Shown here one piece after another: positions 1 through 64,000 of a stretch of 64,000 nucleotides of DNA. The stretch is taken from the sequence record EU863408, one strand, 5' to 3'. This DNA is from Escherichia phage JSE. The notes beneath the pieces were generated by a model that did no database searches, had not been told where the DNA came from, and worked only from the letters and a program-made list of their open reading frames with translations. Made by a program: the position numbers and the translations under genes. How positions within the stretch are numbered: position 1 is the stretch's first letter; each line of letters opens with the position of its first letter.

Positions 1-129
1 GAATGCGTACCAGTTCCATCAATACACGCTCACGATCTTTCAGTTGGCCTTCTAAGAATGCGGCCTTTTCTTGAGTGTCAAACAGACGTACTTTCAGGAC
101 ATTAATCATTTGTTCATGCTGATTGGACA
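1..129 (-). CDS. small coiled-coil protein, N-terminal part (gene runs past window start); position downstream of gene 1 matches T4 57A
   Basis: ATG at 127-129 preceded by GGAG; reads MSNQHEQMINVLKVRLFDTQEKAAFLEGQLKDRERVL; identity is positional only. Confidence 0.35.
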
Positions 130-162
130 TATTCACATCTCCTACTTGTTGATAACTTTTTA

Positions 163-819
163 TTAAATGTTCGCGAGAATCGCGCTTTCAAATTCTTCTA
201 ATGTACCATTATTTATGATAATGGTTTCACCGTCAATAGGCAAAATTCCTTTTTCGGTGGAGTGAGTCGATACAATACCAGTATCACGCTGAATATGCAA
301 CACCTTAGCACCCATAGCACGCACGAGAGCAATTTCAATAGGCTGACGCACATCAACCACTACAAAATAACCTTCTTCATTTTTGCGCTTCATAAACTCA
401 TTCACGAATAGATTACACCAATAAAGCGGATTGATCAAGTTAACCATTATATCAGTACCGAGAGTGGTTAACATGAGACGAATAGACCAGACGTTATTAT
501 GTTTTTCGCCAATCTCATTAACGACCTTGTAAATCTCAGCCAGACGATCACAAGTAAAGGAACTACCGCCATACTTCGAATCTAGCATAAGCAGACACTG
601 AATAAACCACTTATGCGCGGTATAGGTATCAATACCTAGATCGGCTTCTCTGTCACGCCCTAACCCGTCAAAGTCAAGATAAGTCAGACCTAAGTCTGGT
701 TGACATTCGCACAATATTTCTTTGATCGGTGCTGCCAGTTGATAACTATGTCCATCAATGATTAACGCGGCAGTATCTTTTCCTACTCGCTTTTTACCAC
801 AAAGTGCAATCAATTTCAT
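163..819 (-). CDS. 1: deoxynucleoside monophosphate kinase (T4 gp1-like)
   Basis: 218 aa; P-loop GKKRVGKDT near N-terminus; size and neighbours match T4 gene 1. Confidence 0.85.
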   Translation of the reverse strand: MKLIALCGKKRVGKDTAALIIDGHSYQLAAPIKEILCECQPDLGLTYLDFDGLGRDREADLGIDTYTAHKWFIQCLLMLDSKYGGSSFTCDRLAEIYKVVNEIGEKHNNVWSIRLMLTTLGTDIMVNLINPLYWCNLFVNEFMKRKNEEGYFVVVDVRQPIEIALVRAMGAKVLHIQRDTGIVSTHSTEKGILPIDGETIIINNGTLEEFESAILANI

Positions 820-834
820 TATATAAGCCTCTTA

Positions 835-1425
835 TTACTTTCTAAAAGCAGGGTGCATAGCTTTAATACCTTCCACCCTCTGACGATCCGCCGCCTGAAT
901 TGCTGGGCGAGGAACGATCAGTTGACCATCACGTTCAATGCTCATTGTTTTAAAGGGAAGAATTGCAGTACACACCAGAGATTCATGCATATCATCGGTG
1001 TATGTTAACTCAAGTTCCCCCAATTGTGAACACCAACAACCATAAAAGTTAAAAGTGCACACAATGTTACGTCGTTCGTTGTCCATCATGTGAACTTGAA
1101 CGGCTTCCGGCATTGAATCCTTCCACGCAGTGGAGTTACCGTTATTGTAGTCTACTATAGAAAGCATCCATGTGTAAAGGTTTAGATAGCTTTCCAAATG
1201 CTCATCGACAATAAACCGGACTACCAACGGGTCAAACTCCACATGACTAGACGGATAATCAGCGACCGCCAAACCATATTGACCAGCAACTTGCTTAGTC
1301 GGTGGAATGGTTATAGCCGGAAGTGTAACACCTTGAGCATTTAAAGTAAAGCCTTTTGTTAGTTGTCCATCTGGAATATTGATCTGCCAGTTGCTGGGGT
1401 TAGCATAGTTAAAGAGATTAGACAT
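835..1425 (-). CDS. 3: tail completion / sheath stabilizer protein (gp3-like)
   Basis: 196 aa; lies between gene 1 and gene 2 as in T4. Confidence 0.7.
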   Translation of the reverse strand: MSNLFNYANPSNWQINIPDGQLTKGFTLNAQGVTLPAITIPPTKQVAGQYGLAVADYPSSHVEFDPLVVRFIVDEHLESYLNLYTWMLSIVDYNNGNSTAWKDSMPEAVQVHMMDNERRNIVCTFNFYGCWCSQLGELELTYTDDMHESLVCTAILPFKTMSIERDGQLIVPRPAIQAADRQRVEGIKAMHPAFRK

Positions 1426-1615
1426 TACTGATTCCTCAAATGAAAATATTTATTAACAATTGTCGCTTTGCGACGTGCCGGAGGCACTGACTACTTTTTA
1501 ACCGAAACAAATTTTCTATTATTCTAAAGATCTTTCTTCGTTTTGGTTATGTTTTAACCAATAACTATATTTTTATACAGTAATAAATAAAACGGGTACT
1601 ATACGAGGACTTCTT

Positions 1616-1870
1616 ATGACAGAAGACATTTTGTTAAAACTCTATGATCGTCTGGATAACGAATTAGCAACATTGCGGGGTGAAGTTCTCTATTTGTCTA
1701 AATGCAATACAGATCTGCTTAAGCAGATTGCAGAAAGGGATGATCAAATAAAATCCCTTTCAGGTGCATTACGTGATCGCGACAAGGCATTAGAGATTTT
1801 ACAGCGTGTTACCAATAAGGAAGAATTAAAAGACTTCTTACATGGTTATGCTCATGCCATCGATCTATAA
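1616..1870 (+). CDS. hypothetical small coiled-coil protein (inserted relative to T4 order)
   Basis: 84 aa; GAGGA 7 nt upstream of ATG; opposite strand to flanking genes. Confidence 0.5.
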   Translation: MTEDILLKLYDRLDNELATLRGEVLYLSKCNTDLLKQIAERDDQIKSLSGALRDRDKALEILQRVTNKEELKDFLHGYAHAIDL

Positions 1871-1871
1871 T

Positions 1872-1896
1872 AAAAAAGCCCGTCATTGACGGGCTT
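1872..1896. terminator. bidirectional intrinsic terminator between convergent genes
   Basis: hairpin GCCCGTC-att-GACGGGC flanked by A6 on plus strand (T6 on minus). Confidence 0.5.
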
Positions 1897-1900
1897 AATG

Positions 1901-3043
1901 TTAACTATTGATCATATCAATGACGTTTTGTAGCTCTGATATGGATAGCGTTTCTGTATATCCATCTGGCATATCTTCTTTACTAACATAGAAACCTTTA
2001 TACTTTTTCTTTATTGCACATTCCATAGAAAGAGCATCATCACCGTTATCGTATTTTTTATAAAATGTCAACTCATGACGAAATATAGATTTTGAAGATT
2101 GGTTTTGTATTCTTTTTATTAATCTGTTGTTGGTTATACCAAATTTTATAGCAACCGCAACATCTTCTTTGTATAAAGTTTGTACATAAATGTATGCAGG
2201 TTTATTCCTCTTAAATCCATGATTGCTACACATAGGGCAACCGCTATTTTTTGATACGTAGTCTCCTAAGTTTGGCGTAAATTCATGTCCGCTACTACAA
2301 CGCATTACCAATTTTGTTTTTAGCATTCCTCTATACTCACCGCCAACAAAATCAACAAATGTATCACCTTTATCAATCGCCTTATCTGTTATTTCCTTTA
2401 CTACTTGCTCAGTTGACTTCTTGTTTTTACCTGAACATAGTTTACATCTAGATCCATTAACTAAAAACGAGTGACCGGATGCAGTATATTCATGTCCATT
2501 AGGGCATTTAACTAAGATATTTCTTTCATAAAAATCTTTATAATCAGACACATAGCCAATGACTTCGTGGTCTTTTTGGTTATTCCTCATCTCTGTTAGC
2601 AACTCTTCGCTATTCCAGCGTTTACCCTTAACGCAGAGACAACCATGACCTTGATAAAGATATATAAATTTCTTAGTAAAGTTTTTGTTGCAATCAGGAC
2701 AATGCATTAGTAATTCTGTCATTTGACCTGTATATCCTTTAGGAATATCGATCAATGTGTATTTTCCGCATATTGTCTTTAATGCATCATCTATTCTTTC
2801 TTTGGTCCAGCGTAAGCGACCAGTGCATTCATGACATTTTACACCCAGTCTAAGAGTATCTAAACTAAATATAGTTGACGTATGTCCTTTATCACATTTT
2901 AACTTAAATCTAGTATCCTTTGCGTTGGTGTATTCTCCGACTAGACCATACCATTCATAACAACATGGGATATGTTCTTTTACCTTCTCTAGATATACAC
3001 CGAACGGTCTAGGAACTGAATTGGGTTTTCTTTCTTTAGTCAT
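1901..3043 (-). CDS. Zn-ribbon repeat protein with C-terminal T5orf172 / GIY-YIG-like domain
   Basis: 380 aa; four repeats of C-x2-GH...C-x-x-C; C-terminus PAYIYVQ...AIKFGITNNRLIKR resembles the T5orf172 motif. Confidence 0.5.
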   Translation of the reverse strand: MTKERKPNSVPRPFGVYLEKVKEHIPCCYEWYGLVGEYTNAKDTRFKLKCDKGHTSTIFSLDTLRLGVKCHECTGRLRWTKERIDDALKTICGKYTLIDIPKGYTGQMTELLMHCPDCNKNFTKKFIYLYQGHGCLCVKGKRWNSEELLTEMRNNQKDHEVIGYVSDYKDFYERNILVKCPNGHEYTASGHSFLVNGSRCKLCSGKNKKSTEQVVKEITDKAIDKGDTFVDFVGGEYRGMLKTKLVMRCSSGHEFTPNLGDYVSKNSGCPMCSNHGFKRNKPAYIYVQTLYKEDVAVAIKFGITNNRLIKRIQNQSSKSIFRHELTFYKKYDNGDDALSMECAIKKKYKGFYVSKEDMPDGYTETLSISELQNVIDMINS

Positions 3044-3065
3044 ATTTTTATATCCTGTAAATTAA

Positions 3066-3092
3066 AGCGCCGTCACCAGCGGCGCTATTTTT
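3066..3092. terminator. hairpin between gene 2 and the Zn-ribbon gene
   Basis: AGCGCCG-tcaccag-CGGCGCT followed by ATTTTTAT. Confidence 0.4.
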
Positions 3093-3099
3093 ATAATCA

Positions 3100-3846
3100 T
3101 TAAAACAATTTCCACACCTTACGAGCATCATATTTCTTGTCTTTGCTCATAAACTGGTAGGTCGGAAGATACACAACCGTGCTCCAATCTTTTGGTGCGA
3201 TCTCAATCAGTTTTGTTTGGATGTGTCCAGGCAAATATGCTTTGATCATGTGGTCTGCGCCTCTCATACCTTTAACATCACTCCATTTAATTTTTAAACG
3301 AGTTTTATTACTAAGAGTAGGTGTACTCGCGTATTGTCGCAACAACGCTTCTAAGAACTGCTGGCGAGCTTTAGGTGGCGCATAGTGCAAGTTCAAACCT
3401 AGCATAATCTCGTTTCCCGCTTTAGATGTACCAAATCCTAGACAGATAATCAAGGGGTATCGGTCAAAGAATGGCAAAGAATCCCGATATTTTGGGTTAT
3501 ACGCATAAGTATAGATCCGTCCCACTTGTGGTTTTACTACCTGATGACCTTTTACACCATCCTTGATGGTCTTCATAAACCACTCCTGTGATTTTTCTTT
3601 AGGACGACTCTTTGATACAGCACGCATAGACGCACGAAAATCATTAATCATCATCATTGCGCGTTGCTGCTTATTGAGACCCTTTGCACCTTTCCCTTTT
3701 AGTTTTTCAACTTCTATTGCTGTTTTAATTTCGCTGGCATAACGAGACATACTTTTAGTGAAAGTCGCATAGGCTATTCCCTTAGAATCTGCAAATGCTT
3801 TAGCTGTCATGCCTTTGGCTTTTGCTTTCGCAAATTCTACACCCAA
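3100..3846 (-). CDS. 2: DNA end protector protein (gp2-like)
   Basis: 248 aa basic protein; position between 3 and 4. Confidence 0.75.
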   Translation of the reverse strand: MGVEFAKAKAKGMTAKAFADSKGIAYATFTKSMSRYASEIKTAIEVEKLKGKGAKGLNKQQRAMMMINDFRASMRAVSKSRPKEKSQEWFMKTIKDGVKGHQVVKPQVGRIYTYAYNPKYRDSLPFFDRYPLIICLGFGTSKAGNEIMLGLNLHYAPPKARQQFLEALLRQYASTPTLSNKTRLKIKWSDVKGMRGADHMIKAYLPGHIQTKLIEIAPKDWSTVVYLPTYQFMSKDKKYDARKVWKLF

Positions 3847-3933
3847 TTCGACCCACTGTTTAGACTTTCGTTTTTGGGGTAGACGGCTTTTCGTCTTCTG
3901 TGATTATTTCAAATACGCTCATAATATTATCCT

Positions 3934-4407
3934 CTATTTGTTAAGCCCTTTAAAGCCAAACACTTTCTTTAATGCATGTTCGGTGATGATCTTAAACTCC
4001 ATGTTATGCTTTTGGCATAATTTCACGGCAGCTAACCATTTTTCAGTATTTTTTGTGTATGTCCATACTTCATGCATATATCGTTGCTTTGTCTTCGCGG
4101 TCATTCTTTTTGGCTTTTCCGGTGGCCTTGTCTCTTTAGCTGGTTTAACTTCCCATAAATGCTCCTTGCCATCATCAAACTTAACGTAAAAATCCATAAA
4201 GTATCTGTGTCTTTTTCCGTCTGTTGATGACTCATAAGGAATTACTACGGTCTCAGATCCCCATTTTGCAACTCTAGGATTGCGGTCTAGCCACTGCATG
4301 ATCCATCTTTCCCAGCTTGAACGGTATGTGATCTTACGTATATCCCCTTTATACTTTTCCTTATTCTCAGGAACATACTTGCCCTTATAAGTGTTAGATC
4401 CTCCCAT
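3934..4407 (-). CDS. 4: head completion protein (gp4-like)
   Basis: 157 aa; YKGD..TYRS.WE...W signature recalled from T4 gp4. Confidence 0.8.
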   Translation of the reverse strand: MGGSNTYKGKYVPENKEKYKGDIRKITYRSSWERWIMQWLDRNPRVAKWGSETVVIPYESSTDGKRHRYFMDFYVKFDDGKEHLWEVKPAKETRPPEKPKRMTAKTKQRYMHEVWTYTKNTEKWLAAVKLCQKHNMEFKIITEHALKKVFGFKGLNK

Positions 4408-4422
4408 TTTAGCACCCTTTAT

Positions 4423-4430
4423 TATAAATA
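4423..4430 (+). promoter_or_regulatory. T4-type late promoter TATAAATA upstream of gene 53
   Basis: exact TATAAATA 33 nt before the ATG at 4463. Confidence 0.5.
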
Positions 4431-4462
4431 CATAATACTATTTATCAATTGAGGGTGATAAA

Positions 4463-5017
4463 ATGCTCTTTTCTTTCTTCCCTGCCATTGAATACAACGG
4501 CAAGATGATTACTGACATTGTGCGCAATTACCGCGCATATTTCAACGCAATAATTTCTGATTATAACATACAAACATATTACATTCAAGGTAGTCCACGA
4601 CCGGAACAAGTTGCATATGAAGTATACGGAAACCAACAACTTTACTGGATCTTGCTGATGCTTAATGACGTATACGATCCGTTCCATGACTGGATCACCG
4701 ATCAAGAGACAGCATATGAATCAGCCGAACAACGATATGCAAATGTCGGAGGAAATCAAGTATTATACCACGTTGATATTGACGGAAACAAGTATTGGAA
4801 TCTTACCGAATATCCGAAAGGATCAAGCAATTGGTATGATAAAGGGGATATTCATCACCGTCATTTGCAGTTTCATGGTGCATTGTCGGCAGTGGACACA
4901 CTGGAAGATGCGATCCTCCGTAATGAGGAACGACGCAAGATCAAGATCATAGATCCTACACAAATTAAACAATTTATTAACGCATTCATTCGAGAAATGG
5001 AAAAGGCTGATGTGTAA
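4463..5017 (+). CDS. 53: baseplate wedge protein gp53-like
   Basis: 184 aa; position before gene 5. Confidence 0.8.
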   Translation: MLFSFFPAIEYNGKMITDIVRNYRAYFNAIISDYNIQTYYIQGSPRPEQVAYEVYGNQQLYWILLMLNDVYDPFHDWITDQETAYESAEQRYANVGGNQVLYHVDIDGNKYWNLTEYPKGSSNWYDKGDIHHRHLQFHGALSAVDTLEDAILRNEERRKIKIIDPTQIKQFINAFIREMEKADV

Positions 5018-5028
5018 GGTGATTAATT

Positions 5029-6828
5029 ATGCTAATGTTTAATAACTCCGTTAAATGGTTTACCGGAATTGTAGAAAACAGGGAAGACCCATTAATGCTG
5101 GGGCGTGTTCAGGTTAGGATTCATGGTATACATCCCTCGCTATCCGCGCACGGTGACATTCAAGGTCTTCCAACAGAAGATCTATTATGGATTACGCCAG
5201 TACAAGATATTACAAGCGCGGCGATCTCCGGTATAGGTCAAAGCCCTACTGGTATTGTTGAAGGTTCAATGGTATTTGGTTTGGCTTTAGATGAACGTTA
5301 TTTAAACTGCGTTATTCTGGGTACTATTGCCGGACAATATACAGAGAAACCACTCACTACAGAAGGTTTTTGCGACCCTTCTGGTGCATATCCTCGTTAT
5401 ATTGGTAATGATGTTAATATTCTTGCTCGTGGCGGTATTAACCCAGAAACCGGACAAACAACAAAACCTGATAGTGTCTATATTCGAGATGAAAACACTG
5501 GAGTTGCAGTAAATCCAGACGACGAGCCATTAGACCAAATTCCGGTTGATGATAATCCTGATTTTACAATAGAAAAAATGCTGAGGGGCGATGAGGGATA
5601 TCGCGAGAAATGGTATCTTGATTCAGAAGGATATCCGACAATAGGCATCGGGCATTTGATCATTTATAAGAAAACCAGTGATCTGGGTATTATCAATAAT
5701 GAACTTTCTAAGCTGGTAGGGCGTGAAGTTACAAACGGAAGACTTACCGCCGAAGAAGTTAGTAAAGTATTTGCTGACGATATAGAAAAGACTCGTCGTG
5801 ATATGCGCAAACATCCACGAATTGCACCTGTCTATAATAAATGTAATGCCTCTCGTCGTATGGCATTAGAAAATATGGCGTTTCAAATGGGTGTTGGTGG
5901 ATTGGGTAAATTTAAGAATAGTCTTGCTGCGATGTTAGCGGAAGAATGGAAACAAGCCTATGATGGATTACGTCAATCTGTATGGGCTAATCAAACTCCA
6001 GGACGGTCAAGCCGTGTTTCTAAAATTATTCTTACTGGTAACTTAGAATCATATGGCGTAATTGCTCCAAAGAAAGAGGAATCTGTTTCTGATGATCCGC
6101 GAGCACGTTTGAGAAATGCCCGTATTGCTGCCTATAAGACGCAGAGAGCAGAAGAAGACCCAGAAGCACCGTTTACCCCACAAGACACACGAATCATGTT
6201 TAAAGAGCCTAAGAGTTCGTATTCTGCGAGGTATCCTTATAACCATGTGTACGAGTCAGAGAGCGGTCATATTATCGAGATTGATGATACTCCTTCTCAT
6301 GAGCGTTATCACCGCAAACATCCTTCTGGTACATTTGAAGAAACCAGACCGGACGGAACGAGGGTAGAAAAGATTGAAGGTGATGATTATCTAATCGTTA
6401 AACAAGGCCGGAAAGTAAACGTTAAGGGTAATTTGCAAGTTGTTGTTGAAGGTGACGCGCAAGTTTATTATATGGGTAATGTGATGCAAACCGTTGATGG
6501 TAACGTCACTGAATTTATTCGTGGCAATGTTAATCAGACCGTTGAAGGTACGGCTAACATGCATGTTGTAGGTGATGTTACCGCTCAACTTGACGCTAAT
6601 TTAACGGCTAATGTCAAGGGTAATGCTGAATTAATGATCGAGGGTAACACTACCGAAACAATTAAAGGTAACTATGATTTAACCGTTGAGGGTAATTTTA
6701 ATATGACCGTCAATGGCACTAAATCAGATCAGGTTAATGGTGACTGGTCCCGTAATTGTGGTGCAAGCGTTAAAGATATTGCATCTGGTACAGTTCAAAT
6801 TGATGGTAGCCGTATTGATTTTGGGTGA
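5029..6828 (+). CDS. 5: baseplate hub + tail lysozyme (gp5-like)
   Basis: 599 aa; central lysozyme-like segment; C-terminal V-x-G-N-x-x-x-T-V-E-G beta-helix repeats. Confidence 0.9.
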   Translation: MLMFNNSVKWFTGIVENREDPLMLGRVQVRIHGIHPSLSAHGDIQGLPTEDLLWITPVQDITSAAISGIGQSPTGIVEGSMVFGLALDERYLNCVILGTIAGQYTEKPLTTEGFCDPSGAYPRYIGNDVNILARGGINPETGQTTKPDSVYIRDENTGVAVNPDDEPLDQIPVDDNPDFTIEKMLRGDEGYREKWYLDSEGYPTIGIGHLIIYKKTSDLGIINNELSKLVGREVTNGRLTAEEVSKVFADDIEKTRRDMRKHPRIAPVYNKCNASRRMALENMAFQMGVGGLGKFKNSLAAMLAEEWKQAYDGLRQSVWANQTPGRSSRVSKIILTGNLESYGVIAPKKEESVSDDPRARLRNARIAAYKTQRAEEDPEAPFTPQDTRIMFKEPKSSYSARYPYNHVYESESGHIIEIDDTPSHERYHRKHPSGTFEETRPDGTRVEKIEGDDYLIVKQGRKVNVKGNLQVVVEGDAQVYYMGNVMQTVDGNVTEFIRGNVNQTVEGTANMHVVGDVTAQLDANLTANVKGNAELMIEGNTTETIKGNYDLTVEGNFNMTVNGTKSDQVNGDWSRNCGASVKDIASGTVQIDGSRIDFG

Positions 6829-6836
6829 GGTAACTA

Positions 6837-7403
6837 ATGGTTGAAATTCTTCCGATGAATTCAAAATTGGAGGATATCAGCGAGCGAGAAATCTTTGAGG
6901 TGGTGTTCTCTTATAAAGCAACGCCACCGGATGCAAATACCACATACACAATTAAAGAGTTTAAGATCAGCGAGTATCGCCCTAATAAGGGCGTTACCGT
7001 TGAAGAAACTAAAATATCTGGTGAGTATCGGGATAGTTTTTCGCTTGGCGCGGATTCTCTTAAATATATAACGAAAGATAGAATTAAAAAATCTGCCGGA
7101 AGTTTTGATGATTTACCAGATCCAACTACCGCAGATCTATATTATTTTAACGCTCCTACACGTCTACAGGAGGTTTATACTTATAAAGTAACCCTAACCT
7201 ATATCCAATCTGTTTCAGAGTCTTCTGGTGGTTCTGGTGAAGGAAATAGTGGTGGTTCCAATAGCCGAGAGGGTGCTGGTGAAACTAATCCTCCTCCGGT
7301 AGTAACCGAACACACAATAGAGAAAGTTTATACTCAAACCGTTTTTGGAAATTGGGATGTGTGGGCGCAGCAACTAAGAGATTATGTACATAGGGGTGTT
7401 TAA
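6837..7403 (+). CDS. 5.1: gp5.1-like protein
   Basis: 188 aa; between gene 5 and the PAAR gene. Confidence 0.45.
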
Positions 7404-7696
7404 TGGCTGGATTATCCTACGATAAAGCTAAAACTACAGGGCACGGAAACTACCCACCTACGGTAATTAATGCAACTCAATCTAAGGTATTTGTTGAGGG
7501 TATCCCTGTATTAGTCGAAGGAGACCCAATTACACCACACACAAAAACAACAAAGCCTTATGATACACACGGGGGAACTACGGTCGCCAGTACCCCGAAA
7601 GTATTTGTTACCGGAAAGAAAGCAATTCAAATGGCAGATCGTATTAGCTGTGGCGATACCGTCGCTATGGCATCACCGAAGGTATTCATAAAATGA
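7403..7696 (+). CDS. 5.4: PAAR-repeat spike tip protein (gp5.4-like)
   Basis: 97 aa; repeated PKVFV/PKVFI segments; size and position. Confidence 0.7.
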
Positions 7697-9597
7697 CAAA
7701 GCAAAAGATTACACAAATTCCTGATATTTTTAATGCTGCTACATTCGATGAAATTAAAAGCGCATTAACAGACTGGATGAGAAACCAGGAAGAATTTAAA
7801 GATTTTGATTTTAATGGTGCTGGTATTAACGTATTGATGGACTTGCTCGCATATAACACTCTGTATATTCAGCAATTCGCTAACGCCGCGCTATATGAAT
7901 CTTTTATCAGAACGGCAATTAAGCGTAGTTCAGTTGTTCAAGCCGCGCAAGATTTAGGATATTTGCCAGCAAGTAAAACTAGTGCATCGACTACAATTAT
8001 GTTGCACGTAACACATCCTCGAAATCCGGCAAGTATTCGAATCCCACGAGGAACTAAATTTATTGCAAGTGTGGATCGCCAGACGTCTTATCCGTTTGTG
8101 ACTACAGAAGACGTTGTGAGCGTTTTAGGTTCAAATGGTTTATATACGCCTATGCTTAAAGTCGCACAAGGTCGTATTGTTCGTACAGAAATGTTATTTG
8201 ATCCGAAGAAACAAATTCTGATCCGCGATCCTGATATTGACCGCGCTCAGGTTAAATTGTGGGTAGACGGTGCTGAATGGAAAGACTGGACACGAGAAAG
8301 CATTGTTAACGCAACTGGTGCAAGCAATATTTTCTATATGCGTGAAACCGTAGACGGTCATACAGAAATCTTCTTTGGTGAAGGTGAATCAACTTTATCT
8401 GCTGCTGGCGGTGCACTGGAAGCAAATTATATTGGTGGACTTAAGCCGTCAACTGGTGCTAATATTGTTATCGAATATATCAGCACTAAAGGCGCGGAAG
8501 CTAACGGATCTGTCAATTTCACATACGCGGATACATTGGCATCTATCTCTATTGTTAAAATTATTGAGAATCCGACAAATGATCGTGATTATGTCGGTGC
8601 AGATGGTGGTGGTGATCCTGAATCAATCGAACGTATCCGTGAACTTGCTCCGGTAATGCGTGAATCTCAGCGTCGTTGTGTTACTGCTTCTGACTATGAG
8701 GCTTTTGTATCTAGCCGTTTTGGTAGTATTGTTCAGGCGGTACAATGTTTCACCGACCGAGAAAAACCGGGTTATGCTTTTGTTGCTGTTAAGCCTAAAT
8801 CTGGCTTGCGTTTGACAACTGTTCAAAAAGAAGATATGCGGGATTATCTGGCAAAATATAATCTTGCCCCTATCACGCCGAGCATCATTGACCCAAACTA
8901 TCTGTATATTAAACAGAATATTAAAGTTTCCTATTCAATCAATGACTTGTCAGAATCAGAGCAGTGGTTGCGCGGTGCGGTTATTGATCAGATTGATGCA
9001 TATTATACCGACGAAGTGGAAATTTTTAACCAGACCTTTAGTAAGTCTAAAATGCTTGCTCGTATTGACAAAGCTGATGTATCTGTGATAGGTTCTAGTG
9101 CAGAAATCGAGATGGTGCGAGAGATCGACAACTTCTATAAAGCACCTATGGCTGGAATCAAGTTTTTAAACCAGTATAAGAGCGGAATCAAGTCTAGTTC
9201 ATTCAACTTCGAAAAGGACGACAAGCAATATCCGATCCATTATGTAAGTACAGAAATGAACAAAGAATCCGGTTTAGCTAAATTGCTGGTTGGACCTTTC
9301 CCTGTTGGTTCTGCAATCGCTTTACCGCACTATTCCGGCACTGATTTTGATAAAGAGGTTATCGACGGTGCGGACCTATACTTTGAGGTTGGAGAGGTTC
9401 AGCATTATGACGACCTTATTTCATGGGATCTGGGTAAACTGAATATCAATAGCGATCGCTTTACTGGTTCATATATTGAGTTGACAGCTAAACCGATTGC
9501 TGATAACATCTTTACTAAAGACGGTTCTTTGATCGTGTTTGAAAACGATCTCCGTCCTCAGTACACAACTATTAGTCTGGAGGCAATTGCTCAATGA
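7693..9597 (+). CDS. 6: baseplate wedge protein gp6-like
   Basis: 634 aa; order 5-6-7-8. Confidence 0.8.
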
Positions 9598-12500
9598 TTA
9601 AAGCGCCTAGTGTAACTAGCTTGACAATAGAAAAATTGTCTGCTAATCAGGCGTATATCACATGGGATGACGTAGGCGAAAACTTCTTTTATTTTGTGGA
9701 GTTAGCCGAAACCAGAACACGAGACGGGGAGATCATCCCCGTCGATGAGTTAAGCTGGGTAAACCTGGGATATACTGCCGAACAAAACTGGTTTGAGGAT
9801 AAAAACCTTTTTCCAGAATATTATTACAAATTTCGTGTAGCAGTAGCCGCAGAAGGATTTGAACAAAGTAAATGGATTGAAACCGAAGAGTTTCAGACAT
9901 TTAAAACAAACGCATATAATTTTTCTATGATGCGAGAGTTCAACCTTGCAAACGAGTTTGTTAAGCAAAAGTTTACATATGATAATCGTGATTATATTAA
10001 ATTCAATACTGATTTAATTCAAGCATCATTGATGAAGGAAGATTTTGTCTTTAGTCCTGAATATGCAAACATGACAAATATCTCAAACTACATTGTAGTT
10101 GATGAGAACTTTCATGAAATACAGGATCACATAGAAAAAGTTTGTATTGATATAAACCGCACTATGTTAGCGGAAATGAACGGTGTTTTGTACCTTTTCG
10201 AACGGTTCCAGCCGATTGTGAAAGTGTCAAATGATAAAGGTCAATCATGGAAAGCATACAAGGCTTTTAATGACCGTGTAGGCAATCCGGTTTCCCGTAC
10301 ATGCGTTTATCAGTCTAAAACCACTACTTACGTTTTAGGATATGACCGAATCTTTTACGGACGACAAGCTAGAGATACTCGATGGAGCGCGGACGATGTT
10401 CGATTTAGTGATGATACGATCACTTTTGCAAAGGTTGGTGACGAGAACGATTTAGGCTTTGACGTTGAGGTCTTTGGTGTATTTTCCAGATTGACAGGTG
10501 ACACCACAAAATACGCCGAAGCTATGGCGTGCAGTGACGATTATTTGTGGGTTGGTGCTAAAGATGTTATTCGCCGGATTCGTCTTAAGAATACTCCTGT
10601 TGATACCGTACAGGGTTCGCCTACGTTTGGAGAAAAAATATTCGATCCTGATGTTATCCGAGTAACAGGAAATGATAAAGCTGTCATTCAGAAAATGGAT
10701 GTGATCGACGGTAAATTGCTTGTATTTGTTACGGGTGAAGTTAAACAGCGTTATCAAGATCCAACTAAACCAGAAAACGTTGTTCCGTCAGATGATGCGG
10801 GTGTATACTTAATAGGGAGTGATGGTCTGTCTTTTCAGAGAGTATTTGGCAACACTCCGCAGGAAAGGGAATATATTCAGCATGGGTTCAGTAATATGTC
10901 AACCAATGGTGATGAGGTGTTCATAAGCCATTATAATCATCACTTTGAAAGCATTTTACCTGATCCAGAAACTGCCGCGAAATATGAATTAGGCGAAGCT
11001 GTGAAATATTCTCAGGAGCCAACTTATCTAACTGATAAGAAAATACATCAAACTACTTTCAGAGCAAGTTATGATGATTTGCGTATTTGGGAGTTGGGAC
11101 CGCAAGCGTATTATAATGAGGCTGATTATACATGGATGCGTCGAAACGGTGTCCGTGTGTGGATCACAAATGATAATCGCCCGTTGGTTGTTTATCCAGA
11201 GGTTATCTATACTCAAGAAGTTGATACATCTGGCATTCTTGACCAAAATAGGGTCAACCGAGAAGTTTATGATAAAGGGACCGTGACCTGTTATCTTAAC
11301 AATGTTAAATTTGAAGGATTCAAACAATATGCATCCGGTGTAATGTTCCATAAAAACACGGGAGAGATCATAGGATTCTATCAATTTAATTATCGTGTTC
11401 GTGACCAAGTTGGTGTATATTGGAAACCTACAAATGTCGCATTTGTTGCTGAATTGCAAAATCAGGTTCGGGAGGTTCCCTGGGTTCCTGTTCATTATGA
11501 CAGAGAGCAAGATCCAGATTTGCGGCCTTTACTGAATAAGATGACGCCTGATAGCTTTTTACTTGAGAACGAAAATTTCAGAAAATTCTCTGAATATTAT
11601 CTGCAATTCTTAAGTGATGGTTCAGGAACATATTATAATAAACTAAAAAATCTGATTAAAAACAAATATCCACGCGAGCAAGATGCATATGAGTATCTTT
11701 GGTCAGAGATGAACAAACGAAACATCTATGCAGATAAAAACAAGCGAGATGCGGTCGTAAGATTCTTTGAATCCCGCAAATCAGATTTTTATTCCACTAA
11801 GGGCGTGGAGGCTTCTTACAAGTTCTTGTTTAAGTTACTTTATAATGAAGATGTGGAAATTGAGGTTGAATCACAAGCCGGACTAGAGTATGATATTGTT
11901 GTTAGTTCAACGAACATTGACGAGGATATCGTAGGACGCACGATCTATACTCCAACCGGACGGGCTAACGTGACTTATCTTGAAAGGGAATATGAAGGTG
12001 GACGTCTACGCTGGCGAGTAACCATTCATAACCTGATCGGGCGGTTTGAAGAAGGTCAAGTGATCAAATCAGAGAAAACAGCGTTTGAGGGGATGATCCT
12101 TGTTGGTGTACGTGGTAAAGAGTTGTTGAGTAGTTCAATCGACTATATCAACCGCTCACGAAGCCAATACACCATGAAGATTAAAAGTGCATTGCCAGTT
12201 TCGCGCTATGCAAATGATGTAATGCGATTCGTTCATCCTGTCGGCTTTGGTTTCATAGGTGTTACTCTTCTTACAATGTTTATTAATAGCGGGTTAAGTA
12301 TGAGACACGTAGAAACTATAATTCAATCTCTGAAAAATTATAAGTTTGACAGCGGATTGCCTAGCGTGTATCCTGATCGTGTTGCTGATCTTGATGTTGA
12401 TGGAAATATTAAGATTGACCCACTAACAGGGAAACCATTATACTTAACGTCACCGACAATTGGCGAAGAGTTCCCTGTTCCTCCTGAATATGATCAGGAG

Positions 12501-12680
12501 AACAGCGAATTGTTCCACGGACTTAAAGCAAGCGAACGAAGATTTGCAATGAGTCCACTGTTTGACCAGTCGGCGGTAACATTCTCTATGTTCCGTGAAC
12601 TTGTAGATAAACGGTTGAAGGATAATATAGGGAATCCACGCGATCCGAAGAATCCGACACAGAGGAAAATTAATGGCTAA
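9594..12680 (+). CDS. 7: baseplate wedge initiator gp7-like
   Basis: 1028 aa (T4 gp7 about 1030 aa). Confidence 0.8.
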   Translation: MIKAPSVTSLTIEKLSANQAYITWDDVGENFFYFVELAETRTRDGEIIPVDELSWVNLGYTAEQNWFEDKNLFPEYYYKFRVAVAAEGFEQSKWIETEEFQTFKTNAYNFSMMREFNLANEFVKQKFTYDNRDYIKFNTDLIQASLMKEDFVFSPEYANMTNISNYIVVDENFHEIQDHIEKVCIDINRTMLAEMNGVLYLFERFQPIVKVSNDKGQSWKAYKAFNDRVGNPVSRTCVYQSKTTTYVLGYDRIFYGRQARDTRWSADDVRFSDDTITFAKVGDENDLGFDVEVFGVFSRLTGDTTKYAEAMACSDDYLWVGAKDVIRRIRLKNTPVDTVQGSPTFGEKIFDPDVIRVTGNDKAVIQKMDVIDGKLLVFVTGEVKQRYQDPTKPENVVPSDDAGVYLIGSDGLSFQRVFGNTPQEREYIQHGFSNMSTNGDEVFISHYNHHFESILPDPETAAKYELGEAVKYSQEPTYLTDKKIHQTTFRASYDDLRIWELGPQAYYNEADYTWMRRNGVRVWITNDNRPLVVYPEVIYTQEVDTSGILDQNRVNREVYDKGTVTCYLNNVKFEGFKQYASGVMFHKNTGEIIGFYQFNYRVRDQVGVYWKPTNVAFVAELQNQVREVPWVPVHYDREQDPDLRPLLNKMTPDSFLLENENFRKFSEYYLQFLSDGSGTYYNKLKNLIKNKYPREQDAYEYLWSEMNKRNIYADKNKRDAVVRFFESRKSDFYSTKGVEASYKFLFKLLYNEDVEIEVESQAGLEYDIVVSSTNIDEDIVGRTIYTPTGRANVTYLEREYEGGRLRWRVTIHNLIGRFEEGQVIKSEKTAFEGMILVGVRGKELLSSSIDYINRSRSQYTMKIKSALPVSRYANDVMRFVHPVGFGFIGVTLLTMFINSGLSMRHVETIIQSLKNYKFDSGLPSVYPDRVADLDVDGNIKIDPLTGKPLYLTSPTIGEEFPVPPEYDQENSELFHGLKASERRFAMSPLFDQSAVTFSMFRELVDKRLKDNIGNPRDPKNPTQRKING

Positions 12681-13668
12681 TGAAAATAGTGTGATCTATC
12701 GCTCAATCATTACTAGCAAATTCAGAACAGAAAAACTTCTGAACTTCTATAATTCTGTAGGCGATGGAGCAAATCAAATTACAATTTATGGAACGTTTGG
12801 ACGTTCGGAGCCGTGGTCAGAAAACGAAAAAGAGGTGGGCTTTGCCCCACCTTATCCGACCGATTCAACGGCTGGTGTTGTTGACATGTGGACCCATATG
12901 ATGGGGGCGGTTAAGATTAACAAATCACTTCTTGATGCGGTTATCCCTCGTAAAGATTGGGGTGATACCGGACAGGATAACCCGCGCACATTCTTTATCA
13001 ATGACATTGTTGTTGTCAACTCAGCACCATATAACCGAACTGATGTTGGTAGCGGCTGGATGGTGTATCGCGTAACCGATGTTCCTGAACGCGGTTACTG
13101 CTCGATTTCAAGCATTGACGCTAAAGTAGAGTGTTTGAAGTTGGGCGGAAAGTGGACCCCCACTCATGAATCAATTGCGCCACCTGTAGGAAAGGGCGAT
13201 TCTATTGATATGGGTGATGGGTATCGTTGGGAATATCTGTACACAATTCCACCTGATGCGGCGATCAACCGTTGCACCAATGAACATATTGTTGTACCGT
13301 TCCCCGATGAACTGCGACAAGATCCGGCGCGTTGGGGCTATGACAATGTGATCACATGGTATAATGACTATAATCTTCTTTATCGGCTGAAAGTAGTAAC
13401 TTTGCGTTTTCAGGCTTATATGGACTCTGCGCAATTCCCAACTACCGCGTTAGTGGGTAATACTGGTTTCCGTCAGTTAAGCATTATCCTTAACCCATTG
13501 GAAAAGAAAGCACGCCCTAGCGATCCAGACGTTAAAGCGGTCAAAGATAAGTACCGACCGCAAGACTTAGAGCCACACTCAGGCGAAATGATCTACATGG
13601 AAAACCGACAACCTATCGTTCGGTCATTAGATCAAACAGAACTTGTTTCTGTATTGTTTGAGTTCTAA
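12673..13668 (+). CDS. 8: baseplate wedge protein gp8-like
   Basis: 331 aa; position. Confidence 0.8.
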   Translation: MANENSVIYRSIITSKFRTEKLLNFYNSVGDGANQITIYGTFGRSEPWSENEKEVGFAPPYPTDSTAGVVDMWTHMMGAVKINKSLLDAVIPRKDWGDTGQDNPRTFFINDIVVVNSAPYNRTDVGSGWMVYRVTDVPERGYCSISSIDAKVECLKLGGKWTPTHESIAPPVGKGDSIDMGDGYRWEYLYTIPPDAAINRCTNEHIVVPFPDELRQDPARWGYDNVITWYNDYNLLYRLKVVTLRFQAYMDSAQFPTTALVGNTGFRQLSIILNPLEKKARPSDPDVKAVKDKYRPQDLEPHSGEMIYMENRQPIVRSLDQTELVSVLFEF

Positions 13669-13683
13669 GTGTATGATTTTAAA

Positions 13684-13710
13684 AGCCAATTCGAGAGAGT
13701 TGGCTTTTTC
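13684..13710 (+). terminator. intrinsic terminator after gene 8
   Basis: AAGCCAA...TTGGCTT hairpin followed by TTTTT. Confidence 0.5.
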
Positions 13711-13721
13711 CATTTTTGGTG

Positions 13722-13749
13722 TTGACAATCTTATTTGGTAAGGTATAAT
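13722..13749 (+). promoter_or_regulatory. consensus sigma70-type early promoter
   Basis: TTGACA (13722-13727), 16-nt spacer, TATAAT (13744-13749); 30 nt before the ATG at 13779. Confidence 0.6.
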
Positions 13750-13778
13750 ACACACATCTAAACAACGGAGGATAAATT

Positions 13779-14036
13779 ATGGCACGTCGTAAATTTACAG
13801 ATAATTGTGAAGCAATTCAGGTATCCCCTTGCGGTTGGGATGTGATCGCGAACGGTGAAAAGATCGGCGAGATCATCGATCATACTCATTCATCACTAGC
13901 CGATTACACCGATGAACTATGGGAGGGTATCAACTTCATGAATGACACTAAACGATTCAAGACTATCGACGAAGCTATCTATTTTGTGTATAATCCAACT
14001 TTCGGTATGTGGGGAACTAGAAAATGGCACGCGTAA
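13779..14036 (+). CDS. hypothetical protein (cassette gene 1)
   Basis: 85 aa; GGAGG 7 nt before ATG. Confidence 0.5.
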   Translation: MARRKFTDNCEAIQVSPCGWDVIANGEKIGEIIDHTHSSLADYTDELWEGINFMNDTKRFKTIDEAIYFVYNPTFGMWGTRKWHA

Positions 14037-14356
14037 ATATTAAATTGCATTACACAATGAATAAAGCTAAGTTCCCAATGCAAAAGCATTACTATGGTCT
14101 ACGTGCACAAGATCCTAAACTCTATGGTACTCATTGGTTTTGTAAACATGATAACCAATGGCACACATACGAAGAAATGCATGAGATGATGAAACAGGGT
14201 ATTGAATTTAGTTATTCTAATTATGACCATCGTATAACTTGCATTCGAAAATTGAAACGATGGATTCGTAAGAATCCGCAATTTAAAAACTTTGTGTTCT
14301 TTATGTCTCATGTTTATTTGGGACATAGCGTTACCGTCACAGCAAAGGTTAAATAA
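14024..14356 (+). CDS. hypothetical protein (cassette gene 2)
   Basis: 110 aa; overlaps the upstream gene by 13 nt. Confidence 0.5.
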   Translation: MARVNIKLHYTMNKAKFPMQKHYYGLRAQDPKLYGTHWFCKHDNQWHTYEEMHEMMKQGIEFSYSNYDHRITCIRKLKRWIRKNPQFKNFVFFMSHVYLGHSVTVTAKVK

Positions 14357-15195
14357 TGGCACGACTTTCTAAACAAGAACAAAAATTACACGATCGGGTG
14401 ATGGAGTTGATTAATTCAGATCGCCCATTGACATATGAAGAAAAAGAATTTTGCTATAATAACTATCATGGCGATGGTCTAGGCGGTTCAGGTGCATTCT
14501 TTACCCCAGAAGGGCTTGCATGGGATTTTACCATCGATGCACATTGCACAGGAAAAGTATTAGATCTTTGTGCTGGGATCGGTCGCTTATCTTTTTGTAT
14601 GTTACATCGTTGTAAGCCAGAAAAGATCGTATGCGTCGAACTCAATCCAGAATTTGCGCGGATTGGCAAGAGACTATTACCGGAGGCAGAATGGATCACC
14701 AGCGATGTATTCGAATTTGAGTCAAACGAAAAATTCGATGTGGTGATCAGCAATCCACCTTTCGGGAAAATCAATACAACCGACACAAAGGATGTATTTG
14801 AGTACACTGGCGGCGAATTTGAATTTAAGGTTATGACATTAGGCCAGAAGTTTGCCGATGTAGGTTATTTTATTGTTCCTACTGGTTCCGCTGGTTTTGC
14901 TTATTCCGGCAGACCTTATTATGACGGGAGCATGAAGTCTAATAAATATCTAAAATGGAGCAAACAAACTGGTTTGGTGACTTACGCCGGATGTGGGATC
15001 GATACATCAATCTATCGCGATGAATGGCATAGTACCAACGTTTTAACAGAAGTGGTTGAGGTTCGGTATTACGAGAAAGAAGCTGTAGAAGCGCCTAAAT
15101 CACGTCCTAACGAACAAATAGAAGAAAGTAAGGAGATTACCTTACCGAAACAGGAAAGCGAGTCTGGGACGCTCTCAGATTTGTTTGACATTTAA
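14356..15195 (+). CDS. SAM-dependent amino-methyltransferase, probably N6-adenine DNA MTase
   Basis: 279 aa; motif I VLDLCAGIGRL then motif IV NPPFG. Confidence 0.6.
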   Translation: MARLSKQEQKLHDRVMELINSDRPLTYEEKEFCYNNYHGDGLGGSGAFFTPEGLAWDFTIDAHCTGKVLDLCAGIGRLSFCMLHRCKPEKIVCVELNPEFARIGKRLLPEAEWITSDVFEFESNEKFDVVISNPPFGKINTTDTKDVFEYTGGEFEFKVMTLGQKFADVGYFIVPTGSAGFAYSGRPYYDGSMKSNKYLKWSKQTGLVTYAGCGIDTSIYRDEWHSTNVLTEVVEVRYYEKEAVEAPKSRPNEQIEESKEITLPKQESESGTLSDLFDI

Positions 15196-15200
15196 TTATA

Positions 15201-15226
15201 AGCCGTCCTTGTGGGCGGCTTTTTTG
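15201..15226 (+). terminator. intrinsic terminator after the methyltransferase cassette
   Basis: AGCCGTCC-ttgt-GGGCGGCT followed by TTTTT. Confidence 0.55.
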
Positions 15227-15235
15227 TATGTATTT

Positions 15236-15243
15236 TATAAATA
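15236..15243 (+). promoter_or_regulatory. late promoter TATAAATA upstream of gene 9
   Basis: exact TATAAATA 27 nt before the ATG at 15271. Confidence 0.5.
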
Positions 15244-15270
15244 ATACATCATAACATGAGGAATTAAACA

Positions 15271-16125
15271 ATGGCACAAGTTCCAAAGAAAAGAATAGAC
15301 ACAGGTACTGTCGGCAATCCCAGCACCGGGGACATCCTCTATGACGGCGGTAATAAAATTAACGATAACTTTGATTCAATATATGACGCATTTGCTGATC
15401 AACGGTTTAAAGACGTAGACCACGGCGTAGGAAGAATGGTTATTCATGCAACCGGATACTATCAGAAACATCCACGTCAAAGCTACTCTGGTTCCGCTGT
15501 TGAGATTGGGAGTCTACACGATATCGATACAACTCAAGGCGCACTTATTGCTATTCTACCTAAAGCAAAGGTCGGTGAGGGTGTTGTATTCATAAATAGT
15601 AACGGTAGCCTTTCAACGACTACACCGCTCAATATTCGAACTCAAGCAGGTGATTCTATTAGCGGGTATTCCGGTGATGCTACAATAACACAACCATTTT
15701 CAAAAGTCACTGTTTGGTGTACTGCCGTTGAAGGTAGTCGCGTAACATGGCGATTGGGTATCGAAAGTATGTTTACCGATACAACAACGCCATTAGATAA
15801 AACAGTTAACGTAACTGGAGTAGCAACAAACGTTGCTATTGCCGCAAAAACAGAATACGTTTCCATCAAATTATTAACTACCGCTAGCAATACATCCGGT
15901 TCAAAAATGCGTTCAAGTGAAACGCTACTGATGATTGATTCTAAAGCCGGAAAAGTTTATGCGACGGAATATGCAGTTTTGCAGAAGACAGAAGACGAAT
16001 TATACACGGTTCGTTATTTCATCGGTTCCGGCGATAAAGTATATGCAGAGTATAAGGCTACTGGCGAAAATATTCGTTTAGCAGTTAAAGCCGTAGACAC
16101 TATTAAAATCGGGGTTGCTACATGA
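15271..16125 (+). CDS. 9: baseplate wedge / long tail fiber socket gp9-like
   Basis: 284 aa; N-terminus PKKRIDTG.VGN.STGDIL.DGGNKIN matches recalled T4 gp9. Confidence 0.85.
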   Translation: MAQVPKKRIDTGTVGNPSTGDILYDGGNKINDNFDSIYDAFADQRFKDVDHGVGRMVIHATGYYQKHPRQSYSGSAVEIGSLHDIDTTQGALIAILPKAKVGEGVVFINSNGSLSTTTPLNIRTQAGDSISGYSGDATITQPFSKVTVWCTAVEGSRVTWRLGIESMFTDTTTPLDKTVNVTGVATNVAIAAKTEYVSIKLLTTASNTSGSKMRSSETLLMIDSKAGKVYATEYAVLQKTEDELYTVRYFIGSGDKVYAEYKATGENIRLAVKAVDTIKIGVAT

Positions 16126-17924
16126 AACAATTAATTAATATCGGTAACGTTGTTGATGACGGTACAGGTGATTATCTAAGAAAAGGCGGTCAAAAGATTA
16201 ATGACAACTTTTCTGAACTTTATACTAAGCTGGGGGATGGTGATATCCCTCATGCATCCGGCGCGTGGAAAACTCACACACAACCAGTATTAAAACCAAA
16301 TTTTGGTGATGCATGGGCGATTAATACAACGAACAACGCTGTTTCTGTTGAATTGCCTAAAGGTGGAGTTGGTGATTATAACAAGACAATTAAACTTCGT
16401 GATGTTTGGCGCTCGTGGGCGTCTCATAACGTAACACTTAAGCCAGCACAAGGTGATACCATTAAGGGATCTCCAATCGACCGTGAGTTGTATAAAGATT
16501 TTATGGATGTTGAACTGGTTTATTGTGCGCCTGGACGCTGGGAATATATCGAAAACAAGCGAGTTGACACGATCACCACGTCTGACCTAAGCACAGTAGC
16601 TAAGGAAGTTTATATTGCCACAGAAGGGCAAACAGATTTCCCTAATGTATTTGGTTCTAACACATATAACACTCGAAATGTTGAAGTATATTATCGAGGA
16701 AACCTTTTATATTATGGCAAGTCTTTTAGTAATGACTCTAACTACGGTTCAATTGGTGAGGATGGATCACTTGTTGAACTTGATGGCAAAAGCATAAAAC
16801 TTCGTTTTCCTTGTTCGGCTGGGGATACCGTTCAAATTATTACATATATGGACGGAATTGCATCATTCCGATCTAGTTATATCACACACACAATTAGAGT
16901 GTATGATACCGGAATGACAGCACTAGAAACTATTCCTGGTGAAGTGTGGGTAGGTGATTTATCGACGAAAAAAGAATTTACCAATGCTGATTTGGGAGTT
17001 AGTAAACGTGATATAATTAACCCAAATTCATTTGAGTTATTAATAAATGGTACTCAAATGATTAAAGCTGGTGATGCTGATCTTCCTTCGTTTGTTTGTG
17101 AAGGTGCTGACGGAGAAACCGAAGAGAGTTGCGCACTTGCTGGCGGTCAGTGGGTACAGTCTGGAGAAGATTATTCACTGGTATTTGATGAGAATAGCAT
17201 TGTAACAGGGATTAAATTAGCTAAAGCGTTGGACAATAGAGATACTATAACAATTCGTTGGTTTAATAACGATATCGGAACTCTATTAGAATGGGATGGT
17301 GTCGGCGGAATTAAAGAAAAAGCAGACAAGATTTATCTCAATAACGAAGACGAAGTTAATTTAACAAAACAAATTGAATATACCGACTTCCAGAATCCTA
17401 GCCAGAAAAACACTCGTCCGGCGGAAGAGTATTCAGGTCGAATTATGGATATATATGCACTGTTTGATATTTTCCATCCGATCGGCACGATATACGAAAA
17501 CGCACATAACCCAGCTAACCCAGCGACATATATGGGTATTGGTATCTGGGTTCGGTATGCGGAAGGAGAATTTCTTGCTGGTTGGTCTTCCGATGCCAGC
17601 GACCAGAATTTTGCATTAAACAATAACGATCTTGATATTCATGGACAACCTACACACACCGCTGGTGGTACTGGTGGTGAAGTTGCCTATCAAATCAAGA
17701 AAGATATGATTCCTGAATTACAATCCAGCGATCGTGTTTTGGTGAAAGACGATACAGGGTCAATTATCATTGGTGGTTGTCAAGTTGACCCTGATGCGGC
17801 AGGTCCAGCGTTTACGAAATATAGAGAGGATATCGTAAAAGTTAATTCTGGAAATGCTGATCCATCAATGATGGGTATTCTTCCTCCATATCGCACCGTT
17901 CATCGCTGGTTAAGGGTAGGTTAA
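16122..17924 (+). CDS. 10: baseplate wedge protein gp10-like
   Basis: 600 aa; N-terminus resembles gp9 N-terminus as in T4. Confidence 0.8.
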   Translation: MKQLINIGNVVDDGTGDYLRKGGQKINDNFSELYTKLGDGDIPHASGAWKTHTQPVLKPNFGDAWAINTTNNAVSVELPKGGVGDYNKTIKLRDVWRSWASHNVTLKPAQGDTIKGSPIDRELYKDFMDVELVYCAPGRWEYIENKRVDTITTSDLSTVAKEVYIATEGQTDFPNVFGSNTYNTRNVEVYYRGNLLYYGKSFSNDSNYGSIGEDGSLVELDGKSIKLRFPCSAGDTVQIITYMDGIASFRSSYITHTIRVYDTGMTALETIPGEVWVGDLSTKKEFTNADLGVSKRDIINPNSFELLINGTQMIKAGDADLPSFVCEGADGETEESCALAGGQWVQSGEDYSLVFDENSIVTGIKLAKALDNRDTITIRWFNNDIGTLLEWDGVGGIKEKADKIYLNNEDEVNLTKQIEYTDFQNPSQKNTRPAEEYSGRIMDIYALFDIFHPIGTIYENAHNPANPATYMGIGIWVRYAEGEFLAGWSSDASDQNFALNNNDLDIHGQPTHTAGGTGGEVAYQIKKDMIPELQSSDRVLVKDDTGSIIIGGCQVDPDAAGPAFTKYREDIVKVNSGNADPSMMGILPPYRTVHRWLRVG

Positions 17925-17925
17925 T

Positions 17926-18570
17926 ATGATTTCTAAAACACGTTCTAAAGCAAGCGTATTTTCTAGCGACGCAGCATTCATTTCATACGATCCGGGGTCT
18001 AAAGACCCCATTATTGGTGACATTCGCCCAATTGGTGGATTAAACGTAGACCAATCTCGCAAAGGTTCTTTTATTAACAACGTACAATCAGCCATTGATG
18101 ATTTGTATAGCATTTCTATGCTTAATGTCGGTGATGTATTGGTAACTACAAATTCAACTCCACCGGAAGCGGCGGGACAAATAGAAACTCTTTCTTTCAC
18201 TGGAACGGTAACAAATAAACACGATCCAGCCGCGAAAAAAGTTGTGATTGAAGTTTTGGGTTATCCATTTGTTGTTAATGTTGGAACATCGAATGTTGCA
18301 TTATGCGAAATGGTCACAACAAAATTTACTGAATTGAAAGACAAAAGCATCCTGTTCTCTAAAGTTCAGAGGAAAGGCACTGGCAACGATCAAATAGAGA
18401 TTCAGTATATTGATTCAAACGCACACGAAGCAACGGTCGTAGAAAAATATGGTATTAGCGTTCGTGGGGAAATAAATTCCCCTGCTCGTTATGGTTATGG
18501 TGCATGGTCCAGATTGGGAACGGAAGAAAAATTTGATTCAACACTATTTTATTTTAAGCGTATTGCGTAA
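17926..18570 (+). CDS. 11: baseplate wedge protein gp11-like
   Basis: 214 aa; position. Confidence 0.75.
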   Translation: MISKTRSKASVFSSDAAFISYDPGSKDPIIGDIRPIGGLNVDQSRKGSFINNVQSAIDDLYSISMLNVGDVLVTTNSTPPEAAGQIETLSFTGTVTNKHDPAAKKVVIEVLGYPFVVNVGTSNVALCEMVTTKFTELKDKSILFSKVQRKGTGNDQIEIQYIDSNAHEATVVEKYGISVRGEINSPARYGYGAWSRLGTEEKFDSTLFYFKRIA

Positions 18571-18581
18571 GGTGTAAAATT

Positions 18582-19985
18582 ATGAATAACACTATTAATC
18601 ACGTAAAAGACGATGCACAGTATGTTAAGTTTGACCCTACCGGAAATTGGCCTAGCAATATAAAAAACGTACAAGCGGCATTAGCCGCTATTCAGGGATT
18701 TGCTATTGCAGGTCTTCCAACGGCAACCGAAGAAACAGCGGGTATTGCTGAAATTGCTACTCAACAAGAAGTAGATGATGGGTTGGATGGAACTAAAATT
18801 GTTACCCCCAAAACATTGGCTGTTAAGCTGTCAAGACCGGACGCAACAAAACTTGTCAAAGGGATCACTCGCTATGCTAATAACGATGAAGCTATGGGCG
18901 ATACTCCAAATATTGCAATTGGTCCTGATACATTAACCCATGTATTCGAGAATAAGAAAGCAACGGAAACCGTACAGGGTACAATTAAAATCTGTTCTAT
19001 GGATGCGGCAAAAATCGGTAGTGATGACACTATGGCGGTCACGCCTAAAAAGATGCACGCTGCTATTGCTCAGATTGTTCCTGGGTTGATTCCAGAACAA
19101 AACACGGCGACCGAGTCCCGTGAGGGTTTAGTTCGACTGGCGACAAGCCAACAAACGCTTGCTGGTACTATCAGAGAAGGATTTGCCGTTAGCCCATATG
19201 CATTTTCCAACGCAAGAGCCAATGAAAATCAGGCGGGTACTGTTAAAATTGCGTCATCCCAACAAATGATTGACGGTAATGACAACACAGTAGTAGTATC
19301 AGCACAAAAATTTGCGAACACTAAAGCAACCACTGGACAATTCGGTGTTGTTAAGCTAACAGATAACCCAGGATCAGGCGAGGCAAACACAGCACTGTCG
19401 GCAAACGCTCGTGTATTGCCTCTAAGTGGTGGTGTCGTTACTGGTGATGTGTATCGTCATAGTGGAGGCGACGGAAACCAGTTTATCATTAAAAATGAAC
19501 TGGATGGTCTTTGTATGCCTATTGGTGGCATCATTCTTACAGCATTTAACAGTTTCGACCACGCACAATTCAAAATCTGCAACGGTCAATGGTTAAATAA
19601 ACACCAATATCCAGTATTATTTTCACGAATCGGTTTCACTTACGGCGGAGATGGCGGAGACAACTTTGCTCTACCCGATATGCGAGGGCTTGTTGCTAGA
19701 GGATGCGACCACGGTCGAGGACTAGACCCAGGTCGTGGATTTGGTACTTATCAAGACGACACCATGCAACATATGACAGGTAACTTCCCTGTAGCCAACC
19801 GTTGGCGAGGTTGGACTGGTGGTGTATTTGCCATCACAGGCGGTCAATGGAGCACGAACTATAAAAACGGTGGTGGTGATGATTGGGGTAGTATTGTTAA
19901 CTTTGACAGCGCAAGACAGGTTAGAACGTCTGGCGAAACTCGCGTTAAAAGCCTTGCATTAAACTACATGATAAGGGTACAATAA
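18582..19985 (+). CDS. 12: short tail fiber protein gp12-like
   Basis: 467 aa; C-terminal tail-collar-like segment NGQWLNKHQYPVLFSRIGFTYGGDGGDNFALPDMRG. Confidence 0.8.
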   Translation: MNNTINHVKDDAQYVKFDPTGNWPSNIKNVQAALAAIQGFAIAGLPTATEETAGIAEIATQQEVDDGLDGTKIVTPKTLAVKLSRPDATKLVKGITRYANNDEAMGDTPNIAIGPDTLTHVFENKKATETVQGTIKICSMDAAKIGSDDTMAVTPKKMHAAIAQIVPGLIPEQNTATESREGLVRLATSQQTLAGTIREGFAVSPYAFSNARANENQAGTVKIASSQQMIDGNDNTVVVSAQKFANTKATTGQFGVVKLTDNPGSGEANTALSANARVLPLSGGVVTGDVYRHSGGDGNQFIIKNELDGLCMPIGGIILTAFNSFDHAQFKICNGQWLNKHQYPVLFSRIGFTYGGDGGDNFALPDMRGLVARGCDHGRGLDPGRGFGTYQDDTMQHMTGNFPVANRWRGWTGGVFAITGGQWSTNYKNGGGDDWGSIVNFDSARQVRTSGETRVKSLALNYMIRVQ

Positions 19986-21754
19986 TGATCGAACAGTTAA
20001 ACATTCGAAAGATCCCTAACGTCGATGGTGTCCCTGGAGAGGGACAGCATTCTATTAGCTGGATTAAAAATGGTGAATGTCTAAGCGCAGCAACCACAGA
20101 AACAGGACACGAGGGGACGCTTAACCGCGCCCCTTATGCGATTCAAGAAAATATTGTTCGTCTGGATGAAAATTCTAAGACAACGGTAACAAAAGTTAAC
20201 GAAGTTGTTACAGCAGTTAATGATATTAAAACTACTTTAGGCGCGGTTGCTGATGGTAGTATTATTGATATTGTCAATCAAACTATTGCAAAGGTTGATT
20301 CTGTAGAAGAAAATTTAGGAGAAACTTCAAGGATATTACAAACCACAGTAGATGAACTGGCAGAGACAGGAAAGAAAATTGGTGTTCGTCCGGCAGCAGA
20401 TCCGAGTACACGAACAATATATGATGATATTTCTTTCATCAAACAAGAATTGGGCGCTTTCCCTAACTTCAATATCAACGGTTCTCCAGATCCGGGTAGT
20501 TCCGGTTCCGGTATCAAATATCGAGTTATCCAGAATACGGAAGCATTAAACAACCACGGTCAGCGAATCCGCCAACTAGAAAACGACTGGCAAGATTCTG
20601 ACGTTGGAGAGCTAACAAAACAAGTTAACAAAATGCGAAGCGAGCTAGGCGATACATCACTAGCAACACAGGACAATGTTTATCTTCGTCTTCGCACAAA
20701 TACTCGCAATATCGCTAGTATATCAAACGAAGTTCAGGAAGTAAAGAAAGCGATTCTATTTGAATCAATTCCTGATATCGGGACTAAAGTAACTAAGCTA
20801 CAATCTGATTATACACAGCTTAATGATGAAGTCAACGGCGTTGACGCTGGTATCCGTCCTCGTTTAACTCTTCTGGAAAATAATATTGGCAATCCTCAAG
20901 CCGCTGGAAGTATTGATTATCGATTGACTAATCAAGAACGGGAATTTGTAGATCTTAAATCTGTTGTCGGTGTTAGTGGTGCTGATGGTCTACGTGGTGA
21001 GGTTGCACGAATCTCTAACACAGTTGGTACTGATAGTGAGCGTCATACTATCGCAGGTCGTCTAAAAATTGTCGAAAACACACAGGGACGACTAGAAGCT
21101 AGCGTACAGGATATCGAGCAAATGATCGGCGATCGAGATTCCGGTCTAACCGCCGGGGTTATTAAGCTGTCAAGCGACATGTACGGCAATCCAGAAGGAA
21201 GCACGCAGCTTGAACAAGATGGGATCGTGAAAACTGTTAAGGAATTGAGCACATCAAATGCAAGCAAGGTAACAGACGTTCCTGATGATGGTTTCCATTA
21301 TCTACGTAAGCACGGGGAATGGGTTCAGGTCGCATGGGCGGCTGGTGCATTTAAAAACACCGCTCAGATTGATATTACTCTCGACGGACAAGATCAATAC
21401 AAAGGAATCCCGCTAAACGATATGACCGAAGAAGTTCCTGCGCGTGGAATGGTTAAGAGCGAATCTCTTGTTACGGTTAACGACAAAGGCTTATTCCGTT
21501 GTGATTTCCGTTGTTCTGTAAATGCGGCACATAACGCTACTTTCGTAGTCGGTATTGCTAAAAATGGTCTGATTGTACATGAGGTACGAAATGGTCATTA
21601 TGGACCTGATGATTTAATTAGCTATTCTACCAGTGCTTTCCTAAATATTGAAAAGGGCGACCGGATCGATATTCGCATTAAGGGCGTATCCGAAGAAGCA
21701 TTAGCGCAACAGCTACAAATTAAAGAGTTCCTCTTTGGAATTTCTCCGGTATAA
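19985..21754 (+). CDS. wac: fibritin (wac-like) with extra C-terminal domain
   Basis: 589 aa; coiled-coil segments; foldon-like DGFHYLRKHGEWVQV followed by about 145 more residues. Confidence 0.65.
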   Translation: MIEQLNIRKIPNVDGVPGEGQHSISWIKNGECLSAATTETGHEGTLNRAPYAIQENIVRLDENSKTTVTKVNEVVTAVNDIKTTLGAVADGSIIDIVNQTIAKVDSVEENLGETSRILQTTVDELAETGKKIGVRPAADPSTRTIYDDISFIKQELGAFPNFNINGSPDPGSSGSGIKYRVIQNTEALNNHGQRIRQLENDWQDSDVGELTKQVNKMRSELGDTSLATQDNVYLRLRTNTRNIASISNEVQEVKKAILFESIPDIGTKVTKLQSDYTQLNDEVNGVDAGIRPRLTLLENNIGNPQAAGSIDYRLTNQEREFVDLKSVVGVSGADGLRGEVARISNTVGTDSERHTIAGRLKIVENTQGRLEASVQDIEQMIGDRDSGLTAGVIKLSSDMYGNPEGSTQLEQDGIVKTVKELSTSNASKVTDVPDDGFHYLRKHGEWVQVAWAAGAFKNTAQIDITLDGQDQYKGIPLNDMTEEVPARGMVKSESLVTVNDKGLFRCDFRCSVNAAHNATFVVGIAKNGLIVHEVRNGHYGPDDLISYSTSAFLNIEKGDRIDIRIKGVSEEALAQQLQIKEFLFGISPV

Positions 21755-21760
21755 GAAATT

Positions 21761-21784
21761 AAAGGGGCGTTAAGCCCCTTTTTC
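21761..21784 (+). terminator. intrinsic terminator after wac
   Basis: GGGGC-gttaa-GCCCC followed by TTTTT. Confidence 0.55.
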
Positions 21785-21800
21785 GTTTATAGGTGATATT

Positions 21801-22733
21801 ATGTCAGGATATGTAACCAATAACCCAAGAGAATTAAAAGACGCTATTCTGCGTCGTTTAGGCGCACCAGTAATTAACGTAGAAGTAACAGAAGACCAGA
21901 TTTACGATTGTATTCAGAGAGCATTAGAACTCTATGGGGAATATCATTTCGATGGTGTGAATAAAGGATATAAAGTATTTCGTGTTAGTGCAGAGCAAGC
22001 GCAACACGGGGTATTTGATTTAAGCGATTCTGGAGTATTCGCAGTAACTAAAATAATTCGAACAAACGTAGGTAGCGCGGCTACGATGGATGGTACTGCC
22101 GTTTATCCGTGGTTTACTGACTTTCTGTTGGGTTTAGCGGGTGTAAATGGCGGTTTAGGATCTGGCTGTAGTAAATTTTATGGACCAAATGCAATGGGCG
22201 GTGATCTAGGATATTTCGAACAGCTTATGAGCTATCGAGCCACTATGCAAAATATGCTTAATCCGCTGCCAGATTATTGGTATAATAGCGCAAACGGACA
22301 ACTTAAGATAACAGGAAACTTCCGAGAAGGTGATCTCATTGTTGTTGAATTATATGTTAAAAGTTATGTTGATGTACCTGATATGATCGGCGCGGTTGCT
22401 GGTTATGCTCATGCGGGAGGATGTTCTACCGCTGGCGGGATTAGCGCCGTTTATGATAACCCAACTGCTGGTTTAAGCGGGATTGTTGCTGGCATGGGAC
22501 CGATCCGTGATAACAAGCAGGGCGCATATAATAACCGTTGGGTTAAAGACTGCGCGACTGCGTTTACTCGTGAGCTATGGGGGCAGATCTTAGCTAAACA
22601 TCAAGGGTTGCAATTACCAGGTGGTGTCACTGTTGATGGTGTCAGAATCATCGAAGAAGCACGCGCGGATATTGAGAAATTGCGACAAGAACTACTTGAC
22701 TTAGATCCTCCGTTCGGCATCCTCATGATTTGA
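21801..22733 (+). CDS. 13: neck protein gp13-like
   Basis: 310 aa; position. Confidence 0.75.
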
Positions 22734-22769
22734 TTTATTGGGGGAGTATTCCCCCATTTGGAGTAACAT

Positions 22770-23510
22770 ATGTTTAACAACACTCTTTTTGCTCGCCTTG
22801 AATCGCAAAAGGATTATGAGAATACACGACAAACCGAGATTCTCAATCCTTACGTAAATTTCAACCGTCATACAAACACCCAGACGTTAGCCGACGTTAT
22901 GGTCGCCGAAGCTATTCAGATGCGAGGTGTAGAATTATATTACATCCCTCGTGAATTTGTCAAACCAGATATGATCTTTGGTGAGGATGTTCAAAGCAAA
23001 TTTACTAAAGCATGGAAATTTGCTGCGTATATAAACTCTTTCGACGGGTATGAAGGTGCAGGAAACTTTTTTCAATCTATGGGTTATACGGCAAACGACG
23101 AATTAACGTTTACGGTGAATCCTAACCTATTCAAGCATCAAGTAGATGATCAAGAGCCAAAATCAGGTGACTTGATTTATATTCCAATGAGTAATGATCT
23201 CTTTGAAATTAATTACGTCGAGCCATATCAGCCGTTTTTTCAGGCTGGCAAAAATGCCATGCGTAAAATTATTGCAGAGAAATTTGTGTATAGCGGTGAG
23301 GAATTGCGACCAGAATTACAACGCAATGAGGGAATTAATGTTGATGAGTTTGCGGATCTGGATCTTGCACCGATCACTAATCTGGACGGGTTAACAGATA
23401 TCAACTTAGATCAGTACAAAGAAGATAAGCAATTCAGAAGCGAAGGACAAGATTTTATTGATCCGTTTGATCCTATTAATGGCAAGGGTTCACCTTTCTC
23501 CGATTTTTGA
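22770..23510 (+). CDS. 14: neck protein gp14-like
   Basis: 246 aa; position. Confidence 0.75.
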
Positions 23511-23550
23511 TAAATACTTGTATTGATATAATATAAGGATCTAATGACTT

Positions 23551-24306
23551 ATGAAAAACTATTATCTATACGAAATAAAGAACAATATAAATGGTAAGAT
23601 ATATGTTGGCATTCGTGGGTATGATGGTGACATAAGTCAAGATCCTTATATGGGTAGTGGATTGACTCTTAAGAGGTCTATTAAAAAGAACGGGATAGAA
23701 AACTTCACAAAAACAATTCTCAAAACGTTTGACTCATGGAAAGAGGCAAGGAAAGCAGAAAGAGAAATAGTTACAGAGGAATTTGTAAAAAGAGAAGATA
23801 CCTATAATGTTTCGGTTGGTGGACAAGGTGGAAATACTCACGCTGGGATGAGCGAAGAACGAAGAAAACTTGCAAGCGAAAGACACGCAGAAGCAAACCG
23901 AAATAGAGTATGGAAGCAAGAATCTAGAGATAAGGTTAGCGCAAGATTCAAAGGTCATAAGCTATCACAGAAGCAGATAGACGCGCTAAAGAAGGCAAAC
24001 ACAGGAAGAAAGTTCACAGAAGAACACAAGTTCAAAATAGGTAAAACGTGGCGAGGAAAGAAACGACCAGATATAGGAGAGAAGGTTGCGGCAAAATTAA
24101 CAGGGAGAAAACTACCCCCAGAACATGTGGCAGCAATAACGCAAAATACACCGAGAGGAAAACAACACTTTAGGGCAAAAAGATTCTTCATCGACGATAT
24201 GGAATTTTATATTTTGAGTGATGCAGCTAAAATGTTTGGTATAAGTTATAAAACGGTTAAAGCTAGACTTCTCTCAGATAAGTTTCCTACATGGAGATAT
24301 GAATAA
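23551..24306 (+). mobile_element. free-standing GIY-YIG homing endonuclease (Seg-like) between genes 14 and 15
   Basis: 251 aa; N-terminal YYLYEIKNNINGKIYVGIRG with downstream R, E and N; basic repeats HKLSQKQIDALKKANTGRKFTEEHKFKIGK; C-terminal HTH-like segment. Confidence 0.75.
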
Positions 24307-25140
24307 ATGTTTTCACATTTTTACAATTCGTCAATTAGAAGGTATATTGTATTGCTGGGTAATTTATTCTCCGGCGTACAAATTAAAAGGGTGCGTAGTG
24401 ACGGTGAGCGTTTTATTAAAGTTCCTATCACCTACGCAAAGAAAGAAAAATTCATGATGAGTCTGGACAAATATAACAATATCTTAAGCGAGGAAGACGT
24501 CGCAAAGGTAGAAACTATTTTACCTCGTATGTGTCTTTCTTTGATTGATATGACATACGCCCAGAACTTTAAAACCAATATTGCAAATAAGACAGTACCA
24601 AAATATACGGCTGATGGAATCAGGAGCGTAACACAATATAATCCTGTACCATATAAGTTTACTTTCGAGTTAGGGATTTATACGCGTAACGAAGATGATA
24701 TGTTTCAGATAATTGAACAGATTCTTCCTTACTTCCAGCCTCATTTTAACTGTAAGATTAAAGAACTACACGGTAATGATGTATGGATTGATCGAGATAT
24801 TCAGGTCACAATTAGTTCTATTACTCCAGATGAACAGGTAGGCGAAGATAAGTTTTCTCGTCGTCGTCTTGAGTGGACCATTATGTTTGAGTTCATCGGG
24901 TTTATCTATCCTCCAGCCACCGACGTTAAGGGGGAAATCAGAACGATTTATCTTGATTTTCATGCTAATTCTCGTGAATTAAATCCTAGCGGTAATTTTG
25001 AATCAGTGGATCATGAAGTTGTTAAACGTGATGTTGAGCAAGAAGAATGGGACGGAACTATCAAAGAATCATATTCTAGTGATATTCCAATACCAGTTGC
25101 ACCGACTCCACCGGGTCCACGTATTGTAAGAGAATTTTAA
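24307..25140 (+). CDS. 15: tail sheath stabilizer / tail completion gp15-like
   Basis: 277 aa; position. Confidence 0.8.
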   Translation: MFSHFYNSSIRRYIVLLGNLFSGVQIKRVRSDGERFIKVPITYAKKEKFMMSLDKYNNILSEEDVAKVETILPRMCLSLIDMTYAQNFKTNIANKTVPKYTADGIRSVTQYNPVPYKFTFELGIYTRNEDDMFQIIEQILPYFQPHFNCKIKELHGNDVWIDRDIQVTISSITPDEQVGEDKFSRRRLEWTIMFEFIGFIYPPATDVKGEIRTIYLDFHANSRELNPSGNFESVDHEVVKRDVEQEEWDGTIKESYSSDIPIPVAPTPPGPRIVREF

Positions 25141-25153
25141 GAGGTAATTTATT

Positions 25154-27474
<2,321 letters not shown>

Positions 27475-27505
27475 CGATAATGCATAAAAAGATGAGGAAA
27501 TTCTA

Positions 27506-29509
27506 ATGACTCTATTATCACCGGGTTTCGAAACGAAAGAAACTACTCTCTCCACTACCATTGTGCAATCTGCGACTGGTCGCGCGGCGCTGGTAGGTAA
27601 ATTTCAATGGGGTCCAGCTTTCCAGATTGTTCAAGTAACTAATGAAGTTGAATTAGTTAATAAATTTGGTCAGCCGGATAATAACACCGCAGACTATTTC
27701 ATGAGCGGGGCTAACTTCCTCCAGTATGGCAATGACCTGCGTGTTGTTCGTGTACTCAATAAAGAAAAAGCAAAAAACGCAACTGCCCTAGCTGGTAACG
27801 TAGAGTTTGAAATCACAAACGAAGGTTCAAACTATGAAGTAGGCGATACCATCAAGATTAAACATAACCGTCAAGATATTGAAACGGCAGGTAAAGTAAC
27901 TAAAGTTGATGGTGATGGTAAAGTTAAGGGCGTATTTATCCCAACTGGTAAAATTATCGCTCACGCTAAAGCAATCGGTGTATATCCAGAACTTGATGGC
28001 GGTTGGACGGCAGAGTTCACTTCTTCGTCAGGTAACGGTAGTGCGGCGCTGTCAGTAACTAAAATTGTTACCGATTCCGGTCTTCTCTTAACGGATCTGG
28101 AAACTTCCCGAGCCAATATCACCAATCAAGATTTTTTGACTAAGCTCAAAAAGTATGATATGCCAGCGGTAAGTGCAATCTATGCTGGTGAGATCGGCAA
28201 CTCTCTGGAAGTTGAAATTCTGGCACGTAGCTCGTTCAGTGGCGCGGTAGCACCTGAATTAACTATGTATCCGTTCGGCGGAACTCGTGCCGCAGCACGC
28301 AACCTAATTCCATATGCACCGCAGAATGATAATCAATATGCGTTTATTGTTCGTCGAGATGGTGTTGTGGTAGAATCCTATGTACTGTCTACTCTGAAAG
28401 GGGATAAAGACGTATACGGCAATTCTATCTACATGGACGACTTCTTTGCTCGTGGTTCTAGCCAGTACATCTATGCAACCGCTCAAGGGTGGGTAGATGG
28501 TTTCAGTGGTATTATCTCTCTTGCTGGTGGTGTGTCTGCTAACGAAGCCAGTACGGGCGACCGTGGAAATGATCCGTTCATTGGTGCGATGATGCAAGGT
28601 TGGGATCTGTTTGCTGAACGAGAATCTATTCACGTAAACCTGTTGATTGCTGGTGCATGTGCTGGCGAAGGCGATGCGTTCTCTACCGTACAGAAACATG
28701 CTGTTTCCATCGGTGATGAGCGTCAGGATTGCTTAGTAATGGTTTCTCCGCCGCGTAGCACTGTTGTTAATATTCCGGTCACTACCGCAATCGATAATCT
28801 GATCGCATGGCGAGAAGGAAATAGCAATTATTCAGACAACAACATGAACATTAATACCACTTACGCGGTTATTGATGGTAACTACAAATATCAGTATGAC
28901 AAATACAACGACGTAAACCGTTGGGTTCCGTTGGCTGCTGATATTGCTGGTTTGTGCGCTCGTACTGATGCTGTATCCCAGCCGTGGATGAGTCCGGCAG
29001 GTTATAACCGTGGTCAGATCATGAACGTGGTTAAACTGGCTATTGAGCCTCGCAAGGCACACCGTGATCGTCTGTATCAGGCTGCAATTAACCCGGTGAT
29101 CGGTGCTGGTGGTGAAGGGTTTATCCTGATGGGTGATAAAACCGCTACGACTGTTCCTAGCCCGTTTGACCGCATTAACGTTCGTCGTCTGTTTAACATG
29201 CTGAAAAAGAATATCGGCGATTCAAGCAAATACAAACTGTTTGAAAACAACGATAACTTTACTCGCGCTTCCTTCCGTATGGAGGTTTCGCAATATCTCA
29301 GCACGATTCGCTCTCTTGGTGGCATTTATGACTTCCGAGTACAATGCGACACCACGAACAACACGCCGGATGTAATTGATCGTAACGAATTTGTTGCTAG
29401 TATGTTCATCAAACCAGCAAAATCGATCAACTATATCATGCTCAATTTCACTGCTGTTGCAACTGGTGCTGATTTTGACGAAATTATCGGTCCAGCTAAC
29501 CAGGCATAA
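27506..29509 (+). CDS. 18: tail sheath protein gp18-like
   Basis: 667 aa; size and position. Confidence 0.9.
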   Translation: MTLLSPGFETKETTLSTTIVQSATGRAALVGKFQWGPAFQIVQVTNEVELVNKFGQPDNNTADYFMSGANFLQYGNDLRVVRVLNKEKAKNATALAGNVEFEITNEGSNYEVGDTIKIKHNRQDIETAGKVTKVDGDGKVKGVFIPTGKIIAHAKAIGVYPELDGGWTAEFTSSSGNGSAALSVTKIVTDSGLLLTDLETSRANITNQDFLTKLKKYDMPAVSAIYAGEIGNSLEVEILARSSFSGAVAPELTMYPFGGTRAAARNLIPYAPQNDNQYAFIVRRDGVVVESYVLSTLKGDKDVYGNSIYMDDFFARGSSQYIYATAQGWVDGFSGIISLAGGVSANEASTGDRGNDPFIGAMMQGWDLFAERESIHVNLLIAGACAGEGDAFSTVQKHAVSIGDERQDCLVMVSPPRSTVVNIPVTTAIDNLIAWREGNSNYSDNNMNINTTYAVIDGNYKYQYDKYNDVNRWVPLAADIAGLCARTDAVSQPWMSPAGYNRGQIMNVVKLAIEPRKAHRDRLYQAAINPVIGAGGEGFILMGDKTATTVPSPFDRINVRRLFNMLKKNIGDSSKYKLFENNDNFTRASFRMEVSQYLSTIRSLGGIYDFRVQCDTTNNTPDVIDRNEFVASMFIKPAKSINYIMLNFTAVATGADFDEIIGPANQA

Positions 29510-29543
29510 TCAGTAAATTAGCATAGATTAAAAGTTAAATCAA

Positions 29544-29568
29544 GCGGGGATTTTCTCCCCGCTCTATT
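29544..29568 (+). terminator. hairpin/terminator between genes 18 and 19
   Basis: GCGGGGA-tttt-CTCCCCGC. Confidence 0.45.
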
Positions 29569-29582
29569 AAGGAATATCAATT

Positions 29583-30077
29583 ATGGCACTCGATTTGAAT
29601 GATATTACACGCGGTTTCGAGTCTGGCGATTTTGCTCGTCCTAACCTGTTTGAAGTTGAGATCCCGTATCTGGGGCAAAACTTTAAGCTGATGTGTAAGG
29701 CTGCGACTGTCCCGGCTGCTACCGTAGAAAAAATTGCTGTAGGCTATCAAAACCGTAAAATTAACATCGCTGGCGACCGTGTATACGACGACTGGACCAT
29801 CACTGTATTCAACGATGACGCACACAAGATCCGTGATGCTATCGTTGCATGGAGCGATCAGACACATGGCACAGGTTCGGCGATCACTGGTGCAACTCCT
29901 GCACAATATAAGAAACAAGCTATTGTTCGTCAACTTAACCGTAACACCGAATCAACTAGCGAAAAAACATTGTACGGTATTTTCCCGACCAACGTTGGTG
30001 AAGTAACCCTCGATTGGGAACAAAACAACGAAGTTGAAACGTTTGAAGTTACTTTTGCTATCGATTGGGTAGAATAA
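29583..30077 (+). CDS. 19: tail tube protein gp19-like
   Basis: 164 aa; position. Confidence 0.85.
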   Translation: MALDLNDITRGFESGDFARPNLFEVEIPYLGQNFKLMCKAATVPAATVEKIAVGYQNRKINIAGDRVYDDWTITVFNDDAHKIRDAIVAWSDQTHGTGSAITGATPAQYKKQAIVRQLNRNTESTSEKTLYGIFPTNVGEVTLDWEQNNEVETFEVTFAIDWVE

Positions 30078-30090
30078 ATATATTATCATG

Positions 30091-30118
30091 CGGGGAGAAG
30101 TTCCCCGCTTAATTTCTC
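30091..30118 (+). terminator. hairpin/terminator between genes 19 and 20
   Basis: GCGGGGA-gaagt-TCCCCGC then TTAATTTCTC. Confidence 0.45.
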
Positions 30119-30135
30119 CCAATTCGAGGTGAATA

Positions 30136-31701
30136 ATGTTTAGTAGATTAAAAATGCTTGCGCGTTGGGCTGATTTTGACAACGACAAATACGAAGAACA
30201 AATTAAAGATAAAGCAGAGTCTATCGCCGCACCTAAAAACAATGATGGTGCTACGGAAGTAGAAATTAATGATAATTCACCTGCTAGCGCGTGGAACTCT
30301 ATTACCCAGCAATTTTACAGCACCGACCAGAAAATCAGCACAACTAAGCAATTAGTTAACACATATCGCGGTTTGATGAATAACCATGAAGTCGAAAACG
30401 CTGTACAAAATATCGTTAACGATGCGATTGTATTTGAAGAAGGTCATGAAGTTGTTTCATTAAATCTTGAGGCGACTGGCTTTAGTGAATCTGTAAAAGA
30501 GCGCATTCATGAAGAATTTAAAGATCTTTTAAACACTATCCAGTTTGATAAGCGTGGTCAGGATATGTTCCGTCGCTGGTATGTCGATTCGCGTATTTTC
30601 TTCCATAAAATCATCGGCAAAAATCCAAAAGATGGTATCGTAGAATTACGCCAGCTTGACCCACGAAATCTTGAATACGTTCGAGAGATCATTACAGAAG
30701 ACACACCGGAAGGTAAAATTTATAAAGCAACGAAAGAATATTTCATTTACACTGTAGGCAATAGCTCTTATTGCGCAGGTGGTCAAGTATTCTCTCCTAA
30801 TAGTCGCGTTAAAATCCCGCGTAGTGCTATTACATACGCTCACAGCGGCTTGATGGATTGCGATGATAAATATATCATTGGTTATTTGCATCGGGCTGTT
30901 AAGCCAGCAAACCAGCTTAAATTGTTGGAAGACGCAATGGTCGTTTATCGTATCACGCGTGCACCGGAACGCCGAGTGTTCTTTATTGATACCGGAAACA
31001 TGAACAACCGCAAGGCTGCACAGCACATGAACTCAGTGGCACAGTCTTTTAAAAACCGCGTTGTTTATGATGCATCGACTGGTAAACTTAAAAACCAGCA
31101 AGCAAATCTATCAATGACAGAGGACTACTGGTTACAGCGTCGAGATGGTAAAGCAATCACCGACGTTACTACTTTACCGGGTGCATCCGGTATGAGTGAT
31201 ATCGATGATATTCGCTACTTTAACCGTAAATTGTATGAAGCGTTGCGTGTGCCATTGTCACGTAGCAATCTCTCCGATGCTAATATGGTGATCGGTGGTG
31301 ATGGTTCAGAAATTACTCGCGATGAGTTGGAATTTTCGAAATTCATTAGAACTCTGCAATCACAGTTTTCGGAAGTATTGCGCGATCCTCTGAAATATAA
31401 TCTGATTCTCAAAAATGTAATTACGGAAGACGATTGGGATCGTGAAATAAATAATATCAAGGTGGTTTTCCATCGGGACTCTTACTATACAGAAGTTAAA
31501 GACGCGGAAATTTTAGAACGTCGAATCGGTCTAATCGAACGTATTACACCTTACATTGGTAAATATTTCTCTAACCAGACAGTGATGCGTGACATTCTGA
31601 AATATACCGATGACCAGATGGACACCGAGAAGAAACAGATCGAAGAAGAAGCGAACGATCCGCGCTTTAAACAAACTCCCGATGAAATAGAGGATTTTTA
31701 A
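30136..31701 (+). CDS. 20: portal vertex protein gp20-like
   Basis: 521 aa; position. Confidence 0.9.
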   Translation: MFSRLKMLARWADFDNDKYEEQIKDKAESIAAPKNNDGATEVEINDNSPASAWNSITQQFYSTDQKISTTKQLVNTYRGLMNNHEVENAVQNIVNDAIVFEEGHEVVSLNLEATGFSESVKERIHEEFKDLLNTIQFDKRGQDMFRRWYVDSRIFFHKIIGKNPKDGIVELRQLDPRNLEYVREIITEDTPEGKIYKATKEYFIYTVGNSSYCAGGQVFSPNSRVKIPRSAITYAHSGLMDCDDKYIIGYLHRAVKPANQLKLLEDAMVVYRITRAPERRVFFIDTGNMNNRKAAQHMNSVAQSFKNRVVYDASTGKLKNQQANLSMTEDYWLQRRDGKAITDVTTLPGASGMSDIDDIRYFNRKLYEALRVPLSRSNLSDANMVIGGDGSEITRDELEFSKFIRTLQSQFSEVLRDPLKYNLILKNVITEDDWDREINNIKVVFHRDSYYTEVKDAEILERRIGLIERITPYIGKYFSNQTVMRDILKYTDDQMDTEKKQIEEEANDPRFKQTPDEIEDF

Positions 31702-31944
31702 ATGAAACAATTTATCGAAGCAATTAAAACTCGCGATCTAACGCTGATCGAAAAAGAATTTGATAAGATCATGGAGGCTAAAAAAGCCCAGATCATCGAA
31801 TCCCAGCGTGTCGAAATCGCATCCAGTATCATGATCGAAGGTGAAGAAGAAAAAGACCGCGATGATGAAGAAGATATGGAAGATGAAGATGAGGACGACG
31901 AAGATCGCAAAGACGATAAAAAAGACAAAGAAGACGACGAATAA
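31702..31944 (+). CDS. 67: prohead core protein gp67-like
   Basis: 80 aa with strongly acidic D/E-rich C-terminal half. Confidence 0.65.
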   Translation: MKQFIEAIKTRDLTLIEKEFDKIMEAKKAQIIESQRVEIASSIMIEGEEEKDRDDEEDMEDEDEDDEDRKDDKKDKEDDE

Positions 31945-31956
31945 TAGGAAGCCAAC

Positions 31957-32364
31957 ATGATTAAAGATTTTACTCCTAAAGCTGACTTAGAAACTTTTCT
32001 GCCGGAAGCACAGGAAAAATTGGACATGTTGGCTATGTTTGAGTCAGAAGAACTATTGAAAATCGTTGAAGGTATCTCCGAGGATGAGCCGGAACTGGCG
32101 GTAGCAATGCTGTCTATCATCGACGGAATTACTGTAAATGAAGCAATGGTTAAACATGTAAACGCACGCGGGGAAGTTGAACGTAAGAAAGATCGCAAAA
32201 CCCGTGAGCGTAATGCTTACATGACTACTGGCCTAAGCAAAGCTAAACGCCGTCAAATTGCCCGTCGTGCTGCAAAAACCAAACGTGCAAATCCATCTAT
32301 CGAACGTCATGCGGAACGTAAGCGCAAAAAAGCAATGCGTAAACGTAAGGCGTTAGGATTATAA
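31957..32364 (+). CDS. 68: prohead core protein gp68-like
   Basis: 135 aa; basic C-terminus; position. Confidence 0.65.
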   Translation: MIKDFTPKADLETFLPEAQEKLDMLAMFESEELLKIVEGISEDEPELAVAMLSIIDGITVNEAMVKHVNARGEVERKKDRKTRERNAYMTTGLSKAKRRQIARRAAKTKRANPSIERHAERKRKKAMRKRKALGL

Positions 32365-32375
32365 CAGGAAACAAC

Positions 32376-33071
32376 ATGGAAAAGAACGAATTACTGATCG
32401 AACAATGGGGCGTTCCTTGTGCTCGCGGTAGTTCGTCATTGCTTGAATCATTTGATGATAAGGCTACAGGAAATCTCTATATTCAAGGGATTTTCCTGCA
32501 AGCCGAAACGGTAAACCGTAATAAACGCTGGTATCCTCGCAGTGTTCTAGAAAATGCGGTTACTAAATACATACATGAACAAGTTGAGACACATCAAGCT
32601 CTAGGCGAACTTAATCACCCAGCAAGAGCAATGCCAGATCCATCTAATGCTTGCATCATAATTGAAAAATTGTGGTGGGAAGGTAATAACGTGATGGGTA
32701 AAGCCCGTGTTATTGAAGGGGATAAAGGCGCAGGTGATAAACTTGCTGCACTGATTCGCGCTGGCTGGATTCCTGGCGTTTCCTCCCGTGGATTGGGTCG
32801 GTTGAAAGACTCTGGTCGCGGATACAATATTGTACAGGAAGGTTTTGTGTTGACGGTTGGTGTTGATGTTGTTTGGGGTCCGAGCGCACCGGATGCGTGG
32901 GTAACTCCTGTGGTTGAGTCAACGGATAGCGATTCTAGCGCGTCAGACGCACCAGAAAGCGATAAAACCGAAAAAGTGACTAACCCTACAGCCTCACAAC
33001 AAAACATCGTAGAATCGAATAATAGCGCGTTTATGGCGCTCGCAGAAGCGTTATCTAAACGCTATAAATAA
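32376..33071 (+). CDS. 21: prohead core protease gp21-like
   Basis: 231 aa; position before the scaffold gene. Confidence 0.8.
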   Translation: MEKNELLIEQWGVPCARGSSSLLESFDDKATGNLYIQGIFLQAETVNRNKRWYPRSVLENAVTKYIHEQVETHQALGELNHPARAMPDPSNACIIIEKLWWEGNNVMGKARVIEGDKGAGDKLAALIRAGWIPGVSSRGLGRLKDSGRGYNIVQEGFVLTVGVDVVWGPSAPDAWVTPVVESTDSDSSASDAPESDKTEKVTNPTASQQNIVESNNSAFMALAEALSKRYK

Positions 33072-33102
33072 TAACGTCGTTATCAACAAGAAGGTTATAA
33101 CC

Positions 33103-33897
33103 ATGCTTAAAGAAATGCTGCTCGAAGAAGCAAAACAGATCACCGTAGACGTTGCTCTCGATGACCTGTTTGAATCCGTCGAACTGTCGCCGGAAGTAAA
33201 AGAAAATTTTGGTACTATCTACGCTCAGGCGGTAAAAGCTAATGCTGTTGCTCTGGCAGAAAGCCACATTGAAAAAATCGCCGCTAAAGCCGATGAACTG
33301 GTAGAATCAAAGGTCGAAGAAGCACGCACCGAGATTGAAACCAAACTGTACGAAGATGCAGATAAATTCCTGAATCACTTAGGCGCTAAATGGCTGGCAG
33401 AAAATAAAGAAGCCGTTACCCGTAATATTAAAGCGGATCTGTGCGAATCCCTGATTGGTTCTCTGAAAGATGTTTTCGTTACTCACAATGTTGTAGTGCC
33501 GGAAGAATCTGTAGACGTTGTTGCTGAACTTGACGAAGCACTCAAAGAAGAAAAAGAAAAAACCTCCGAACTCTTTGATGCCAAACTGCAACTTGAAAGC
33601 GAAATTCGTGGTATGAAGCGCGAACAAGCGATCAATGAAAGCACTCGTGATCTTTCCGATACTCAGAAAGAAAAAGTAACCGCGCTGATTGAAGGTCTGG
33701 AATATAGCGAAACTTTCGATAAGAAATTAACTGCAATTGTCGAAATGGTGGCTAAGAAAGAAGACAAACCAGCGAAGATTGAAGAATCACTAAATACTGA
33801 TGCCGACAAGCTGAATGTTATTGCAGAAGCTGTCGAAGAATCAGAGAAAAAAGCAACTGTAGATTCCGGCGTATCTCGCTACCTGAATTTCATCTAA
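33103..33897 (+). CDS. 22: prohead core scaffold protein gp22-like
   Basis: 264 aa; acidic, alpha-helical composition. Confidence 0.8.
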   Translation: MLKEMLLEEAKQITVDVALDDLFESVELSPEVKENFGTIYAQAVKANAVALAESHIEKIAAKADELVESKVEEARTEIETKLYEDADKFLNHLGAKWLAENKEAVTRNIKADLCESLIGSLKDVFVTHNVVVPEESVDVVAELDEALKEEKEKTSELFDAKLQLESEIRGMKREQAINESTRDLSDTQKEKVTALIEGLEYSETFDKKLTAIVEMVAKKEDKPAKIEESLNTDADKLNVIAEAVEESEKKATVDSGVSRYLNFI

Positions 33898-33913
33898 TGC
33901 AATTCAAATCTAC

Positions 33914-33922
33914 TAATAAATA
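33914..33922 (+). promoter_or_regulatory. late-promoter-like TAATAAATA upstream of gene 23
   Basis: 7/8 match to TATAAATA, about 35 nt before the ATG. Confidence 0.3.
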
Positions 33923-33955
33923 CTTTAGGTTAACAACAAACAAGGTTTAAAGAAC

Positions 33956-35542
33956 ATGAAAACTACCAAAGAACTGATGGAAAAATGGTCCCCGCTGCTG
34001 GAGAACGAAAAACTGCCGGAAATCGCAACTGCGTCTAAGCAGAAACTGGTTGCTAAAATTCTGGAATCTCAGGAAGCGGACTTTGCTGTAGATCCGATCT
34101 ATAAGGATGAAAAAGTTGTTGAAGCATTCGGTGGCTTTATCGCAGAAGCCGAAGTTGCTGGCGACCACGGTTATAACGCATCTAATATCGCGTCTGGTCA
34201 GACTACTGGTGCAATCACCAACGTAGGTCCGGCTGTTATCGGTATGGTTCGCCGTGCTATTCCTAACCTGATCGCATTTGATATTTGTGGTGTTCAGCCG
34301 ATGAGCACTCCGACTAGCCAGATCTTTGCAATCCGTTCTGTATACGGTGGCGACCCGCTGGCTGAACACGCTAAAGAAGCATTCCATCCGATGTACTCTC
34401 CGAATGCGTTCCATAGCTCTCTGGCTGCTAAAGATGCAACGACTGTTTCTCCTACTGGCACTGCGTTCCAGAAACTAACTCTCAGTACTCCGATTGCCGC
34501 AGGTGATATTGTACACCACACCTTCGCAGAAACTGGCATCGCATATCTGCAAAACGTTACCGCAGAACAAGTAACCCCGACCAAAGCTGACAGCGAGTCA
34601 GATGATGAAGTTGTCATGAAGCTGATGGAAGAAGGTAAACTGGCTGAAATCGCTTTCGGTATGGCTACTTCCATCGCTGAATTGCAGCAAGGGTTTAATG
34701 GTTCTCAGAATAACCCGTGGAACGAAATGTCAATGCGTATTGACAAACAGGTTGTTGAAGCGAAATCTCGCCAACTGAAAGCCCGTTATTCTATCGAAGT
34801 TGCGCAGGATCTGCGTGCTGTTCACGGTATGGATGCTGATGCTGAACTGAATGCTATCCTGGCTAACGAAGTTCTGCTGGAAATCAACCGTGAAATCGTT
34901 GACGTGATCAACTTTACCGCTCAGGTTGGTAAAACTGGTATGACTCAGACCGTTGGTTCTAAAGCTGGTGTATTTGACCTGCAAGACCCGATTGATACTC
35001 GCGGTGCTCGTTGGGCTGGTGAATCCTTCAAGTCTCTGATCTACCAGATCGACAAAGAAGCTGCTGAAATCGCTCGTCAGACTGGTCGCGGTGCTGGTAA
35101 CTTTGTTATCGCTTCCCGTAACGTTGTAAACATTCTGGCTTCTGCTGATCAGGGTATCAGTCTTGCTATGCAGGGTGCTGCACAGGGTCTGAATACCGAC
35201 ACCACTAAAGCTGTTTTCGCTGGTGTTCTGGCTGGTAAGTACAAAGTATTCATCGACCAGTATGCTCGTCAGGACTACTTCACCGTAGGTTACAAAGGCG
35301 ATAACGAAATGGATGCTGGTATCTACTATGCTCCGTATGTTGCTCTGACTCCGCTGCGTGCAACTGATCCGCAGTCTTTCCACCCGGTTCTGGGCTTCAA
35401 GACTCGCTACGGCATCGGCATCAACCCGTTTGCTGACAGCAAATCCCAGGCGCCGTCCGCTCGCATCACCTCCGGTATGTTGAGCAAAGACAGCGTAGGT
35501 AAAAACGCATACTTCCGTCGTGTATGGGTTAAAGGTTGCTAA
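33956..35542 (+). CDS. 23: major capsid protein gp23-like
   Basis: 528 aa; strongly biased codon usage typical of a highly expressed gene. Confidence 0.9.
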   Translation: MKTTKELMEKWSPLLENEKLPEIATASKQKLVAKILESQEADFAVDPIYKDEKVVEAFGGFIAEAEVAGDHGYNASNIASGQTTGAITNVGPAVIGMVRRAIPNLIAFDICGVQPMSTPTSQIFAIRSVYGGDPLAEHAKEAFHPMYSPNAFHSSLAAKDATTVSPTGTAFQKLTLSTPIAAGDIVHHTFAETGIAYLQNVTAEQVTPTKADSESDDEVVMKLMEEGKLAEIAFGMATSIAELQQGFNGSQNNPWNEMSMRIDKQVVEAKSRQLKARYSIEVAQDLRAVHGMDADAELNAILANEVLLEINREIVDVINFTAQVGKTGMTQTVGSKAGVFDLQDPIDTRGARWAGESFKSLIYQIDKEAAEIARQTGRGAGNFVIASRNVVNILASADQGISLAMQGAAQGLNTDTTKAVFAGVLAGKYKVFIDQYARQDYFTVGYKGDNEMDAGIYYAPYVALTPLRATDPQSFHPVLGFKTRYGIGINPFADSKSQAPSARITSGMLSKDSVGKNAYFRRVWVKGC

Positions 35543-35626
35543 TATAAGCCATTCCTGAAAACTCCGGTCGGGTGCAATACCCGACTTATCATAAACCTTA
35601 TGACAGTGTAAAGTGTTAATTCCAAA

Positions 35627-35656
35627 GGGAAGACTCGAAAGGGTCTTCCCTTTTTG
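35627..35656 (+). terminator. intrinsic terminator after gene 23
   Basis: GGGAAGACTC-gaaa-GGGTCTTCCC followed by TTTTT. Confidence 0.65.
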
Positions 35657-35943
35657 CGTATTATAACCCGTCATAAATAAGGTTGCAAGCCTATACTCTA
35701 TTGGGAGCTAAAATAGATATACACAACAAACAATTCCACCAATTTTCGTAGTAACTGCATGGCAAAGGGACCAATGAATGAAATGAGCGTTCATGTTGAT
35801 ATTGGGTCGGATAGATTTGGTAGATATACAGATCTGGTGTATGCCGACCTTGTTATGACATTCCAGCGTGACGCTAGCGGTAATTTTGGTTTTGGTACGC
35901 TGTTCCCTGAATTAACCCCAAATTCTCCATAAGGAGGAAATGC

Positions 35944-36096
35944 ATGAGTAAGAAAGAAAACAGCTATGTTATGACTCGTAAGGAATACAACGAATTGATG
36001 TTAGCATTAGCTTATGCAATTATTCGTTCTGATCATGCAATTAATCTGGTAAACAAAGTTAACCGTAGCGTTGATAATGTTTCTAGGAAGAAGTAA
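35944..36096 (+). CDS. hypothetical small protein (50 aa)
   Basis: AAGGAGG 6 nt before ATG; followed by the hairpin at 36106-36132; below the 60-aa ORF cutoff. Confidence 0.35.
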   Translation: MSKKENSYVMTRKEYNELMLALAYAIIRSDHAINLVNKVNRSVDNVSRKK

Positions 36097-36105
36097 GTTT
36101 ATTTT

Positions 36106-36132
36106 GGAATCCTTCGGATTCCTTTTTCTTTT
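36106..36132 (+). terminator. intrinsic terminator
   Basis: GGAATCC-ttc-GGATTCC followed by TTTTTCTTTTT. Confidence 0.6.
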
Positions 36133-36134
36133 TG

Positions 36135-36142
36135 TATAAATA
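36135..36142 (+). promoter_or_regulatory. late promoter TATAAATA upstream of gene 24
   Basis: exact TATAAATA 37 nt before the ATG at 36180. Confidence 0.5.
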
Positions 36143-36179
36143 TGATATATCCATTAAGGCAAATACAGGATTCATAAAC

Positions 36180-37421
36180 ATGACTCATATTTTTACTGAA
36201 CTGTTGCGGGAATCTACTTCCTCAGTAGCTAACCAGACAGCGCGACCGCAACTATTATCATTAACTCGCGCGGTAAACAACCTGATTTTCTCTGATCTGG
36301 TAGCAATCCAGCCAACGGATCAACCAGTATCTGCATTGTACGGCCTACGTTATCTTAATCGTGATGGTCAGATGACTTTCCGAACTGCTACAACCTACGG
36401 TGGCGCGGCTGGTGATCGCACAGAGATTGAAGAGTTTTCAAAAGAAAAATCTTATGACGAAGGCGCACTGTTCAAATCAGACAATGTTGTATACGAAGTT
36501 GTGACCGCTGGTACAGTCGGTGCAGATGCCGAAACTCCAGAAGCTGCAATCTTTAAAGGCATAATGACAAACAAAATTCGTTTCTATAGCGATTGTGCAT
36601 CGGTAGAATACTTTGAAGATAAAAACACCGAAATTTCGTCTACCTCTATGCAGTTTGATAAATGGCAGGTTAATGTAGGTTCTCGTAAACTGAAAACCTC
36701 ATTCACGACCGAATTGATGCAGGATCTTGAGGCAAGCCAAATCAACTCTGAAAACTCTGTAATTGATCTTCTGGCTACGATCGCTTCAGAAGAGATCAAC
36801 AAAGATATTATTCAGAAGTTGATCACTGTATCATCTCGCTATAAAATTAAAGGGATCACCCCTGACGGCGTACTTTCTCTCGTTAGCGTTCAGGATGCAC
36901 CAGCACAAGCGCGTGAACTTTACCGCTATGCTTGCGAAATGAGCAATCAAATGTTGCGGACTTCCTCCTTTTCTGGTACATACGTTTTGGCGTCTTCTCG
37001 CGTGGTTGGCCTCCTACAATCTACCGGATGGATGGAAGAAACCGACAATGCTCTAAGCGAAGGTCGTCTACGTTGCGGTCTGGAAGTGTACGCAGACACG
37101 ACAGCACCTTTCGATTATATGCTCGTTGGTTGTAAGCACATGATCGGTGATATGGAGAGTGTAGGTTCTCTGTTCTACTCCCCATATACAGAAGCCGACG
37201 GCGCTGGCGCGTATAAGAGTGTAATTGACCCTAATAGCTTCCAGCATCATGTAGCTATTATGAATCGTTATTCACTCTCTGTCAACCCATATACATCAAA
37301 AGTTGATCAGGAAGAACACCAGGTCATCAAGGGTGACGATTGGGGTAAAATGGCTGGACGTTCAGAAATGTCCTACATTTTAGGAATCGAACTGCCACCG
37401 CTTGAGATTGACAACGCTTAA
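36180..37421 (+). CDS. 24: head vertex protein gp24-like
   Basis: 413 aa from internal ATG (MTHIFTELL); lies after the late promoter; gp23 paralog position. Confidence 0.8.
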   Translation: MTHIFTELLRESTSSVANQTARPQLLSLTRAVNNLIFSDLVAIQPTDQPVSALYGLRYLNRDGQMTFRTATTYGGAAGDRTEIEEFSKEKSYDEGALFKSDNVVYEVVTAGTVGADAETPEAAIFKGIMTNKIRFYSDCASVEYFEDKNTEISSTSMQFDKWQVNVGSRKLKTSFTTELMQDLEASQINSENSVIDLLATIASEEINKDIIQKLITVSSRYKIKGITPDGVLSLVSVQDAPAQARELYRYACEMSNQMLRTSSFSGTYVLASSRVVGLLQSTGWMEETDNALSEGRLRCGLEVYADTTAPFDYMLVGCKHMIGDMESVGSLFYSPYTEADGAGAYKSVIDPNSFQHHVAIMNRYSLSVNPYTSKVDQEEHQVIKGDDWGKMAGRSEMSYILGIELPPLEIDNA

Positions 37422-38009
37422 CTAAATATCTAACCAAGACAAGTCAGATCCGCCCAAGATTTTTTCGACGGCGGATCTATTTTCTTGATGATATAAGTTA
37501 AAACATGGTATCCCATGTCTACGGGCAACATAAACAGCAATTCTAGTTCCTCCCGAAACGATTCCATTAACTTCTTTCGCCCAGAATATCACACAATCTA
37601 CAGGATCATCAAGTGTCTCACCTAAGACTTGAGCAACATTTCTAGAAAACAGATTTTGCATGTATAACGGTATAGAACGAGGATTATCATAAACGTGTTC
37701 TAATTCATCCATCGCCAGATTTTTTTGTTCTAAGGTTTGCCATGCAATAACATCATGACCGTTATGCTTGTGGTCATAAAACTTCCAATTTGGAATGAAA
37801 ATTTTTCTATAATCTGGATCGTAATACTTCATGAAAGCATTGTCCATACCGTAAGCCCCTCCAGAATGCGCTACAACGCGATTTTCTGACAATACCCTCC
37901 CAATGGTACTAGCCATTATCAAAATGTCGCTAGGCGCTTTTCTAGAGCCTATTAAAGCACATCTACGAAGTGGTTTTACTCCAAATAGATCTTGTAACTG
38001 GTCAAACAT
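37422..38009 (-). CDS. DprA/Smf-like (SLOG-family) Rossmann-fold protein
   Basis: 195 aa; ALIGSRKAPSDI...VVAHSGGAYGMDNAF and C-terminal VSGGTRIAVYVARRHGIPCF resemble DprA motifs. Confidence 0.4.
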   Translation of the reverse strand: MFDQLQDLFGVKPLRRCALIGSRKAPSDILIMASTIGRVLSENRVVAHSGGAYGMDNAFMKYYDPDYRKIFIPNWKFYDHKHNGHDVIAWQTLEQKNLAMDELEHVYDNPRSIPLYMQNLFSRNVAQVLGETLDDPVDCVIFWAKEVNGIVSGGTRIAVYVARRHGIPCFNLYHQENRSAVEKILGGSDLSWLDI

Positions 38010-38390
38010 AATATTTCCTCCATAGAAAGCAATATCATACTACAAGTTAATAACAAATACAAGTATCCGCGTAGCGGAAGCGAGCACAGCGAGCAATAAA
38101 ACACTTCCAGTAATTGATTAATAAATGTTCGAAACAAATTTTTATTATTCTATAAGATAAGTCTTCGTTTTGATCATAATTTAATCACACATGTAAAAAC
38201 TACACAAAAGGATATCGCTTCGCGAACTCCTACGGAGTATAACATTTGTGTTACAATATGTAGTGATTAATAATTAACCAAAGATACATTTTCTATGTTC
38301 TAAAGATCTTTCTTCGTTTTGATCATAATTTAATCAAACAGTATTAATATTGTGCACATGTAAACTAAAATTATGTTAATAACAGATAAC

Positions 38391-38416
38391 AAAAAACGCC
38401 GACCCGAAGGACGGCT
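38391..38416 (-). terminator. intrinsic terminator (minus strand)
   Basis: minus-strand GCCGTCC-ttcg-GGTCGGC followed by GTTTTTT. Confidence 0.55.
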
Positions 38417-38424
38417 AATGTTAA

Positions 38425-38862
38425 TTATTTGTTGATAACGATCTGATTTCGGCGAATGGTAACATTACTCTTAGAGATGATCAGATCATCCGGCACTACG
38501 TTAGTTTTGTATGGCTGGAAGCGAACAAGCATCTGATTGCGTTTAGACCCTTCCTTAATCTTGATTTCCATCTGGATATTGTTGCCTACGTGAGCAACCG
38601 CAATTTCACCTTTATTCTCATAGACCCACTTGCTGGTAACGTCTCCTGCAAAAGCCTTAATAACTTGCAATGCTTCGTCGTATGCGGTAGAGCTGTGAAC
38701 TTTCAGAAGGCCAGCCGTAGCAAGACGGGAGCAGGTGATCGCCGGAGATTGCCAAACATCAACATTAATTTGCTCAATCAGAGTAACACCGCCCTGATCA
38801 ACTGCTTTGAATGCTTCGAACATTGCCTTTTTCATTGCTACGTGGTTTTTACGGAATTTCAT
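38425..38862 (-). CDS. hypothetical protein
   Basis: 145 aa ORF. Confidence 0.5.
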   Translation of the reverse strand: MKFRKNHVAMKKAMFEAFKAVDQGGVTLIEQINVDVWQSPAITCSRLATAGLLKVHSSTAYDEALQVIKAFAGDVTSKWVYENKGEIAVAHVGNNIQMEIKIKEGSKRNQMLVRFQPYKTNVVPDDLIISKSNVTIRRNQIVINK

Positions 38863-38908
38863 AATTAGTCACCTCTATTGATTAGTTATTCAGAATATTA
38901 ATTACAAA

Positions 38909-39184
38909 TCAGGACATTGCCCGTTTGAATGCGTCCATTATAACAGTGTTATTTGGCTTGTCAACACGTTTTTGAACTTTATTTTTAAATTTTTTGTTGA
39001 TGTGGTGTTTACGATAAACAACCTTTTCACGGCTGGCGTAAGCCTCGCGTGCATCTTTTACCATCAACCATGCCTTAGCCGCATCTTGTCCGCTGATCCC
39101 GCCAATCTTCTTAGCAATATCAACAAAATTAAGACCGTGGTCTTCGCGTAGCATGTAAACCATTAACGCTGTTTTCTTGTCCAT
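38909..39184 (-). CDS. hypothetical protein (91 aa from internal start)
   Basis: ATG overlaps the stop of the upstream small gene (TGATG). Confidence 0.4.
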   Translation of the reverse strand: MDKKTALMVYMLREDHGLNFVDIAKKIGGISGQDAAKAWLMVKDAREAYASREKVVYRKHHINKKFKNKVQKRVDKPNNTVIMDAFKRAMS

Positions 39185-39381
39185 CACTTCGCCCCATTGA
39201 CGATTAACAGGATAGTGATCAGTACCGGAAACTGGATCATGACAGTACCAATAAACCGGATAAACGCATTTTCTGACTTCCACACATGACATGCGACTAG
39301 CTGATAGACCATTGTTGCAACCAAAGCCAGAAAATACATCTCGATTGGTGCTTCTTTGATCAATCGTACAATCTCATTCAT
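39184..39381 (-). CDS. small hydrophobic (membrane) protein
   Basis: 65 aa with two hydrophobic stretches. Confidence 0.4.
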   Translation of the reverse strand: MNEIVRLIKEAPIEMYFLALVATMVYQLVACHVWKSENAFIRFIGTVMIQFPVLITILLIVNGAK

Positions 39382-39508
39382 ACTTCACCTCATACATTCA
39401 TAAACACAACAACGAATAATACAGTAACAGTTATCAACGCCATTTTCAACCCCATATTCATAATATTTTCTTCGCCTCACTATGGACAGTAGCATGTCGA
39501 TGCGTGCC

Positions 39509-39536
39509 ATTATAGGCATCTAAATCGCTCTGTCAA
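39509..39536 (-). promoter_or_regulatory. consensus sigma70-type early promoter (minus strand)
   Basis: minus-strand TTGACA-N16-TATAAT. Confidence 0.5.
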
Positions 39537-39540
39537 GCAC

Positions 39541-39572
39541 AAAAACAAAAAAGCCACCCCGAAGGATGGCTG
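39541..39572 (-). terminator. intrinsic terminator after hoc
   Basis: minus-strand GCCATCC-ttcg-GGGTGGC followed by TTTTTTGTTTTT. Confidence 0.6.
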
Positions 39573-39582
39573 ATAGATTTCA

Positions 39583-40797
39583 TTAAGCAGGATGCGTTTC
39601 ACGAATGCGTAGAACTCGCTCTAACGTATCTCGGTCCAGTTTATGTAAATCTTTGGAATGATACATGAAACCATTGCGAGATTCCATGCAAGTGCAATCA
39701 CTATATTGTTCTTCCGCTGCCGCGATTGTCTCCAGATCTTTGGCGTACTTGCTGGTTGAATAAACTTCTCGATCACGCCACTCTAACCCAGCCTCATTGA
39801 ATTTAACAATCTCGTCAAATACCCACCATCCAATGTAGATAAATGAAGTTTTGCGCCACGGGATCGGGTGTACGTAACGAAACATTTTAACAACTTCCAT
39901 TGAACATTTTCGGCTTGTACTTGCTGCAACTTCTACTGTTTCATCTTCGATCTGTTGATATAGTTTAGCAACACACCAGAATTTGGCTGTGTCATCGTAA
40001 GTAGCACTCTCTTTGAACAGATGACCGTCTGGCATGATAGAAAATCCTTCCAGTGCTTCGCCGTCCTCACTACCGATTAGAGTCGGTGACAGTTGCCCTT
40101 CGCGCTGCAAATACCAGTTATGTTTGATCGTCAATTCAGGCATACCGCTAGAATCGCCTACAATGTCCTCTGACACAACATAATTAAGTAAGATCTCATT
40201 ACCTAGTGCCACGGTCTTTGATTCCACCACATCCTGTTCTACGTTCATTGTTGCCAGCATGATTTTAGTCGATGCGCTATCGGCTGAATTTTCCGACTCA
40301 CCCCACACTTTTACAGTATACACGCCGTTTTTATCTGCTGTAAATTTTTTGATTGTAGTATTCTGTTTTGTGTCTATAACTTCTTCGCCCTTACTCCAAC
40401 TATAATGTAGTTCATAGTTGTCTGCTGGAGTCTTCCCACCCGAAAAATTTACTGTTGCATGTAATTCTACGTCTTTTTGTGATGATACGTAGAAATGCGG
40501 CGGTTCGGTGATATTTACGATTAATTCCGCTTCTTCCATGAGGAAAACTTCAGATTCTACTGATTCCATCGTATCAGTATCTTGTACCTTGACTTTATAG
40601 CTACCCGCATTTTCACTTGTTGCGCCTTCTACAGTTAGCGTAGCTGTGTTATTTTCATGCTGTTGGTCGTCTTTTGTCCATGTATATGTCAAATTGCTTG
40701 GTAATGGTTCGTCACCCGCTAAAGTCGCCGTTAAGGTGAAACCATCTCCAGCAAGAAAACATCTTTTGTTAGATTGTATTGATACTGTGAAAGCCAT
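39583..40797 (-). CDS. hoc: Hoc-like outer capsid decoration protein with Ig-like domains
   Basis: 404 aa; repeated Ig-like segments (YTWTKD...AGSYKVKV; YSWSKG...GVYTVKV). Confidence 0.65.
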   Translation of the reverse strand: MAFTVSIQSNKRCFLAGDGFTLTATLAGDEPLPSNLTYTWTKDDQQHENNTATLTVEGATSENAGSYKVKVQDTDTMESVESEVFLMEEAELIVNITEPPHFYVSSQKDVELHATVNFSGGKTPADNYELHYSWSKGEEVIDTKQNTTIKKFTADKNGVYTVKVWGESENSADSASTKIMLATMNVEQDVVESKTVALGNEILLNYVVSEDIVGDSSGMPELTIKHNWYLQREGQLSPTLIGSEDGEALEGFSIMPDGHLFKESATYDDTAKFWCVAKLYQQIEDETVEVAASTSRKCSMEVVKMFRYVHPIPWRKTSFIYIGWWVFDEIVKFNEAGLEWRDREVYSTSKYAKDLETIAAAEEQYSDCTCMESRNGFMYHSKDLHKLDRDTLERVLRIRETHPA

Positions 40798-40966
40798 ATA
40801 AAGCCACTCCCATAGAAAATCCGAATTTAATTAATTGAAATAGTTGATTGCCATCAACCAGATAACCATTGCGATATTCCAATACATGAGTATTAGAATA
40901 GTGATGCAACGAGGCCGAAATAGTCTCGATCTCGTCTGGGTATTTGTTCTGTTTGATGTAATACAT
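40769..40966 (-). CDS. hypothetical small ORF upstream of hoc (frame uncertain)
   Basis: 65-aa ORF overlapping the hoc start; an alternative ATG with GAGGA opens a 29-codon frame. Confidence 0.25.
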   Translation of the reverse strand: MYYIKQNKYPDEIETISASLHHYSNTHVLEYRNGYLVDGNQLFQLIKFGFSMGVALYGFHSINTI

Positions 40967-41062
40967 TGATTTTGTTAGGCATGTAGTATCCTCTTTTTAA
41001 TTGCATAACGGAACTACAATTAAAATTATAACAAATATTTCACAACTTTTATCACCCAAAAA

Positions 41063-41788
41063 TTACTTGAGTGTGTGGAATTGGCTATGTTTAGTCTCTC
41101 GCACCTTGACAGACCCATCGCGTTTGATATAATAGATCAGTGACTTGAGGGTGTCGTGTACATACGCGTGCGGGAAACGTTCTGGATACTTCTTCCAATC
41201 TGGAGTATTAACGATCCAGTCGAAAATCCACCACGGGCAGGAGTAGTAACCACGACCGCCACCGATCAAGCAAATGGTCGGACGGAAGCCAGTAAGATCG
41301 CAAAATGAATCAGTGTCATGTGCTAGGGAACGATGCTCTGCTTCGTCAGAGAAAATGTTTGCTACCGGAGATTTCACTTTAACTTCCGGTGCTTCTTCAA
41401 CATCTGACTTAACTTCTTCGACCACTGGTTCAACTGCTGGAGATTCTTCTTTTGTTTCTTCAATGACGATCTCAGGTTCTTTCATTGCTTCAACCAGAGA
41501 CGGATCAACTTCGTCGAATACTATTTTATCATCTGCGGTGTCTGCTGCCAGAATAAGATCGTTAATACTGGTTCCTTCTGCCGGAGTTTCTTCTTCCATT
41601 TCGGAAGCCAGTTTAGTTAATTCGGTTTCTACGAACTCGATCATGTTCTCTAGTGATAAAGTCTTTTTGACCTTAATATCAAATTGTTTTGCGTAGTCAG
41701 CTAATTCTGTTTTAGCTGTTTTCTGTGCTTCTTTGTCGTCGGACGCCGCAATAGCGCGGAGTTCTTCGAAATATTCTTTATCAAACAT
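41063..41788 (-). CDS. hypothetical acidic protein; positionally Inh-like
   Basis: 241 aa; acidic N-terminal half; lies between hoc and uvsW as T4 inh does. Confidence 0.35.
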   Translation of the reverse strand: MFDKEYFEELRAIAASDDKEAQKTAKTELADYAKQFDIKVKKTLSLENMIEFVETELTKLASEMEEETPAEGTSINDLILAADTADDKIVFDEVDPSLVEAMKEPEIVIEETKEESPAVEPVVEEVKSDVEEAPEVKVKSPVANIFSDEAEHRSLAHDTDSFCDLTGFRPTICLIGGGRGYYSCPWWIFDWIVNTPDWKKYPERFPHAYVHDTLKSLIYYIKRDGSVKVRETKHSQFHTLK

Positions 41789-41814
41789 GTTATTCTCCTG
41801 ATTGGGGGTGTTTG

Positions 41815-41822
41815 TATAAATA
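41815..41822 (+). promoter_or_regulatory. late promoter TATAAATA upstream of uvsW
   Basis: exact TATAAATA 36 nt before the ATG at 41859. Confidence 0.45.
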
Positions 41823-41858
41823 TTTGTATACTGTATTTATTGAGTGAGGCTATTCGCT

Positions 41859-43361
41859 ATGCAAGATATTAAAATTCACTTTCTGAACTATTCCCATGTT
41901 CAAATTGAATGTAGCGATTCAATTTTATTAGAAATGCGAGATTATTTTAGTTTTGAAGTCGAGGGAGCGCGGTTTCAAAAACGAGTAAAATACGGAGGCT
42001 GGGATGGGCGTATTCGTCTTTTAGATTACAACGGAAAGCTGCCAATCGGCCTAACTAAAACCGTGGGAATCTTCGCTAAAAATATGGGCTATAGTGTATG
42101 GGTAGATCCTCGCTTATTCGAAAAAGAACAAGTTACAGAAGAAGAAATTACAAAATGGTGTAATGCCTTAGAATTATATTCCGGTGCTAACAGGATCACC
42201 CCGCATTGGTATCAATCAAAGGCTGTCTTTGAAGGTATCCATCATAAACGCCGTATGTTAGTTTTGCCTACGTCCGCTGGTAAATCTGCGATTGCTTGTA
42301 TGTTGTCTCGCTGGTACTTAGAGAACTACGAAGGGAAAGTGCTGATCATCGTTCCTACCACGTCGCTAGTGCTGCAAATGCGTGATGACTTTGTTGATTA
42401 TCGCCAGTTTCCTTATGAAGCAATTCATACTATCATGAGCGGTACTAGTAAACACGTAGGTGATCGCCTGATCGTTGTTAGTACGTGGCAATCTGCATGT
42501 AAACAACCTCGTGAGTGGTTCCAGCAATTTGGGATGGTTATTGTTGACGAATGTCACAAAGCCACTGCTAAAAACCTGCTAAACATCGTTACTGATATGG
42601 ATCATTGCCAGTTTAAGATCGGCATGACTGGTTCCCCTCGTGACGGGAAAGCTAACATGATGCAGTATGTCGGGCTTTTCGGTGATATTTCTAAGATCGT
42701 GAGTATTGACCGCCTGATGGAAGAAGGGCAGGTGACAAAACTGAAAATTAACTGTCTTTTCCTTCGTTATACCGATGAGGAATGTAGCGCGGTTAAGGGG
42801 CGAGAATATGCGGAAGAGATCAAGTATATTACATCTAACCCACGACGAAATAAGTTTGCTTGTAATTTGGCGCTAAAACTCGCTAAGAAGGGCGAAAACG
42901 TATTCCTGATGTTCCGCAACACTAAGCACGGAAAACTTATGTATGACGCGTTACAGAAGGTACACGACAAGGTTTATTATATTGACGGTGGAGTTAAGAC
43001 AGAAGAACGAGACGAGTTCAAAAAATTAGCGGAAGGGGAAACAGGGATCATTTGTGTTGCGTCTTATGGTGTATTCTCTACTGGTGTTTCAATTAAGAAT
43101 TTGCATCATGTTATTTTCGGTCATCCAGTGAAGGAATCAACTATCGTTCGTCAGAGTATCGGTCGTGCATTGCGTAAACATGGTTCTAAGGATATTGCAA
43201 CGGTCTGGGATCTTATCGATCATTTGGCGGTTAAGACAAAGAGCAAGAATGCTAAGAAACAGTTTAGCCACCTTAATTATGCTCTTAAACATGCGCTTGA
43301 AAGAATAAAAATTTACAACACCGATCGATTCGAATATGTCACGAAAACAATCGAGATCTAA
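41859..43361 (+). CDS. uvsW: UvsW DNA/RNA helicase
   Basis: 500 aa from ATG at 41859 (MQDIKIHF); motifs LPTSAGKS and VIVDECH; strong match to recalled T4 UvsW. Confidence 0.9.
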   Translation: MQDIKIHFLNYSHVQIECSDSILLEMRDYFSFEVEGARFQKRVKYGGWDGRIRLLDYNGKLPIGLTKTVGIFAKNMGYSVWVDPRLFEKEQVTEEEITKWCNALELYSGANRITPHWYQSKAVFEGIHHKRRMLVLPTSAGKSAIACMLSRWYLENYEGKVLIIVPTTSLVLQMRDDFVDYRQFPYEAIHTIMSGTSKHVGDRLIVVSTWQSACKQPREWFQQFGMVIVDECHKATAKNLLNIVTDMDHCQFKIGMTGSPRDGKANMMQYVGLFGDISKIVSIDRLMEEGQVTKLKINCLFLRYTDEECSAVKGREYAEEIKYITSNPRRNKFACNLALKLAKKGENVFLMFRNTKHGKLMYDALQKVHDKVYYIDGGVKTEERDEFKKLAEGETGIICVASYGVFSTGVSIKNLHHVIFGHPVKESTIVRQSIGRALRKHGSKDIATVWDLIDHLAVKTKSKNAKKQFSHLNYALKHALERIKIYNTDRFEYVTKTIEI

Positions 43362-43404
43362 TAAATAGGGGCTTTAATGCCCCTTTATTCTACGGAGATT
43401 AAAA

Positions 43405-43641
43405 ATGATTAGCTTTAAACGTTTTTTGGTTGAGGCCGCTATTGACGGTTTCATGAGTAAGATTTATTCTTGTAATACTATCGAGGGATTAAATGAACTT
43501 GAGGCATATTATGAGAAGCGCAAGAAAGAAACAGAATTGAAACCTGCTGATGACATTTCGATCCGTGATGCTATCGCTGGACGCCGTAAGCAACTGGAAG
43601 CGGACAACGAGCCAGAAGAGGAGCCGGAAGAGGATTTTTAA
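43405..43641 (+). CDS. uvsW.1: UvsW.1-like small protein
   Basis: 78 aa directly after uvsW. Confidence 0.65.
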   Translation: MISFKRFLVEAAIDGFMSKIYSCNTIEGLNELEAYYEKRKKETELKPADDISIRDAIAGRRKQLEADNEPEEEPEEDF

Positions 43642-43649
43642 GATATAAA

Positions 43650-43678
43650 AAAGCCCCATCAATGATGGGGCAAAATAA
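43650..43678. terminator. bidirectional hairpin terminator
   Basis: GCCCCATCA-a-TGATGGGGC flanked by A6 (plus) / T6 (minus). Confidence 0.55.
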
Positions 43679-43704
43679 ACCAATTAAAATCGGTTATCAA
43701 CAAA

Positions 43705-43881
43705 TTACATTAACAGCATTGTTTGCTCTACGAGTTGTTCTTGTTCTTCGCCGTTCGCATCTTCACTAATCGAACGTTCTGTTACTAGCTGTAAGCAGTA
43801 GCCAGTGTGAACAACGCCGTTTTCTGTCTGGACTGATAACGCATCCTCGACAGGTTGTTTACAACAAATACAGATTTTCAT
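43705..43881 (-). CDS. small CxxC protein at the uvsY.-1 position
   Basis: 58 aa (MKICICCKQP...); AGGAGG 7 nt before ATG. Confidence 0.45.
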   Translation of the reverse strand: MKICICCKQPVEDALSVQTENGVVHTGYCLQLVTERSISEDANGEEQEQLVEQTMLLM

Positions 43882-43902
43882 AAAAATTCCTCCTGCATGT
43901 AT

Positions 43903-44310
43903 TTAGCGACCAGATTCCAGCATACGCAATTCTATAGCATTCTTGATCGCAAATCCACGAGATTTAACGATATCAAGTGCGCGACCAGCAAAATCCATTA
44001 CCATCTGGTAATATGCAATTTTCGTATCAAGCGGTAAGATCTCGTCGTCTGCTGCCATGACAACTTTCAATTCTGATTTCTCATATTCAGCACGACACCA
44101 GTCATCACTACGGTTAGTGTAAAAGTCAAGACGATTTTTCATAGCCTTTTTCTTTTTAGCCTCAAGAGCAATCGTCTCTCTTTTCGCCTCGCTGTAAATC
44201 CTTAACCACTTTGAGTATACTACCGGATTATTCAGCGCCTCCCATTGCAACTTAGTCGCATCGATCTTCATGTCAGCTTCTAATTGTTCTTTCAAATCGT
44301 TTAGGTCCAT
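43903..44310 (-). CDS. uvsY: UvsY recombination mediator
   Basis: 135 aa; KLQWEALNN and KSRGFAIKN match recalled T4 UvsY. Confidence 0.85.
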   Translation of the reverse strand: MDLNDLKEQLEADMKIDATKLQWEALNNPVVYSKWLRIYSEAKRETIALEAKKKKAMKNRLDFYTNRSDDWCRAEYEKSELKVVMAADDEILPLDTKIAYYQMVMDFAGRALDIVKSRGFAIKNAIELRMLESGR

Positions 44311-44357
44311 AATATCCCCTTATTCACACTAAGACCTATATCATATCACACACAAAA

Positions 44358-44756
44358 TCACTTTGCAAGTCTTATGCGTAGTTGTTCAAGATCATCTGGG
44401 TTATCTATTACTGAAAAGTAGATTGATACTATGATTGAGTTATCGTCGTACTGCGGAGTTACTTCTACTGTCAGGTTTCGGACCCGTGGTTCATAGTTTC
44501 GGATCGCCTCATTGATGTTTTTTGATAAGGTATCCACTGTCAGTGGGTTCATGTTCTCAAACAGTGATTTATTGAGATCGCATCCAAACAGTGGATCAAA
44601 TGGACGAGATCCCTTGCGAGTAGTCACGATCAGTAGAATAGAATCTTTAACCGCTTTAATCCCTATGTTCTTTTTAACGTCGTTATTCCACGATCTGGAT
44701 ATATTGAGATCCAAATCAGTATACATCTGATTAATAGTTGCCATGTTATACCTCAA
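44358..44756 (-). CDS. 25: baseplate wedge protein gp25-like
   Basis: 132 aa; TTRKGSRPFDP.FGCDL and YEPR...FSVIDNPDD match recalled T4 gp25. Confidence 0.9.
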   Translation of the reverse strand: MRYNMATINQMYTDLDLNISRSWNNDVKKNIGIKAVKDSILLIVTTRKGSRPFDPLFGCDLNKSLFENMNPLTVDTLSKNINEAIRNYEPRVRNLTVEVTPQYDDNSIIVSIYFSVIDNPDDLEQLRIRLAK

Positions 44757-45382
44757 AGAATTTTAAGGAAACTGGATAGACCTGATAATGAATATACACC
44801 AGATTCCCCGCATTCGCACTTGATCGGTACTGCCAGCGTGATTTGATTTCTTGTTAGCTCGTCGATCACTTCTTCCACTTTATCCGTGGTAAGCATATCC
44901 AGCACGCGGTCAAAGTCCTGTGCGTTCAGGTCGTCTATATTGAATTGCTGATCGCCGATCACGATATATTCGATACATGCAATTACCATCTGCATAATAT
45001 CAACATCTTCTGTAAACTTAGGTTGACGAAACTTGATTTTTACTTGTCCTAAGTCCAGAATATACGGTTCAACTTCTGGTATCTGTGTGCGTGAAACATC
45101 AAGAGAGTATACTTTCTCTTTATTGCATACACCACACACCCAAGTAGCATCAATTTTCATCTTATTGAGGCTGTGACACCATAAGAGAAGAAAAATATAT
45201 TCTGCTTCGCATTTCTCTAGCTCTAATGCATTGATCCCCGTACATTCATGTATGATCTCTATAACAACCTCTGACAGCTTGCCAGTCTCTTTTGCTGCTA
45301 CCAGTTTTTGAAATTCGCCGAAGGTGAAAGCACGGGCGTGTATCAACTTTTCGCCTAATTGGATCTTGAAAAAGTATTGCAT
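44753..45382 (-). CDS. 26: baseplate hub protein gp26-like
   Basis: 209 aa; position. Confidence 0.75.
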   Translation of the reverse strand: MQYFFKIQLGEKLIHARAFTFGEFQKLVAAKETGKLSEVVIEIIHECTGINALELEKCEAEYIFLLLWCHSLNKMKIDATWVCGVCNKEKVYSLDVSRTQIPEVEPYILDLGQVKIKFRQPKFTEDVDIMQMVIACIEYIVIGDQQFNIDDLNAQDFDRVLDMLTTDKVEEVIDELTRNQITLAVPIKCECGESGVYSLSGLSSFLKIL

Positions 45383-45424
45383 AATAAAACACCCTTTATA
45401 AACACATAGAATTATTTAGTATTT

Positions 45425-45432
45425 TATAAATA
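45425..45432 (+). promoter_or_regulatory. late promoter TATAAATA upstream of gene 51
   Basis: exact TATAAATA 20 nt before the ATG. Confidence 0.45.
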
Positions 45433-45452
45433 CCCGAAAGGGGGATTATACC

Positions 45453-46223
45453 ATGAATATTATCCGAATAAAACTGCCGGAAGGTGTGCAGAGATTTAAA
45501 CCATTCACGGTAAAAGATTATAGAGATTTCCTTCTGGTGTCAACTGAAATTAAGATGAATCCAGAAGAAGAACAAACGATTCTGGATGAGCTATTAGAAG
45601 AAATATATCCAGAAGTAGATCCGGCATTTCGTGAATATATTTTCCTGAATGTCTTTACTAGCTCAATTGGTAAAACAAAGATACCGCTTTGTTTTACTTG
45701 CCCGACTTGCAACAAAGAAAGAAAAATGTTGCTTAACTTACAGGTTGAAGCACTAAAACCAATCGTTCTAGAGGCCGCAGGGCTTAAAATAACTTTCCGG
45801 TATGTTAAACCATCAACCGACTATGCAAAAACGTTTCTGGATGCGATAGAGCGTGTATCTGATGGTATTAATGATTATCTATGGACTGAATTACCGGAAG
45901 AAGTTAGAGAACAGGTTATCGATTCAATCTCATTTGCTGAATTTGAAGAAGTTGTTAAGCAGATGCACACAATCAAGATCGAACAAAAGATATCTTGTTG
46001 TGAAAGTCATGACCTGAAATACATAGGTCTTCTTCCATTATTCAAATTGTTGTTGAATCCAGATGAGTTATTCATCTTTTATCGAATAAACCATCTATTG
46101 GCAAAATCAAATTATTCTATCAGTGATCTTATGGATATGTTACCGATTGAGAGAAACATTGCACTGACACTGGTCGAGAAAGACGTAAAAGAGGCAAATA
46201 ATGCAAAGAACGGGGTTTCCTAA
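45453..46223 (+). CDS. 51: baseplate hub assembly protein gp51-like
   Basis: 256 aa; position. Confidence 0.75.
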   Translation: MNIIRIKLPEGVQRFKPFTVKDYRDFLLVSTEIKMNPEEEQTILDELLEEIYPEVDPAFREYIFLNVFTSSIGKTKIPLCFTCPTCNKERKMLLNLQVEALKPIVLEAAGLKITFRYVKPSTDYAKTFLDAIERVSDGINDYLWTELPEEVREQVIDSISFAEFEEVVKQMHTIKIEQKISCCESHDLKYIGLLPLFKLLLNPDELFIFYRINHLLAKSNYSISDLMDMLPIERNIALTLVEKDVKEANNAKNGVS

Positions 46224-47311
46224 TGTCTCAATAAAACTTTATCAGGATTATGAGGCATTTCTAAATCATCGCTTTATAGAGTTGGGTGCTACCTTTGTTA
46301 CAATGACTCTGCGTGATTCGATTCGTGGGGTGAATGAAGGATTGTTGCAATTCTATGATAATAAGGCGATGCATACAAAATTAAACGGGAGAGAGATCAT
46401 TCAGATTTCGCTATCCACTGCTAATACAGATGAAGTGTTTAACCGAATCTATGGGATCTCTCATAGTAATGTAACAATTGACCAAAAATCCGACAACATT
46501 TTAACATTCCAGTTAAAGAGCTATCACGAAACACTAAACCTTAAATTTTCTCGCTCATTGACAAATAACGCGGTTAATAACGTAACTAGCATGATTGATG
46601 CCATCTATAAGGAAGTTCCTTTATGGAAACCTACTATAAAGGGTGATAACGTTGTTATTCCTCGTTGTCCGTGGGTTAGTACCATAAATGACTATATGGA
46701 TTTTGTTAGGGCATACGGGCAAAGCGTAGAAACCGAGTCTTTCGTGTATTGCTGGGAAGATTTTGATGGTATAACGATTGCTGGATACGATACAATATTA
46801 AAAAATGAGCCAATACCAGCTATAATCTGTGAGCCTAGACTCATGGGGCAATTTATTGATATGTCGCCTAATCTGATGGTTTTTAATTTTGAGTGGCAGA
46901 CTAAGAGCAATGCTAAAGTTAAAAAATTCATTTAGCAATGTGACATACACCACTATTGATTTTGTTACTAAGCAGTATAATAAAATTATTGTTGGTAATG
47001 GGGATAATATTGCACACTTTGCTCATGGTGGCGCTTATGGCGATTTAACTTATAAGAATGCGTTTTTGGAAGGTTCTAAACTTGCCACAATAGAACAATA
47101 TGATTCATATGCTACCGCCGTGTGTCACGGTAATTTTTCGTTGCGCCCCGGTATGGTTATTCGATTCTTTGATGAGAAGCAACAAGCACGCAATGATTTT
47201 ATTGTTGACGAAGTGGTGCATGAAATTAGCCGAGAGCAATCATTAACTCACCTGTATATGATCGGTAACAGCGAAGAATTACAGGAAGTCAAATTTGAAG
47301 GTAAGATATAA
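46201..47311 (+). CDS. 27: baseplate hub protein gp27-like, interrupted by a 1-nt frameshift at an A6 run (46921-46926)
   Basis: ORFs 46201-46935 and 46889-47311 together align to recalled T4 gp27; removing one A gives ...WQTKSNAKVKNSFSNVTYTTIDF... Confidence 0.7.
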
Positions 47312-47829
47312 TGACAGAAACTAAACCTATGTTAAAATTTGTTGTTCCTGTAAAAAAATTAGAGATAAACGGGAAACATATTAAGATCCCAAAAATGGGG
47401 ATTAAGCAACATCGATTATTAAAAGATGTTCGTAGCTGTGATGAAACATTAAAGATTCTTCTTGATTCAATCTGTCCTGGGTTAAACGCAGCCGAGTCTG
47501 AGTTGGTTATGCTTAACCTTTGTGCGTTTAATGGTAAGTGTCTGGAAGAAAAAGATGGTCTTAAGTTGTCTGATGTATATATTTGTACAGAGACTGAATT
47601 TACTTTAAATGGTAAAGTCTTTAAATTTAAAAATCCAATGTATACTTCTGACCCCATTATCGATGACGCTGATTTCTTGAGTCATCATTATCACGATCCT
47701 AGCGTAGACTTCCATGATTTCCCAGCTTTTATTATGGATTGGGCTACAGGATTAAGAAAAACTATTGCACTGGATACACCGGAAGGTACTATCTATGGTG
47801 GAATTAACATATTGGATCGCCTATCATGA
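47311..47829 (+). CDS. 28: baseplate hub distal protein gp28-like
   Basis: 172 aa; position. Confidence 0.75.
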   Translation: MTETKPMLKFVVPVKKLEINGKHIKIPKMGIKQHRLLKDVRSCDETLKILLDSICPGLNAAESELVMLNLCAFNGKCLEEKDGLKLSDVYICTETEFTLNGKVFKFKNPMYTSDPIIDDADFLSHHYHDPSVDFHDFPAFIMDWATGLRKTIALDTPEGTIYGGINILDRLS

Positions 47830-49559
47830 ATGACGCATTAACATCATTTCGCGGGATGCGCAAGGAAGCGGAAGAAAACCCGATTGATAAACTTAACAAA
47901 TTAGATAAACTTAATTCTATTGATAATTTGCAAGCCGCTACCGAATTGGTGGCAGAGACAGTAGAGCAAAAATCTAATGAAGTTGTTGGTGCGGTCGAGG
48001 ATAACACCGCAGCCAATGAATTGACGGCAGAAAATACACAATCTACCGCTGGCAATACCCAAAAAACTTATGAAGAATTGCAAAAACTCAATAATTTCTC
48101 TTCTCAGATGAATGAGAAATTACGTGGTTTTGGTGTTATGATGGAACGTAGATTTGGTGTTGTCAGTAAAATGGCTAGCGGTATTGGTGCGATTGAAGAA
48201 GCATTGAAAAAACCGGAACAACCGCAAACAATGCCATCACCTCAGCCAGTTTTGCCTACTGTACCGGAACAGCCTAACAATGACAACTATCAAGGTCTTC
48301 CAAAGAAAAAACCAGATGCTGATGACCGAAAGAAAAAGAACGCCACAGATAAGCGTAATGCTGATTCTATGGAAAATCTTCTTAAAGTTGTTCGTGGAGG
48401 ATTTAAAGAAACCATAGGTATCTCTAATAAGGTCTTAGGGATGTTATTTAAGATCACTTTGACCGCTATGGCAGAAGCCGCAAAATGGGGTGCTATTTTG
48501 ATGGGTATTGTTTTTGTCATTGATACCCTGATGGTTCATTTCAGATATTGGAGTGATTTATTCGAAACAAAATTCAATGAATTTATGGATAAGGCCGGAG
48601 GATGGGCTGGTCCTATTAGCGATATTTTAACTACTGTTCGTCAGGTTCGAGATTATTGGTCTAAAGGCGAATATGGAGAGTTAATTAAATCTCTTGTTAT
48701 GGGTATTGGTGATGCATTCTATAAAACCTTTATCCAACTTGATCGAATTATCACTACGGGTATTGCTAAAATTCTTCGTATGATCCCTGGCATGGGTGAT
48801 TATGCCGATAAGTTAGAATATGGTGCTTTAAAATCTGCTGTCGCTCAAGGCTATACGCCAAATGAAAGAGAACTCGAATTAATGGATAAGGTCGAGTCTG
48901 AACACGAAGAAGACAAATATGGAGAGCGCACAGGGTGGACCGGAAAAGCCCGTGATATTGGCGAGGCCATAGGCGAATCTATTAAGGATAAAGTTAACGA
49001 AGGTCTTGTTAGTCTGGGCTGGAGAGATCAAAAGGATGTTGACGCAGAGAAACGACAAGAAGAATTAAAACGCGGAGAATATAAGTCTGTTTCTGCTGAA
49101 CAACGATCTGCTAGTCGTAAACTTAGAATTAAAAGCGAGGGCGCGATCAATAATATTAATGAAGTTATGGAGAATTTGAGCGGTGACTATGACAAAGAAA
49201 GAATGGGAGAGTTGAAAAAGGATATTGATGTTTACCGTGAGCAAGTTCAAGATCCTACATTAGTTGAAAGTGATCGTTCTCAGTTAGAGCGTCTTATTGA
49301 AAAATTTGATGAGATGTATGCTGATAAAACTAAGGGTGTGGTTCCAACTAAATCTGTTCCGGCAACTGAAACGGAAACAGCAAAACAAGCGGAACGTACT
49401 GAACAAATGCAGAAACAAGCTGCAATCCAGCAACAAACGACAAATCAGACCTCAAACGTAAATAATACACAAATTGTAACAAACAATAGAACTATTAAAC
49501 AGGGTGCACCAACAACTAGAATTGATGCCCCAGGTACAATTAATATGGGGAACTTTTAA
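47826..49559 (+). CDS. 29: baseplate hub / tail length determinator gp29-like
   Basis: 577 aa; position. Confidence 0.75.
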   Translation: MNDALTSFRGMRKEAEENPIDKLNKLDKLNSIDNLQAATELVAETVEQKSNEVVGAVEDNTAANELTAENTQSTAGNTQKTYEELQKLNNFSSQMNEKLRGFGVMMERRFGVVSKMASGIGAIEEALKKPEQPQTMPSPQPVLPTVPEQPNNDNYQGLPKKKPDADDRKKKNATDKRNADSMENLLKVVRGGFKETIGISNKVLGMLFKITLTAMAEAAKWGAILMGIVFVIDTLMVHFRYWSDLFETKFNEFMDKAGGWAGPISDILTTVRQVRDYWSKGEYGELIKSLVMGIGDAFYKTFIQLDRIITTGIAKILRMIPGMGDYADKLEYGALKSAVAQGYTPNERELELMDKVESEHEEDKYGERTGWTGKARDIGEAIGESIKDKVNEGLVSLGWRDQKDVDAEKRQEELKRGEYKSVSAEQRSASRKLRIKSEGAINNINEVMENLSGDYDKERMGELKKDIDVYREQVQDPTLVESDRSQLERLIEKFDEMYADKTKGVVPTKSVPATETETAKQAERTEQMQKQAAIQQQTTNQTSNVNNTQIVTNNRTIKQGAPTTRIDAPGTINMGNF

Positions 49560-50617
49560 TGAAAATTAGTGTTATCAATGATGCCGTTGATAGCTTTAAA
49601 GCGGGGGTTAAAACCTCCGCTGGTTTTACCTCAAAAAATAAAGGGAAAACATTAACCGCTCAATTCCCCGCTGAACGTGCTAGCGGTAATGATGCTAGCG
49701 GTTATTATATCAACGACTTATATAATAATGGTCTGTTATTCACTGCATACGATTACACATCCCGTACTACTGGATCGTTGCGTGATTTCAGGAAAAAGAA
49801 AAATGTTGCTAGCGGTTTTGGCGGTAGCGTTAATATCGCTGGTTTTGATTTAAATTTGGGTGGGAGAAATGCTGCATTTGACCGAGAGGCAATTGCTAAT
49901 ATTCTTCTTCCTCGTAGTCAATCTGACGTTGACGCTGCCAGCCATAAGTTTAATGATGTTGGTGAATCTGTTATTTCTCGCGGCGGTGGTACTTTAGGCG
50001 GTGCTCTTTCTAATATGGCATCTACTGCCGTTTTTGGTGGTATCGAAAGTATTACTGGTGGATACCTTGCCGATCACGGTGAACAGATTTATAATACTGC
50101 GCGAAGCATGTATGCGGGTGCTGACGCACGAACGAAAAACTACGTATGGCATCTAACCCCACGTAGTATTGAAGACCTTCGCAATATTCTGATCATATAC
50201 GAAACGTTTTTAGAGTTGTCTTATGGTTCTAGTGGTATTTCCAGCACCGCAAAAGAATTAAAAGCGGAAGTTGATGCGTGGTATAAAAATACACTATTGA
50301 GCAAATCCACTCCAGCCGAGGCAAAGAGAAATGATACGCTGTTTGAAGGGATCACCGATTTTCTATCCAACGTAATTACTGTATCTAACCCGACAATATG
50401 GATGATCTCTAACTTCGGCAAGCGTACATCGTTTGAAGGGCGTAGCGATGCATTTGGTCCCGCTCAGATCTCAAGTGTACGTCTGGACAAGTCGCCTGAT
50501 GGTAAGTTTAATGGCCTTGCTATTTCTCCTAACTTGCCGAGTACCTTTGTTCTGGAAGTATCATTTAGAGAGATCTTGACACTTTCCCGTGGTACTATAT
50601 TTGGGAGTGCGGCATAA
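49559..50617 (+). CDS. 48: baseplate-tail tube junction protein gp48-like
   Basis: 352 aa; position. Confidence 0.75.
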   Translation: MKISVINDAVDSFKAGVKTSAGFTSKNKGKTLTAQFPAERASGNDASGYYINDLYNNGLLFTAYDYTSRTTGSLRDFRKKKNVASGFGGSVNIAGFDLNLGGRNAAFDREAIANILLPRSQSDVDAASHKFNDVGESVISRGGGTLGGALSNMASTAVFGGIESITGGYLADHGEQIYNTARSMYAGADARTKNYVWHLTPRSIEDLRNILIIYETFLELSYGSSGISSTAKELKAEVDAWYKNTLLSKSTPAEAKRNDTLFEGITDFLSNVITVSNPTIWMISNFGKRTSFEGRSDAFGPAQISSVRLDKSPDGKFNGLAISPNLPSTFVLEVSFREILTLSRGTIFGSAA

Positions 50618-51549
50618 TGTTTGATTTAAATGACTTTAACGAACAAGCCGCTAACCTTGACTTTCAGCGATCTAACTTATTCAGCGTGGCATTTGCCACC
50701 ACTCCAAGTAATAAGACACAAGCGATCCTAGAAAGTATGGGTGGTGCGGTATATGATATTATACCAAATGCATTAAATGACTATTTCGGGATTACTCGTG
50801 GTGATTATACTGACGCATTAACAAATCTTGCTGTACAGGGTGTTAGGCGTGCTGTTGATTCATCTGGTGTCAAAAAGTATCTTTTAGGTGCAATGTCATC
50901 CCGCGTAGTTCAATCTCTTCTGGGGCAATTTGATGTTGGTACATATGCGCTTGACTGGTTCAATATGGCATATAAGACAAGCGGTCTTCTGGTGTATGCT
51001 GTTAAGGTTCCAGAAAACAGATTGAATTATGAAATGGACCGTAACCACAATGCGCCAAACATTCGAATTACCGGACGTGATTTTGATCCGCTTGTATTGA
51101 GCTTTAGAATGGACTCTAGCGCATCAAACTATAGAGCAATGCAGGATTGGGTTAACTCAGTAGAAGACCCCGTTACAGGGCTTCGTGCGCTTCCTGTTGA
51201 CGTTGAAGCAGATATTCAGGTCAACTTACATAACCGAATGGGAGTTCCTCACACGATCATGATGTTTAATGGTTGTGTTCCTGTTGGTGTGAGTGCACCG
51301 GAATTAAACTATGAAAACAACAACGAAATCACAACATTCGATGTTACTTTCGCATATCGTTCTATGCAAACTGGTGCTGTAGGAGAGCAAGCCGCGCGAG
51401 AATGGATTGAGGATAAGGCAATAAACGCAATAACAAACACTTTCGGTAATAATTTACTTGATAGTGGGTTATCTGCTGCTGGTAATGCTTTATCGCGTCT
51501 AAATGGCGTTGGTGGGCGTGTGGTGAATACTGTCACTAACTGGTTCTGA
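50617..51549 (+). CDS. 54: baseplate-tail tube initiator gp54-like
   Basis: 310 aa; position. Confidence 0.75.
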   Translation: MFDLNDFNEQAANLDFQRSNLFSVAFATTPSNKTQAILESMGGAVYDIIPNALNDYFGITRGDYTDALTNLAVQGVRRAVDSSGVKKYLLGAMSSRVVQSLLGQFDVGTYALDWFNMAYKTSGLLVYAVKVPENRLNYEMDRNHNAPNIRITGRDFDPLVLSFRMDSSASNYRAMQDWVNSVEDPVTGLRALPVDVEADIQVNLHNRMGVPHTIMMFNGCVPVGVSAPELNYENNNEITTFDVTFAYRSMQTGAVGEQAAREWIEDKAINAITNTFGNNLLDSGLSAAGNALSRLNGVGGRVVNTVTNWF

Positions 51550-51558
51550 TAATCGAAA

Positions 51559-51587
51559 GGCGGGGATAATCCCCGCCTTTTTATTTT
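51559..51587. terminator. bidirectional terminator between gene 54 and the lipoprotein gene
   Basis: GGCGGGG-ataat-CCCCGCC followed by TTTTTATTTT. Confidence 0.6.
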
Positions 51588-52066
51588 GCTAAATCATTGC
51601 AATATTTTAGTGCCTTAGTTTGAAATTCTGCGCTGTTAAGTTCTTCATAACGGTCATAATCACCGTTTAATGCTGCCTTTCTTGCTTCTTGCTCTATCTG
51701 CATGTCAGACATGATAATACAGCGATCCCGTGCTTTCATCTTCTCAAGTTGTATAGACTCTTCTTTCTGTTTGCGCAATTCTTCTTGACGCTTCTTTTCT
51801 TCTCGTGCTTTCTCTTCCCGCGCTTCTTTGATTGCATCCTTGAACATCTGCGTTTGTGGTGCTAAACCAACTTTAACGCGATCCACGTCTCGACGTTCCA
51901 TTTTAGAAATAAAGCATGATTCGATCTGATCATCACTTGCATATGCTGCTTTACATTCACGAAGCAAGAAAACCGGATCTGATTTAGCATTCATCATAGC
52001 TTCCATGTTAGCACAACCAGTAAGAATGAATGCAGCCGCAAGACCAATCAGTTTAATCATTTTCAT
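51581..52066 (-). CDS. putative lipoprotein
   Basis: 161 aa; signal peptide with lipobox LTGC; charged helical C-terminal half. Confidence 0.55.
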   Translation of the reverse strand: MKMIKLIGLAAAFILTGCANMEAMMNAKSDPVFLLRECKAAYASDDQIESCFISKMERRDVDRVKVGLAPQTQMFKDAIKEAREEKAREEKKRQEELRKQKEESIQLEKMKARDRCIIMSDMQIEQEARKAALNGDYDRYEELNSAEFQTKALKYCNDLAK

Positions 52067-52887
52067 TTAGTCACCTCACCGAAAATTGTAAATTGTCTAC
52101 GATTCTCATCGCCGAAAGATTCTACTACGTCGTTTACCTTGACGCAAGTCCCGCGCGGTAAAATTACTTCACATTCGCAAGGGTTCCATGCAATGGACCC
52201 AACAACAAAACCTTTATGATCTTTTACATCAATCACCCATGATACATTACAAGAATGTTGCATCTTTCCGGTCATTGATTCATATCGATTCTCACAATAA
52301 AGGCTAGTGCTGTTTGATAGCCATCCTCCAAAGATGATCGGTGTCATGCTGGTCGATACAAAGTTTTTAAAGGTAAACTCCTTATCTTCAATGATGCGCT
52401 CTATTGTCTGAATGTCAAGATGTTGACCGCGATAAAGAGTACCGTTTAACTTTTCGGTTTTATCCATGACGCAATCCATCAAATCAACAATCTCTGATAT
52501 CTCATCGGTCATGTCTTCTTCGCCTAAGAGAGCACCATTTACCCATTCGTATTGTTCAGACACATAATCACAGATTGCAGTATATTCTTCTGGGGTTATG
52601 TTGTTATGTTTGTAATGTTTGAATACATTATCTCCAAAGTCTTCGGAGTGTACTTCATACATCACATTAATGATTTTCTTGACAAATCCATAATCTTGTG
52701 TCTCACGCTCAAGGAAGCGGATAACCTTCACATAATCATCAAAGTTAATCTGATCGCTGATCATCTCAGTGATCATGTAACCATTAATCCCCTCAATGTC
52801 ATATGTTTCGATGTAATTATCCATACGTTCCATCATTGATTCGCGTGATTCTTCCGAAAGACGAAAATCCTGTAATTGTTTGAACAT
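52063..52887 (-). CDS. Alt-like ADP-ribosyltransferase paralog
   Basis: 274 aa; R-S-ExE triad LYRGQ, FVSTS, CECEVILPRG; GGGAGG before ATG. Confidence 0.65.
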   Translation of the reverse strand: MFKQLQDFRLSEESRESMMERMDNYIETYDIEGINGYMITEMISDQINFDDYVKVIRFLERETQDYGFVKKIINVMYEVHSEDFGDNVFKHYKHNNITPEEYTAICDYVSEQYEWVNGALLGEEDMTDEISEIVDLMDCVMDKTEKLNGTLYRGQHLDIQTIERIIEDKEFTFKNFVSTSMTPIIFGGWLSNSTSLYCENRYESMTGKMQHSCNVSWVIDVKDHKGFVVGSIAWNPCECEVILPRGTCVKVNDVVESFGDENRRQFTIFGEVTK

Positions 52888-52902
52888 TTTAAACCTCCCA
52901 TA

Positions 52903-52940
52903 TAACAGAAAACGGGGCTAGTATAAAACTAGTCCCCGTT
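52903..52940 (-). terminator. intrinsic terminator after alt
   Basis: minus-strand ACGGGGACTAG-loop-CTAGCCCCGT followed by TTTTCTGTT. Confidence 0.5.
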
Positions 52941-52965
52941 TGAGTCAACCATTATTTCTTAAAAA

Positions 52966-55017
52966 TTACATTTTAAATTTATCTGGCATTGCGTCTACAG
53001 ATACCAGATCAGCGATAAGCTGACGTAGAGTTGCCTTATCTGCTTTCTTACGTTCGGTTTTAGCTTCGCTAATGAAGCTGGAGAAAGACAGGTCAGAAGC
53101 AGGTTTAACAACACCTTCACGGATGAATGCATCACCGTCTGCGATCATCTCGCCAGATTCTTGTAATGCTGCCAGTTCATTTTTGTTCATAATATGTGCC
53201 TCAATGTAATAAGTTTCTTGTGAATCCGTCGATGCCGTAGCACGAGTTACCGTATCAAAGGATAACACAACACCGCGAGGAAGTAAAATCTCGCATTCTT
53301 TGTAAGCAAATGCTTTGTTACCTACTGGCAATACAGGGATGTTTTCCGCGCCAGCAATGGAGAAAGCAACATTAGCGCCACCTTCACCGCGAGAGCCAGC
53401 CATAGAATCAACACCAGCAACGGCACTAGCCACGTTTGCATTCCAGCCGCCAAAAATGTTAGGTGCAAGGGAAGTGCTCACATAGTTTTTAAAGTAAAAC
53501 GCTTTTTGCTTACGTGCAGTTTCCCACATTTGCGACCGGAAGTCCATACCACGATACAGAATAGTACCCGGATCAAGTTTAACGCCATAGTTGGAGAAGG
53601 CATTATCCAGTGCATCGCACATCTTGACCAATTCTTCTGGATCTGAGATTCCTTCAAACTCTTCCAGCTTACGGTCGGTTAGGAAGTTGTTCATATTGAT
53701 GTATGCTGCATCGGCATATTCGCTCAACACAAAACCTTCCGCGCCTGGCAGATCAAGATCAATATTTGCCATCATTTCACCCATGTTGCTAGCAATTGCT
53801 TCAAACATACCGGAAGCAACATTACGTAGGGCATCGGTTTTAATCTGGGTGATATTACTACGCAGCATTTCAGCTTTTACATCTGCTGGCATAGACTGGT
53901 CTACTCGATCCATTGCCAGTGCGGTGATCTTGTTTTCGAATACTTCCTCGCTCATGATTTCTTTTAAGCGTTTGATTGATGCTGCGATAACTTCCGCAGA
54001 CAACGGATCATATTGATCCTGAACTTTTACCAGTTCGCTTACTGCGTATTTTGCATCGGCTTCGCTTTCAAAAATAGTACGCATGAAACCATAGCGAGTG
54101 ATAATATCACTTGTCCAGTCATTCAGAGAACGGGCGGTTGAACGTTCTAAGGCTTGACGATCAATCAGAGTATTAAACTGTTTCTTAGGTTCTGCTTCGG
54201 TGATATCTTCTTCCGGTTTAAGATTAATTTTTTCTGGATGATTCACATAGTCGCTGTTATAGGTCGCTTGAGTTTTCAGCATTTCTTCTTTAGTCAAACG
54301 AGATTTAGCCGCTACGCGTTGTTCCGCTTCCGCGTTTCGTTCTTCTTCTGACACAAGACTAGCCGCATACGCTTCATCTTTAGTCAGAGATTCACCAGTA
54401 GCCTTAGATACCCAGCGATCACCTAAATCACTTTCTACTTTAGTGAACAAGGAATCATCAAGTTTAATCCCTTTAATCTTATCAATCGCCATACCGCGAC
54501 GCTTGACAACAACTAAAGCGATCTTTTTGCTGGTCATTACTTCCTGCTGGAATACTTCAAACTTCGGTGTACGACGCACCAAACGCTCTATAACGCGCTT
54601 AACCAGTTCGGTCTTACCTTTCATGCGGGATACGTTAAAACGGAACATAACAGCGTCTAGTTGCGCTTTACGGGCTGTTTCCATAACCACATCAAAAGCA
54701 CTTGACATAACTGCAATCGGGTTATCGCCTAGACCATTTTTAAGCTGTACAATACGACCGCTTTTGTTCATTTCGCACAGTACAACATGTGCGGTCTTGT
54801 CACCCATACGAATGATTTTAGGTGTTTTGTTGGTGAAGTTACAAAGACGGACAATCACATCTTTATCGCGTGTCTGTACTGCAAAAAGCTGTTTAGGATT
54901 CTGCTTAGGCTTTAAGCACTGTACCGGGGCAATACTACCAAAGTTTTCTTCCTCTTCCGTCAACAGCCATTTCTCGAAAGATTCAATCATTAGATCGTCG
55001 ATTTCTAAGTTAAACAT
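52966..55017 (-). CDS. alt: Alt ADP-ribosyltransferase (packaged protein)
   Basis: 683 aa (T4 Alt 682 aa); ILYRGM, YVSTS, ECEILLPRG. Confidence 0.8.
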   Translation of the reverse strand: MFNLEIDDLMIESFEKWLLTEEEENFGSIAPVQCLKPKQNPKQLFAVQTRDKDVIVRLCNFTNKTPKIIRMGDKTAHVVLCEMNKSGRIVQLKNGLGDNPIAVMSSAFDVVMETARKAQLDAVMFRFNVSRMKGKTELVKRVIERLVRRTPKFEVFQQEVMTSKKIALVVVKRRGMAIDKIKGIKLDDSLFTKVESDLGDRWVSKATGESLTKDEAYAASLVSEEERNAEAEQRVAAKSRLTKEEMLKTQATYNSDYVNHPEKINLKPEEDITEAEPKKQFNTLIDRQALERSTARSLNDWTSDIITRYGFMRTIFESEADAKYAVSELVKVQDQYDPLSAEVIAASIKRLKEIMSEEVFENKITALAMDRVDQSMPADVKAEMLRSNITQIKTDALRNVASGMFEAIASNMGEMMANIDLDLPGAEGFVLSEYADAAYINMNNFLTDRKLEEFEGISDPEELVKMCDALDNAFSNYGVKLDPGTILYRGMDFRSQMWETARKQKAFYFKNYVSTSLAPNIFGGWNANVASAVAGVDSMAGSRGEGGANVAFSIAGAENIPVLPVGNKAFAYKECEILLPRGVVLSFDTVTRATASTDSQETYYIEAHIMNKNELAALQESGEMIADGDAFIREGVVKPASDLSFSSFISEAKTERKKADKATLRQLIADLVSVDAMPDKFKM

Positions 55018-55061
55018 TTTATATCCTCTAGTTGATAACCTATAAACCTATATTTATGAAA

Positions 55062-55085
55062 ACGGGGCTTAACGCCCCTTTTTAT
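55062..55085. terminator. hairpin terminator separating the hyperplastic region from alt
   Basis: GGGGC-ttaac-GCCCC with T-runs on both strands. Confidence 0.5.
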
Positions 55086-55297
55086 TATAATGCACCATCG
55101 AGCAATTGCTCTAAGGTGTATCCTGAATAGTCTTTTTCAATCAGGATATATTTTCCTACTCGTTTAATACAACCGCGCATTTCAACGTATTCTGCGTAGT
55201 TGATGGTACGAGTTGTTCCATCTTCCAGTAATGCAGTACCGATTTCGTTAATGCGGTCATAAGTTACGTCGGTAATGATGATTTCGATGTTAGCCAT
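55085..55297 (-). CDS. hypothetical protein (MANIE N-terminus)
   Basis: 70 aa; AGGAG before ATG. Confidence 0.5.
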   Translation of the reverse strand: MANIEIIITDVTYDRINEIGTALLEDGTTRTINYAEYVEMRGCIKRVGKYILIEKDYSGYTLEQLLDGAL

Positions 55298-55333
55298 TTG
55301 ATACTCCTTAGTAGTTCGTTTCTGTATGGGTGT

Positions 55334-55362
55334 ATTATGATATACACCCTCTGTTATGTCAA
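55334..55362 (-). promoter_or_regulatory. repeated early-promoter cassette, copy A
   Basis: minus-strand TTGACA-N17-CATAAT; dyad GGGTGTAT/ATACACCC over the -10. Confidence 0.5.
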
Positions 55363-55368
55363 CAACTT

Positions 55369-55548
55369 TTAGAACATTTTTGAAATTAATTCTGCTTTGA
55401 TTTCGCAGAGAACATCTAAAGATTTCTCGTCACCCGCTTTTGCTGCTTCTGCTTGCATTTTTGAAATGGCTTCAATCTCAGTGCAATTATAAGCCGCTTG
55501 AACTTTAGCGATTGCGATGATTGCCGATTCGATGGTTAAGTGTTTCAT
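55369..55548 (-). CDS. hypothetical protein (59 aa)
   Basis: conserved 5' leader GGAGAATCAAAC before ATG; below ORF-track cutoff. Confidence 0.45.
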   Translation of the reverse strand: MKHLTIESAIIAIAKVQAAYNCTEIEAISKMQAEAAKAGDEKSLDVLCEIKAELISKMF

Positions 55549-55580
55549 GTTTGATTCTCCTTTCGTTTCGGTATGTGTGT

Positions 55581-55609
55581 ATTATAGGGGATCGATGATC
55601 CCCTGTCAA
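55581..55609 (-). promoter_or_regulatory. repeated early-promoter cassette, copy B
   Basis: minus-strand TTGACA-GGGGATCATCGATCCCC-TATAAT. Confidence 0.55.
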
Positions 55610-55617
55610 CAACTTTT

Positions 55618-56136
55618 TTAGTTATTTTTTAATTGCTCATCTTGCAATAGGGCAATCACATGCTGGCGATGTTCTTCCGATTGAGGCACACCGAAAAAGT
55701 TTGTTTTGTAGAAATACTCTAATCGGTCTTCTCGTGTGCTCTCTTCCATCATGATCGCGGGTAGTCCGAGATTTCGGAAACGTCGCTTTTCTGCTGGCGT
55801 AAAATCACTGTAATACAACATAGAATCATCATTACCAGCAATGCTAAACTCATCCTTCATAAAGGAGAATATTGCGTTTAAACGCTGTTTACCGTCCACG
55901 ATTTCGATCTCATAGCGAGAGCCATCATCAATCTTAGCCATTGCGATAGCACCAACCGGAAAATCATTAATCAGGTTTTCGATAAACATACGTTTGTTTT
56001 CTGTGTCCCATACTAAAGGACGCTGATAATCTGGGTTCATGTTGATATAGCCATCTTCTAACCATGCATCATAAACAGAGATGACAAAGTTTTTAGTATT
56101 GGTATAGTAACGGCGTTTAGGCGTTAAACGGTTCAT
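55618..56136 (-). CDS. DUF262 (ParB-like nuclease/NTPase fold) domain protein
   Basis: 172 aa from internal ATG (MNRLTP); motifs PDYQRPLVWD, FPVGAI, VDGKQRLNAIFSF; ATG 1 nt after the upstream stop. Confidence 0.6.
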   Translation of the reverse strand: MNRLTPKRRYYTNTKNFVISVYDAWLEDGYINMNPDYQRPLVWDTENKRMFIENLINDFPVGAIAMAKIDDGSRYEIEIVDGKQRLNAIFSFMKDEFSIAGNDDSMLYYSDFTPAEKRRFRNLGLPAIMMEESTREDRLEYFYKTNFFGVPQSEEHRQHVIALLQDEQLKNN

Positions 56137-56137
56137 G

Positions 56138-56467
56138 TTATAGTCTCCTGAATGGATCATCACGTAAATCAATATCTTTTAAGAACTCATCCCATGAATG
56201 CCGGATATTGTTCTTAATTCTCCAGATAAGCGCAGGGATTGAACGCTCTCCCATCTGGAAGTAAGGATCATATGATCCGTATGCCCAATATGCTACTACA
56301 ATTCCACAATCAGCGCAATAGTATTCTATTTCACTTGCTGGCGACCAAAGTCCATCAATATGATCGGTGATCTTGCTTTCGATGTTATGGCTATGACAAT
56401 CAGGGCAACGGATGCAATGACCTTGTTTATCGTAATTTGACGTTAGCGAATACTTAAACAATCTCAT
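56138..56467 (-). CDS. hypothetical Zn-ribbon protein
   Basis: 109 aa; CIRCPDCH ... CADCG. Confidence 0.5.
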   Translation of the reverse strand: MRLFKYSLTSNYDKQGHCIRCPDCHSHNIESKITDHIDGLWSPASEIEYYCADCGIVVAYWAYGSYDPYFQMGERSIPALIWRIKNNIRHSWDEFLKDIDLRDDPFRRL

Positions 56468-57183
56468 TATAGATCCTTATTTGCTTCAAATACTGCCTTT
56501 GCGAATCCTCGCGGGGTAAGTGACCTTATAGTCTTTGTTTTCGTTCCTTTCCCGCCTAGCTTAGAATGCTGTTTACTGTACCCTTTATTAATCTGCAACG
56601 GTTTCTTTTCTGGCATTATAAAGCCTTGTCCGGACCATAAGCAAGTCTTTTTCGGGTACATATCACGGGCGGCAATATACTCAGGAAACGTAGGATGCTT
56701 ATCATCTTCCGGCAAATAACCGCCATATTCCCACGGATGGAACATATAATCAGGCTTACGCCACATGCTAGAGATAACGCTTACAGGATTCTCTATCATG
56801 TAGGGAACTCCTAGCCATTCACCCAAATAAGCGGTTATTTTAGCTGCCCTTACATCATGAACTTGAATCAATGGTCCTTGCTCTCGTTTCTTTCGTTCAA
56901 AGTGTGCAGCGCCACTAACAGCTAAATTGGTGCACGGTGGGAATGCAAAGATAATATCCGGTTTCCCCCATTCAAGGTCCATTGCTCTTTCCAGCCAGTT
57001 CAAATCAATCCAGGTGTTTACATAGGTAATGTTTGGATGTTCAAATCTGGTATTATACTTTTTGTATGTACCGTGGTCGGCGTCATCCGCATTAAAGCAG
57101 ACTACCTTATGACCTGCTTTAGCCCATTCTAGCCCCATTATCCCCGATCCGTCAAAGTTGCAGAATATTAATTTTTGTTTCAC
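56467..57183 (-). CDS. compact C5-cytosine methyltransferase-like protein
   Basis: 238 aa, GTG start; motif I-like FDGSGIMGL, motif IV DIIFAFPPCTNLAVSG, motif VI-like MIENPVSV; no obvious TRD. Confidence 0.45.
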   Translation of the reverse strand: MKQKLIFCNFDGSGIMGLEWAKAGHKVVCFNADDADHGTYKKYNTRFEHPNITYVNTWIDLNWLERAMDLEWGKPDIIFAFPPCTNLAVSGAAHFERKKREQGPLIQVHDVRAAKITAYLGEWLGVPYMIENPVSVISSMWRKPDYMFHPWEYGGYLPEDDKHPTFPEYIAARDMYPKKTCLWSGQGFIMPEKKPLQINKGYSKQHSKLGGKGTKTKTIRSLTPRGFAKAVFEANKDL

Positions 57184-57431
57184 GCTGCCCCCATTGGTTT
57201 GATAGTAACAGAATCTAAAAGACCTTTGTTAGCCAGTTCGCGGCAAGTTTTCAGATCCGCAACTTCCCAGCCAGCCGCAATCAGGTTATCAATGAGGCTG
57301 TTAGCAACTTCTTCGCTCATGAAAGAGCACTGTTTGCCGATGGTGTAGCGTACACGCTGTAATTTCAGTTTACGGAAGCCTTTAACGTTCAGGTCTTTAG
57401 CGATTTTCTTTGCGGTTTCGATGTTAGCCAT
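57180..57431 (-). CDS. hypothetical protein (MANIE N-terminus)
   Basis: 83 aa; stop overlaps the start of the methyltransferase-like gene. Confidence 0.5.
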   Translation of the reverse strand: MANIETAKKIAKDLNVKGFRKLKLQRVRYTIGKQCSFMSEEVANSLIDNLIAAGWEVADLKTCRELANKGLLDSVTIKPMGAA

Positions 57432-57471
57432 TGTTTGATTCTCCTAAGTGGTATCTCGTCTTGATGGTTGT

Positions 57472-57500
57472 ATTGTAGGGGAGTTATCCTCCCCTGTCAA
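57472..57500 (-). promoter_or_regulatory. repeated early-promoter cassette, copy C
   Basis: minus-strand TTGACA-GGGGAGGATAACTCCCC-TACAAT. Confidence 0.5.
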
Positions 57501-57514
57501 CACTTTTTATAAAA

Positions 57515-57682
57515 TTATTTGTTAATTTCTGGTGCGTTGCTAGGATAGTAACCTTCTTTAACTCCGAGATATTTCGCAACCATCCCTACAATCTTCTGTG
57601 CTACTACAATGTCAAATTTCAGATAATCTTCGCCGTGGGTTTCAATGATATATGCTTCACATGCTGCTTTAGTCTCGAACAT
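57515..57682 (-). CDS. hypothetical protein (55 aa), paralog of 60994-61161
   Basis: MFETKAACEAYIIETHGEDYLKFDIVVAQK...; near-identical second copy. Confidence 0.5.
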   Translation of the reverse strand: MFETKAACEAYIIETHGEDYLKFDIVVAQKIVGMVAKYLGVKEGYYPSNAPEINK

Positions 57683-57715
57683 TTTGATTCTCCTATTTCG
57701 TTTCGGTATGTGTGT

Positions 57716-57744
57716 ATTATAGGGGATCGGTGATCCCCTGTCAA
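57716..57744 (-). promoter_or_regulatory. repeated early-promoter cassette, copy D
   Basis: minus-strand TTGACA-GGGGATCACCGATCCCC-TATAAT. Confidence 0.55.
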
Positions 57745-57750
57745 CAACTT

Positions 57751-58062
57751 TTAGCGACGGCGACGATGTTTTTTGCGAGTTGCCTTTTTGTATGCTTTAT
57801 ATGCCTTTTTACCGTTTTTATATGCTTTTTTGGTATATGATTGATTTTTCTTATTGTTTTTGTATGTTTCCCGGTCAGTATTAATTTCGTTACATTCCAC
57901 GAAACGGTGTCGATGTTCTTGTGGTATGATCAAACATTTATCATAATTAACCATTTCGTTTTTCGTTGTTTGTGGTTTCTTTGGTGTGTTGTTTGCACTA
58001 ACAGACCCAGCAAAGAGAATGAGTATAGCGGTCATTAACGCAAACATTGTTTTCTTAATCAT
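57751..58062 (-). CDS. secreted small protein with lysine/arginine-rich tail
   Basis: 103 aa; N-terminal signal peptide; C-terminal KKAYKNGKKAYKAYKKATRKKHRRRR. Confidence 0.5.
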   Translation of the reverse strand: MIKKTMFALMTAILILFAGSVSANNTPKKPQTTKNEMVNYDKCLIIPQEHRHRFVECNEINTDRETYKNNKKNQSYTKKAYKNGKKAYKAYKKATRKKHRRRR

Positions 58063-58120
58063 AATATTCTCCTTTAGTTTCTGCGGGAGTGTGAATATAA
58101 CACTCCCTTAATATTTTGTA

Positions 58121-58402
58121 TTATTCGTGATTAGTTTCGATGTTGTGCATTTTGCACCAGTTCAGCCAATCGCCCAGATCTTGATAGTTAATGCTTTTAT
58201 CTGCTGCCATCGTTTTTGTCTTGATACCCATATGTGCGTTATGAGTAAGCATTTTTACAGTGAACTCGATTTTATCGCCTTTAGCTTTAACATCAACCAG
58301 TTTGGTCCACTGGCTACCAGCACCGCGAATGTTCATACCAACGATGTTTCCGATGTATGCTTCTTTGTTTTTCAGGATTTCGGTTGCTTTGATGAATTTC
58401 AT
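58121..58402 (-). CDS. hypothetical protein
   Basis: 93 aa; conserved leader before ATG. Confidence 0.5.
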   Translation of the reverse strand: MKFIKATEILKNKEAYIGNIVGMNIRGAGSQWTKLVDVKAKGDKIEFTVKMLTHNAHMGIKTKTMAADKSINYQDLGDWLNWCKMHNIETNHE

Positions 58403-58435
58403 TTTTGATTCTCCAGTTCGTTTCGGTATGGGTGT

Positions 58436-58464
58436 ATTATGCTATGTTCTTACTTTGGTGTCAA
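58436..58464 (-). promoter_or_regulatory. repeated early-promoter cassette, copy E
   Basis: minus-strand TTGACA-N17-CATAAT. Confidence 0.5.
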
Positions 58465-58473
58465 CAACTTTTT

Positions 58474-58743
58474 TTAGATATTTTCAGAAATAAATTTTAA
58501 AACTTGACGTAAATGTTTCTCATCTTTGATGGTAGCCGGAAGTTCTTCTTTTACTTCCTGTGCAAGATAGATATTTCCGTTCCAAGTGAAAGATCCGTCT
58601 TCGTTTACTCGATAGCTGAACATCCACTCGCAATCATTTTCGATTTCATATACACACAGAAGGGTGTAATCGTTAAAGCTATTGATTTCAAGGTCGAAGC
58701 CGTGACGTTTTGCAAAGTTGGTAGTGGTTTTAGTCAGTACCAT
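58474..58743 (-). CDS. hypothetical protein
   Basis: 89 aa; conserved leader. Confidence 0.5.
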   Translation of the reverse strand: MVLTKTTTNFAKRHGFDLEINSFNDYTLLCVYEIENDCEWMFSYRVNEDGSFTWNGNIYLAQEVKEELPATIKDEKHLRQVLKFISENI

Positions 58744-58783
58744 TGTTTGATTCTCCTAAGTGGTATCTCGTCTTGATGGGTGT

Positions 58784-58812
58784 ATTATGCTATACACAGG
58801 ATCTGGTGTCAA
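58784..58812 (-). promoter_or_regulatory. repeated early-promoter cassette, copy F
   Basis: minus-strand TTGACA-N17-CATAAT. Confidence 0.5.
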
Positions 58813-58840
58813 TGCCTTTTTTAAAATTTTATGCAATAAA

Positions 58841-58866
58841 AAAGCCGACGCTAAGGTCGGCTAATA
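58841..58866 (-). terminator. intrinsic terminator (minus strand)
   Basis: minus-strand AGCCGACC-ttagc-GTCGGCT followed by TTTTTTATT. Confidence 0.55.
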
Positions 58867-58869
58867 AAA

Positions 58870-59177
58870 TCATTTAGACAAATAATCATTCAGTGCAATC
58901 CGGTCGGCGTATGCTGGTGTTACGTCAATCGCAATCACTTTAACGCGTGCTTTCTTGCGACCTGGGTTTTCTCGTAACCAGTGCTCATGACCGTGAACAT
59001 TTTATACTGCGATGCTTCTTCGAAAGTACGGATCGGACAAGGGTAATCAGCGTAAAGGATCTCTAGGTCTTCGGTGATGTAAAAATATACATCATAATTA
59101 CTGTTCTCTAGTTTAAGCAGAGACTTTCGGAACATTGGGAGATTTTCGCGGGTAAATTCAAAGATATTATCTTTCAT
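58870..59177 (-). CDS. HxHW-family small protein, frameshifted at a 4-nt homopolymer (59000-59003)
   Basis: N-part in ORF 58935-59177; C-part (NVHGHEHW...VKVIAIDVTPAYAD...) in another frame; adding one A joins them. Confidence 0.4.
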
Positions 59178-59201
59178 AGTATTATCCTCAATAGTTGGAT
59201 G

Positions 59202-59223
59202 AAAAGGGGGGCTTAATGCCCCG
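59202..59223 (-). terminator. intrinsic terminator (minus strand)
   Basis: minus-strand GGGGC-atta-GCCCC followed by CTTTT. Confidence 0.45.
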
Positions 59224-59227
59224 TATA

Positions 59228-59515
59228 TTAAAACAGTCCTTCCTGTACACCGTAGTAGAGTTCATCGCTGATAATTTCATTAATGCGACGGTGTGCATAT
59301 TCCTGATTTGCGAAGTTGTCAGCAAGTTCTACTTTAGTTTCGCCATCATGAGTCCATTTAGTGATAACTTTACCATCGGCAAATTTGAAGTTGAACTCTT
59401 TAGCTACCGCATCGCGTACCAGACGTGCAAACTTATTGTTGCGGATTGCATTGTCGGTTTCGTGTGCAGCGTGAGCGAATTTGTTAACTTTCAGAGTGAT
59501 AGTAATGTATGCCAT
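59228..59515 (-). CDS. hypothetical protein (KEFN family)
   Basis: 95 aa; shares VR.A.AKEFN.K with 62649-62960. Confidence 0.5.
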   Translation of the reverse strand: MAYITITLKVNKFAHAAHETDNAIRNNKFARLVRDAVAKEFNFKFADGKVITKWTHDGETKVELADNFANQEYAHRRINEIISDELYYGVQEGLF

Positions 59516-59562
59516 AATTTGATTCTCCTAGTTAGAAAGTGTATCTCGTTTCGACGGGTGTA

Positions 59563-59591
59563 TTATGCTATACACCCGATCCATTGTCAAC
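59563..59591 (-). promoter_or_regulatory. repeated early-promoter cassette, copy G
   Basis: minus-strand TTGACA-N17-CATAAT; dyad GGGTGTA/TACACCC over the -10. Confidence 0.5.
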
Positions 59592-59922
59592 GCCTTTTTA
59601 TAAAATAATTTTCGATATCTTTATGATGTTTTTCTCGTGCTTGGTCTGCCTCGGCTGGCGATACGTTGGAAGCGATAATCTTCACTACTGTTGCACCTTT
59701 TTCGGTGTCCGACACCCAATGATTATGGAAACCGCTATTATTAAACACTTGATAAGAAAATGATTTAATGTTAGGGAAATTATAAGTGTAATAACGTACC
59801 CTTAATTCTGAATCTACGTATAGATAGATCACCGCACCTAGATAGACCGTCTCACTCGTTCCGTCAACTAACAGTAGAGTATTTCGCAATTCTTCTAAAT
59901 TGTCTTTTGTAAGAAAAATCAT
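59587..59922 (-). CDS. HxHW-family small protein
   Basis: 111 aa; FHNHW...VKIIASNVSPAEAD. Confidence 0.5.
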   Translation of the reverse strand: MIFLTKDNLEELRNTLLLVDGTSETVYLGAVIYLYVDSELRVRYYTYNFPNIKSFSYQVFNNSGFHNHWVSDTEKGATVVKIIASNVSPAEADQAREKHHKDIENYFIKRR

Positions 59923-59936
59923 AGTATAATCCTCAA

Positions 59937-60260
59937 TTAAACCAAATTAACTTTGGTGTTGTGGTGGTTTTCTCGTGCGTCGTCCGCTTCTTCCGGTGTC
60001 ACGTTACGAGCGACGACAATAACACTTGCTGCCTCTCCGTGATGATAGATCTCTACCCAATGGTTATGATTTGCGAATCCGTGTTTTATTGCGTAAGCGA
60101 ACGGCTTAGACGTCCAGTAGTAACTATAATATCGTACATTTAGATCGCTATCAATGTACAAATATGTGCTGTCGTTTACATTGCCACTAACAACAAAAAC
60201 AAGACAATTGCGAAGATCTGACAATATTTTGTCTGTCAATTTTATAATGTGACTGTTCAT
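59937..60260 (-). CDS. HxHW-family small protein
   Basis: 107 aa from ATG at 60260 (track ORF begins at a GTG, 60272); NHNHW...VIVVARNVTPEEAD. Confidence 0.45.
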   Translation of the reverse strand: MNSHIIKLTDKILSDLRNCLVFVVSGNVNDSTYLYIDSDLNVRYYSYYWTSKPFAYAIKHGFANHNHWVEIYHHGEAASVIVVARNVTPEEADDARENHHNTKVNLV

Positions 60261-60262
60261 AA

Positions 60263-60478
60263 TTAACACCACTCAAGAGTTTTTGAAAACACATCTATCC
60301 ATTGTTGAGTATATGCGGTTTCTTTCCATGACACAATACCAGTCGAATAATGGTTTTTGTTTCCAGAAAAGGACGGGCATTTTGATGCATCTTCCATCAT
60401 CTTTTCGGCGAACTCTGGTTCGTATACCCGCAGAATCTGTTGATATGCTTTGTATTCTTTAAATTTGCTCATAATCAT
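60263..60478 (-). CDS. hypothetical protein
   Basis: 71 aa; overlaps both neighbours in other frames. Confidence 0.35.
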   Translation of the reverse strand: MIMSKFKEYKAYQQILRVYEPEFAEKMMEDASKCPSFSGNKNHYSTGIVSWKETAYTQQWIDVFSKTLEWC

Positions 60479-60737
60479 TCACTACCTTATCAGCTTCTTT
60501 TGTTGTTTTTACATCAACTGCGATAACCCGTAAAGGTTCGTCATGGTTCCACCAATGATCGTGAATATCGGCTTGTGATTTATCACCAAAGGAATCACGA
60601 ATATCATTTTTACATTTATAGCTAATGTGACCGTCATAGTCAACATAAAGGTAATTATCGAAAATCGGCGTTTTTAAGATCATACCGAAAAATCTTTCTT
60701 TGTGTGTCTTATCCAGTGTTGCAGTAATTCGCATCAT
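60459..60737 (-). CDS. HxHW-family small protein
   Basis: 92 aa; HDHWW...RVIAVDVKTTKEAD. Confidence 0.5.
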   Translation of the reverse strand: MMRITATLDKTHKERFFGMILKTPIFDNYLYVDYDGHISYKCKNDIRDSFGDKSQADIHDHWWNHDEPLRVIAVDVKTTKEADKVVNDYEQI

Positions 60738-60749
60738 AATATATTCCTC

Positions 60750-60929
60750 TTAGAAAGGGATGGTCATTTCTTGAGCTTGTACATTCTCGTTAGGATTAAA
60801 CTTCATCCAACCGATATTGTCTACCAGCATATGCACATTTTTATCATATCCTACGTGGGTAGTCAATACTGTATGTGCTTTACCTTCAACGATGATTTCC
60901 ATGTACTTCTGAACTTCGATAGCTTTCAT
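60750..60929 (-). CDS. hypothetical protein (59 aa)
   Basis: conserved leader GGAGAATCAAA before ATG. Confidence 0.4.
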   Translation of the reverse strand: MKAIEVQKYMEIIVEGKAHTVLTTHVGYDKNVHMLVDNIGWMKFNPNENVQAQEMTIPF

Positions 60930-60961
60930 TTTGATTCTCCGTTTGTTGTCTTGATGGGAGT

Positions 60962-60990
60962 ATCTTACTACTCCCTTTAATCATTGTCAA
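60962..60990 (-). promoter_or_regulatory. repeated early-promoter cassette, copy H (divergent)
   Basis: minus-strand TTGACA-N17-TAAGAT; dyad GGGAGTAGTA/TACTCCC. Confidence 0.4.
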
Positions 60991-60993
60991 CTA

Positions 60994-61161
60994 TTATTTG
61001 TTAATTTCCGGTGCGTTGCTTGGATAGTAGCCTTCTTTAACACCCAGATATTTTGCAACCATTCCGGTGATCTTCTGTGCTACTACGATATCGAATTTCA
61101 GGTAGTCTTCACCGTGGTTTGCTACAATGTATGCTTCGCATTCTGCTTTAGTCTGGAACAT
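60994..61161 (-). CDS. hypothetical protein (55 aa), paralog of 57515-57682
   Basis: starts at the internal ATG (MFQTKAECEAYIVANHGEDYLKFDIVVAQK...) after the conserved leader. Confidence 0.5.
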   Translation of the reverse strand: MFQTKAECEAYIVANHGEDYLKFDIVVAQKITGMVAKYLGVKEGYYPSNAPEINK

Positions 61162-61195
61162 TTTTGATTCTCCTATATCTCGTTGGTATGTGTGC

Positions 61196-61224
61196 ATTAT
61201 AGGGGATCACCGATCCCCTGTCAA
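61196..61224 (-). promoter_or_regulatory. repeated early-promoter cassette, copy I
   Basis: minus-strand TTGACA-GGGGATCGGTGATCCCC-TATAAT. Confidence 0.55.
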
Positions 61225-61229
61225 CAACT

Positions 61230-61524
61230 TTATAATGCTTTATATGCGTATTTCATAAATTTGTCTGCCACTTCATTGGCATGTTCAGATTCTACGCCTG
61301 ATTCGAGAACAATAGCTAGGTCGGTTTCGTCATTCCCGCCGTACCAATGATTTGATGTTCGATTTTTTTCAATTGGAAATTGGTCACTTTTATCTGTGCG
61401 ACAAAATACATCTAAATGCTCATCGATGTAAAAGATCCAATCTTCATAAAGAATAACGGGTATTAGCAAGATTTTTATTGCCTTCAACGAAAGGTTCGGC
61501 TACAAACAAATTAGTATGTTCCAT
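61230..61524 (-). CDS. hypothetical protein, frameshifted at a 5-nt homopolymer (61472-61476)
   Basis: ATG at 61522-61524 with GAGGA opens a 26-codon frame; removing one T joins it to ORF 61230-61487. Confidence 0.35.
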
Positions 61525-61540
61525 AGTAATTTCCTCAAAA

Positions 61541-61732
61541 TTATACAGCTTCGTAAACTTCCCAATGTCCAACACCAGCACGCTTAACGAAAAGGTTTTC
61601 TTTGATGTTATTCATAAACGTCTGGATGGATTTAATGCGGTTTGAAGGTTTCCATTCTTCGTTGGAATTGCGGCGATACATAATAACATTACCAGTTCGC
61701 TTATATTCAGCAACCATTTTAAGACAACACAT
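61541..61732 (-). CDS. hypothetical protein
   Basis: 63 aa; GAGGATAAT before ATG. Confidence 0.45.
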   Translation of the reverse strand: MCCLKMVAEYKRTGNVIMYRRNSNEEWKPSNRIKSIQTFMNNIKENLFVKRAGVGHWEVYEAV

Positions 61733-61780
61733 AATATTATCCTCAATTTGTGGGAGAGTATTACCCCTCCCGATGTTGTT

Positions 61781-61809
61781 ATATTACATTACACAAAATG
61801 GCGTGTCAA
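61781..61809 (-). promoter_or_regulatory. repeated early-promoter cassette, copy J (variant with 5'-UTR hairpin)
   Basis: minus-strand TTGACA-N17-TAATAT followed by hairpin GGGAGGGGTAATACTCTCCC. Confidence 0.4.
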
Positions 61810-62109
61810 TGCTTCTTTTGCGGTTCCGCTAAGACTTTCGATCTCGCCTGGCATAACATCAACCGCCAGAACTTCTACAACATCCTCGGACCCTAACCAG
61901 TGAGTATGGCCTTTGTAGAACTTGATAACCAGACTACCTTCCTCGTCCCATTTAACGCTATCGCTAGCCCACCACACATCACCGTCGATAAAGTTGATGT
62001 AAAGCACACTACGCCACATTGAATTAATTACTTTCAATACTGCGCCTTTCATCTCTTCCACGGTATGGTCTTCCATTTTGAAGACCTCACCTACCTGAAC
62101 TTTTGCCAT
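61789..62109 (-). CDS. HxHW-family small protein
   Basis: 106 aa from internal ATG (MAKVQVGEV...); GHTHW...VVEVLAVDV. Confidence 0.5.
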   Translation of the reverse strand: MAKVQVGEVFKMEDHTVEEMKGAVLKVINSMWRSVLYINFIDGDVWWASDSVKWDEEGSLVIKFYKGHTHWLGSEDVVEVLAVDVMPGEIESLSGTAKEALTRHFV

Positions 62110-62110
62110 G

Positions 62111-62377
62111 TTACATGCTCCGAATATGTTTAGCTGCATCTTCCAGTTCGTCGATAGTGACACTGTGTGCCAGTAAGTGTACTGGTTGTGGTTCTTCACC
62201 TTCCATAGTATTGATCAGATGACCGTTTCCTGGGTGGAATGTATCGTTGCCGTTCCAAATAGCATACACATCATCTTCTGTTACGTAGATAATAAGTCCA
62301 ATCGGTGATTCTGGTAATTGAAAAATTTTACCCACTGCATCTTTGCGATTGTTTACGATATCTTTTACTGTCTTCAT
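62111..62377 (-). CDS. hypothetical protein (distant HxHW relative?)
   Basis: 88 aa; stop lies 1 nt before the next ATG. Confidence 0.45.
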   Translation of the reverse strand: MKTVKDIVNNRKDAVGKIFQLPESPIGLIIYVTEDDVYAIWNGNDTFHPGNGHLINTMEGEEPQPVHLLAHSVTIDELEDAAKHIRSM

Positions 62378-62396
62378 TTAGTTACCTCTCGTTAAA

Positions 62397-62576
62397 TTAC
62401 ATCACAATCACGCCAGCCGTTGAAAGTTGATGTTTCAACTGAGCATTTTCTGCTACTGTCAAATCAATGATTTCTTGTGACGCTGCAATCATATAGCCAT
62501 TGGTGATATTGTTTTGCATCAGTTCAATGGTTTCTTCGTTGTAGCGGATTTTAGCGATGATTTCGTTGAAGTTCAT
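62397..62576 (-). CDS. hypothetical protein (59 aa)
   Basis: conserved leader GGAGAATCAAAC before ATG. Confidence 0.4.
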   Translation of the reverse strand: MNFNEIIAKIRYNEETIELMQNNITNGYMIAASQEIIDLTVAENAQLKHQLSTAGVIVM

Positions 62577-62610
62577 GTTTGATTCTCCTAGTTCGTTTCG
62601 GTATGTGTGT

Positions 62611-62640
62611 ATTATAGGGGAGTTTAACCTCCCCTGTCAA
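62611..62640 (-). promoter_or_regulatory. repeated early-promoter cassette, copy K
   Basis: minus-strand TTGACA-GGGGAGGTTAAACTCCCC-TATAAT (18-nt spacer). Confidence 0.5.
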
Positions 62641-62648
62641 CAACTTTT

Positions 62649-62960
62649 TTAAAGTTTTTCCATGATAACGGTCATAATTACATCTTCTGCGCGAGCGGTC
62701 AGATTATCAGCGTCAGCATGTGGGCGGTTGGTTGTTACAGAGATAACACCGTTGCGCACTGGTTTGATATTGATATCAAGATGATCCGCGAAACGTTCGC
62801 CAGTTACAGAATGAATTTTGGTGTTAAATTCTTTTGCCAGTGCCTTGCGAACTTCACGAATCAGGATAGCGTTTTTCAGTTGGTTCTCCGCGCTCATGGT
62901 CTTCTGGGTGTTCATGGTTCCGTCGAAGTCAATCATTGGCAGCGTTACGATGTATTTCAT
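62649..62960 (-). CDS. hypothetical protein (KEFN family)
   Basis: 103 aa; shares VRKALAKEFNTK with 59228-59515. Confidence 0.5.
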   Translation of the reverse strand: MKYIVTLPMIDFDGTMNTQKTMSAENQLKNAILIREVRKALAKEFNTKIHSVTGERFADHLDINIKPVRNGVISVTTNRPHADADNLTARAEDVIMTVIMEKL

Positions 62961-63004
62961 TTTTGATTCTCCGTTTAAGAAAGTGTGTTTCGTTTTGATG
63001 TGTG

Positions 63005-63033
63005 TAGTATAGGGGATACGTGATCCCCTGTCA
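63005..63033 (-). promoter_or_regulatory. repeated early-promoter cassette, copy L
   Basis: minus-strand TTGACA-GGGGATCACGTATCCCC-TATACT. Confidence 0.5.
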
Positions 63034-63047
63034 ACAACTTTTTTGAA

Positions 63048-63392
63048 TTATTTTTTCATGAGCTTAATGGCTTCTTCCATAGCCAGCACATTTCGATAGT
63101 TAGGGTATCGTGTTAGATCGTCATACATTCGCTTAAGGGTGGAAACTTCCTCAAACTCTGGGTTTTCTAGATACAGTTGAACAAATTGTTTCTCTACCAT
63201 CTCGGCTTTTAGCTTGTCTGCTTGTTCCTGTTCATATGATTTCGTTGGACCCAACACCAACAAAATGATAAAGGTGATCAACGGGCTAATGATCAATGAT
63301 AGGATAACATAACCGATAACGCTACGGTTTAAACGGCTTGCGTACATGCCTACCAGGAAAACAAAAAGGATATAGATAAACAGAAAGAACAT
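63048..63392 (-). CDS. small membrane protein
   Basis: 114 aa; two N-terminal hydrophobic helices, charged helical C-terminus. Confidence 0.5.
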   Translation of the reverse strand: MFFLFIYILFVFLVGMYASRLNRSVIGYVILSLIISPLITFIILLVLGPTKSYEQEQADKLKAEMVEKQFVQLYLENPEFEEVSTLKRMYDDLTRYPNYRNVLAMEEAIKLMKK

Positions 63393-63399
63393 ATAATAG

Positions 63400-63873
63400 T
63401 TACTCCTTATTTTCGCGCTCGTACTTTTCGAAATAAAATTCTACTGGCTGGTCATGAATTGACAGCAAGCCAAAGCGTTTAGCCGCTCGCAATCCCATAT
63501 TGCGCTGAATATACTTCTGGAAGTTCTCGCGTATACACTTACGCCAGTATTCTAAGCCCATACAGCTTTTATAAAGATTGCATTGTACACACGCCGGATT
63601 CATGTTATCAAGTATATCATGTTCCGGTTTATGCATTCCTACGACCTTATACTTCCACGATCCATCATCATTACGGGCAATTCGTCCATTTTCATCATAG
63701 ACTACCTTTGAGCGTCGCAATACTGGTTTGATGTGGTCTGCGTGCCAGCGATCCCCTAGTTCCTCGCCACAATAGGCACAACGTCCACCATATTTCATTT
63801 TCAGGATCTGGCGTTGCTCTTTCTTTGACAATTTTTTAGGTTTAGGGGCTTTCGCCCCTTCATTATCACACAT
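63400..63873 (-). mobile_element. HNH endonuclease (free-standing homing-endonuclease-like)
   Basis: 157 aa; CAYCGEEL ... HADHIKPV ... NMNPACVQCNLYK. Confidence 0.7.
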
Positions 63874-64000
63874 CGAATACCTCTTTTACTGTATTTGCAG
63901 TGGTCTTGTCGTAGCGAATACGTTTGATGATTGGGAGAAATAAAGAGAACTCCGGTTCATCTTCTTTACGTGATTTGCTGCGGATATACCCGTTGCATGT
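63866..64000 (-). CDS. hypothetical protein, C-terminal part (gene starts beyond window end)
   Basis: open frame ending ...KEVFDV with stop overlapping the HNH start codon. Confidence 0.35.
   Translation of the reverse strand, partial: TCNGYIRSKSRKEDEPEFSLFLPIIKRIRYDKTTANTVKEVFDV

What the first reader, a model, noticed from the sequence alone, without database searches (positions are those of the whole stretch)
46921..46926. Essential baseplate hub gene 27 is split by a frameshift in an A6 run
ORF 46201-46935 ends ...WQTKSNAKVKKFI* and ORF 46889-47311 continues the gp27 homology in another frame. Removing one A from the A6 run at 46921-46926 yields one continuous gp27 of about 370 aa. Because gp27 is needed for baseplate assembly, a homopolymer sequencing error is the most likely explanation; programmed or transcriptional slippage is the alternative.
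Basis: seen in the sequence. Interest (0 to 1): 0.5.

Follow-up and report, generated by a model that had tools for sequence, protein, structure and literature searches.

The report
Probable sequencing error splitting gp27
The baseplate hub gene 27 of this RB49-like coliphage (phage JSE) is cut in two by one extra A that no other sequenced relative carries, so it is almost certainly a base-calling error in the deposited genome and not a biological mechanism.

Summary
Gene 27 is split at an A6 run (46921-46926) into ORF 46201-46935 (244 aa) and ORF 46889-47311, which lies in the +1 frame. Pfam places the two ORFs on adjacent parts of the same gp27 domain model. Deleting one A gives a 369-aa protein that aligns without gaps to solved T4 gp27.

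The window is Escherichia phage JSE, a Krischvirus. Its GenBank record already lists the two pieces as two "gp27" CDSs. All 53 public Krischvirus genomes and two IMG/VR contigs have A5 and an intact 369-aa gene; A6 was found nowhere else.

The same 64 kb holds three more single-base frameshifts in conserved genes: gene 2 and the homologues of RB49p197 and RB49p206. These are also absent from all or nearly all relatives. The identical test finds none in Phi1 or KFS-EC.

JSE is a viable phage and gp27 is essential, so a cluster of record-specific frameshifts points to sequencing or assembly error (about 0.8). A real A5-to-A6 mutation rescued by rare +1 slippage is possible (about 0.12). An evolved programmed frameshift is effectively excluded by the lack of conservation. 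Interest is low.

The parts
46201..46935 (+). 5' piece of gene 27 (244 aa). It holds gp27 domain 1 and the first ~40 positions of domain 2, and ends at a TAG created by the frameshift.
   Evidence: ORF list. Pfam PF09097 E 1.2e-55 and PF09096 positions 2-41. Exact sequence equals ACL78132.1 / YP_002922255.1, 'gp27 baseplate hub subunit [Escherichia phage JSE]'.
46921..46926 (+). A6 homopolymer run. It has one A more than the A5 found in every relative, and it is the site of the frame break.
   Evidence: Sequence. Alignment with ELT4 and RB49 shows a single-column gap in the A run. In all 53 relatives the 130- or 127-nt query matches a stretch one base shorter.
46889..47311 (+). 3' piece of gene 27 in the +1 frame. 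True gp27 homology starts at codon AAT 46925-46927. The depositors annotated a 133-aa CDS from ATG 46910.
   Evidence: ORF list. Pfam PF09096 positions 44-164, E 1.4e-27. P0007 = ACL78133.1, 'gp27 baseplate hub subunit [phage JSE]', 133 aa.
45453..46223 (+). Gene 51 (baseplate hub assembly protein), the upstream neighbour. It overlaps the gene 27 start by 23 nt, as in RB49.
   Evidence: Pfam PF12322 E 2e-43. RB49 annotation. tblastn 99.6% identity.
47311..47829 (+). Gene 28 (hub distal subunit), the downstream neighbour. Its ATG overlaps the gene 27 stop (ATAATG), so the hub operon is otherwise intact.
   Evidence: Pfam PF11110 E 8.8e-27. tblastn 100% identity to RB49 gp28.

Best explanation
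[quoted passage not shown] The real phage carries an ordinary uninterrupted gene 27 of 1110 nt. That gene encodes a 369-aa gp27, the trimeric baseplate hub protein that seats the gp5 spike, translated conventionally. Nothing special happens at this site.

Shown: the identity of the gene, the exact site and size of the lesion, its absence from all relatives, and the excess of frameshifts specific to this record. Inferred: that the cause is base-calling or assembly and not a mutation.
For: 1. All 53 Krischvirus records matching a 130-nt query around the site are one base shorter there. The alignment puts the single gap in the A run. Their gene 27 is annotated as one 1110-nt CDS.
2. An exact-pattern scan finds A6 in no IMG/VR contig. 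The same pattern allowing A5 or A6 finds two, both A5.
3. The 244-aa product exists in the 15-billion-protein collection only as the phage JSE entry, on one contig of 166,418 bp. Nearly all of the other cluster members listed are 369 aa.
4. tblastn of RB49 proteins finds four frame-split conserved genes in the window: g2, g27, p197 and p206. Each lesion is absent from all or nearly all relatives: 56 of 57 records for g2, all but a handful of 53 for p197, and 37 of 37 for p206.
5. The same test gives zero frame-split genes in Phi1 and KFS-EC.
6. In the four-genome comparison, the private indels not divisible by 3 in Phi1 and KFS-EC all fall between their annotated genes. RB49's do too, apart from an 11-nt deletion in a small ORF and one base at the inh stop codon. 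Three of the window's ten hit conserved CDSs (with the annotation).
7. Downstream of the break the gene is fully open, with only two conservative substitutions relative to RB49, so there is no decay.
8. From established knowledge: T4 gene 27 mutants are lethal because no hub forms, yet JSE is a propagated, viable phage.
Against: No raw reads or quality values are available, so the error is inferred, not seen. I could not read the original JSE paper to confirm the sequencing chemistry. Only two of the four frameshifts in conserved genes (A5 to A6, T5 to T4) are in runs of four or more bases. The gene 2 lesion is a T inserted next to, not inside, a run, so the errors are not all of the classic homopolymer type. 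A5-to-A6 is also exactly what replication slippage (Streisinger mechanism) would produce in a real genome.
Confidence: 0.8

Rival explanations
1. The A6 is a genuine A5-to-A6 replication-slippage mutation in the sequenced JSE stock. The phage survives because a small fraction of expression restores the frame. One route is tRNA-Lys slipping +1 from AAA (46921-46923) to AAA (46922-46924), so the next codon read is AAT. The other is RNA polymerase dropping one A. Either route regenerates the exact wild-type protein (...KVKNSFSN...), and only three gp27 copies are needed per virion.
For: The sequence allows perfect re-pairing of tRNA-Lys in the +1 frame, and the slipped product equals the RB49 protein across the junction (my reading of the codons). 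Runs of A are known sites of polymerase and ribosome slippage (PMC1088944). The downstream ORF is intact.
Against: There is no slow or stop codon in the A site at the slip position and no Shine-Dalgarno-like element just upstream, so efficiency should be very low. Functional transcriptional slippage described in bacteria involves runs of about nine A or T (PMC1088944); A6 is short. A strongly deleterious allele should not be the consensus of a lytic stock. Three more frameshifts of the same kind in the same 64 kb, one of them in gene 2, are far better explained by a common technical cause.
Confidence: 0.12
2. An evolved programmed +1 ribosomal frameshift or programmed transcriptional slippage makes two gp27 forms, a 244-aa short form and a full-length form, in a regulated ratio.
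For: Two overlapping ORFs meet at a slippery homopolymer with a stop codon three codons downstream. Programmed frameshifts do exist in phage structural genes (general knowledge: lambda G/GT, Listeria phage PSA).
Against: Conservation is zero: 53 of 53 relatives at 93-99% nucleotide identity have an in-frame A5 with otherwise almost identical flanks. No stimulatory element differs between JSE and these relatives. The only other changes within 130 nt are two synonymous substitutions. The 244-aa product ends inside a domain (PF09096 position 41 of 173), so it is not a plausible functional isoform.
Confidence: 0.02
3. Gene 27 is genuinely split and the two polypeptides (244 aa, plus 133 aa from ATG 46910) assemble non-covalently into a working hub subunit.
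For: An ATG at 46910 is preceded by AAGAG, and the depositors annotated that 133-aa CDS.
Against: The AAGAG lies only 2 nt from the ATG, and the same sequence sits inside the intact gene of all relatives, so it is not an evolved start. The break falls inside a domain. No relative has a split gene.
Confidence: 0.03

Closest known systems
Gene 27 of Escherichia phage RB49 (NP_891748.1, 369 aa) and other Krischvirus gp27
   Same: Same gene in the same operon position (51-27-28-29-48-54). It is about 98.5-99.4% identical in DNA over 1.2 kb, and the protein is identical across the junction once one A is removed.
   Different: The window has A6 where all of them have A5, which splits the CDS into 244-aa and 133/140-aa pieces.
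T4 gp27 baseplate hub protein (PDB 1K28 chain D) and the 'putative baseplate hub subunit' of PDB 9f4a
   Same: The repaired protein aligns end to end without gaps: residues 1-363 to 1K28_D, E 1.6e-98, and residues 2-363 to 9f4a_BE, E 4.6e-110. Both Pfam gp27 domains are present.
   Different: It is a diverged orthologue, 369 aa against 391 aa in T4. As deposited, the reading frame is broken.
Programmed frameshifts and slippage in bacterial and phage genes (E. coli prfB +1, dnaX, Thermus dnaX A9, Shigella mxiE T9, IS elements)
   Same: A homopolymer lies at the junction of two overlapping ORFs, and a one-base shift is needed to make the full-length product.
   Different: The site is not conserved in any relative. 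The run is shorter than the runs of nine used for transcriptional slippage (PMC1088944). There is no SD-like stimulator or A-site stop at the slip codon. The short product is not a sensible protein.

Membership tests
gp27 baseplate hub protein (Pfam PF09097 + PF09096; T4 gp27) | Presence of both gp27 domain models in order | tested here: met
   PF09097 positions 1-195 of 196 (E 1.2e-55). PF09096 positions 2-41 are in ORF1 and 44-164 in ORF2 (E 1.4e-27).
gp27 baseplate hub protein (Pfam PF09097 + PF09096; T4 gp27) | Colinear full-length similarity to a structurally solved gp27 | tested here: met
   The repaired 369-aa protein matches 1K28_D over residues 1-363 (E 1.6e-98) and 9f4a_BE over residues 2-363 (E 4.6e-110). 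The 9f4a_BE alignment was displayed and has no gap at the junction.
gp27 baseplate hub protein (Pfam PF09097 + PF09096; T4 gp27) | Position in the hub gene cluster (26 / 51-27-28-29-48-54) | tested here: met
   tblastn of RB49 proteins gives g26, g51, g27, g28, g29, g48 and g54 in the same order and strands. Pfam confirms gp26/gp51 and gp28.
gp27 baseplate hub protein (Pfam PF09097 + PF09096; T4 gp27) | A single uninterrupted reading frame | tested here: not met
   As deposited, the frame is broken at 46921-46926. It is intact in 53 of 53 relatives.
Programmed ribosomal frameshift / programmed transcriptional slippage site | Conservation of the out-of-frame ORF arrangement and slippery site among relatives | tested here: not met
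   No relative among 53 genomes and 2 IMG/VR contigs has the A6 or a split gene.
Programmed ribosomal frameshift / programmed transcriptional slippage site | Recognised stimulators: an SD-like element or an A-site stop/rare codon for +1, or a run of about nine or more A/T for transcriptional slippage | tested here: not met
   Read directly from the sequence. The A-site codon at the slip position is AAA, the nearest purine-rich stretch (TAAGAG) is about 15 nt upstream, and the run is 6 nt. Run lengths used in known cases come from PMC1088944.
Programmed ribosomal frameshift / programmed transcriptional slippage site | Both products detected experimentally | not testable with these tools
   This needs virion or infected-cell proteomics, or RNA sequencing.
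Sequencing / assembly artefact | Lesion unique to one record, in a homopolymer, in an essential gene of a viable organism | tested here: met
   The essentiality of gp27 comes from T4 genetics (established knowledge).
Sequencing / assembly artefact | Excess of similar record-specific frameshifts elsewhere in the same record compared with sister genomes | tested here: met
   Four frame-split conserved genes in the window against zero in Phi1 and zero in KFS-EC. Each is absent from all or nearly all relatives.
Sequencing / assembly artefact | Raw reads disagree with, or are ambiguous about, the consensus at the site | not testable with these tools
   No reads are available, and the original paper is not held.

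The most novel reading that the evidence does not exclude
The A6 is real in the JSE stock. An essential baseplate hub gene is then kept alive solely by low-level +1 slippage on A AAA AAU, ribosomal or transcriptional, which regenerates the exact wild-type protein. The phage tolerates this because a virion needs only three gp27 copies. That would be a natural example of a lethal frameshift phenotypically suppressed in a lytic phage used for therapy trials.
Probability: 0.1. Interest if true: 0.45.

Novelty: not a real feature. Interest (0 to 1): 0.08.

Why it matters
The main value is curation. The JSE reference record (NC_012740 / EU863408 lineage) carries gp27 as two CDSs (YP_002922255.1 and YP_002922256.1), and it probably has at least three other spurious frameshifts in this 64-kb stretch. 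These truncated proteins propagate into UniRef and into protein clusters, and they can mislead pangenome or core-gene analyses of Krischvirus.

If the A6 were real, against the odds, it would be a neat case of an essential phage gene rescued by slippage. Nothing in the comparative data suggests that.

Tried and rejected
- I scanned IMG/VR, JGI metagenome contigs and GTDB genome contigs for the A6 variant. None was found. The pattern allowing A5 or A6 also found nothing in the metagenome and genome collections, so those two are uninformative. IMG/VR gave two A5 contigs.
- An exact look-up of the 244-aa product in the gene-position index found nothing. The protein-cluster look-up did identify it as phage JSE.
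- I tried to read the JSE genome paper (Denou et al. 2009, Virology 388:21) for the sequencing method, but it is not held. My recollection that it was a pyrosequencing-era assembly is therefore unverified and is not used as evidence.
- A 236-aa cluster member from a Salmonella assembly (P0012) looked like a possible second truncation. It diverges at a different place (after ...DTILKNE) into unrelated sequence, so it is unrelated to the A run.
- I considered a +1 shift at AUU-UAG (prfB-like) as a rescue route. Re-pairing of tRNA-Ile on UUU is poor and there is no SD element, so I did not pursue it.
- Pfam and PDB sequence matches already settle the identity.

Full report
**What is in the sequence**

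Positions 46921-46926 are AAAAAA, in the context GCT AAA GTT AAA AAA TTC ATT TAG. ORF 46201-46935 (244 aa) ends ...WQTKSNAKVKKFI*. ORF 46889-47311 lies in the +1 frame relative to it.

Pfam places ORF1 on PF09097 (gp27 domain 1, positions 1-195 of 196, E 1.2e-55) and on positions 2-41 of PF09096 (gp27 domain 2). ORF2 falls on positions 44-164 of the same PF09096 model (E 1.4e-27). The two ORFs are therefore consecutive parts of one protein, and the break maps to within two model positions.

The neighbours are gp26 and gp51 (both PF12322) upstream and gp28 (PF11110) downstream. This is the T4-type hub cluster.

**Where the window comes from**

Megablast against 50,697 phage records gives 53 hits, all Krischvirus (RB49-like coliphages), at 98-99.4% identity over 1.2 kb. 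None is identical.

The exact 244-aa product is on record once, as ACL78132.1 / YP_002922255.1, "gp27 baseplate hub subunit [Escherichia phage JSE]", on a contig of 166,418 bp. A 133-aa "gp27 baseplate hub subunit [phage JSE]" (ACL78133.1) is the second piece, starting at ATG 46910. The genome length matches JSE, NC_012740 (PMC2993671).

So the window is phage JSE, and the split is already visible in its GenBank annotation. JSE is described there as a close relative of RB49 that carries more homing endonuclease genes. That fits the extra endonuclease-like ORFs I saw in the window.

**Is the frameshift shared?**

It is not. With a 130-nt query centred on the run, every one of the 53 related records matches over 129 nt (or 126 nt for a 127-nt alignment). 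Each is exactly one base shorter.

Alignment with ELT4 and RB49 puts the single gap in the A run: A5 in the relatives, A6 in the window. The only other differences within 130 nt are synonymous substitutions. In RB49, ELT4, Phi1 and KFS-EC gene 27 is one 1110-nt CDS. The RB49 protein reads ...AKVKNSFSNVTYTT... across the site.

Removing one A from the window gives the same 369-aa protein. It aligns gap-free to T4 gp27 (1K28_D, residues 1-363, E 1.6e-98) and to 9f4a_BE (E 4.6e-110).

An exact scan of IMG/VR for the A6 version finds nothing. A pattern that allows either A5 or A6 finds two contigs, both A5. The metagenome and GTDB genome collections contain neither version, so they say nothing.

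**Is this an isolated lesion or part of a pattern?**

I translated all RB49 CDSs of the syntenic region and ran tblastn against the window. Four conserved genes are split between frames:

| Gene | Position and change |
|---|---|
| Gene 2 | about 3880, +1 T; the first ~14 codons are out of frame |
| Gene 27 | A5 to A6 |
| RB49p197 homologue | about 59004, T5 to T4 |
| RB49p206 homologue | about 61458, GG to GGG |

Short-query searches show that each lesion is essentially confined to the window:

| Lesion | Relatives differing from the window by exactly one base |
|---|---|
| Gene 2 | 56 of 57 records |
| p197 | all but a handful of 53 records; kvi has the same length as the window and four divergent records differ by other amounts |
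| p206 | 37 of 37 records |

As a control, the same protein set run against the syntenic ~65 kb of Phi1 and KFS-EC gives no frame-split gene at all.

In a four-genome comparison the window has 10 private indels whose length is not a multiple of 3. RB49 has 4, Phi1 has 5 and KFS-EC has 3.

- In Phi1 and KFS-EC, all of these fall between annotated genes.
- In RB49 the exceptions are an 11-nt deletion that splits a small ORF and one base at the inh stop codon (annotation).
- In the window, three of the ten fall inside conserved CDSs. The p206 lesion is a fourth; the strict filter missed it.

Intergenic indels are what real evolution leaves behind. Frame-breaking indels in conserved genes, two of which (genes 2 and 27) encode virion proteins, are what errors leave behind.

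**Mechanistic reading**

The shift needed is +1: skip one base, or lose one A from the mRNA.

If tRNA-Lys in the P site slipped from AAA (46921-46923) to AAA (46922-46924), the next codon would be AAT and the wild-type sequence would be restored exactly. Loss of one A during transcription would have the same result. This makes a "leaky" real mutation conceivable.

Several points argue against efficient slippage:

- There is no slow codon or stop in the A site at that step.
- There is no Shine-Dalgarno-like element immediately upstream.
- The run is only six bases, whereas the functional transcriptional slippage sites reviewed in PMC1088944 are runs of nine.
- Most importantly, the arrangement is not conserved in any relative, and conservation is the minimum requirement for a programmed event.

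The 244-aa product ends at position 41 of 173 of a domain model. It would lack most of the second half of gp27, so it is not a credible isoform.

From established T4 knowledge (gene 27 amber mutants make no hub; structure 1K28), a phage without full-length gp27 makes no baseplates. JSE nevertheless plates and was used experimentally.

**Verdict**

| Explanation | Estimated probability |
|---|---|
| Base-calling or assembly error in the JSE record (A5 read as A6), one of several in this stretch | about 0.8 |
| Genuine replication-slippage mutation in the sequenced stock, phenotypically suppressed by rare +1 slippage | about 0.12 |
| Functional split gene | about 0.03 |
| Evolved programmed frameshift | about 0.02 |

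The remainder is unassigned. Only re-sequencing of the stock can close the question.

Novelty is nil. The gene is an ordinary gp27 orthologue and the split is already in the public annotation. Its practical relevance is that the reference record, and the truncated proteins derived from it, should be corrected or flagged.

**What could not be done**

No reads were available. The JSE genome paper is not in the library, so the sequencing chemistry is unknown to me. The rest of the JSE genome lies outside the window, so the error rate is estimated from 64 kb only.

Noticed in passing
window ~3880 (gene 2, minus strand; ORF 3100-3846 from TTG, true start near 3922): Gene 2 (DNA end protector) has a private +1 base (GGGG-T-AGAC against GGGGAGAC). 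This puts its first ~14 codons out of frame with the rest. 56 of 57 related records are one base shorter here. It is probably another error in the JSE record.
   Followed up: partly
window ~59004 (homologue of RB49p197, minus strand, 58873-59177): A private one-base deletion (T5 to T4) splits a conserved 102-aa hypothetical gene into two frames. Almost all of 53 relatives have one base more; phage kvi is the same length as the window over the aligned stretch.
   Followed up: partly
window ~61458 (homologue of RB49p206, minus strand, 61233-61524): A private one-base insertion (GG to GGG) separates the first ~20 codons of a conserved 97-aa hypothetical gene from the rest. All 37 matching relatives are one base shorter.
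   Followed up: partly
window 23551-24306 (+), between genes 14 and 15: This is a free-standing GIY-YIG (seg-like) homing endonuclease gene: I-TevI DNA-binding domain, SegE GIY-YIG and NUMOD3. It is absent from RB49 at this spot. Phi1 and KFS-EC carry homing endonuclease genes between genes 13 and 14 instead.
   Followed up: partly
window 1901-3043 (-), between RB49p130 homologue and gene 2: A 380-aa ORF absent from RB49, with CapR, treble-clef zinc-finger (DUF4379) and weak T5orf172 matches. Phi1 has an annotated 'endonuclease' (phi1p130.1) at the same position. It is probably a mobile endonuclease-type insertion.
   Followed up: partly
window 55358, 55605, 57740, 58460, 61220, 62636, 63030 (+ strand) and 34110 (-): The motif GTCAACAACTTTTT recurs 8 times (0.03 expected by chance). 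Most copies lie in intergenic gaps of the minus-strand early-gene block, and several sit just after a GGGGATC...GATCCCC hairpin. Read on the minus strand it contains GTTGAC, so these look like early promoters (-35 box) next to terminators.
   Followed up: partly
window 44753-45382 (-) and 45453-46223 (+): The divergently transcribed gp26 and gp51 genes are paralogues. Both match Pfam PF12322 (T4_baseplate) at E ~1e-44, and they cross-hit each other at ~25% identity in tblastn.
   Followed up: no
L003 15550 (RB49 record) versus window 13926-13936: The RB49 record lacks 11 nt that are present in the window, Phi1 and KFS-EC. This splits one 258-nt ORF (phi1p140-like) into RB49p140 and RB49p141. 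It is either a lesion specific to the RB49 record or a real deletion.
   Followed up: no

Follow-up and report, generated by a model that had tools for sequence, protein, structure and literature searches.

The closest described systems are found in T4 and its relatives. T4 Alt, the RNA polymerase ADP-ribosyltransferase of the Alt/VIP2 family (PF03496), has the catalytic residues R, STS and ExE, and its gene has a late-type promoter. T4 ModA and ModB are small enzymes made early in the infected cell and are not packaged. Directly downstream of alt and upstream of gene 54, T4 has alt.-1 and alt.-2, the broken remnants of a second alt, which are short N-terminal fragments lacking the catalytic domain; some Tequatroviruses have two full alt copies, the second (alt_2) also being full length. 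In RB49, ORF183c was named an alt paralogue by Nolan et al. (2006; PMC1524935), who grouped it with the T4 alt.-1/alt.-2-type genes and listed residues 1–20 of the ORF182c product as a signal peptide. GenBank records annotate this pair of genes as an ADP-ribosyltransferase and a putative lipoprotein, and the pair is already known and annotated in 57 sequenced Krischviruses. We found no functional study of ORF182c or ORF183c, and no Krischvirus virion proteome, in the literature.

For the lipoprotein, the nearest comparison is with T5 Llp, T4 Sp and T4 Imm, small exported proteins that virulent phages express early; Cor and TraT are further envelope exclusion factors. T5 Llp is reported to be an early lipoprotein of the inner leaflet of the outer membrane that blocks FhuA. 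Upstream regulation can be compared with the PeSL cassettes of RB49 and phi1, in which an AT-rich stretch with an upstream stop codon carries a sigma-70 promoter and a G/C stem-loop overlapping the -10 box, followed by a Shine-Dalgarno sequence and a start codon (Arbiol et al., 2010; PMC2839356).

We analyzed a stretch of 64,000 nucleotides (the window) from Escherichia phage JSE (EU863408), a Krischvirus (RB49-like) coliphage. A truncated Alt paralogue (hereafter the short enzyme) and a lipoprotein are encoded as a unit between the late gene alt, which is annotated as alt in RB49, Phi1 and others, and the convergent baseplate gene 54. The features of the locus are as follows.

52966–55017, minus strand: alt, full-length Alt ADP-ribosyltransferase, 683 aa (PHROG 802, E = 1.6e-179, and PF03496), the upstream neighbor and parent paralogue of the short enzyme
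52063–52887, minus strand: short enzyme (RB49 ORF183c), truncated Alt paralogue, 274 aa (ORF, PF03496 and PHROG 802)
51581–52066, minus strand: lipoprotein (RB49 ORF182c), 161 aa (ORF; match to PHROG 16112, function unknown)
52013–52066, minus strand: predicted signal peptide and lipobox of the lipoprotein (ORF reading)
51584–52012, minus strand: mature helical four-Cys part of the lipoprotein (ORF and model)
51584–52009, minus strand: polymorphic cassette in the lipoprotein gene (41–57% nucleotide identity versus 94–100% in the flanks)
52063–52066, minus strand: ATGA stop/start overlap of the short enzyme and lipoprotein genes (read in the sequence)
52894–52899, minus strand: Shine-Dalgarno GGGAGG of the short enzyme (read in the sequence)
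52072–52077, minus strand: Shine-Dalgarno GAGGTG of the lipoprotein gene, which is also the Glu-Val codons of the short enzyme
52920–52948, minus strand: sigma-70-type early promoter TTGACT-17-TATACT between alt and the short enzyme (10/12 match)
52910–52941, minus strand: bulged G+C hairpin overlapping the -10 box, then UUUUCU (-18.9 kcal/mol, z = -5.45)
55064–55078, minus strand: hairpin upstream of alt (the element spans 55050–55078)
55050–55057, minus strand: late-promoter-like CATAAATA upstream of alt, 33 nt from the alt start
51555–51581, both strands: bidirectional hairpin terminator, common to convergent gene 54 and the lipoprotein gene

For RB49, Nolan (2006; PMC1524935) lists a terminator '54-><-RB49ORF182c'. 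Neither the catalytic motifs described below, nor the overlap, nor the lipobox is a chance pattern.

The original prediction placed a second enzyme of the Alt family, catalytic triad included, after alt, and alignment of the two ADP-ribosyltransferase domains bears this out. In the short enzyme, LYRGQ (151–155, with R153), FVSTS (176–180, S178-T-S180) and CECEVILPRG (237–246, with E238 and E240) align with Alt R489, S514-T-S516 and E574/E576, and the core is 37% identical over 109 aa (BLASTP, E = 9e-17). Both proteins match PF03496 above the Pfam cut-off: the short enzyme scores 58.2 bits (cut-off 23.4; E = 9.3e-16) and Alt is found at E = 1.5e-09. The R, STS and ExE residues are invariant in eight homologues, down to 24% identity. 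Length is kept at 264–282 aa in distant relatives, and 57 Krischvirus records have an intact ORF at 96–99% identity. The predicted fold is C3-like: in Foldseek, the AlphaFold model (pLDDT 79) is matched at probability 1.0 by Vis, C3bot, iota Ia, CDTa and C2-I, with TM-scores of about 0.6–0.68 normalized by target length, and Tre1 is likewise matched at probability 1.0. Among solved proteins, the nearest by sequence is the Tre1 toxin, whose structure includes its immunity partner. The short enzyme has no signal peptide.

A different N-terminal region, suggesting a different target, had also been proposed, and this part does not hold. Residues 8–268 of the short enzyme align with positions 330–602 of the Alt profile PHROG 802 (E = 2.9e-45), the central and catalytic part of Alt, which argues for a trimmed Alt rather than a new targeting domain. 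Going by its sequence, the short enzyme is Alt minus the first ~330 residues and the last ~90, the latter including the propeptide that gp21 cleaves in T4 Alt. Its C-terminus falls ~10 residues before the aligned gp21 site, which is LQE near the C-terminus of Alt in the window and LTE-619 in T4. The N-terminal Tevenvirinae_ADPRT domain (PF26846) is recorded for the neighboring Alt of relatives but not for the short enzyme. The short enzyme thus lacks several features of a packaged and injected Alt orthologue: PF26846, the ~680-aa length, the C-terminal propeptide and the late-promoter motif.

Like alt.-1/alt.-2 and the second alt of Tequatroviruses, the short enzyme gene is derived from alt, follows it directly in the same orientation and precedes gene 54. 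Unlike alt.-1/alt.-2, it keeps the catalytic half, intact and conserved, and unlike alt_2 it is not full length. Its expected mode, that of a small enzyme made early, resembles ModA and ModB, but similarity to these is not significant (BLASTP, E = 0.42 and 1.1). Membership in the ModA/ModB group was rejected on these values, and RB49 has a separate ModB homologue. The RB49 genome has three ADP-ribosyltransferases, as does T4, in this case Alt, the Alt-derived short form and ModB; ModA is absent.

The two genes are probably an early transcription unit, because a conserved sigma-70 promoter and hairpin precede the short enzyme and a late-promoter-like motif precedes alt. The promoter is the one predicted in RB49 as Pe:112388, with a low score of 9.3 versus 19–39 for other early promoters (Nolan, 2006; PMC1524935). 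Both hexamers and their spacing are invariant in relatives whose short enzymes are only 40–62% identical, and the hairpin has 97.8% of cells paired, with two compensatory pairs, in an alignment of five sequences. The hairpin may serve as an attenuator or terminator for alt transcripts and, together with the promoter, makes a PeSL-type element. It shares with the described PeSLs an AT-rich region with an upstream stop codon in the intergenic gap, the sigma-70 promoter, the G/C stem-loop overlapping the -10 box, and the Shine-Dalgarno sequence and start codon that follow (PMC2839356); the available part of that source does not list it by name.

No late-promoter motif of the TATAAATA type was found upstream of the short enzyme, whose promoter is instead of sigma-70 type, in contrast to T4 alt. 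The layout of a hairpin with [T/C/A]ATAAATA seen upstream of alt in the window also occurs upstream of T4 alt (TATAAATA) and in two relatives (L009 and L020). An Rfam scan of 50500–56000 gave nothing near any gathering score. Late transcripts may read through from alt into the pair, which would count against early-only timing.

As originally noted, the stop codon of the short enzyme overlaps the lipoprotein start, here by 4 nt (ATGA). A GAGGT or GAGAT sequence occupies the equivalent Shine-Dalgarno position, inside enzyme codons, in seven of the seven lineages compared, and junctions in relatives vary between an 8-nt overlap and a gap of 1 nt. Because the lipoprotein gene starts on the enzyme stop codon and has its ribosome binding site in the enzyme's last codons, it would be translated from the same mRNA. 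The overlapping genes and the single terminator, which lies downstream of the lipoprotein gene, support co-transcription.

Candidate lipoproteins were recognized by a positively charged n-region, a hydrophobic core and a lipobox of the form [LVI][ASTVI][GAS]C. The N-terminus of the second protein, MKMIKLIGLAAAFILTGC, has a Lys in the n-region, then a hydrophobic core and the lipobox LTGC, with Ala at +2, and on this layout its earlier designation as a lipoprotein stands as a prediction. The lipobox is LTGC, MTGC or LFGC in most family members, and B-type alleles have an atypical LNGC. Residue +2 is Ala or Ser in all members; by the Lol rule, a +2 residue other than Asp leads to outer-membrane sorting. 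A composite RB49-type genome has just two ORFs with the lipoprotein-signal pattern, the ORF182c type and the o-spanin. Cys18, Cys38, Cys51, Cys116 and Cys156 are conserved in the family. The structural model (pLDDT 87) is all helical, with a long helix at 72–134.

In the databases searched, the lipoprotein family is tiny and orphan. A profile of 13 lipoproteins retrieved only 10 proteins from 1.84 billion representatives, all of the same family; a word-index search gave 46 matches, all Krischvirus-like; and IMG/VR has two loci with the lipoprotein, both allele A. The order alt, short enzyme, lipoprotein, gene 54 was found in 14 of 14 distinct contexts examined. Searches of Pfam, NCBIfam and PADLOC gave signal-peptide-level matches but none above cut-off, and no match to immunity or ADP-ribosylhydrolase families. 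Sequence search of the PDB gave nothing meaningful, and Foldseek search of the PDB with the model gave no match at E <= 0.001 and no informative structural neighbor. T4 Spackle is absent among the best structural matches listed, and the only solved lipoprotein listed is QseG, at E = 9.4. No sequence homology between the lipoprotein and T4 Sp or Imm was detected, and there is no exclusion-factor fold among the matches listed. Unlike T5 Llp, Sp and Imm, the lipoprotein is larger, all helical by its model and has four Cys in its mature part. We rejected an o-spanin identity: the RB49 spanins pseT.2/pseT.3 are separate, with their own lipobox ORF, and the lipoprotein gene lies elsewhere and has a far larger product. 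The T4 counterpart at the same position, alt.-3, was also dismissed, as it is not a lipoprotein.

The sole new point of our analysis is that close relatives swap the mature part of the lipoprotein. Within Krischvirus, the short enzyme is 93–99% identical versus 27–85% for the lipoprotein, and where the short enzyme is 99% identical the mature lipoprotein is at 24–27%. The DNA break falls exactly after the lipobox, the alignment collapsing just past the Cys-Ala codons. The exchange is bounded by the signal-peptide codons and the downstream terminator, not by two PeSLs (cf. PMC2839356). A near-constant enzyme beside a divergent lipoprotein argues against a co-adapted complex of enzyme and partner. 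This pattern of identities fits a lipoprotein that is an independently evolving envelope factor, possibly for superinfection exclusion. By analogy only, the lipoprotein gene resembles the IP1 internal-protein locus of T-even phages, which has a conserved short N-terminal leader and a hypervariable body exchanged between close relatives. The IP1 leader targets the capsid, whereas that of the lipoprotein is predicted to be a Sec/SPase II signal peptide leading to the envelope. Internal-protein loci are discussed in PMC2839356.

A joint action of enzyme and lipoprotein had been suggested. The lack of a signal peptide in the enzyme, the predicted export of the lipoprotein and the disparate identities leave this unsupported; separate roles, in host takeover for the enzyme and superinfection exclusion for the lipoprotein, are plausible. 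We lean slightly toward a two-gene unit whose products occupy different compartments and are linked by expression rather than contact, the enzyme contributing to host takeover and the lipoprotein to a change in the envelope. The first gene, a tandem alt paralogue, lacks the N-terminal domain of ~330 residues and the C-terminal propeptide of Alt but retains a complete arginine-type (R-S-ExE) catalytic domain. The short enzyme would most likely be cytoplasmic and use NAD+ to ADP-ribosylate one or more host proteins. The PeSL element would insulate the two genes from alt and is expected to turn them on early in infection, with the lipoprotein gene translated from the same mRNA as the enzyme. The pre-lipoprotein would be exported and lipidated at Cys18, Ala at +2 directing it to the inner face of the outer membrane, and its mature part would form a long, wholly helical rod held by two probable disulfides. 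The lipoprotein would then change the envelope of the infected cell, most likely to exclude competing phages or to protect against them. That the gene pair is so strictly conserved could also reflect a functional link beyond the reach of this analysis.

Other explanations differ in what they make of the enzyme. The short enzyme may be packaged in the capsid and injected like Alt and the T4 internal proteins, its gene being a second alt copy that underwent an internal deletion but retained the targeting leader; the initial 12 residues (MFKQLQDFRLSE, followed by E) would be a capsid-targeting propeptide cut by the prohead protease at [L/I]xE. We consider this unlikely. In T4, gp21 cleaves Alt behind ITE-6 and LTE-619, and the targeting of head proteins relies on short propeptides at the N-terminus (PMC5694885). 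Alt in the window begins with MFNLEIDDLMIE before S, and Alt of relatives with MFDPQLLETLLE before S, which is the length and pattern of the short-enzyme leader. Six of eight short enzymes have an [LI]xE within their first 13 residues, versus 13–16% of long ORFs in the window, and in several it is in the same alignment column. However, the N-termini of the short enzymes are Glu-rich, so that [LI]xE is expected fairly often, and the 12 residues are not conserved in sequence, the motif being missing in two homologues (L013 and L016). The early-type promoter is compatible with packaging, as T-even internal-protein genes also lie behind sigma-70-like promoter/stem-loop elements (PMC2839356), but the late-promoter motif is not found, and both PF26846 and the C-terminal propeptide are missing. 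Least probable of all is that the short enzyme represents a duplicate alt in decay, like alt.-1/alt.-2, and the lipoprotein an unrelated passenger, neither with a significant role. The T4 remnants at the same position and the double alt of Tequatroviruses indicate that the locus duplicates and decays, but the conservation data already largely refute this reading: the ORF is intact in 57/57 Krischvirus records, the catalytic residues are invariant, and length and promoter are conserved in distant relatives.

The lipoprotein might instead neutralize, anchor or export the enzyme, in a toxin-immunity or physically interacting module such as Tre1/Tri1. The tight translational coupling, the co-occurrence in every context seen and the match to Tre1 speak for such a module, yet we consider it very unlikely: the predicted compartments differ, NAD+ being cytoplasmic and the lipoprotein exported, and no immunity or ADP-ribosylhydrolase family is matched. 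Cognate pairs should also co-vary, and we rejected the pairing on the finding that these do not. Somewhat less improbable, though still quite doubtful, is that the lipoprotein masks the phage's own receptor, as T5 Llp does or as TraT does with OmpA, and so prevents superinfection and progeny losses to cell debris. Phages specific for OmpA suffer interference from TraT, and both the predicted early expression and the sorting signal for the outer membrane fit. RB49-like phages use OmpA when infecting rough strains (PMC9569957). The lipoprotein alleles, on the other hand, do not follow receptor use. Each of the three main alleles occurs with both gp38 adhesin types, so tracking of the adhesin was rejected, and allele A is present in OmpA-dependent (RB49, Cognac49) and OmpA-independent (Brandy49) phages; receptor-masking exclusion is therefore not favored. 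Nor is there a solved lipoprotein among the significant structural matches.

RB49-type phages have three ADP-ribosyltransferases of other origin than the T4 set, a natural comparison for the evolution of target choice and timing. No homologue of T4 Imm or Sp was detected in the composite RB49-type genome, which leaves the exclusion role unfilled. In a bolder version, which we regard as improbable, the lipoprotein would found a new family of envelope determinants that exclude or sense competing T4-like phages and fill the role of Imm and Sp, and the truncated Alt would also be injected, as a 'mini-Alt' with a cleavable leader. If such a family exists, its members would be exchangeable disulfide-stapled helical rods brought to the outer membrane by a constant signal peptide, and allele swapping would reflect an arms race between phages that circulate together. 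Spanin aside, this is the genome's one lipoprotein, and its mature part is replaced between near-identical coliphages of the type used in therapy. This swappable lipoprotein is a concrete candidate for phage–phage exclusion, and exclusion by it could matter for cocktails made from RB49-like isolates.

The window belongs to a Krischvirus, i.e. an RB49-like, T4-type coliphage, and its 1.7-kb region of interest is 95–99% identical to 57 phage records, including RB49, Phi1, GEC-3S and ECD7. The features are as follows.

52966–55017 (-): alt, 683 aa
52948–52920 (-): sigma-70-type promoter TTGACT-17-TATACT (10/12 matches), in the 78 nt that separate alt from the short enzyme
52941–52910 (-): bulged G+C hairpin overlapping the -10 box (-18.9 kcal/mol, z = -5.45)
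52063–52887 (-): ORF of the short enzyme, an Alt-like protein of 274 aa (RB49 ORF183c)
52077–52072 (-): Shine-Dalgarno (SD) sequence GAGGTG of the lipoprotein gene, formed by Glu-Val codons of the short enzyme
52063–52066 (-): ATGA common to the short-enzyme stop and the lipoprotein start
51581–52066 (-): lipoprotein ORF, 161 aa (RB49 ORF182c)
51555–51581: bidirectional hairpin closing the unit
Convergent on the lipoprotein gene (+): baseplate gene 54

All coordinates and sequence motifs originally predicted for the two genes were right on re-check, as was the overlap of stop and start. The order alt, short enzyme (264–282 aa, PF03496), lipoprotein, convergent gene 54 was found in 14 of 14 contexts (six from Krischvirus records and eight separate metagenomic ones: L009/L010, L013, L016, L017/L018 and L019–L022), even where the relative's short enzyme is only 27–62% identical to the window's. 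In Shigella phage JK32 (L004, 3171–3182) a 9-nt tandem duplication at the start of the short enzyme adds three codons to its annotation (MFKMFKQL...), and translation could begin at either ATG.

The gene pair itself offers little novelty because it is already published and annotated. Nolan et al. (2006; PMC1524935) described RB49 ORF183c, T4 alt.-1/alt.-2 and 44RR ORF188c as paralogous alt duplications, assigned ORF182c a signal peptide (1–20), predicted that an early promoter (Pe:112388) separates alt from ORF183c, and listed a terminator between gene 54 and ORF182c. RefSeq names ORF183c 'ADP-ribosyltransferase', and the phage W115 record calls the gene downstream of the short enzyme 'putative lipoprotein'. 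At this place T4 retains no more than fragments of a second alt, whereas the short enzyme here is intact, and T4 alt.-3 is not a lipoprotein; in some Tequatroviruses alt is present in two full-length copies.

The short enzyme is a second Alt-family enzyme with the same catalytic triad, as predicted. It exceeds the Pfam PF03496 threshold (E = 9.3e-16), matches a PHROG of its own, 15144 ('ADP-ribosyltransferase'), and is 37% identical to the window's Alt over 109 residues (BLASTP, E = 9e-17). R153, S178-T-S180 and E238/E240 align with Alt R489, S514-T-S516 and E574/E576 and are unchanged across eight homologues, down to 24% identity. With probability 1.0, its AlphaFold model (pLDDT 79) finds structural matches in Vis, C3, iota Ia, CDTa, C2-I and Tre1. 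Among R-S-E-type ADP-ribosyltransferases, an ExE motif marks specificity for arginine. Mod-type identity was rejected, with BLASTP against T4 ModA and ModB reaching only E = 0.4–1.1; RB49 has a ModB homologue outside the window (NC_005066, 8917–9420; tblastn E = 1e-7 to T4 ModB), and no ModA homologue was detectable in a composite RB49-type genome.

The 'different N-terminal region' of the original prediction is really a deletion, since residues 8–268 align to positions 330–602 of the Alt profile PHROG 802 (E = 2.9e-45) and the N-terminal domain of about 330 residues, carried by relatives' Alt as PF26846, is missing. The protein ends about ten residues short of the position aligned with LTE-619, the T4 cleavage site of the prohead protease gp21; the most apt description is an Alt shortened at both termini. 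In the window's Alt, ...ELAALQE/SGEMIADGD... at 53100–53170 (-) aligns with this T4 site, ...EELTE/SVIYDGD (slashes mark the site), which suggests that RB49-like phages share the C-terminal propeptide processing that T4 Alt is reported to undergo.

The short enzyme might still be packaged in the capsid and injected, because its first 12 residues MFKQLQDFRLSE resemble the same phage's Alt leader MFNLEIDDLMIE in length and pattern, and [LI]xE, the T4 prohead protease specificity (PMC5694885), falls within the first 13 residues of six of eight short enzymes versus 13–16% of long ORFs as background. However, these leaders are Glu-rich and weakly conserved in sequence, the large Alt N-terminal domain is absent, and the gene has no late promoter upstream, so we consider packaging unlikely.

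The predicted co-transcription and translational coupling with the lipoprotein gene are well supported at the sequence level: the SD lies in enzyme codons, the window's stop and start overlap, the space between the genes is too small for a terminator, and a single hairpin closes the unit. Across seven lineages the enzyme's C-terminus reads ...F[GAC]E[VI]..., GAGGT or GAGAT sits at the equivalent place, and the spacing of the two genes varies between an overlap of 8 nt and a gap of 1 nt. The upstream promoter and hairpin, followed by UUUUCU and the SD GGGAGG, have the layout of the PeSL (early promoter fused to a stem-loop) known from RB49/phi1 (PMC2839356). Four relatives from metagenomes, with short enzymes of only 40–62% identity, carry this element almost unchanged; its stem shows two compensatory pair changes, and 97.8% of cells across the window and these relatives are still paired. 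Upstream of alt are a hairpin and CATAAATA at -41, a layout equivalent to that of T4 alt (TATAAATA at -33) and of relatives (AATAAATA). From these conserved motifs we infer late expression of alt, as in T4, and an early, insulated unit made up of short enzyme and lipoprotein. The early promoter ahead of ORF183c has a low published score (9.3; PMC1524935), and late read-through from alt may also reach the unit.

Other promoter-like sites lie nearby. TTGACA-16-CATCAT (52391–52418, -; 10/12 matches), within the short-enzyme coding sequence, could give the lipoprotein gene a separate transcript. Two near-perfect sigma-70 promoters with palindromic G/C spacers, TTGACA-17-CATAAT (55334–55362, -) and TTGACA-17-TATAAT (55581–55609, -), each precede one of the small ORFs that lie upstream of alt; both have the classic PeSL form and correspond to RB49 Pe:114800 and Pe:115047.

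The lipobox prediction for the downstream protein was borne out by a standard lipoprotein signal, MKMIKLIGLAAAFILTGC, at its N-terminus. Under the Lol rule, Ala at +2 leads to outer-membrane sorting, which implies this destination here. AlphaFold predicts, with confidence (pLDDT 87), an all-helical protein whose central helix has 63 residues. Every member has four Cys besides Cys18, the last two 40 residues apart in all but one, which suggests two periplasmic disulfides. Family libraries, solved sequences and solved folds gave no informative match. The family is tiny: a profile search found 10 proteins among 1.84 billion representatives, a word-index search found 46 clusters, and 56 of 50,697 phage records carry it, all Krischvirus. 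Escherichia phage E26 (L006, MN655998) has an intact 170-aa B-type ORF at 4322–4834, unannotated in GenBank. The central helix is Glu/Lys/Arg-rich and polymorphic in length at residues ~85–110 (window about 51737–51814), with an 11-residue repeat inserted in the metagenomic variant P0041 and deletions in KFS-EC (156 aa) and P0016/P0043; rod length appears free to vary.

Krischviruses carry three main lipoprotein types, alleles A (the window's), B and C.

Identity to the window at the locus
Phage 011D4: Alt 99%, short enzyme 99%, gp54 100%, lipoprotein 27% (mature part)
Whisky, JK32, AV108: Alt 99%, short enzyme 96–99%, gp54 86–87%, lipoprotein 24–26% (mature part)
Metagenomic L020: Alt 98%, short enzyme 96%, lipoprotein 32% to allele A, 64% to B
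Metagenomic L021: Alt 98%, short enzyme 93%, lipoprotein 31% to allele A, 73% to C
Distant phage L009: Alt 46%, short enzyme 44%, gp54 81%, lipoprotein 39%

The B/C alleles of near-identical Krischviruses are further from allele A than is the counterpart in a phage related far less closely, which means that the mature part was replaced by recombination rather than by fast drift. Sliding-window DNA identity in 011D4 and E26 is 94–100% on both flanks of the lipoprotein gene and 41–51% within 51600–51999. The multiple alignment is near-perfect over the 3' end of the enzyme gene and the codons for the signal peptide and breaks down directly after the Cys-Ala codons; identity returns at the terminator in B-type phages. 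B/C half-mosaics exist, and the central charged helix differs in length. Genes 48 and 54 (50300–51500, +) have only 63–94% DNA identity in Whisky, JK32 and AV108 versus 98–100% in 011D4 and E26, pointing to baseplate tube genes that are also mosaic among Krischviruses, independent of lipoprotein allele.

The original interpretation is partly right: a second Alt-family enzyme coupled to a lipoprotein stands, and joint action of the pair is not supported. A constant enzyme beside a swapped lipoprotein, with differing predicted compartments, speaks against co-adaptation within a complex and against toxin-immunity pairing. Each product probably acts on its own; shared expression signals and the stable gene order of the phage group adequately account for the strict linkage, which could also reflect a hidden functional link.

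The lipoprotein is predicted to be early and exported, is polymorphic in co-circulating phages, and, in a composite RB49-type genome, shares the lipobox with just one other ORF, which lies in the spanin gene pseT.2; homologues of T4 Imm and Sp were undetectable in that genome. On these grounds its most likely role, which we hold loosely, would be to exclude competing phages or to alter the envelope of the infected cell in some other way. Receptor masking is disfavoured as the form of exclusion: all three main alleles co-occur with both gp38 adhesin types, and allele A is found in OmpA-dependent and OmpA-independent phages. The replaceable mature domain is the new observation at this locus; as a new lead, the polymorphic lipoprotein cassette with its signal-peptide anchor is a modest one.

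What the first reader, a model, noticed from the sequence alone, without database searches (positions are those of the whole stretch)
55334..63033. Twelve copies of a promoter/leader cassette drive a hyperplastic block of small minus-strand genes
A 60-70 bp unit recurs 12 times on the minus strand (copies at 55334, 55581, 57472, 57716, 58436, 58784, 59563, 60962, 61196, 61781, 62611, 63005). Each has -35 TTGACA, a 17-18 nt spacer, a -10 (TATAAT or CATAAT), a conserved leader (ACACACATACCGAAACGAA) and RBS GGAGAATCAAA-ATG. Each sits directly after the stop of the upstream gene. This matches the promoter-early-stem-loop (PeSL) style of modular cassette described for T4-type plasticity regions and would make this segment a recombination-built array of early genes.
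Basis: seen in the sequence. Interest (0 to 1): 0.6.

Follow-up and report, generated by a model that had tools for sequence, protein, structure and literature searches.

The report
Known PeSL promoter cassettes, RB49-type phage
The repeated 60-75 bp units are real, but they are the published "PeSL" promoter/hairpin/ribosome-site cassettes of RB49-type (Krischvirus) T4-like coliphages, found here in the very genome region where PeSLs were first defined and tested, so the finding is correct but already known.

Summary
All 12 coordinates are the ends of -10 hexamers of sigma-70-type promoters on the minus strand: -35 TTGACA in 12 of 12, spacer 17 nt in 11 and 18 nt in one. Eleven belong to one repeat family with an A/C-rich leader and a GGAGAATCAAA ribosome site. 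The copy at 61781 is only a promoter-like site and shares no block above background with the others.

It lies inside the -35/-10 spacer in six copies and over the -10 box in three to four.

The window is a Krischvirus (RB49-like T4-type coliphage). The block is RB49 hyperplastic region 3, ORF185-ORF211, between alt and the HNH/ligase genes. That is where Arbiol et al. 2010 defined PeSLs, tested promoter and terminator activity, and showed PeSL-PeSL mini-circles. Two window copies are base-identical to RB49 PeSL211/210 and RB49 PeSL206/205.

In ten relatives, about half of the synteny breakpoints (8-9 of 18) fall in the cassettes, which cover 13% of the region. Three of the indel events do not involve them.

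Verdict: interpretation supported, already known, low interest.

The parts
55298..55368 (-). Cassette c1, upstream of the ORF185 homolog (55085-55297). -35 at 55362-55357, -10 CATAAT at 55339-55334, RBS GGAGTATCAAA.
   Evidence: Hairpin GGGTGTAT-N6-ATACACCC lies over the -10 box, -12.7 kcal/mol, z -3.5.
55549..55617 (-). Cassette c2, upstream of the ORF186 homolog (55369-55548). -35 at 55609, -10 TATAAT ending at 55581, leader ACACACATACCGAAACGAA, RBS GGAGAATCAAA.
   Evidence: Spacer hairpin GGGGATC-ATC-GATCCCC, z -2.9. ORF186 is missing in G37-3 and JK32, with the junction inside c1/c2.
57432..57514 (-). Cassette c3, upstream of the four-gene unit ORF190, methyltransferase ORF189, ORF188 and ORF187. 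-35 at 57500, -10 TACAAT ending at 57472.
   Evidence: Spacer hairpin GGGGAG-loop-CTCCCC, -15.7 kcal/mol, z -3.6. A 40-nt exact block of leader, RBS and first codon is shared with c6.
57683..57750 (-). Cassette c4, upstream of the ORF191 homolog (57515-57682). -35 at 57744, -10 TATAAT ending at 57716.
   Evidence: A 34-nt exact block is shared with c2. Its upstream edge (57752) is a synteny breakpoint in 8 of the 10 relatives.
58063..58120 (-). Degenerate cassette between the ORF193 homolog and the window-specific 103-aa ORF. It has a hairpin (58085-58107) and RBS AAAGGAGAATATTATG but no good -35/-10. It is homologous to RB49 'PeSL193/192'.
   Evidence: RB49 aligns from 58053. RB49 carries ORF192 in this slot, where the window carries the 103-aa ORF.
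58403..58473 (-). Cassette c5, upstream of the ORF193 homolog (58121-58402). -35 at 58464, -10 CATAAT ending at 58436. No hairpin.
   Evidence: The fold is no better than shuffles (-0.5 kcal/mol, z +1.3).
58744..58830 (-). Cassette c6, upstream of the ORF194 homolog (58474-58743). -35 at 58812, -10 CATAAT ending at 58784. It has a weak 6-bp hairpin over the -10 box and is preceded by an intrinsic-terminator-like hairpin at 58843-58862.
   Evidence: Window 58765-58861 aligns twice in relatives that carry ORF195/196, so it is a 97-nt direct repeat flanking that module.
59516..59613 (-). Cassette c7, upstream of the ORF198 homolog (59228-59515). -35 at 59590, whose TGA is the stop codon of the upstream ORF. 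-10 CATAAT ending at 59562.
   Evidence: Hairpin GGGTGTAT-N6-ATACACCC lies over the -10 box, -16.8 kcal/mol, z -3.6. A breakpoint at 59630 separates it from a replaced gene module.
60930..60993 (-). Cassette c8, a divergent member, upstream of a five-gene unit (60750-60929 down to 59587-59922). -35 at 60990, -10 TAAGAT ending at 60962, RBS GGAGAATCAAA.
   Evidence: Hairpin GGGAGTA-N6-TACTCCC lies over the -10 box, -15.2 kcal/mol, z -4.8.
61162..61229 (-). Cassette c9, upstream of the ORF205 homolog (60994-61161). -35 at 61224, -10 TATAAT ending at 61196.
   Evidence: Base-identical to RB49 PeSL206/205. A PeSL of that name gave about 13,000 Miller units in a lacZ fusion (PMC2839356). Spacer hairpin GGGGATC-GGT-GATCCCC.
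61733..61809 (-). c10: a promoter-like site only, not a member of the repeat family. TTGACA-N17-TAATAT, with the -35 inside the 3' end of the ORF208 homolog. A hairpin GGGAG-N10-CTCCC lies downstream of the -10, and the RBS is TTGAGGATAATATTATG.
   Evidence: The longest block shared with any other copy is 10 nt or less, which equals background.
62577..62648 (-). Cassette c11, upstream of ORF209, the 88-aa ORF and ORF208. -35 at 62640, 18-nt spacer, -10 TATAAT ending at 62611.
   Evidence: Spacer hairpin GGGGAGG-loop-CTCCCC, z -3.4. A breakpoint at 62666 occurs in three relatives that lack ORF210/211.
62961..63047 (-). Cassette c12, upstream of the ORF210 homolog (62649-62960). -35 at 63034, -10 TATACT ending at 63006.
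   Evidence: Base-identical to RB49 PeSL211/210. The hairpin of that PeSL lowered lacZ expression about as much as the rrnB T1 terminator (PMC2839356). A breakpoint at 63055 occurs in phi1 and TB34, which lack ORF211.
52888..52965 (-). TTGACT-N17-TATACT, with a hairpin over the -10 box followed by GTTTTCTGTT.
   Evidence: sequence, fold -22.3 kcal/mol. A promoter is annotated at the equivalent place in GEC-3S.
55064..55078 (-). Terminator-like hairpin closing the array, after the ORF185 homolog and before alt.
   Evidence: Annotated as a terminator in GEC-3S, G37-3 and TB34.

Best explanation
**What it is.** The block 52.9-63.1 kb (minus strand) is hyperplastic region 3 of an RB49-type (Krischvirus) T4-like coliphage. 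About 25 small, mostly unannotated early genes are split into short transcription units by PeSL cassettes (promoter-early stem-loop).

**Layout of one cassette, 5' to 3'.**
- An AT-rich tract that holds the stop codon of the preceding gene.
- A near-consensus host sigma-70 promoter (TTGACA-N17-TATAAT-like).
- A G-run/loop/C-run hairpin, nested in the spacer or overlapping the -10 box.
- An A/C-rich unstructured leader.
- A strong Shine-Dalgarno sequence (GGAGAATCAAA) and the ATG.

**How it most likely works.**
- *Shown in the literature for RB49/phi1 PeSLs.* Unmodified host RNA polymerase starts strongly at each cassette right after infection. One tested PeSL hairpin cut read-through about as much as a strong terminator, which fits each unit being expressed mainly from its own promoter.
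- *Follows from the geometry.* The hairpin lies upstream of the cassette's own start site, so it is transcribed only in RNA coming from the unit upstream.
- *Inferred here.* In the spacer class the -10 box itself supplies the weak A/U-rich tract after the hairpin.
- *Supported here by comparative data, and by published mini-circle PCR.* The copies share 11-40 nt exact blocks, so they serve as short homology patches for the phage recombination system. Recombination between two copies deletes, duplicates, inserts or swaps the genes between them. Each moved gene keeps its own promoter, terminator and ribosome site.
For: **Taxonomic and positional identity.**
- map the block to RB49/phi1 ORF185-211.
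- One search reports 'eight PeSLs in an ~5-kb area' around ORF192 in HPR3.

**Anatomy.**
- Searches show the promoter, leader and RBS, far above chance.
- nine of 12 sites have hairpins with z between -2.1 and -4.8.
- Stem sequences differ between copies (GGGGATC, GGGGAG, GGGTGTAT, GGGAGTA) while pairing is kept. That points to a structure rather than a sequence-specific site.

**Identity to characterised elements.**
- c12 equals RB49 PeSL211/210 and c9 equals RB49 PeSL206/205.
- describe the lacZ promoter and terminator assays.
- PMC1524935 states that the RB49 early-promoter consensus agrees with 5'-end mapping of early transcripts.

**Recombination role**.
- Against 10 relatives, 8-9 of 18 distinct breakpoints fall in cassette zones that cover 13.4% of the region. 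Binomial P is about 1e-3 to 2e-4.
- The ORF186 deletion in G37-3 and JK32 leaves one hybrid cassette.
- The ORF195/196 module is flanked by a 97-nt duplicated cassette.
- The 103-aa ORF in the window and ORF192 in RB49 are alternative cargo in one slot, bounded by cassettes.
- ORF210 and ORF211 are present or absent with an edge at c11 or c12.

**Mosaic structure of the cassettes**.
- The same spacer type occurs with different leaders: c11 versus c3, c1 versus c6, c2/c4 versus c12.
- This fits the published crossover mapping between the -10 and the SD/ATG.

**Not a by-product of gene duplication.** Only one pair of cassette-headed genes is paralogous.

**Lineage restriction.** The spacer-hairpin subtype occurs in two Krischvirus-sized IMG/VR contigs and in none of 185,579 bacterial or archaeal genomes.
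Against: - No transcript or recombination data exist for this particular phage. Promoter and terminator activity are transferred from RB49/phi1 experiments on three elements.
- None of the cassette hairpins is followed by a U-run, and the consensus terminator scan did not call them on the minus strand. Termination efficiency is therefore uncertain, above all for the class over the -10 box.
- c5 has no hairpin and c6 only a weak one.
- Three indel events do not use cassettes. These are ORF189.1 at a 16-nt repeat (57167-57182), the 88-aa ORF at 62111-62377, and ORF207 at RBS homology.
- One edge of several other events lies at a plain gene junction. Cassettes are a preferred substrate, not the only one.
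- Breakpoints were read from BLAST HSP ends, and the 10 relatives are not independent samples.
Confidence: 0.9

Rival explanations
1. The copies are simply strong early expression signals kept similar by selection for function (promoter, leader, RBS). Recombination at them is incidental: indels end there only because they are the intergenic places where a break is tolerated. They are not 'mobile cassettes'.
For: The most conserved columns are the functional ones: -35, -10 positions 2 and 6, and the SD. Three indel events and several single edges lie at ordinary gene junctions or micro-homologies without a cassette. This shows that viable breakpoints cluster between genes in general.
Against: Exact blocks of 30-40 nt extend through non-consensus leader sequence, and in c1/c3 and c3/c6 into the first codons. 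Cassettes show mosaic combinations of spacer type and leader type. A hybrid cassette sits at the ORF186 deletion, and a 97-nt duplicated cassette flanks ORF195/196. Published inverse-PCR recovered circles with crossovers inside PeSLs.
Confidence: 0.12
2. The inverted repeat in the -35/-10 spacer acts on DNA rather than RNA. It could be an operator for a dimeric phage or host protein, or a supercoil-sensitive element, that switches the early promoters off. RB49-type phages lack MotA.
For: GGGGATC-N3-GATCCCC is a perfect palindrome at the classic operator position in 4 window copies. No motA ortholog or middle-promoter consensus was found in RB49 (PMC1524935), so another early shut-off route is conceivable.
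Against: Stem sequence and position vary between copies while pairing is kept. The stems are GGGGATC, GGGGAG, GGGTGTAT and GGGAGTA, placed in the spacer or over the -10 box. A sequence-specific operator should not behave this way. The G-run arm is always 5' on the transcribed strand. The PeSL211/210 hairpin alone lowered read-through like a strong terminator. Arms of 6-8 bp are short for cruciform extrusion (own knowledge).
Confidence: 0.05
3. The repeat is a by-product of tandem or dispersed gene duplication (paralogous genes carried with their upstream regions), or it is a miniature transposable element.
For: One gene pair (57515-57682 and 60994-61161, 89% amino-acid identity) is duplicated together with its upstream cassette (family D5, 26, 58).
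Against: The other cassette-headed genes show no similarity to each other. The units have no terminal inverted repeats or target-site duplications. The element is absent from 185,579 bacterial and archaeal genomes. In IMG/VR it occurs only in Krischvirus-sized contigs.
Confidence: 0.02

Closest known systems
PeSLs (promoter-early stem-loops) of coliphages RB49 and phi1 (Arbiol, Comeau, Kutateladze, Adamia, Krisch 2010, Genome Biol Evol 2:140; PMC2839356)
   Same: - Same phage genus and same genomic region (HPR3, ORF185-211).
- Same layout: AT-rich tract with the upstream stop, TTGACA-N17-TATAAT, Gn-loop-Cn hairpin between the boxes or over the -10 box, SD and ATG.
- Two copies are base-identical to RB49 elements.
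- Same association with indels of ORFans.
   Different: - Only the gene cargo differs.
- This phage has a 103-aa signal-peptide ORF in the ORF192 slot.
- It has a pair of ~110-aa paralogs, shared only with KMB43, in place of ORF199/200.
- It has an extra 88-aa ORF.
- It lacks ORF189.1 and ORF195/196.
PeSLs of the T4/PST and KVP40/nt-1 pairs (Comeau, Arbiol, Krisch 2014; PMC4122927)
   Same: The concept is the same: a composite early promoter plus hairpin in hyperplastic regions, found at swapped modules.
   Different: Those sets have other consensus sequences. The promoters are TTTACW-N17-TAYWAT for PST/T4 and TTGYVH-N17-TAWWAT for nt-1/KVP40. The stems are AGnA-loop-TCnT or A3-4G3-loop-C3T3-4. 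The window has the RB49-type near-perfect sigma-70 boxes and Gn-loop-Cn stems.
Classical T4 early promoters
   Same: They are recognised by host sigma-70 RNA polymerase immediately after infection, have an AT-rich upstream region, and often head small non-essential genes.
   Different: The T4 early consensus has GTTTAC at -35. RB49 prefers G at -33, giving TTGACA, and T or C at -12 (PMC1524935). T4 early promoters are not described there as a long repeat with a shared leader and RBS.

Membership tests
PeSL (RB49/phi1 type, Arbiol et al. 2010) | [quoted passage not shown] | tested here: met
   4 copies match 12 of 12 positions, 6 match 11 of 12, and 2 match 10 of 12. The spacer is 17 nt in 11 copies and 18 nt in one; 9 pattern hits against 0.01 expected.
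PeSL (RB49/phi1 type, Arbiol et al. 2010) | [quoted passage not shown] | tested here: met
   The consensus is AAAAAAGTTG before the -35. The stop lies 3-14 nt upstream in 9 copies. Exceptions are c6 (56 nt), c7 (stop inside the -35) and c10 (-35 inside the ORF).
PeSL (RB49/phi1 type, Arbiol et al. 2010) | Stable stem-loop (polyG ... polyC) in one of five positions relative to the promoter, most often between the -35 and -10 or overlapping the -10 | tested here: met
   Six copies have spacer hairpins (c2, c3, c4, c9, c11, c12). Three strong and one weak hairpin lie over the -10 box (c1, c7, c8; c6 weak). The strong hairpins have z from -2.1 to -4.8 against shuffles. c10 has a hairpin downstream of the -10. 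c5 has none.
PeSL (RB49/phi1 type, Arbiol et al. 2010) | Shine-Dalgarno sequence and start codon of the downstream gene at the 3' end | tested here: met
   GGAG(A/T)ATCAAA lies 0-3 nt before the ATG in 11 copies. c10 has GAGGATAATATTATG.
PeSL (RB49/phi1 type, Arbiol et al. 2010) | Located in a hyperplastic region of a T4-type genome, mostly directly upstream of ORFans | tested here: met
   (Krischvirus; between alt and the HNH/gp30 genes); most downstream proteins have no Pfam family.
PeSL (RB49/phi1 type, Arbiol et al. 2010) | Indels and replacements between close relatives border on the elements | tested here: met
   8-9 of 18 breakpoints fall in 13.4% of the region. About 8 of 11 events have at least one edge in or at a cassette. 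Three events do not involve cassettes.
PeSL (RB49/phi1 type, Arbiol et al. 2010) | Promoter activity and terminator/attenuator activity in vivo | not testable with these tools
   Evidence is by transfer only. c12 is identical to RB49 PeSL211/210, whose hairpin was tested as a terminator. c9 is identical to RB49 PeSL206/205; a PeSL of that name was tested as a promoter. The paper does not say which phage's 206/205 sequence was cloned, and the phi1 version differs in the loop and the -10.
PeSL (RB49/phi1 type, Arbiol et al. 2010) | Formation of mini-circles by recombination between neighbouring elements | not testable with these tools
   Published for RB49/phi1 ORF192 and ORF210. It needs inverse PCR or long reads from infected cells of this phage.

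The most novel reading that the evidence does not exclude
The perfect palindrome GGGGATC-N3-GATCCCC, nested exactly between the -35 and -10, might do more than act as an RNA terminator for upstream transcripts. It could also be a DNA-level switch, either a protein operator or a supercoil/hairpin-sensitive spacer. Such a switch would shut off the very strong early promoters in a T4-type lineage where no MotA-dependent middle mode has been found. The loop also occurs in both orientations among copies (ACC and GGT). If that reflects flipping in place, it would mean the hairpin or cruciform forms in DNA in vivo.
Probability: 0.04. Interest if true: 0.5.

Novelty: already known. Interest (0 to 1): 0.1.

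Why it matters
PeSLs are a published explanation for how T4-type phages shuffle small accessory genes without breaking expression. Each gene travels with its own promoter, terminator and ribosome site, and the repeated cassette supplies the homology for the exchange. This window adds one more Krischvirus example with a slightly different gene load. Against ten relatives it also confirms that cassette edges are enriched at synteny breakpoints. It does not open a new question.

Tried and rejected
1. **Dam/GATC idea.** GATC sits at a fixed spacer position in 6 of the 12 copies. However, GATC is not depleted in the window: 374 sites against 341 expected from a Markov model. Density in the cassettes (9 per 1.14 kb) is only about twice that in the rest of the block, and the copies are not independent. 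Dropped.

2. **Known RNA family.** No Rfam family reaches its gathering score in 52500-64000.

3. **Spread outside the genus.** An exact-pattern scan for the spacer-hairpin subtype found it in two Krischvirus-sized IMG/VR contigs. It found none in 185,579 bacterial and archaeal genomes. So there is no sign of a broadly mobile element.

4. **Gene-duplication origin.** An all-against-all BLASTP of the block's proteins gave only one cassette-headed paralog pair.

5. **Origin of the 103-aa ORF.**
   - There is no DNA or tblastn match in 50,697 phage records, and the exact protein is not on record.
   - The 5.8-billion-protein search gave only two clusters, from short Logan contigs with the same ORF194-ORF193-x-ORF191 context.
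   - No donor was identified.

6. **Desplats et al. 2002 (RB49 5'-end mapping).** The paper could not be read because it is not held. It is cited only through PMC1524935.

7. **Brandy synteny chain.** The automatic chain for phage Brandy was distorted by the ORF191/205 paralog. It was read instead.

Full report

Yes. On the minus strand of 55.0-63.1 kb a unit recurs with the form AAAAAGTTG-TTGACA-(17 nt)-TATAAT-ACACACATACCGAAACGAA-..-GGAGAATCAAA-ATG.

- The -35 is TTGACA in all twelve.
- The spacer is 17 nt in eleven and 18 nt in one.
- The -10 is TATAAT in four, CATAAT in four, and TACAAT, TATACT, TAAGAT and TAATAT once each.
- GGAGAATCAAA with up to 1 mismatch occurs 12 times in the 64-kb window. 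Eleven of these lie on the minus strand within 55297-62972. Shuffles give 1.87.
- TTGACA-N17/18-YAYAMTAC occurs 9 times against 0.01 expected.
- The repeat finder recovers the family as D1-D4, and one search aligns the twelve.

- The quoted leader is exact in only three copies.
- The copy at 61781 (c10) has no family leader or RBS. Its -35 lies 21 nt inside the upstream ORF. It shares no exact block longer than 10 nt with any other copy, which equals the background for random pieces of the window.
- There are therefore eleven family members plus one unrelated promoter-like site.
- 'Directly after the stop' holds for nine copies (gap 3-14 nt). c6 is separated by a terminator hairpin. The -35 of c7 contains the upstream stop codon.

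**2.

Folding each site shows a strong stem-loop in nine of twelve, with z from -2.1 to -4.8 against shuffles.

- In six copies (c2, c3, c4, c9, c11, c12) it fills the spacer between the -35 and -10, as GGGGATC-N3-GATCCCC or GGGGAG-loop-CTCCCC.
- In c1, c7 and c8 (weakly in c6) it overlaps the -10 box, as GGGTGTAT-N6-ATACACCC or GGGAGTA-N6-TACTCCC.
- c5 has none. c10 has one downstream of the -10.

The stems differ in sequence and position but keep pairing, and the G-rich arm is always 5' on the transcribed strand. Because the hairpin lies upstream of the cassette's own start site, only transcripts arriving from upstream contain it.

**3. What the locus is.**

The region is 94-97% identical, in pieces, to about 60 Krischvirus genomes (RB49-like T4-type coliphages). 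The best match is vB_EcoM_G37-3, at 96% identity over 83% of the query; RB49 covers 55%.

Annotated relatives place the block between alt and the HNH endonuclease/gp30 ligase genes. That equals RB49/phi1 ORF185-ORF211. Pfam finds only a GmrSD_N nuclease-like domain, a zinc ribbon and HNH among ten of the larger or window-specific proteins tested; the other seven have no family.

There are about 25 genes in 12 short units:

- c12: ORF210
- c11: ORF209, the 88-aa ORF, ORF208
- c10?: ORF207, ORF206
- c9: ORF205
- c8: five genes
- c7: ORF198, ORF197
- c6: ORF194
- c5: ORF193, the 103-aa ORF
- c4: ORF191
- c3: ORF190, the methyltransferase, ORF188, ORF187
- c2: ORF186
- c1: ORF185, then a terminator

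**4. Comparison with the literature.**

Arbiol et al. 2010 (PMC2839356) defined PeSLs in exactly these phages. Their findings:

- There are about 51-52 PeSLs per genome, mostly in hyperplastic regions.
- Each has an AT-rich tract with the upstream stop, a sigma-70 consensus promoter, a polyG/polyC stem-loop, an SD and an ATG. The stem-loop is most often between the boxes or over the -10.
- A PeSL206/205 clone gave about 13,000 Miller units.
- The PeSL211/210 hairpin reduced lacZ expression like rrnB T1.
- Inverse PCR around ORF192 and ORF210 recovered circles with crossovers between the -10 and the SD/ATG. The paper notes 'eight PeSLs in an ~5-kb area' in HPR3.

Comeau et al. 2014 (PMC4122927) describe the RB49/phi1 type as TTGACA-N17-TATAAT with Gn-loop-Cn stems. 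PMC1524935 states that the RB49 early consensus agrees with 5'-end mapping, and that no motA or middle-promoter consensus was found in RB49.

Window cassette c12 is base-for-base identical to RB49 PeSL211/210. Cassette c9 is identical to RB49 PeSL206/205. phi1 lacks ORF211, so the tested '211/210' hairpin should be the RB49 sequence.

**5.

All ten relatives fetched carry 7-10 strict-pattern cassettes in this region, all on the same strand. BLAST chains against the ten give these events.

Events with a cassette edge:

- ORF186 is absent in G37-3 and JK32. The junction lies inside c1/c2 and leaves one hybrid cassette.
- ORF191 is absent in UPWr_E1, JK32 and Brandy, with an edge at c3.
- The window-specific 103-aa ORF and RB49's ORF192 are alternative cargo between the degenerate '193/192' cassette (58063-58120) and c4.
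- ORF195/196, present in six relatives, is flanked by a 97-nt duplication of c6 plus its terminator.
- A replacement of ORF199/200 by two ~110-aa paralogs has one edge 40 nt upstream of the -35 of c7.
- ORF211, and ORF210 together with ORF211, are present or absent with edges at c12 and c11.

Events without a cassette:

- ORF189.1, at a 16-nt repeat (57167-57182).
- The 88-aa ORF (62111-62377), at gene junctions.
- ORF207 in UPWr_E1, at a 17-nt RBS homology.

Overall, 8-9 of 18 distinct breakpoints fall in cassette zones that cover 13.4% of the region. Binomial P is about 1e-3 to 2e-4. The relatives are not independent and HSP ends are approximate.

The cassettes themselves are mosaics. For example, c3 has the spacer of c11 but a 40-nt block of leader, RBS and first codon in common with c6. 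This matches the published crossover zone.

**6. Mechanism.**

- *Shown in the literature for RB49/phi1 PeSLs.* They are strong sigma-70 early promoters, and one tested hairpin cut read-through about as much as a strong terminator.
- *Inferred here.* In the spacer class the -10 box supplies the weak A/U tract after the hairpin. The A/C-rich leader plus GGAG SD gives efficient translation. GGAG is also the T4 RegB target, and RB49 has a divergent regB; whether RegB acts on these sites was not tested. Blocks of 11-40 nt of identity serve as homology for phage recombination, so a moved gene keeps its expression signals.

**7. Rivals.**

- *Selection-only similarity.* This is contradicted by long identical non-consensus blocks, the mosaic structure, the hybrid and duplicated cassettes, and the published circles.
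- *A DNA-level operator or cruciform.* This is disfavoured because stems vary in sequence and position while pairing is kept.
- *Gene duplication.* Excluded for all but one pair.
- *A transposable element.* This is disfavoured by the lack of terminal repeats and by restriction to the genus.

**8. Verdict.**

The feature is already known and was in fact defined at this locus. Interest is low.

Noticed in passing
window 57751-58062 (minus strand): A 103-aa ORF with an N-terminal signal-peptide-like segment and a very basic Lys/Arg-rich tail sits in the slot that holds ORF192 in RB49. It has no DNA or tblastn match in 50,697 phage records. Among 5.8 billion proteins it matches only two clusters, from short Logan contigs with the same ORF194-ORF193-x-ORF191 context. 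Those contigs are about 1.0-1.35 kb long, and their outermost called genes lie within about 30-70 nt of the contig ends.
   Followed up: yes
window 59000-59003 and 61458-61460 (minus-strand genes 58869-59177 and 61230-61524): The homologs of ORF197 and ORF206 are each broken by a single-base homopolymer change relative to phi1/RB49: A5 to A4, and CC to CCC. These are either real pseudogenes in the plastic region or sequencing errors.
   Followed up: partly
window 59587-60260 (minus strand): Two tandem paralogous ORFs of about 110 aa (43% identity) replace ORF199/200 of the other relatives. The module is found in only one of 50,697 phage records (vB-Eco-KMB43, 98% identity).
   Followed up: partly
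window 59178-59194, 59923-59939, 61525-61541, 61733-61749 (minus strand): A second repeated translation-initiation motif, TTGAGGA(T/A)(A/T)AT(A/T)(C/T)TATG, heads four genes that have no family cassette (one follows the c10 promoter-like site). The ORF207 deletion in UPWr_E1 has its junction in this motif (17-nt overlap). It may therefore be a second, shorter recombination substrate.
   Followed up: partly
window 38010-38424, plus 1488-1568: A 415-nt ORF-free stretch lies between a DprA-like gene and a small ORF near hoc. It holds two copies of an ~81-nt repeat (38115-38195 and 38264-38344). A third copy lies 36.6 kb away in a divergent intergenic region.

The stretch is 95-99% conserved in 57 Krischvirus genomes and is unannotated. 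It has no Rfam hit at E up to 1, and only a small conserved hairpin is predicted. Its function is unknown.
   Followed up: partly
Two are preceded by terminator-like hairpins (those at 13722 and 39536, the latter just downstream of hoc), and one has a hairpin over the -10 box (52948). They are probably the dispersed PeSLs reported near hoc and elsewhere in RB49/phi1.
   Followed up: partly
window c4 (57722-57738) versus c9 (61202-61218); RB49 versus phi1 PeSL206/205: The spacer palindrome occurs with its 3-nt loop in both orientations: GGGGATC-ACC-GATCCCC and GGGGATC-GGT-GATCCCC, which are exact reverse complements. This holds among copies, and between RB49 and phi1 at the same locus. The flanks also differ at that locus, so replacement by another copy is as likely as a loop inversion in place.
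   Followed up: partly
window 57167-57182: ORF189.1 (246 nt in RB49, phi1 and others) is absent here, as in UPWr_E1 and JK32. The junction is at a 16-nt direct repeat inside the operon. This is an indel that does not involve a cassette.
   Followed up: yes

What the first reader, a model, noticed from the sequence alone, without database searches (positions are those of the whole stretch)
55587..63027. Promoter spacers hold a perfect palindrome maintained by compensatory substitutions
In copies B, D, I and L the spacer between -35 and -10 is a 17-nt palindrome GGGGATC-NNN-GATCCCC. In copies C and K it is GGGGAG-...-CTCCCC: both arms changed together, preserving the dyad. Copies A and G carry a different dyad (GGGTGTA...TACACCC) over the -10. 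Paired changes argue for selection on a structure or a dimeric protein-binding site (an operator), not only on the promoter hexamers. On read-through transcripts the same sequence would form an RNA hairpin.
Basis: seen in the sequence. Interest (0 to 1): 0.55.

Follow-up and report, generated by a model that had tools for sequence, protein, structure and literature searches.

The report
Known phage promoter/stem-loop cassettes (PeSLs)
The palindromes inside these promoters are real, but they are the already published "PeSL" early-promoter/stem-loop cassettes of RB49-like T4-type phages, and two copies in this window are letter-for-letter identical to cassettes tested experimentally in 2010.

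Summary
The window is a Krischvirus (RB49-like T4-type coliphage). Positions 55.3-63.0 kb hold a minus-strand array of small early genes. Each gene is preceded by a ~70-90 nt cassette: AT-rich region, TTGACA-N17/18-TATAAT, conserved leader, SD. The spacer palindromes are there. GGGGATC-N3-GATCCCC is perfect in 3 copies, not 4; copy L has one broken pair. GGGGAG..CTCCCC occurs in 2 copies, and a GGGTGTAT..ATACACCC dyad spans the -10 in 2.

This is the PeSL (promoter-early stem-loop) element of Arbiol et al. 2010 and Comeau et al. 2014. [quoted passage not shown] Copy L is 87/87 identical to RB49 PeSL211/210, whose stem-loop was tested as a terminator. Copy I is 68/68 identical to PeSL206/205, tested as a promoter.

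"Compensatory substitution" is thin: one covarying pair in the spacer class and two in the -10 class. Orthologous promoters swap whole stem alleles together with their flanks, which points to cassette recombination.

An operator is not supported. Arm spacing varies (loops of 3-6 nt), arm sequences are unrelated between classes, and the dyad's position relative to the hexamers varies. One orthologous promoter has no dyad in all 11 genomes that carry it.

Verdict: real, already known, low interest.

The parts
55334..55362 (-). Copy A: early promoter TTGACA-N17-CATAAT. Its stem-loop GGGTGTAT-atcata-ATACACCC (55328-55349) spans the -10.
   Evidence: I15; z = -3.0
55581..55609 (-). Copy B: TTGACA-N17-TATAAT. 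The spacer is the perfect palindrome GGGGATC-atc-GATCCCC; the 8-bp stem is 55586-55604.
   Evidence: I18; -14.8 kcal/mol, z = -3.7
57472..57500 (-). Copy C: TTGACA-N17-TACAAT with spacer GGGGAG-gataa-CTCCCC (57477-57495).
   Evidence: z = -5.0
57716..57744 (-). Copy D: TTGACA-N17-TATAAT with spacer GGGGATC-acc-GATCCCC (57721-57739).
   Evidence: (I19)
58085..58107 (-). Stem-loop GGGAGTGT-N7-ACACTCCC of a degraded cassette with weak hexamers. It corresponds in position to RB49 PeSL193/192.
   Evidence: 44/68 identity to RB49 PeSL193/192
58436..58464 (-). Copy E: TTGACA-N17-CATAAT promoter with no dyad. It is conserved without a dyad in all 11 genomes that carry it.
   Evidence: group 6; z = +0.1
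58780..58812 (-). Copy F: TTGACA-N17-CATAAT with only a weak 6-bp dyad GTGTAT..ATACAC. Most relatives have none.
   Evidence: group 5; z = -1.05
58843..58862 (-). Canonical intrinsic terminator AGCCGAC-cttagc-GTCGGCT followed by TTTTTATT, immediately upstream of copy F.
   Evidence: An equivalent terminator is annotated in GEC-3S and G37-3.
59555..59590 (-). Copy G: TTGACA-N17-CATAAT. The 9-bp stem CGGGTGTAT-agcata-ATACACCCG (59555-59578) spans the -10.
   Evidence: I10; z = -3.75
60956..60990 (-). Copy H: TTGACA-N17-TAAGAT with stem GGGAGTA-gtaaga-TACTCCC (60956-60975) over the -10.
   Evidence: I7; z = -4.3
61196..61224 (-). Copy I: TTGACA-N17-TATAAT with spacer GGGGATC-ggt-GATCCCC (61201-61219). 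The cassette is 68/68 identical to RB49 PeSL206/205.
   Evidence: (I20)
61752..61809 (-). Copy J: TTGACA-N17-TAATAT with a GGGAG..CTCCC stem-loop (61752-61771) downstream of the -10.
   Evidence: promoter; the stem is read directly from the sequence
62611..62640 (-). Copy K: TTGACA-N18-TATAAT with spacer GGGGAG-gttaaa-CTCCCC (62616-62635).
   Evidence: (I11)
63006..63034 (-). Copy L: TTGACA-N17-TATACT with an imperfect spacer dyad GGGGAT-cacgt-ATCCCC (63011-63029). The intergenic cassette 62961-63047 is 87/87 identical to RB49 PeSL211/210.
   Evidence: (z = -1.8)
59208..59222 (-). Promoter-less terminator-like hairpin GGGGCATTAAGCCCC followed by CCTTTTC, in an intergenic gap of the same array.
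55064..55078 (-). Terminator-like hairpin GGGGCGTTAAGCCCC followed by GTTTTC, at the end of the array just upstream of alt.
   Evidence: annotated as a terminator in relatives

Best explanation
These are PeSL (promoter-early stem-loop) cassettes of an RB49-like phage (Krischvirus). Each is a ~70-90 nt repeated intergenic module with five parts:
- the stop codon of the upstream ORFan inside an AT-rich UP-like tract;
- a near-consensus sigma70 early promoter;
- a G(n)-loop-C(n) stem-loop placed in the spacer, across the -10, or nearby;
- a conserved leader;
- a GGAG Shine-Dalgarno sequence.

The promoter fires on its own. The dyad is not in its own transcript when it lies in the spacer. It is transcribed only by polymerases reading through from the upstream gene, where it folds as an RNA hairpin 10-40 nt after the stop codon. 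There it terminates or attenuates transcription, insulating each small transcription unit (inferred in general; shown for one cassette in the literature).

Because the cassettes are repeats, they recombine with one another. This swaps stem alleles between loci, deletes or inserts the genes between them, and keeps both arms changing together.
For: Identity of the phage and region. The best matches are Krischvirus genomes at 94-97% identity. The array is collinear with RB49 ORF185-211, the hyperplastic region studied by Arbiol et al..

Literature. [quoted passage not shown] It reports a lacZ test of the PeSL211/210 stem-loop comparable with rrnB T1, and promoter activity of PeSL206/205. PMC4122927 gives the RB49/phi1 consensus as GN-loop-CN.

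Identity of the copies. Window copies L and I are 87/87 and 68/68 identical to those two tested cassettes.

Structure.
- Stems fold at -11 to -19 kcal/mol, with z from -1.8 to -5.0 (-2.6 to -5.0 without copy L). The dyad-less copy gives z = +0.1.
- 98% of cells pair, against 39-62% when the partners are slid.
- Loops vary freely (acc, ggt, atc, ggga, gataa, gttaaa) while stems do not.
- There are compensatory double changes at an orthologous -10 stem.
- Internal non-Watson-Crick pairs are G.U on the sense strand: 3, against 1 A.C that is really a bulge.

Functional slot. Where the promoter lacks a dyad (copy F and its orthologues), a canonical terminator sits about 30 nt upstream. The promoter at 52948 overlaps a canonical terminator with a U tract.

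Recombination.
- The same 39-nt allele occurs in three orthologue groups.
- Orthologous promoters carry different alleles with co-segregating flanks.
- Chimeric cassettes mark deletions in G37-3 and JK32, which lack the ORF at 55369-55548, and in Cognac, which lacks everything between copies D and I.
Against: The spacer and -10 stem-loops are not canonical intrinsic terminators. They are followed by UAUAAUAC or AUACCGAAAC, not by a U tract, and the terminator scan does not call them. Only one stem-loop has been tested, in a plasmid reporter, and its details are in a supplement I could not read. The reduced lacZ signal could also reflect RNA processing. Covariation is statistically thin. Perfect palindromes are strand-symmetric, so DNA-level and RNA-level roles cannot be separated from sequence alone. 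One cassette (copy E) works without any stem-loop.
Confidence: 0.85

Rival explanations
1. Operator: the dyad is the binding site of a dimeric phage or host repressor that shuts off early promoters by occupying the spacer.
For: GGGGATC-N3-GATCCCC has the form of a dyad operator and lies where a bound protein would block RNA polymerase. No experiment excludes binding.
Against: Arm spacing varies (3-6 nt), even at orthologous promoters. Arm sequences are unrelated between classes. The position relative to the hexamers varies. One orthologous promoter lacks any dyad in all 11 genomes that carry it. No DNA-binding domain was found in the ten array proteins scanned. From general knowledge of T4-type phages, early-promoter shut-off works through modification of RNA polymerase and sigma, not through operators; no MotA or middle mode was found in RB49.
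Confidence: 0.04
2. DNA-level element: the GGGG..CCCC dyad extrudes as a hairpin or cruciform, or is bound by a recombination protein. This makes the cassette a recombination hot-spot responsible for mini-circles and gene shuffling. It could act alongside the RNA role.
For: Arbiol et al. themselves speculate about a GGGG...CCCC-binding recombination protein, and they mapped an RB49 mini-circle crossover to the loop. At orthologous sites with identical 45-60 nt flanks, the only difference is an exactly reverse-complemented loop (ACC versus GGT). The counts are 14 GGT, 10 ACC and 5 ATC, with no intermediates. Chimeric cassettes sit at deletion junctions.
Against: Ordinary homologous recombination over ~70-90 nt repeats explains the shuffling without any special structure. 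Loop 'flips' can equally be short gene-conversion tracts from a paralogue, since both loop alleles exist in every genome. The canonical terminators occupying the same slot argue for an RNA role.
Confidence: 0.15
3. No selection on the dyad itself: the palindromes persist through common descent and concerted evolution of a young repeat family. Perfect symmetry would be restored by template-switch (quasi-palindrome) mutation.
For: Five of 8 stem pairs never vary and only one pair covaries in the spacer class. Alleles are shared between paralogues. From general knowledge, quasi-palindrome correction changes one arm to match the other in a single event and was first described in T4.
Against: Non-homologous stems fill the same slot: GGGAGTA, GGGAGTGTC, AACGGGGACTAG, AGCCGAC. 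Loops diverge while stems do not. Analogous cassettes with other stem sequences exist in distant T4-like phages and in jumbo phages. One stem-loop has measured activity.
Confidence: 0.07
4. RNA 3'-end protector or processing barrier rather than terminator: read-through RNAs are cut, and the hairpin stabilises the upstream mRNA's 3' end.
For: There is no U tract after most stems. The hairpin lies 10-40 nt after each stop codon. A drop in reporter signal cannot distinguish termination from processing.
Against: There is no direct evidence. The published test was read as termination comparable with rrnB T1.
Confidence: 0.12

Closest known systems
PeSL (promoter-early stem-loop) cassettes of coliphages RB49 and phi1 (Arbiol et al. 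2010, PMC2839356; Comeau et al. 2014, PMC4122927)
   Same: Everything that defines them matches: a near-consensus TTGACA-N17-TATAAT promoter, an AT-rich upstream tract holding the upstream stop codon, a G(n)-loop-C(n) stem between -35 and -10 or over the -10, an SD and start codon at the 3' end, location in the alt-to-gene-30 hyperplastic region upstream of ORFans, and association with indels. Two copies are 100% identical to named, tested RB49 PeSLs.
   Different: Nothing essential. This phage carries a different assortment of alleles at some loci. For example, copy K has GGGGAG-gttaaa-CTCCCC where RB49 has GGGGATC-acc-GATCCCC.
PeSLs of T4/PST and KVP40/nt-1 (Comeau et al. 2014)
   Same: The same composite logic of early promoter plus stem-loop flanking variable ORFs.
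   Different: In those phages the stems are AGNA..TCNT or A3-4G3..C3T3-4 and lie just upstream of the promoter. The promoters are T4-type, not sigma70-consensus.
Rho-independent (intrinsic) terminators
   Same: A GC-rich hairpin shortly after a stop codon. Three canonical examples sit in equivalent slots of this same array.
   Different: The spacer and -10 stem-loops lack the U tract that defines intrinsic terminators.
Dyad-symmetric operators overlapping promoters (lac, lambda and LexA type)
   Same: An inverted repeat located between or over the promoter hexamers.
   Different: Operators keep a fixed half-site sequence and spacing and have a cognate repressor. Here the spacing, sequence and position all vary, and no repressor is evident.

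Membership tests
PeSL cassette (RB49/phi1 type) | sigma70-consensus early promoter TTGACA-N17-TATAAT | tested here: met
   Ten minus-strand sites between 55.3 and 63.0 kb match 11-12 of 12 hexamer positions with 17-18 nt spacers.
PeSL cassette (RB49/phi1 type) | Stem-loop, typically G(n)-loop-C(n), between -35 and -10, overlapping a hexamer, or immediately adjacent | tested here: met
   Six copies have it in the spacer, three have a strong one over the -10 and copy F a weak one, and one has it downstream. One copy has none.
PeSL cassette (RB49/phi1 type) | [quoted passage not shown] | tested here: met
   Upstream ORFs end 3-14 nt before the -35, or overlap it. GGAG plus ATG lie 25-50 nt after the -10.
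PeSL cassette (RB49/phi1 type) | Located in a hyperplastic region of a T4-like genome, upstream of ORFans | tested here: met
   The array is collinear with RB49 ORF185-211 between alt and gene 30. Seven of ten proteins scanned have no Pfam hit.
PeSL cassette (RB49/phi1 type) | Cassettes mark insertion, deletion and replacement junctions between close relatives | tested here: met
   Chimeric cassettes are seen in G37-3 and JK32 (the ORF at 55369-55548 is lost) and in Cognac (the segment between copies D and I is lost). Stem alleles are swapped at orthologous loci.
PeSL cassette (RB49/phi1 type) | Sequence homology to the published RB49/phi1 elements | tested here: met
   87/87 identical to PeSL211/210 and 68/68 identical to PeSL206/205.
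PeSL cassette (RB49/phi1 type) | Promoter activity and terminator/attenuator activity in vivo | not testable with these tools
   Reported in the literature for the two RB49 cassettes that are identical to window copies I and L. Not measured for the other copies.
Intrinsic (Rho-independent) terminator | GC-rich hairpin immediately followed by a U-rich tract | tested here: not met
   None of the spacer or -10 stem-loops passes the scan. Only 58862-58843, 59222-59208 and 55078-55064 do so on the minus strand.
Dyad operator of a dimeric repressor | Conserved half-site sequence at fixed spacing and fixed position relative to the promoter | tested here: not met
   Loops of 3, 4, 5 and 6 nt; at least six unrelated arm sequences; three positions relative to the hexamers; a dyad-less orthologue group.
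Dyad operator of a dimeric repressor | A cognate DNA-binding protein | tested here: inconclusive
   Pfam finds no DNA-binding domain in ten array proteins apart from a sub-threshold zinc ribbon. Most are ORFans, so absence is not shown.

The most novel reading that the evidence does not exclude
Besides their RNA role, the GGGG..CCCC dyads may be processed as DNA hairpins or cruciforms in vivo, by a structure-specific nuclease or a dedicated binding protein. This would produce the exact loop inversions (ACC versus GGT) seen at orthologous sites with identical flanks, and it would actively target recombination to the cassettes. The same design recurs in unrelated ~350-kb jumbo phages, which would make it a general phage device for shuffling genes.
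Probability: 0.1. Interest if true: 0.45.

Novelty: already known. Interest (0 to 1): 0.1.

Why it matters
It matters little as a discovery. The element, its two commonest stem-loop positions, its G(n)/C(n) stems, its proposed terminator role and even the idea of a binding protein were published in 2010 and 2014 for the closest relatives of this phage. Two copies here are identical to the cassettes tested then.

The check has two uses. It warns against reading paired arm changes in a recombining repeat family as stepwise compensatory evolution. It also shows that the mechanism is thinly tested: one stem-loop, in one reporter, with no U tract. A Term-seq experiment on an RB49-like infection would settle how these non-canonical hairpins act.

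Tried and rejected
It served as a negative control, not as a source of relatives.
- A family-anchored scan (AAGTTGTTGACA-N17-YATAATACAC) found only three Krischvirus loci (four matches), from two contigs, so relatives were taken from GenBank phage records instead.
- The MAFFT alignment of all 26 spacer-class variants (A1) put its gaps in the -35 instead of the loop, so it could not be used for pair counting. I restricted the count to ungapped 17-nt subsets (A2, A3).
- The Dam/GATC idea was rejected. GATC is not avoided in the window (374 observed, 341 expected). It is enriched in the promoter cores only because the copies are homologous. The GGGGAG alleles have no GATC at the same position.
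- An Rfam search of 52-64 kb found nothing relevant.
- The supplement of Arbiol 2010, which holds the terminator assay figure, and Desplats 2002, which holds the RB49 5'-end mapping, are not held in the library.
- The strand-asymmetry test (G.U versus A.C) has too few informative pairs to be decisive.

Full report
What is there. Genes in window 52-64 kb run on the minus strand. Read in that sense, twelve intergenic regions between 55.3 and 63.0 kb carry a repeated module. Its consensus is an A-rich tract ending in aaaGTTG, then TTGACA, a 17-18 nt spacer, TATAAT (or CATAAT, TATACT, TACAAT), the leader ACACACATACCGAAACGA, GGAGAATCAAA and ATG.

Check of the observation. GGGGATCNNNGATCCCC occurs three times, in B, D and I, against none in 100 shuffles. 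In each case it fills the spacer. The dyad is really 8 bp, because the last A of the -35 pairs with the first T of the -10. Copy L is mis-described: it reads GGGGATCACGTATCCCC, so its innermost pair is broken and its loop is 5 nt. C and K carry GGGGAG-N5/6-CTCCCC, and K has an 18-nt spacer. A and G carry GGGTGTAT-N6-ATACACCC across a CATAAT -10. H has GGGAGTA..TACTCCC over its -10, and J has a stem downstream of the -10. E has no dyad and F only a weak one. As RNA, the dyads fold at -11 to -19 kcal/mol, with z-scores from -1.8 (copy L) to -5.0. Copy E gives z = +0.1. As a control for chance, none of 170 unrelated phage promoters of the form TTGACA-N17-TATAATACACAC in IMG/VR has an outer spacer stem longer than 4 bp.

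Which phage it is. The region matches 62 phage records, the best being Krischvirus genomes at 94-97% identity: vB_EcoM_G37-3, UPWr_E1, Brandy, TB34, JK32 and RB49. The array is collinear with RB49 ORF185-211, which lies between alt and DNA ligase gene 30.

What is already published. Arbiol et al. 2010 (PMC2839356) described about 50 'PeSLs' (promoter-early stem-loops) per genome in RB49 and phi1. [quoted passage not shown] An SD and start codon close the 3' end. The authors proposed that the stem-loop terminates or attenuates transcription coming from upstream. They reported that the stem-loop of PeSL211/210 reduced lacZ expression about as much as rrnB T1, and that PeSL206/205 gave about 13,000 Miller units as a promoter. 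They showed that recombination between cassettes deletes, inserts and swaps ORFans and yields mini-circles. [quoted passage not shown] Comeau et al. 2014 (PMC4122927) gave the RB49/phi1 stem consensus as GN-loop-CN and extended PeSLs to T4/PST and KVP40/nt-1. The window's intergenic cassette 62961-63047 (copy L) is 87/87 identical to RB49 PeSL211/210. The copy I cassette is 68/68 identical to PeSL206/205. The finding is therefore a rediscovery.

How strong is 'compensatory'? I collected 125 cassettes from the window and 11 relatives and grouped them by downstream gene.
- In the 14 distinct 17-nt spacer-class variants, 98.2% of cells pair, against 39-62% when partners are slid. However, five of eight pairs never vary, one shows a G.U, and only one (U-A to G-C, the GGGGAT/GGGGAG difference) changes on both sides. 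69 of 500 shuffles do as well.
- In all 23 distinct CATAAT-class variants, two pairs change on both sides, in one allele: GGGTGTAT/ATACACCC versus GGGGATAT/ATATCCCC, at the orthologues of copy G. The covariation score is reached by 3 of 500 shuffles.
So covariation exists but rests on very few events.

Orthologous promoters also carry different alleles in different phages. Upstream of the copy K gene, the window and TB34 have GGGGAG-gttaaa-CTCCCC, RB49, UPWr_E1 and Brandy have GGGGATC-acc-GATCCCC, and GEC-3S has GGGGATC-ggga-GATCCCC. The UP element, the -10 variant and the start of the leader change along with the stem. One 39-nt allele occurs in three orthologue groups. The arms therefore 'change together' mainly because whole cassette alleles are exchanged.

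Structure or operator? Five points argue against a dimer-binding operator:
- Loops of 3, 4, 5 and 6 nt occur, so half-site spacing is not fixed.
- At least six unrelated arm sequences are used.
- The dyad sits in the spacer, over the -10, or after it.
- The copy E orthologue group has no dyad in any of the 11 genomes that carry it.
- The copy F group mostly has none either, but a canonical terminator (window 58862-58843; annotated in GEC-3S and G37-3) sits about 30 nt upstream of it.
That last point suggests the constant requirement is a hairpin at the end of the upstream transcription unit, not a particular DNA sequence. Each dyad lies 10-40 nt after the upstream stop codon. Internal non-Watson-Crick pairs are G.U on the sense strand in three variants, against one A.C that is really a bulge. 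This is suggestive but too few to decide. No DNA-binding domain was found in ten array proteins.

Caveats on the mechanism. The spacer and -10 stem-loops have no U tract and are not called by the terminator scan. Only three other hairpins in the array are canonical. The single published assay is a plasmid reporter whose figure I could not read. Termination is therefore the best-supported role but not proven for most copies. An RNA 3'-end stabiliser role or a DNA-level recombination role remains possible.

Evidence for shuffling in this data set. G37-3 and JK32 lack the 59-codon ORF at 55369-55548. In its place they have a chimeric cassette, with copy B's promoter joined to copy A's leader. Cognac lacks everything between copies D and I, and its junction has copy I's upstream flank joined to copy D's gene.

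Side observations.
- At orthologous sites with identical 45-60 nt flanks, the only difference can be an exactly reverse-complemented loop. RB49, the window and kaaroe have GGT where TB34 has ACC. Across all cassettes with the GGGGATC stem and a 3-nt loop the counts are 14 GGT, 10 ACC and 5 ATC, with no intermediates. This fits either loop inversion at a DNA hairpin or very short conversion tracts.
- Promoters with the same design occur in IMG/VR contigs of 173-366 kb and in Salmonella jumbo phage Munch. Examples are TTGACA-GGGGAT-N5-ATCCCC-TATAAT and dyads across the -10.

Verdict. The palindromes are real and non-random. They are already described, named and partly tested in the closest relatives. 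The RNA-hairpin reading matches the published model, and the operator reading is not supported.

Noticed in passing
window 57729-57731 versus 61209-61211; L158 (TB34) cassette at 14767 versus L001 (RB49) cassette at 10392: The 3-nt loop of the GGGGATC stem occurs as ACC or as its exact reverse complement GGT. At orthologous sites with identical 45-60 nt flanks, this is the only difference. Across 12 genomes the counts are 14 GGT, 10 ACC and 5 ATC, with no intermediates. This suggests loop inversion at a DNA hairpin, or very short gene-conversion tracts.
   Followed up: partly
L142, L143, L145, L150 (IMG/VR contigs of 173-366 kb); L164:5531-5559 (Salmonella phage Munch, 350 kb): PeSL-like promoters occur in jumbo phages unrelated to T4-like phages. 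Examples are TTGACA-GGGGAT-N5-ATCCCC-TATAAT, TGGGGAG-gaaa-CTCCCC with an 'acacacatcaac' leader, and dyads spanning the -10. The PeSL papers I read cover only T4-like phages.
   Followed up: partly
window 1-64000: GGCC is strongly under-represented: 21 observed against 73 expected from a second-order model (ratio 0.29). AGCT is moderately low (0.64). GATC is not avoided (374 versus 341). This could reflect avoidance of restriction sites.
   Followed up: no
window 55618-56172 (-) and 56467-57183 (-): The early array encodes a protein with a GmrSD_N (DUF262) domain (E = 6e-20). Two genes upstream of it (in the direction of transcription) is a 238-aa ORF that relatives annotate as DNA methyltransferase or Dcm, though Pfam gives no hit for it here.
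   Followed up: partly
window 61230-61581 (-): RB49 has a single 97-codon ORF here (RB49p206). This window shows two overlapping ORFs of 85 and 45 codons instead, which could be a frameshift, a pseudogene or a sequencing error.
   Followed up: no
L163 (Cognac) 4010-4538; L123 (G37-3) 8299-8371; L159 (JK32) 8299-8372: There are natural deletions with chimeric cassettes at the junction. Cognac lacks the ~3.5 kb between window copies D and I. G37-3 and JK32 lack the ORF at window 55369-55548.
   Followed up: yes
window 57515-57682 and 60994-61161 (-): The 55-codon gene downstream of copy D and the one downstream of copy I are paralogues (ATGTTCGAGACT... and ATGTTCCAGACT...). They form a direct gene duplication flanked by near-identical cassettes.
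   Followed up: partly
window 52920-52948 (-): The promoter TTGACT-N17-TATACT upstream of the second ADP-ribosyltransferase gene overlaps a canonical terminator, AACGGGGACTAG..CTAGCCCCGTT followed by TTTC. This arrangement is identical in all seven relatives that cover the site.
   Followed up: partly
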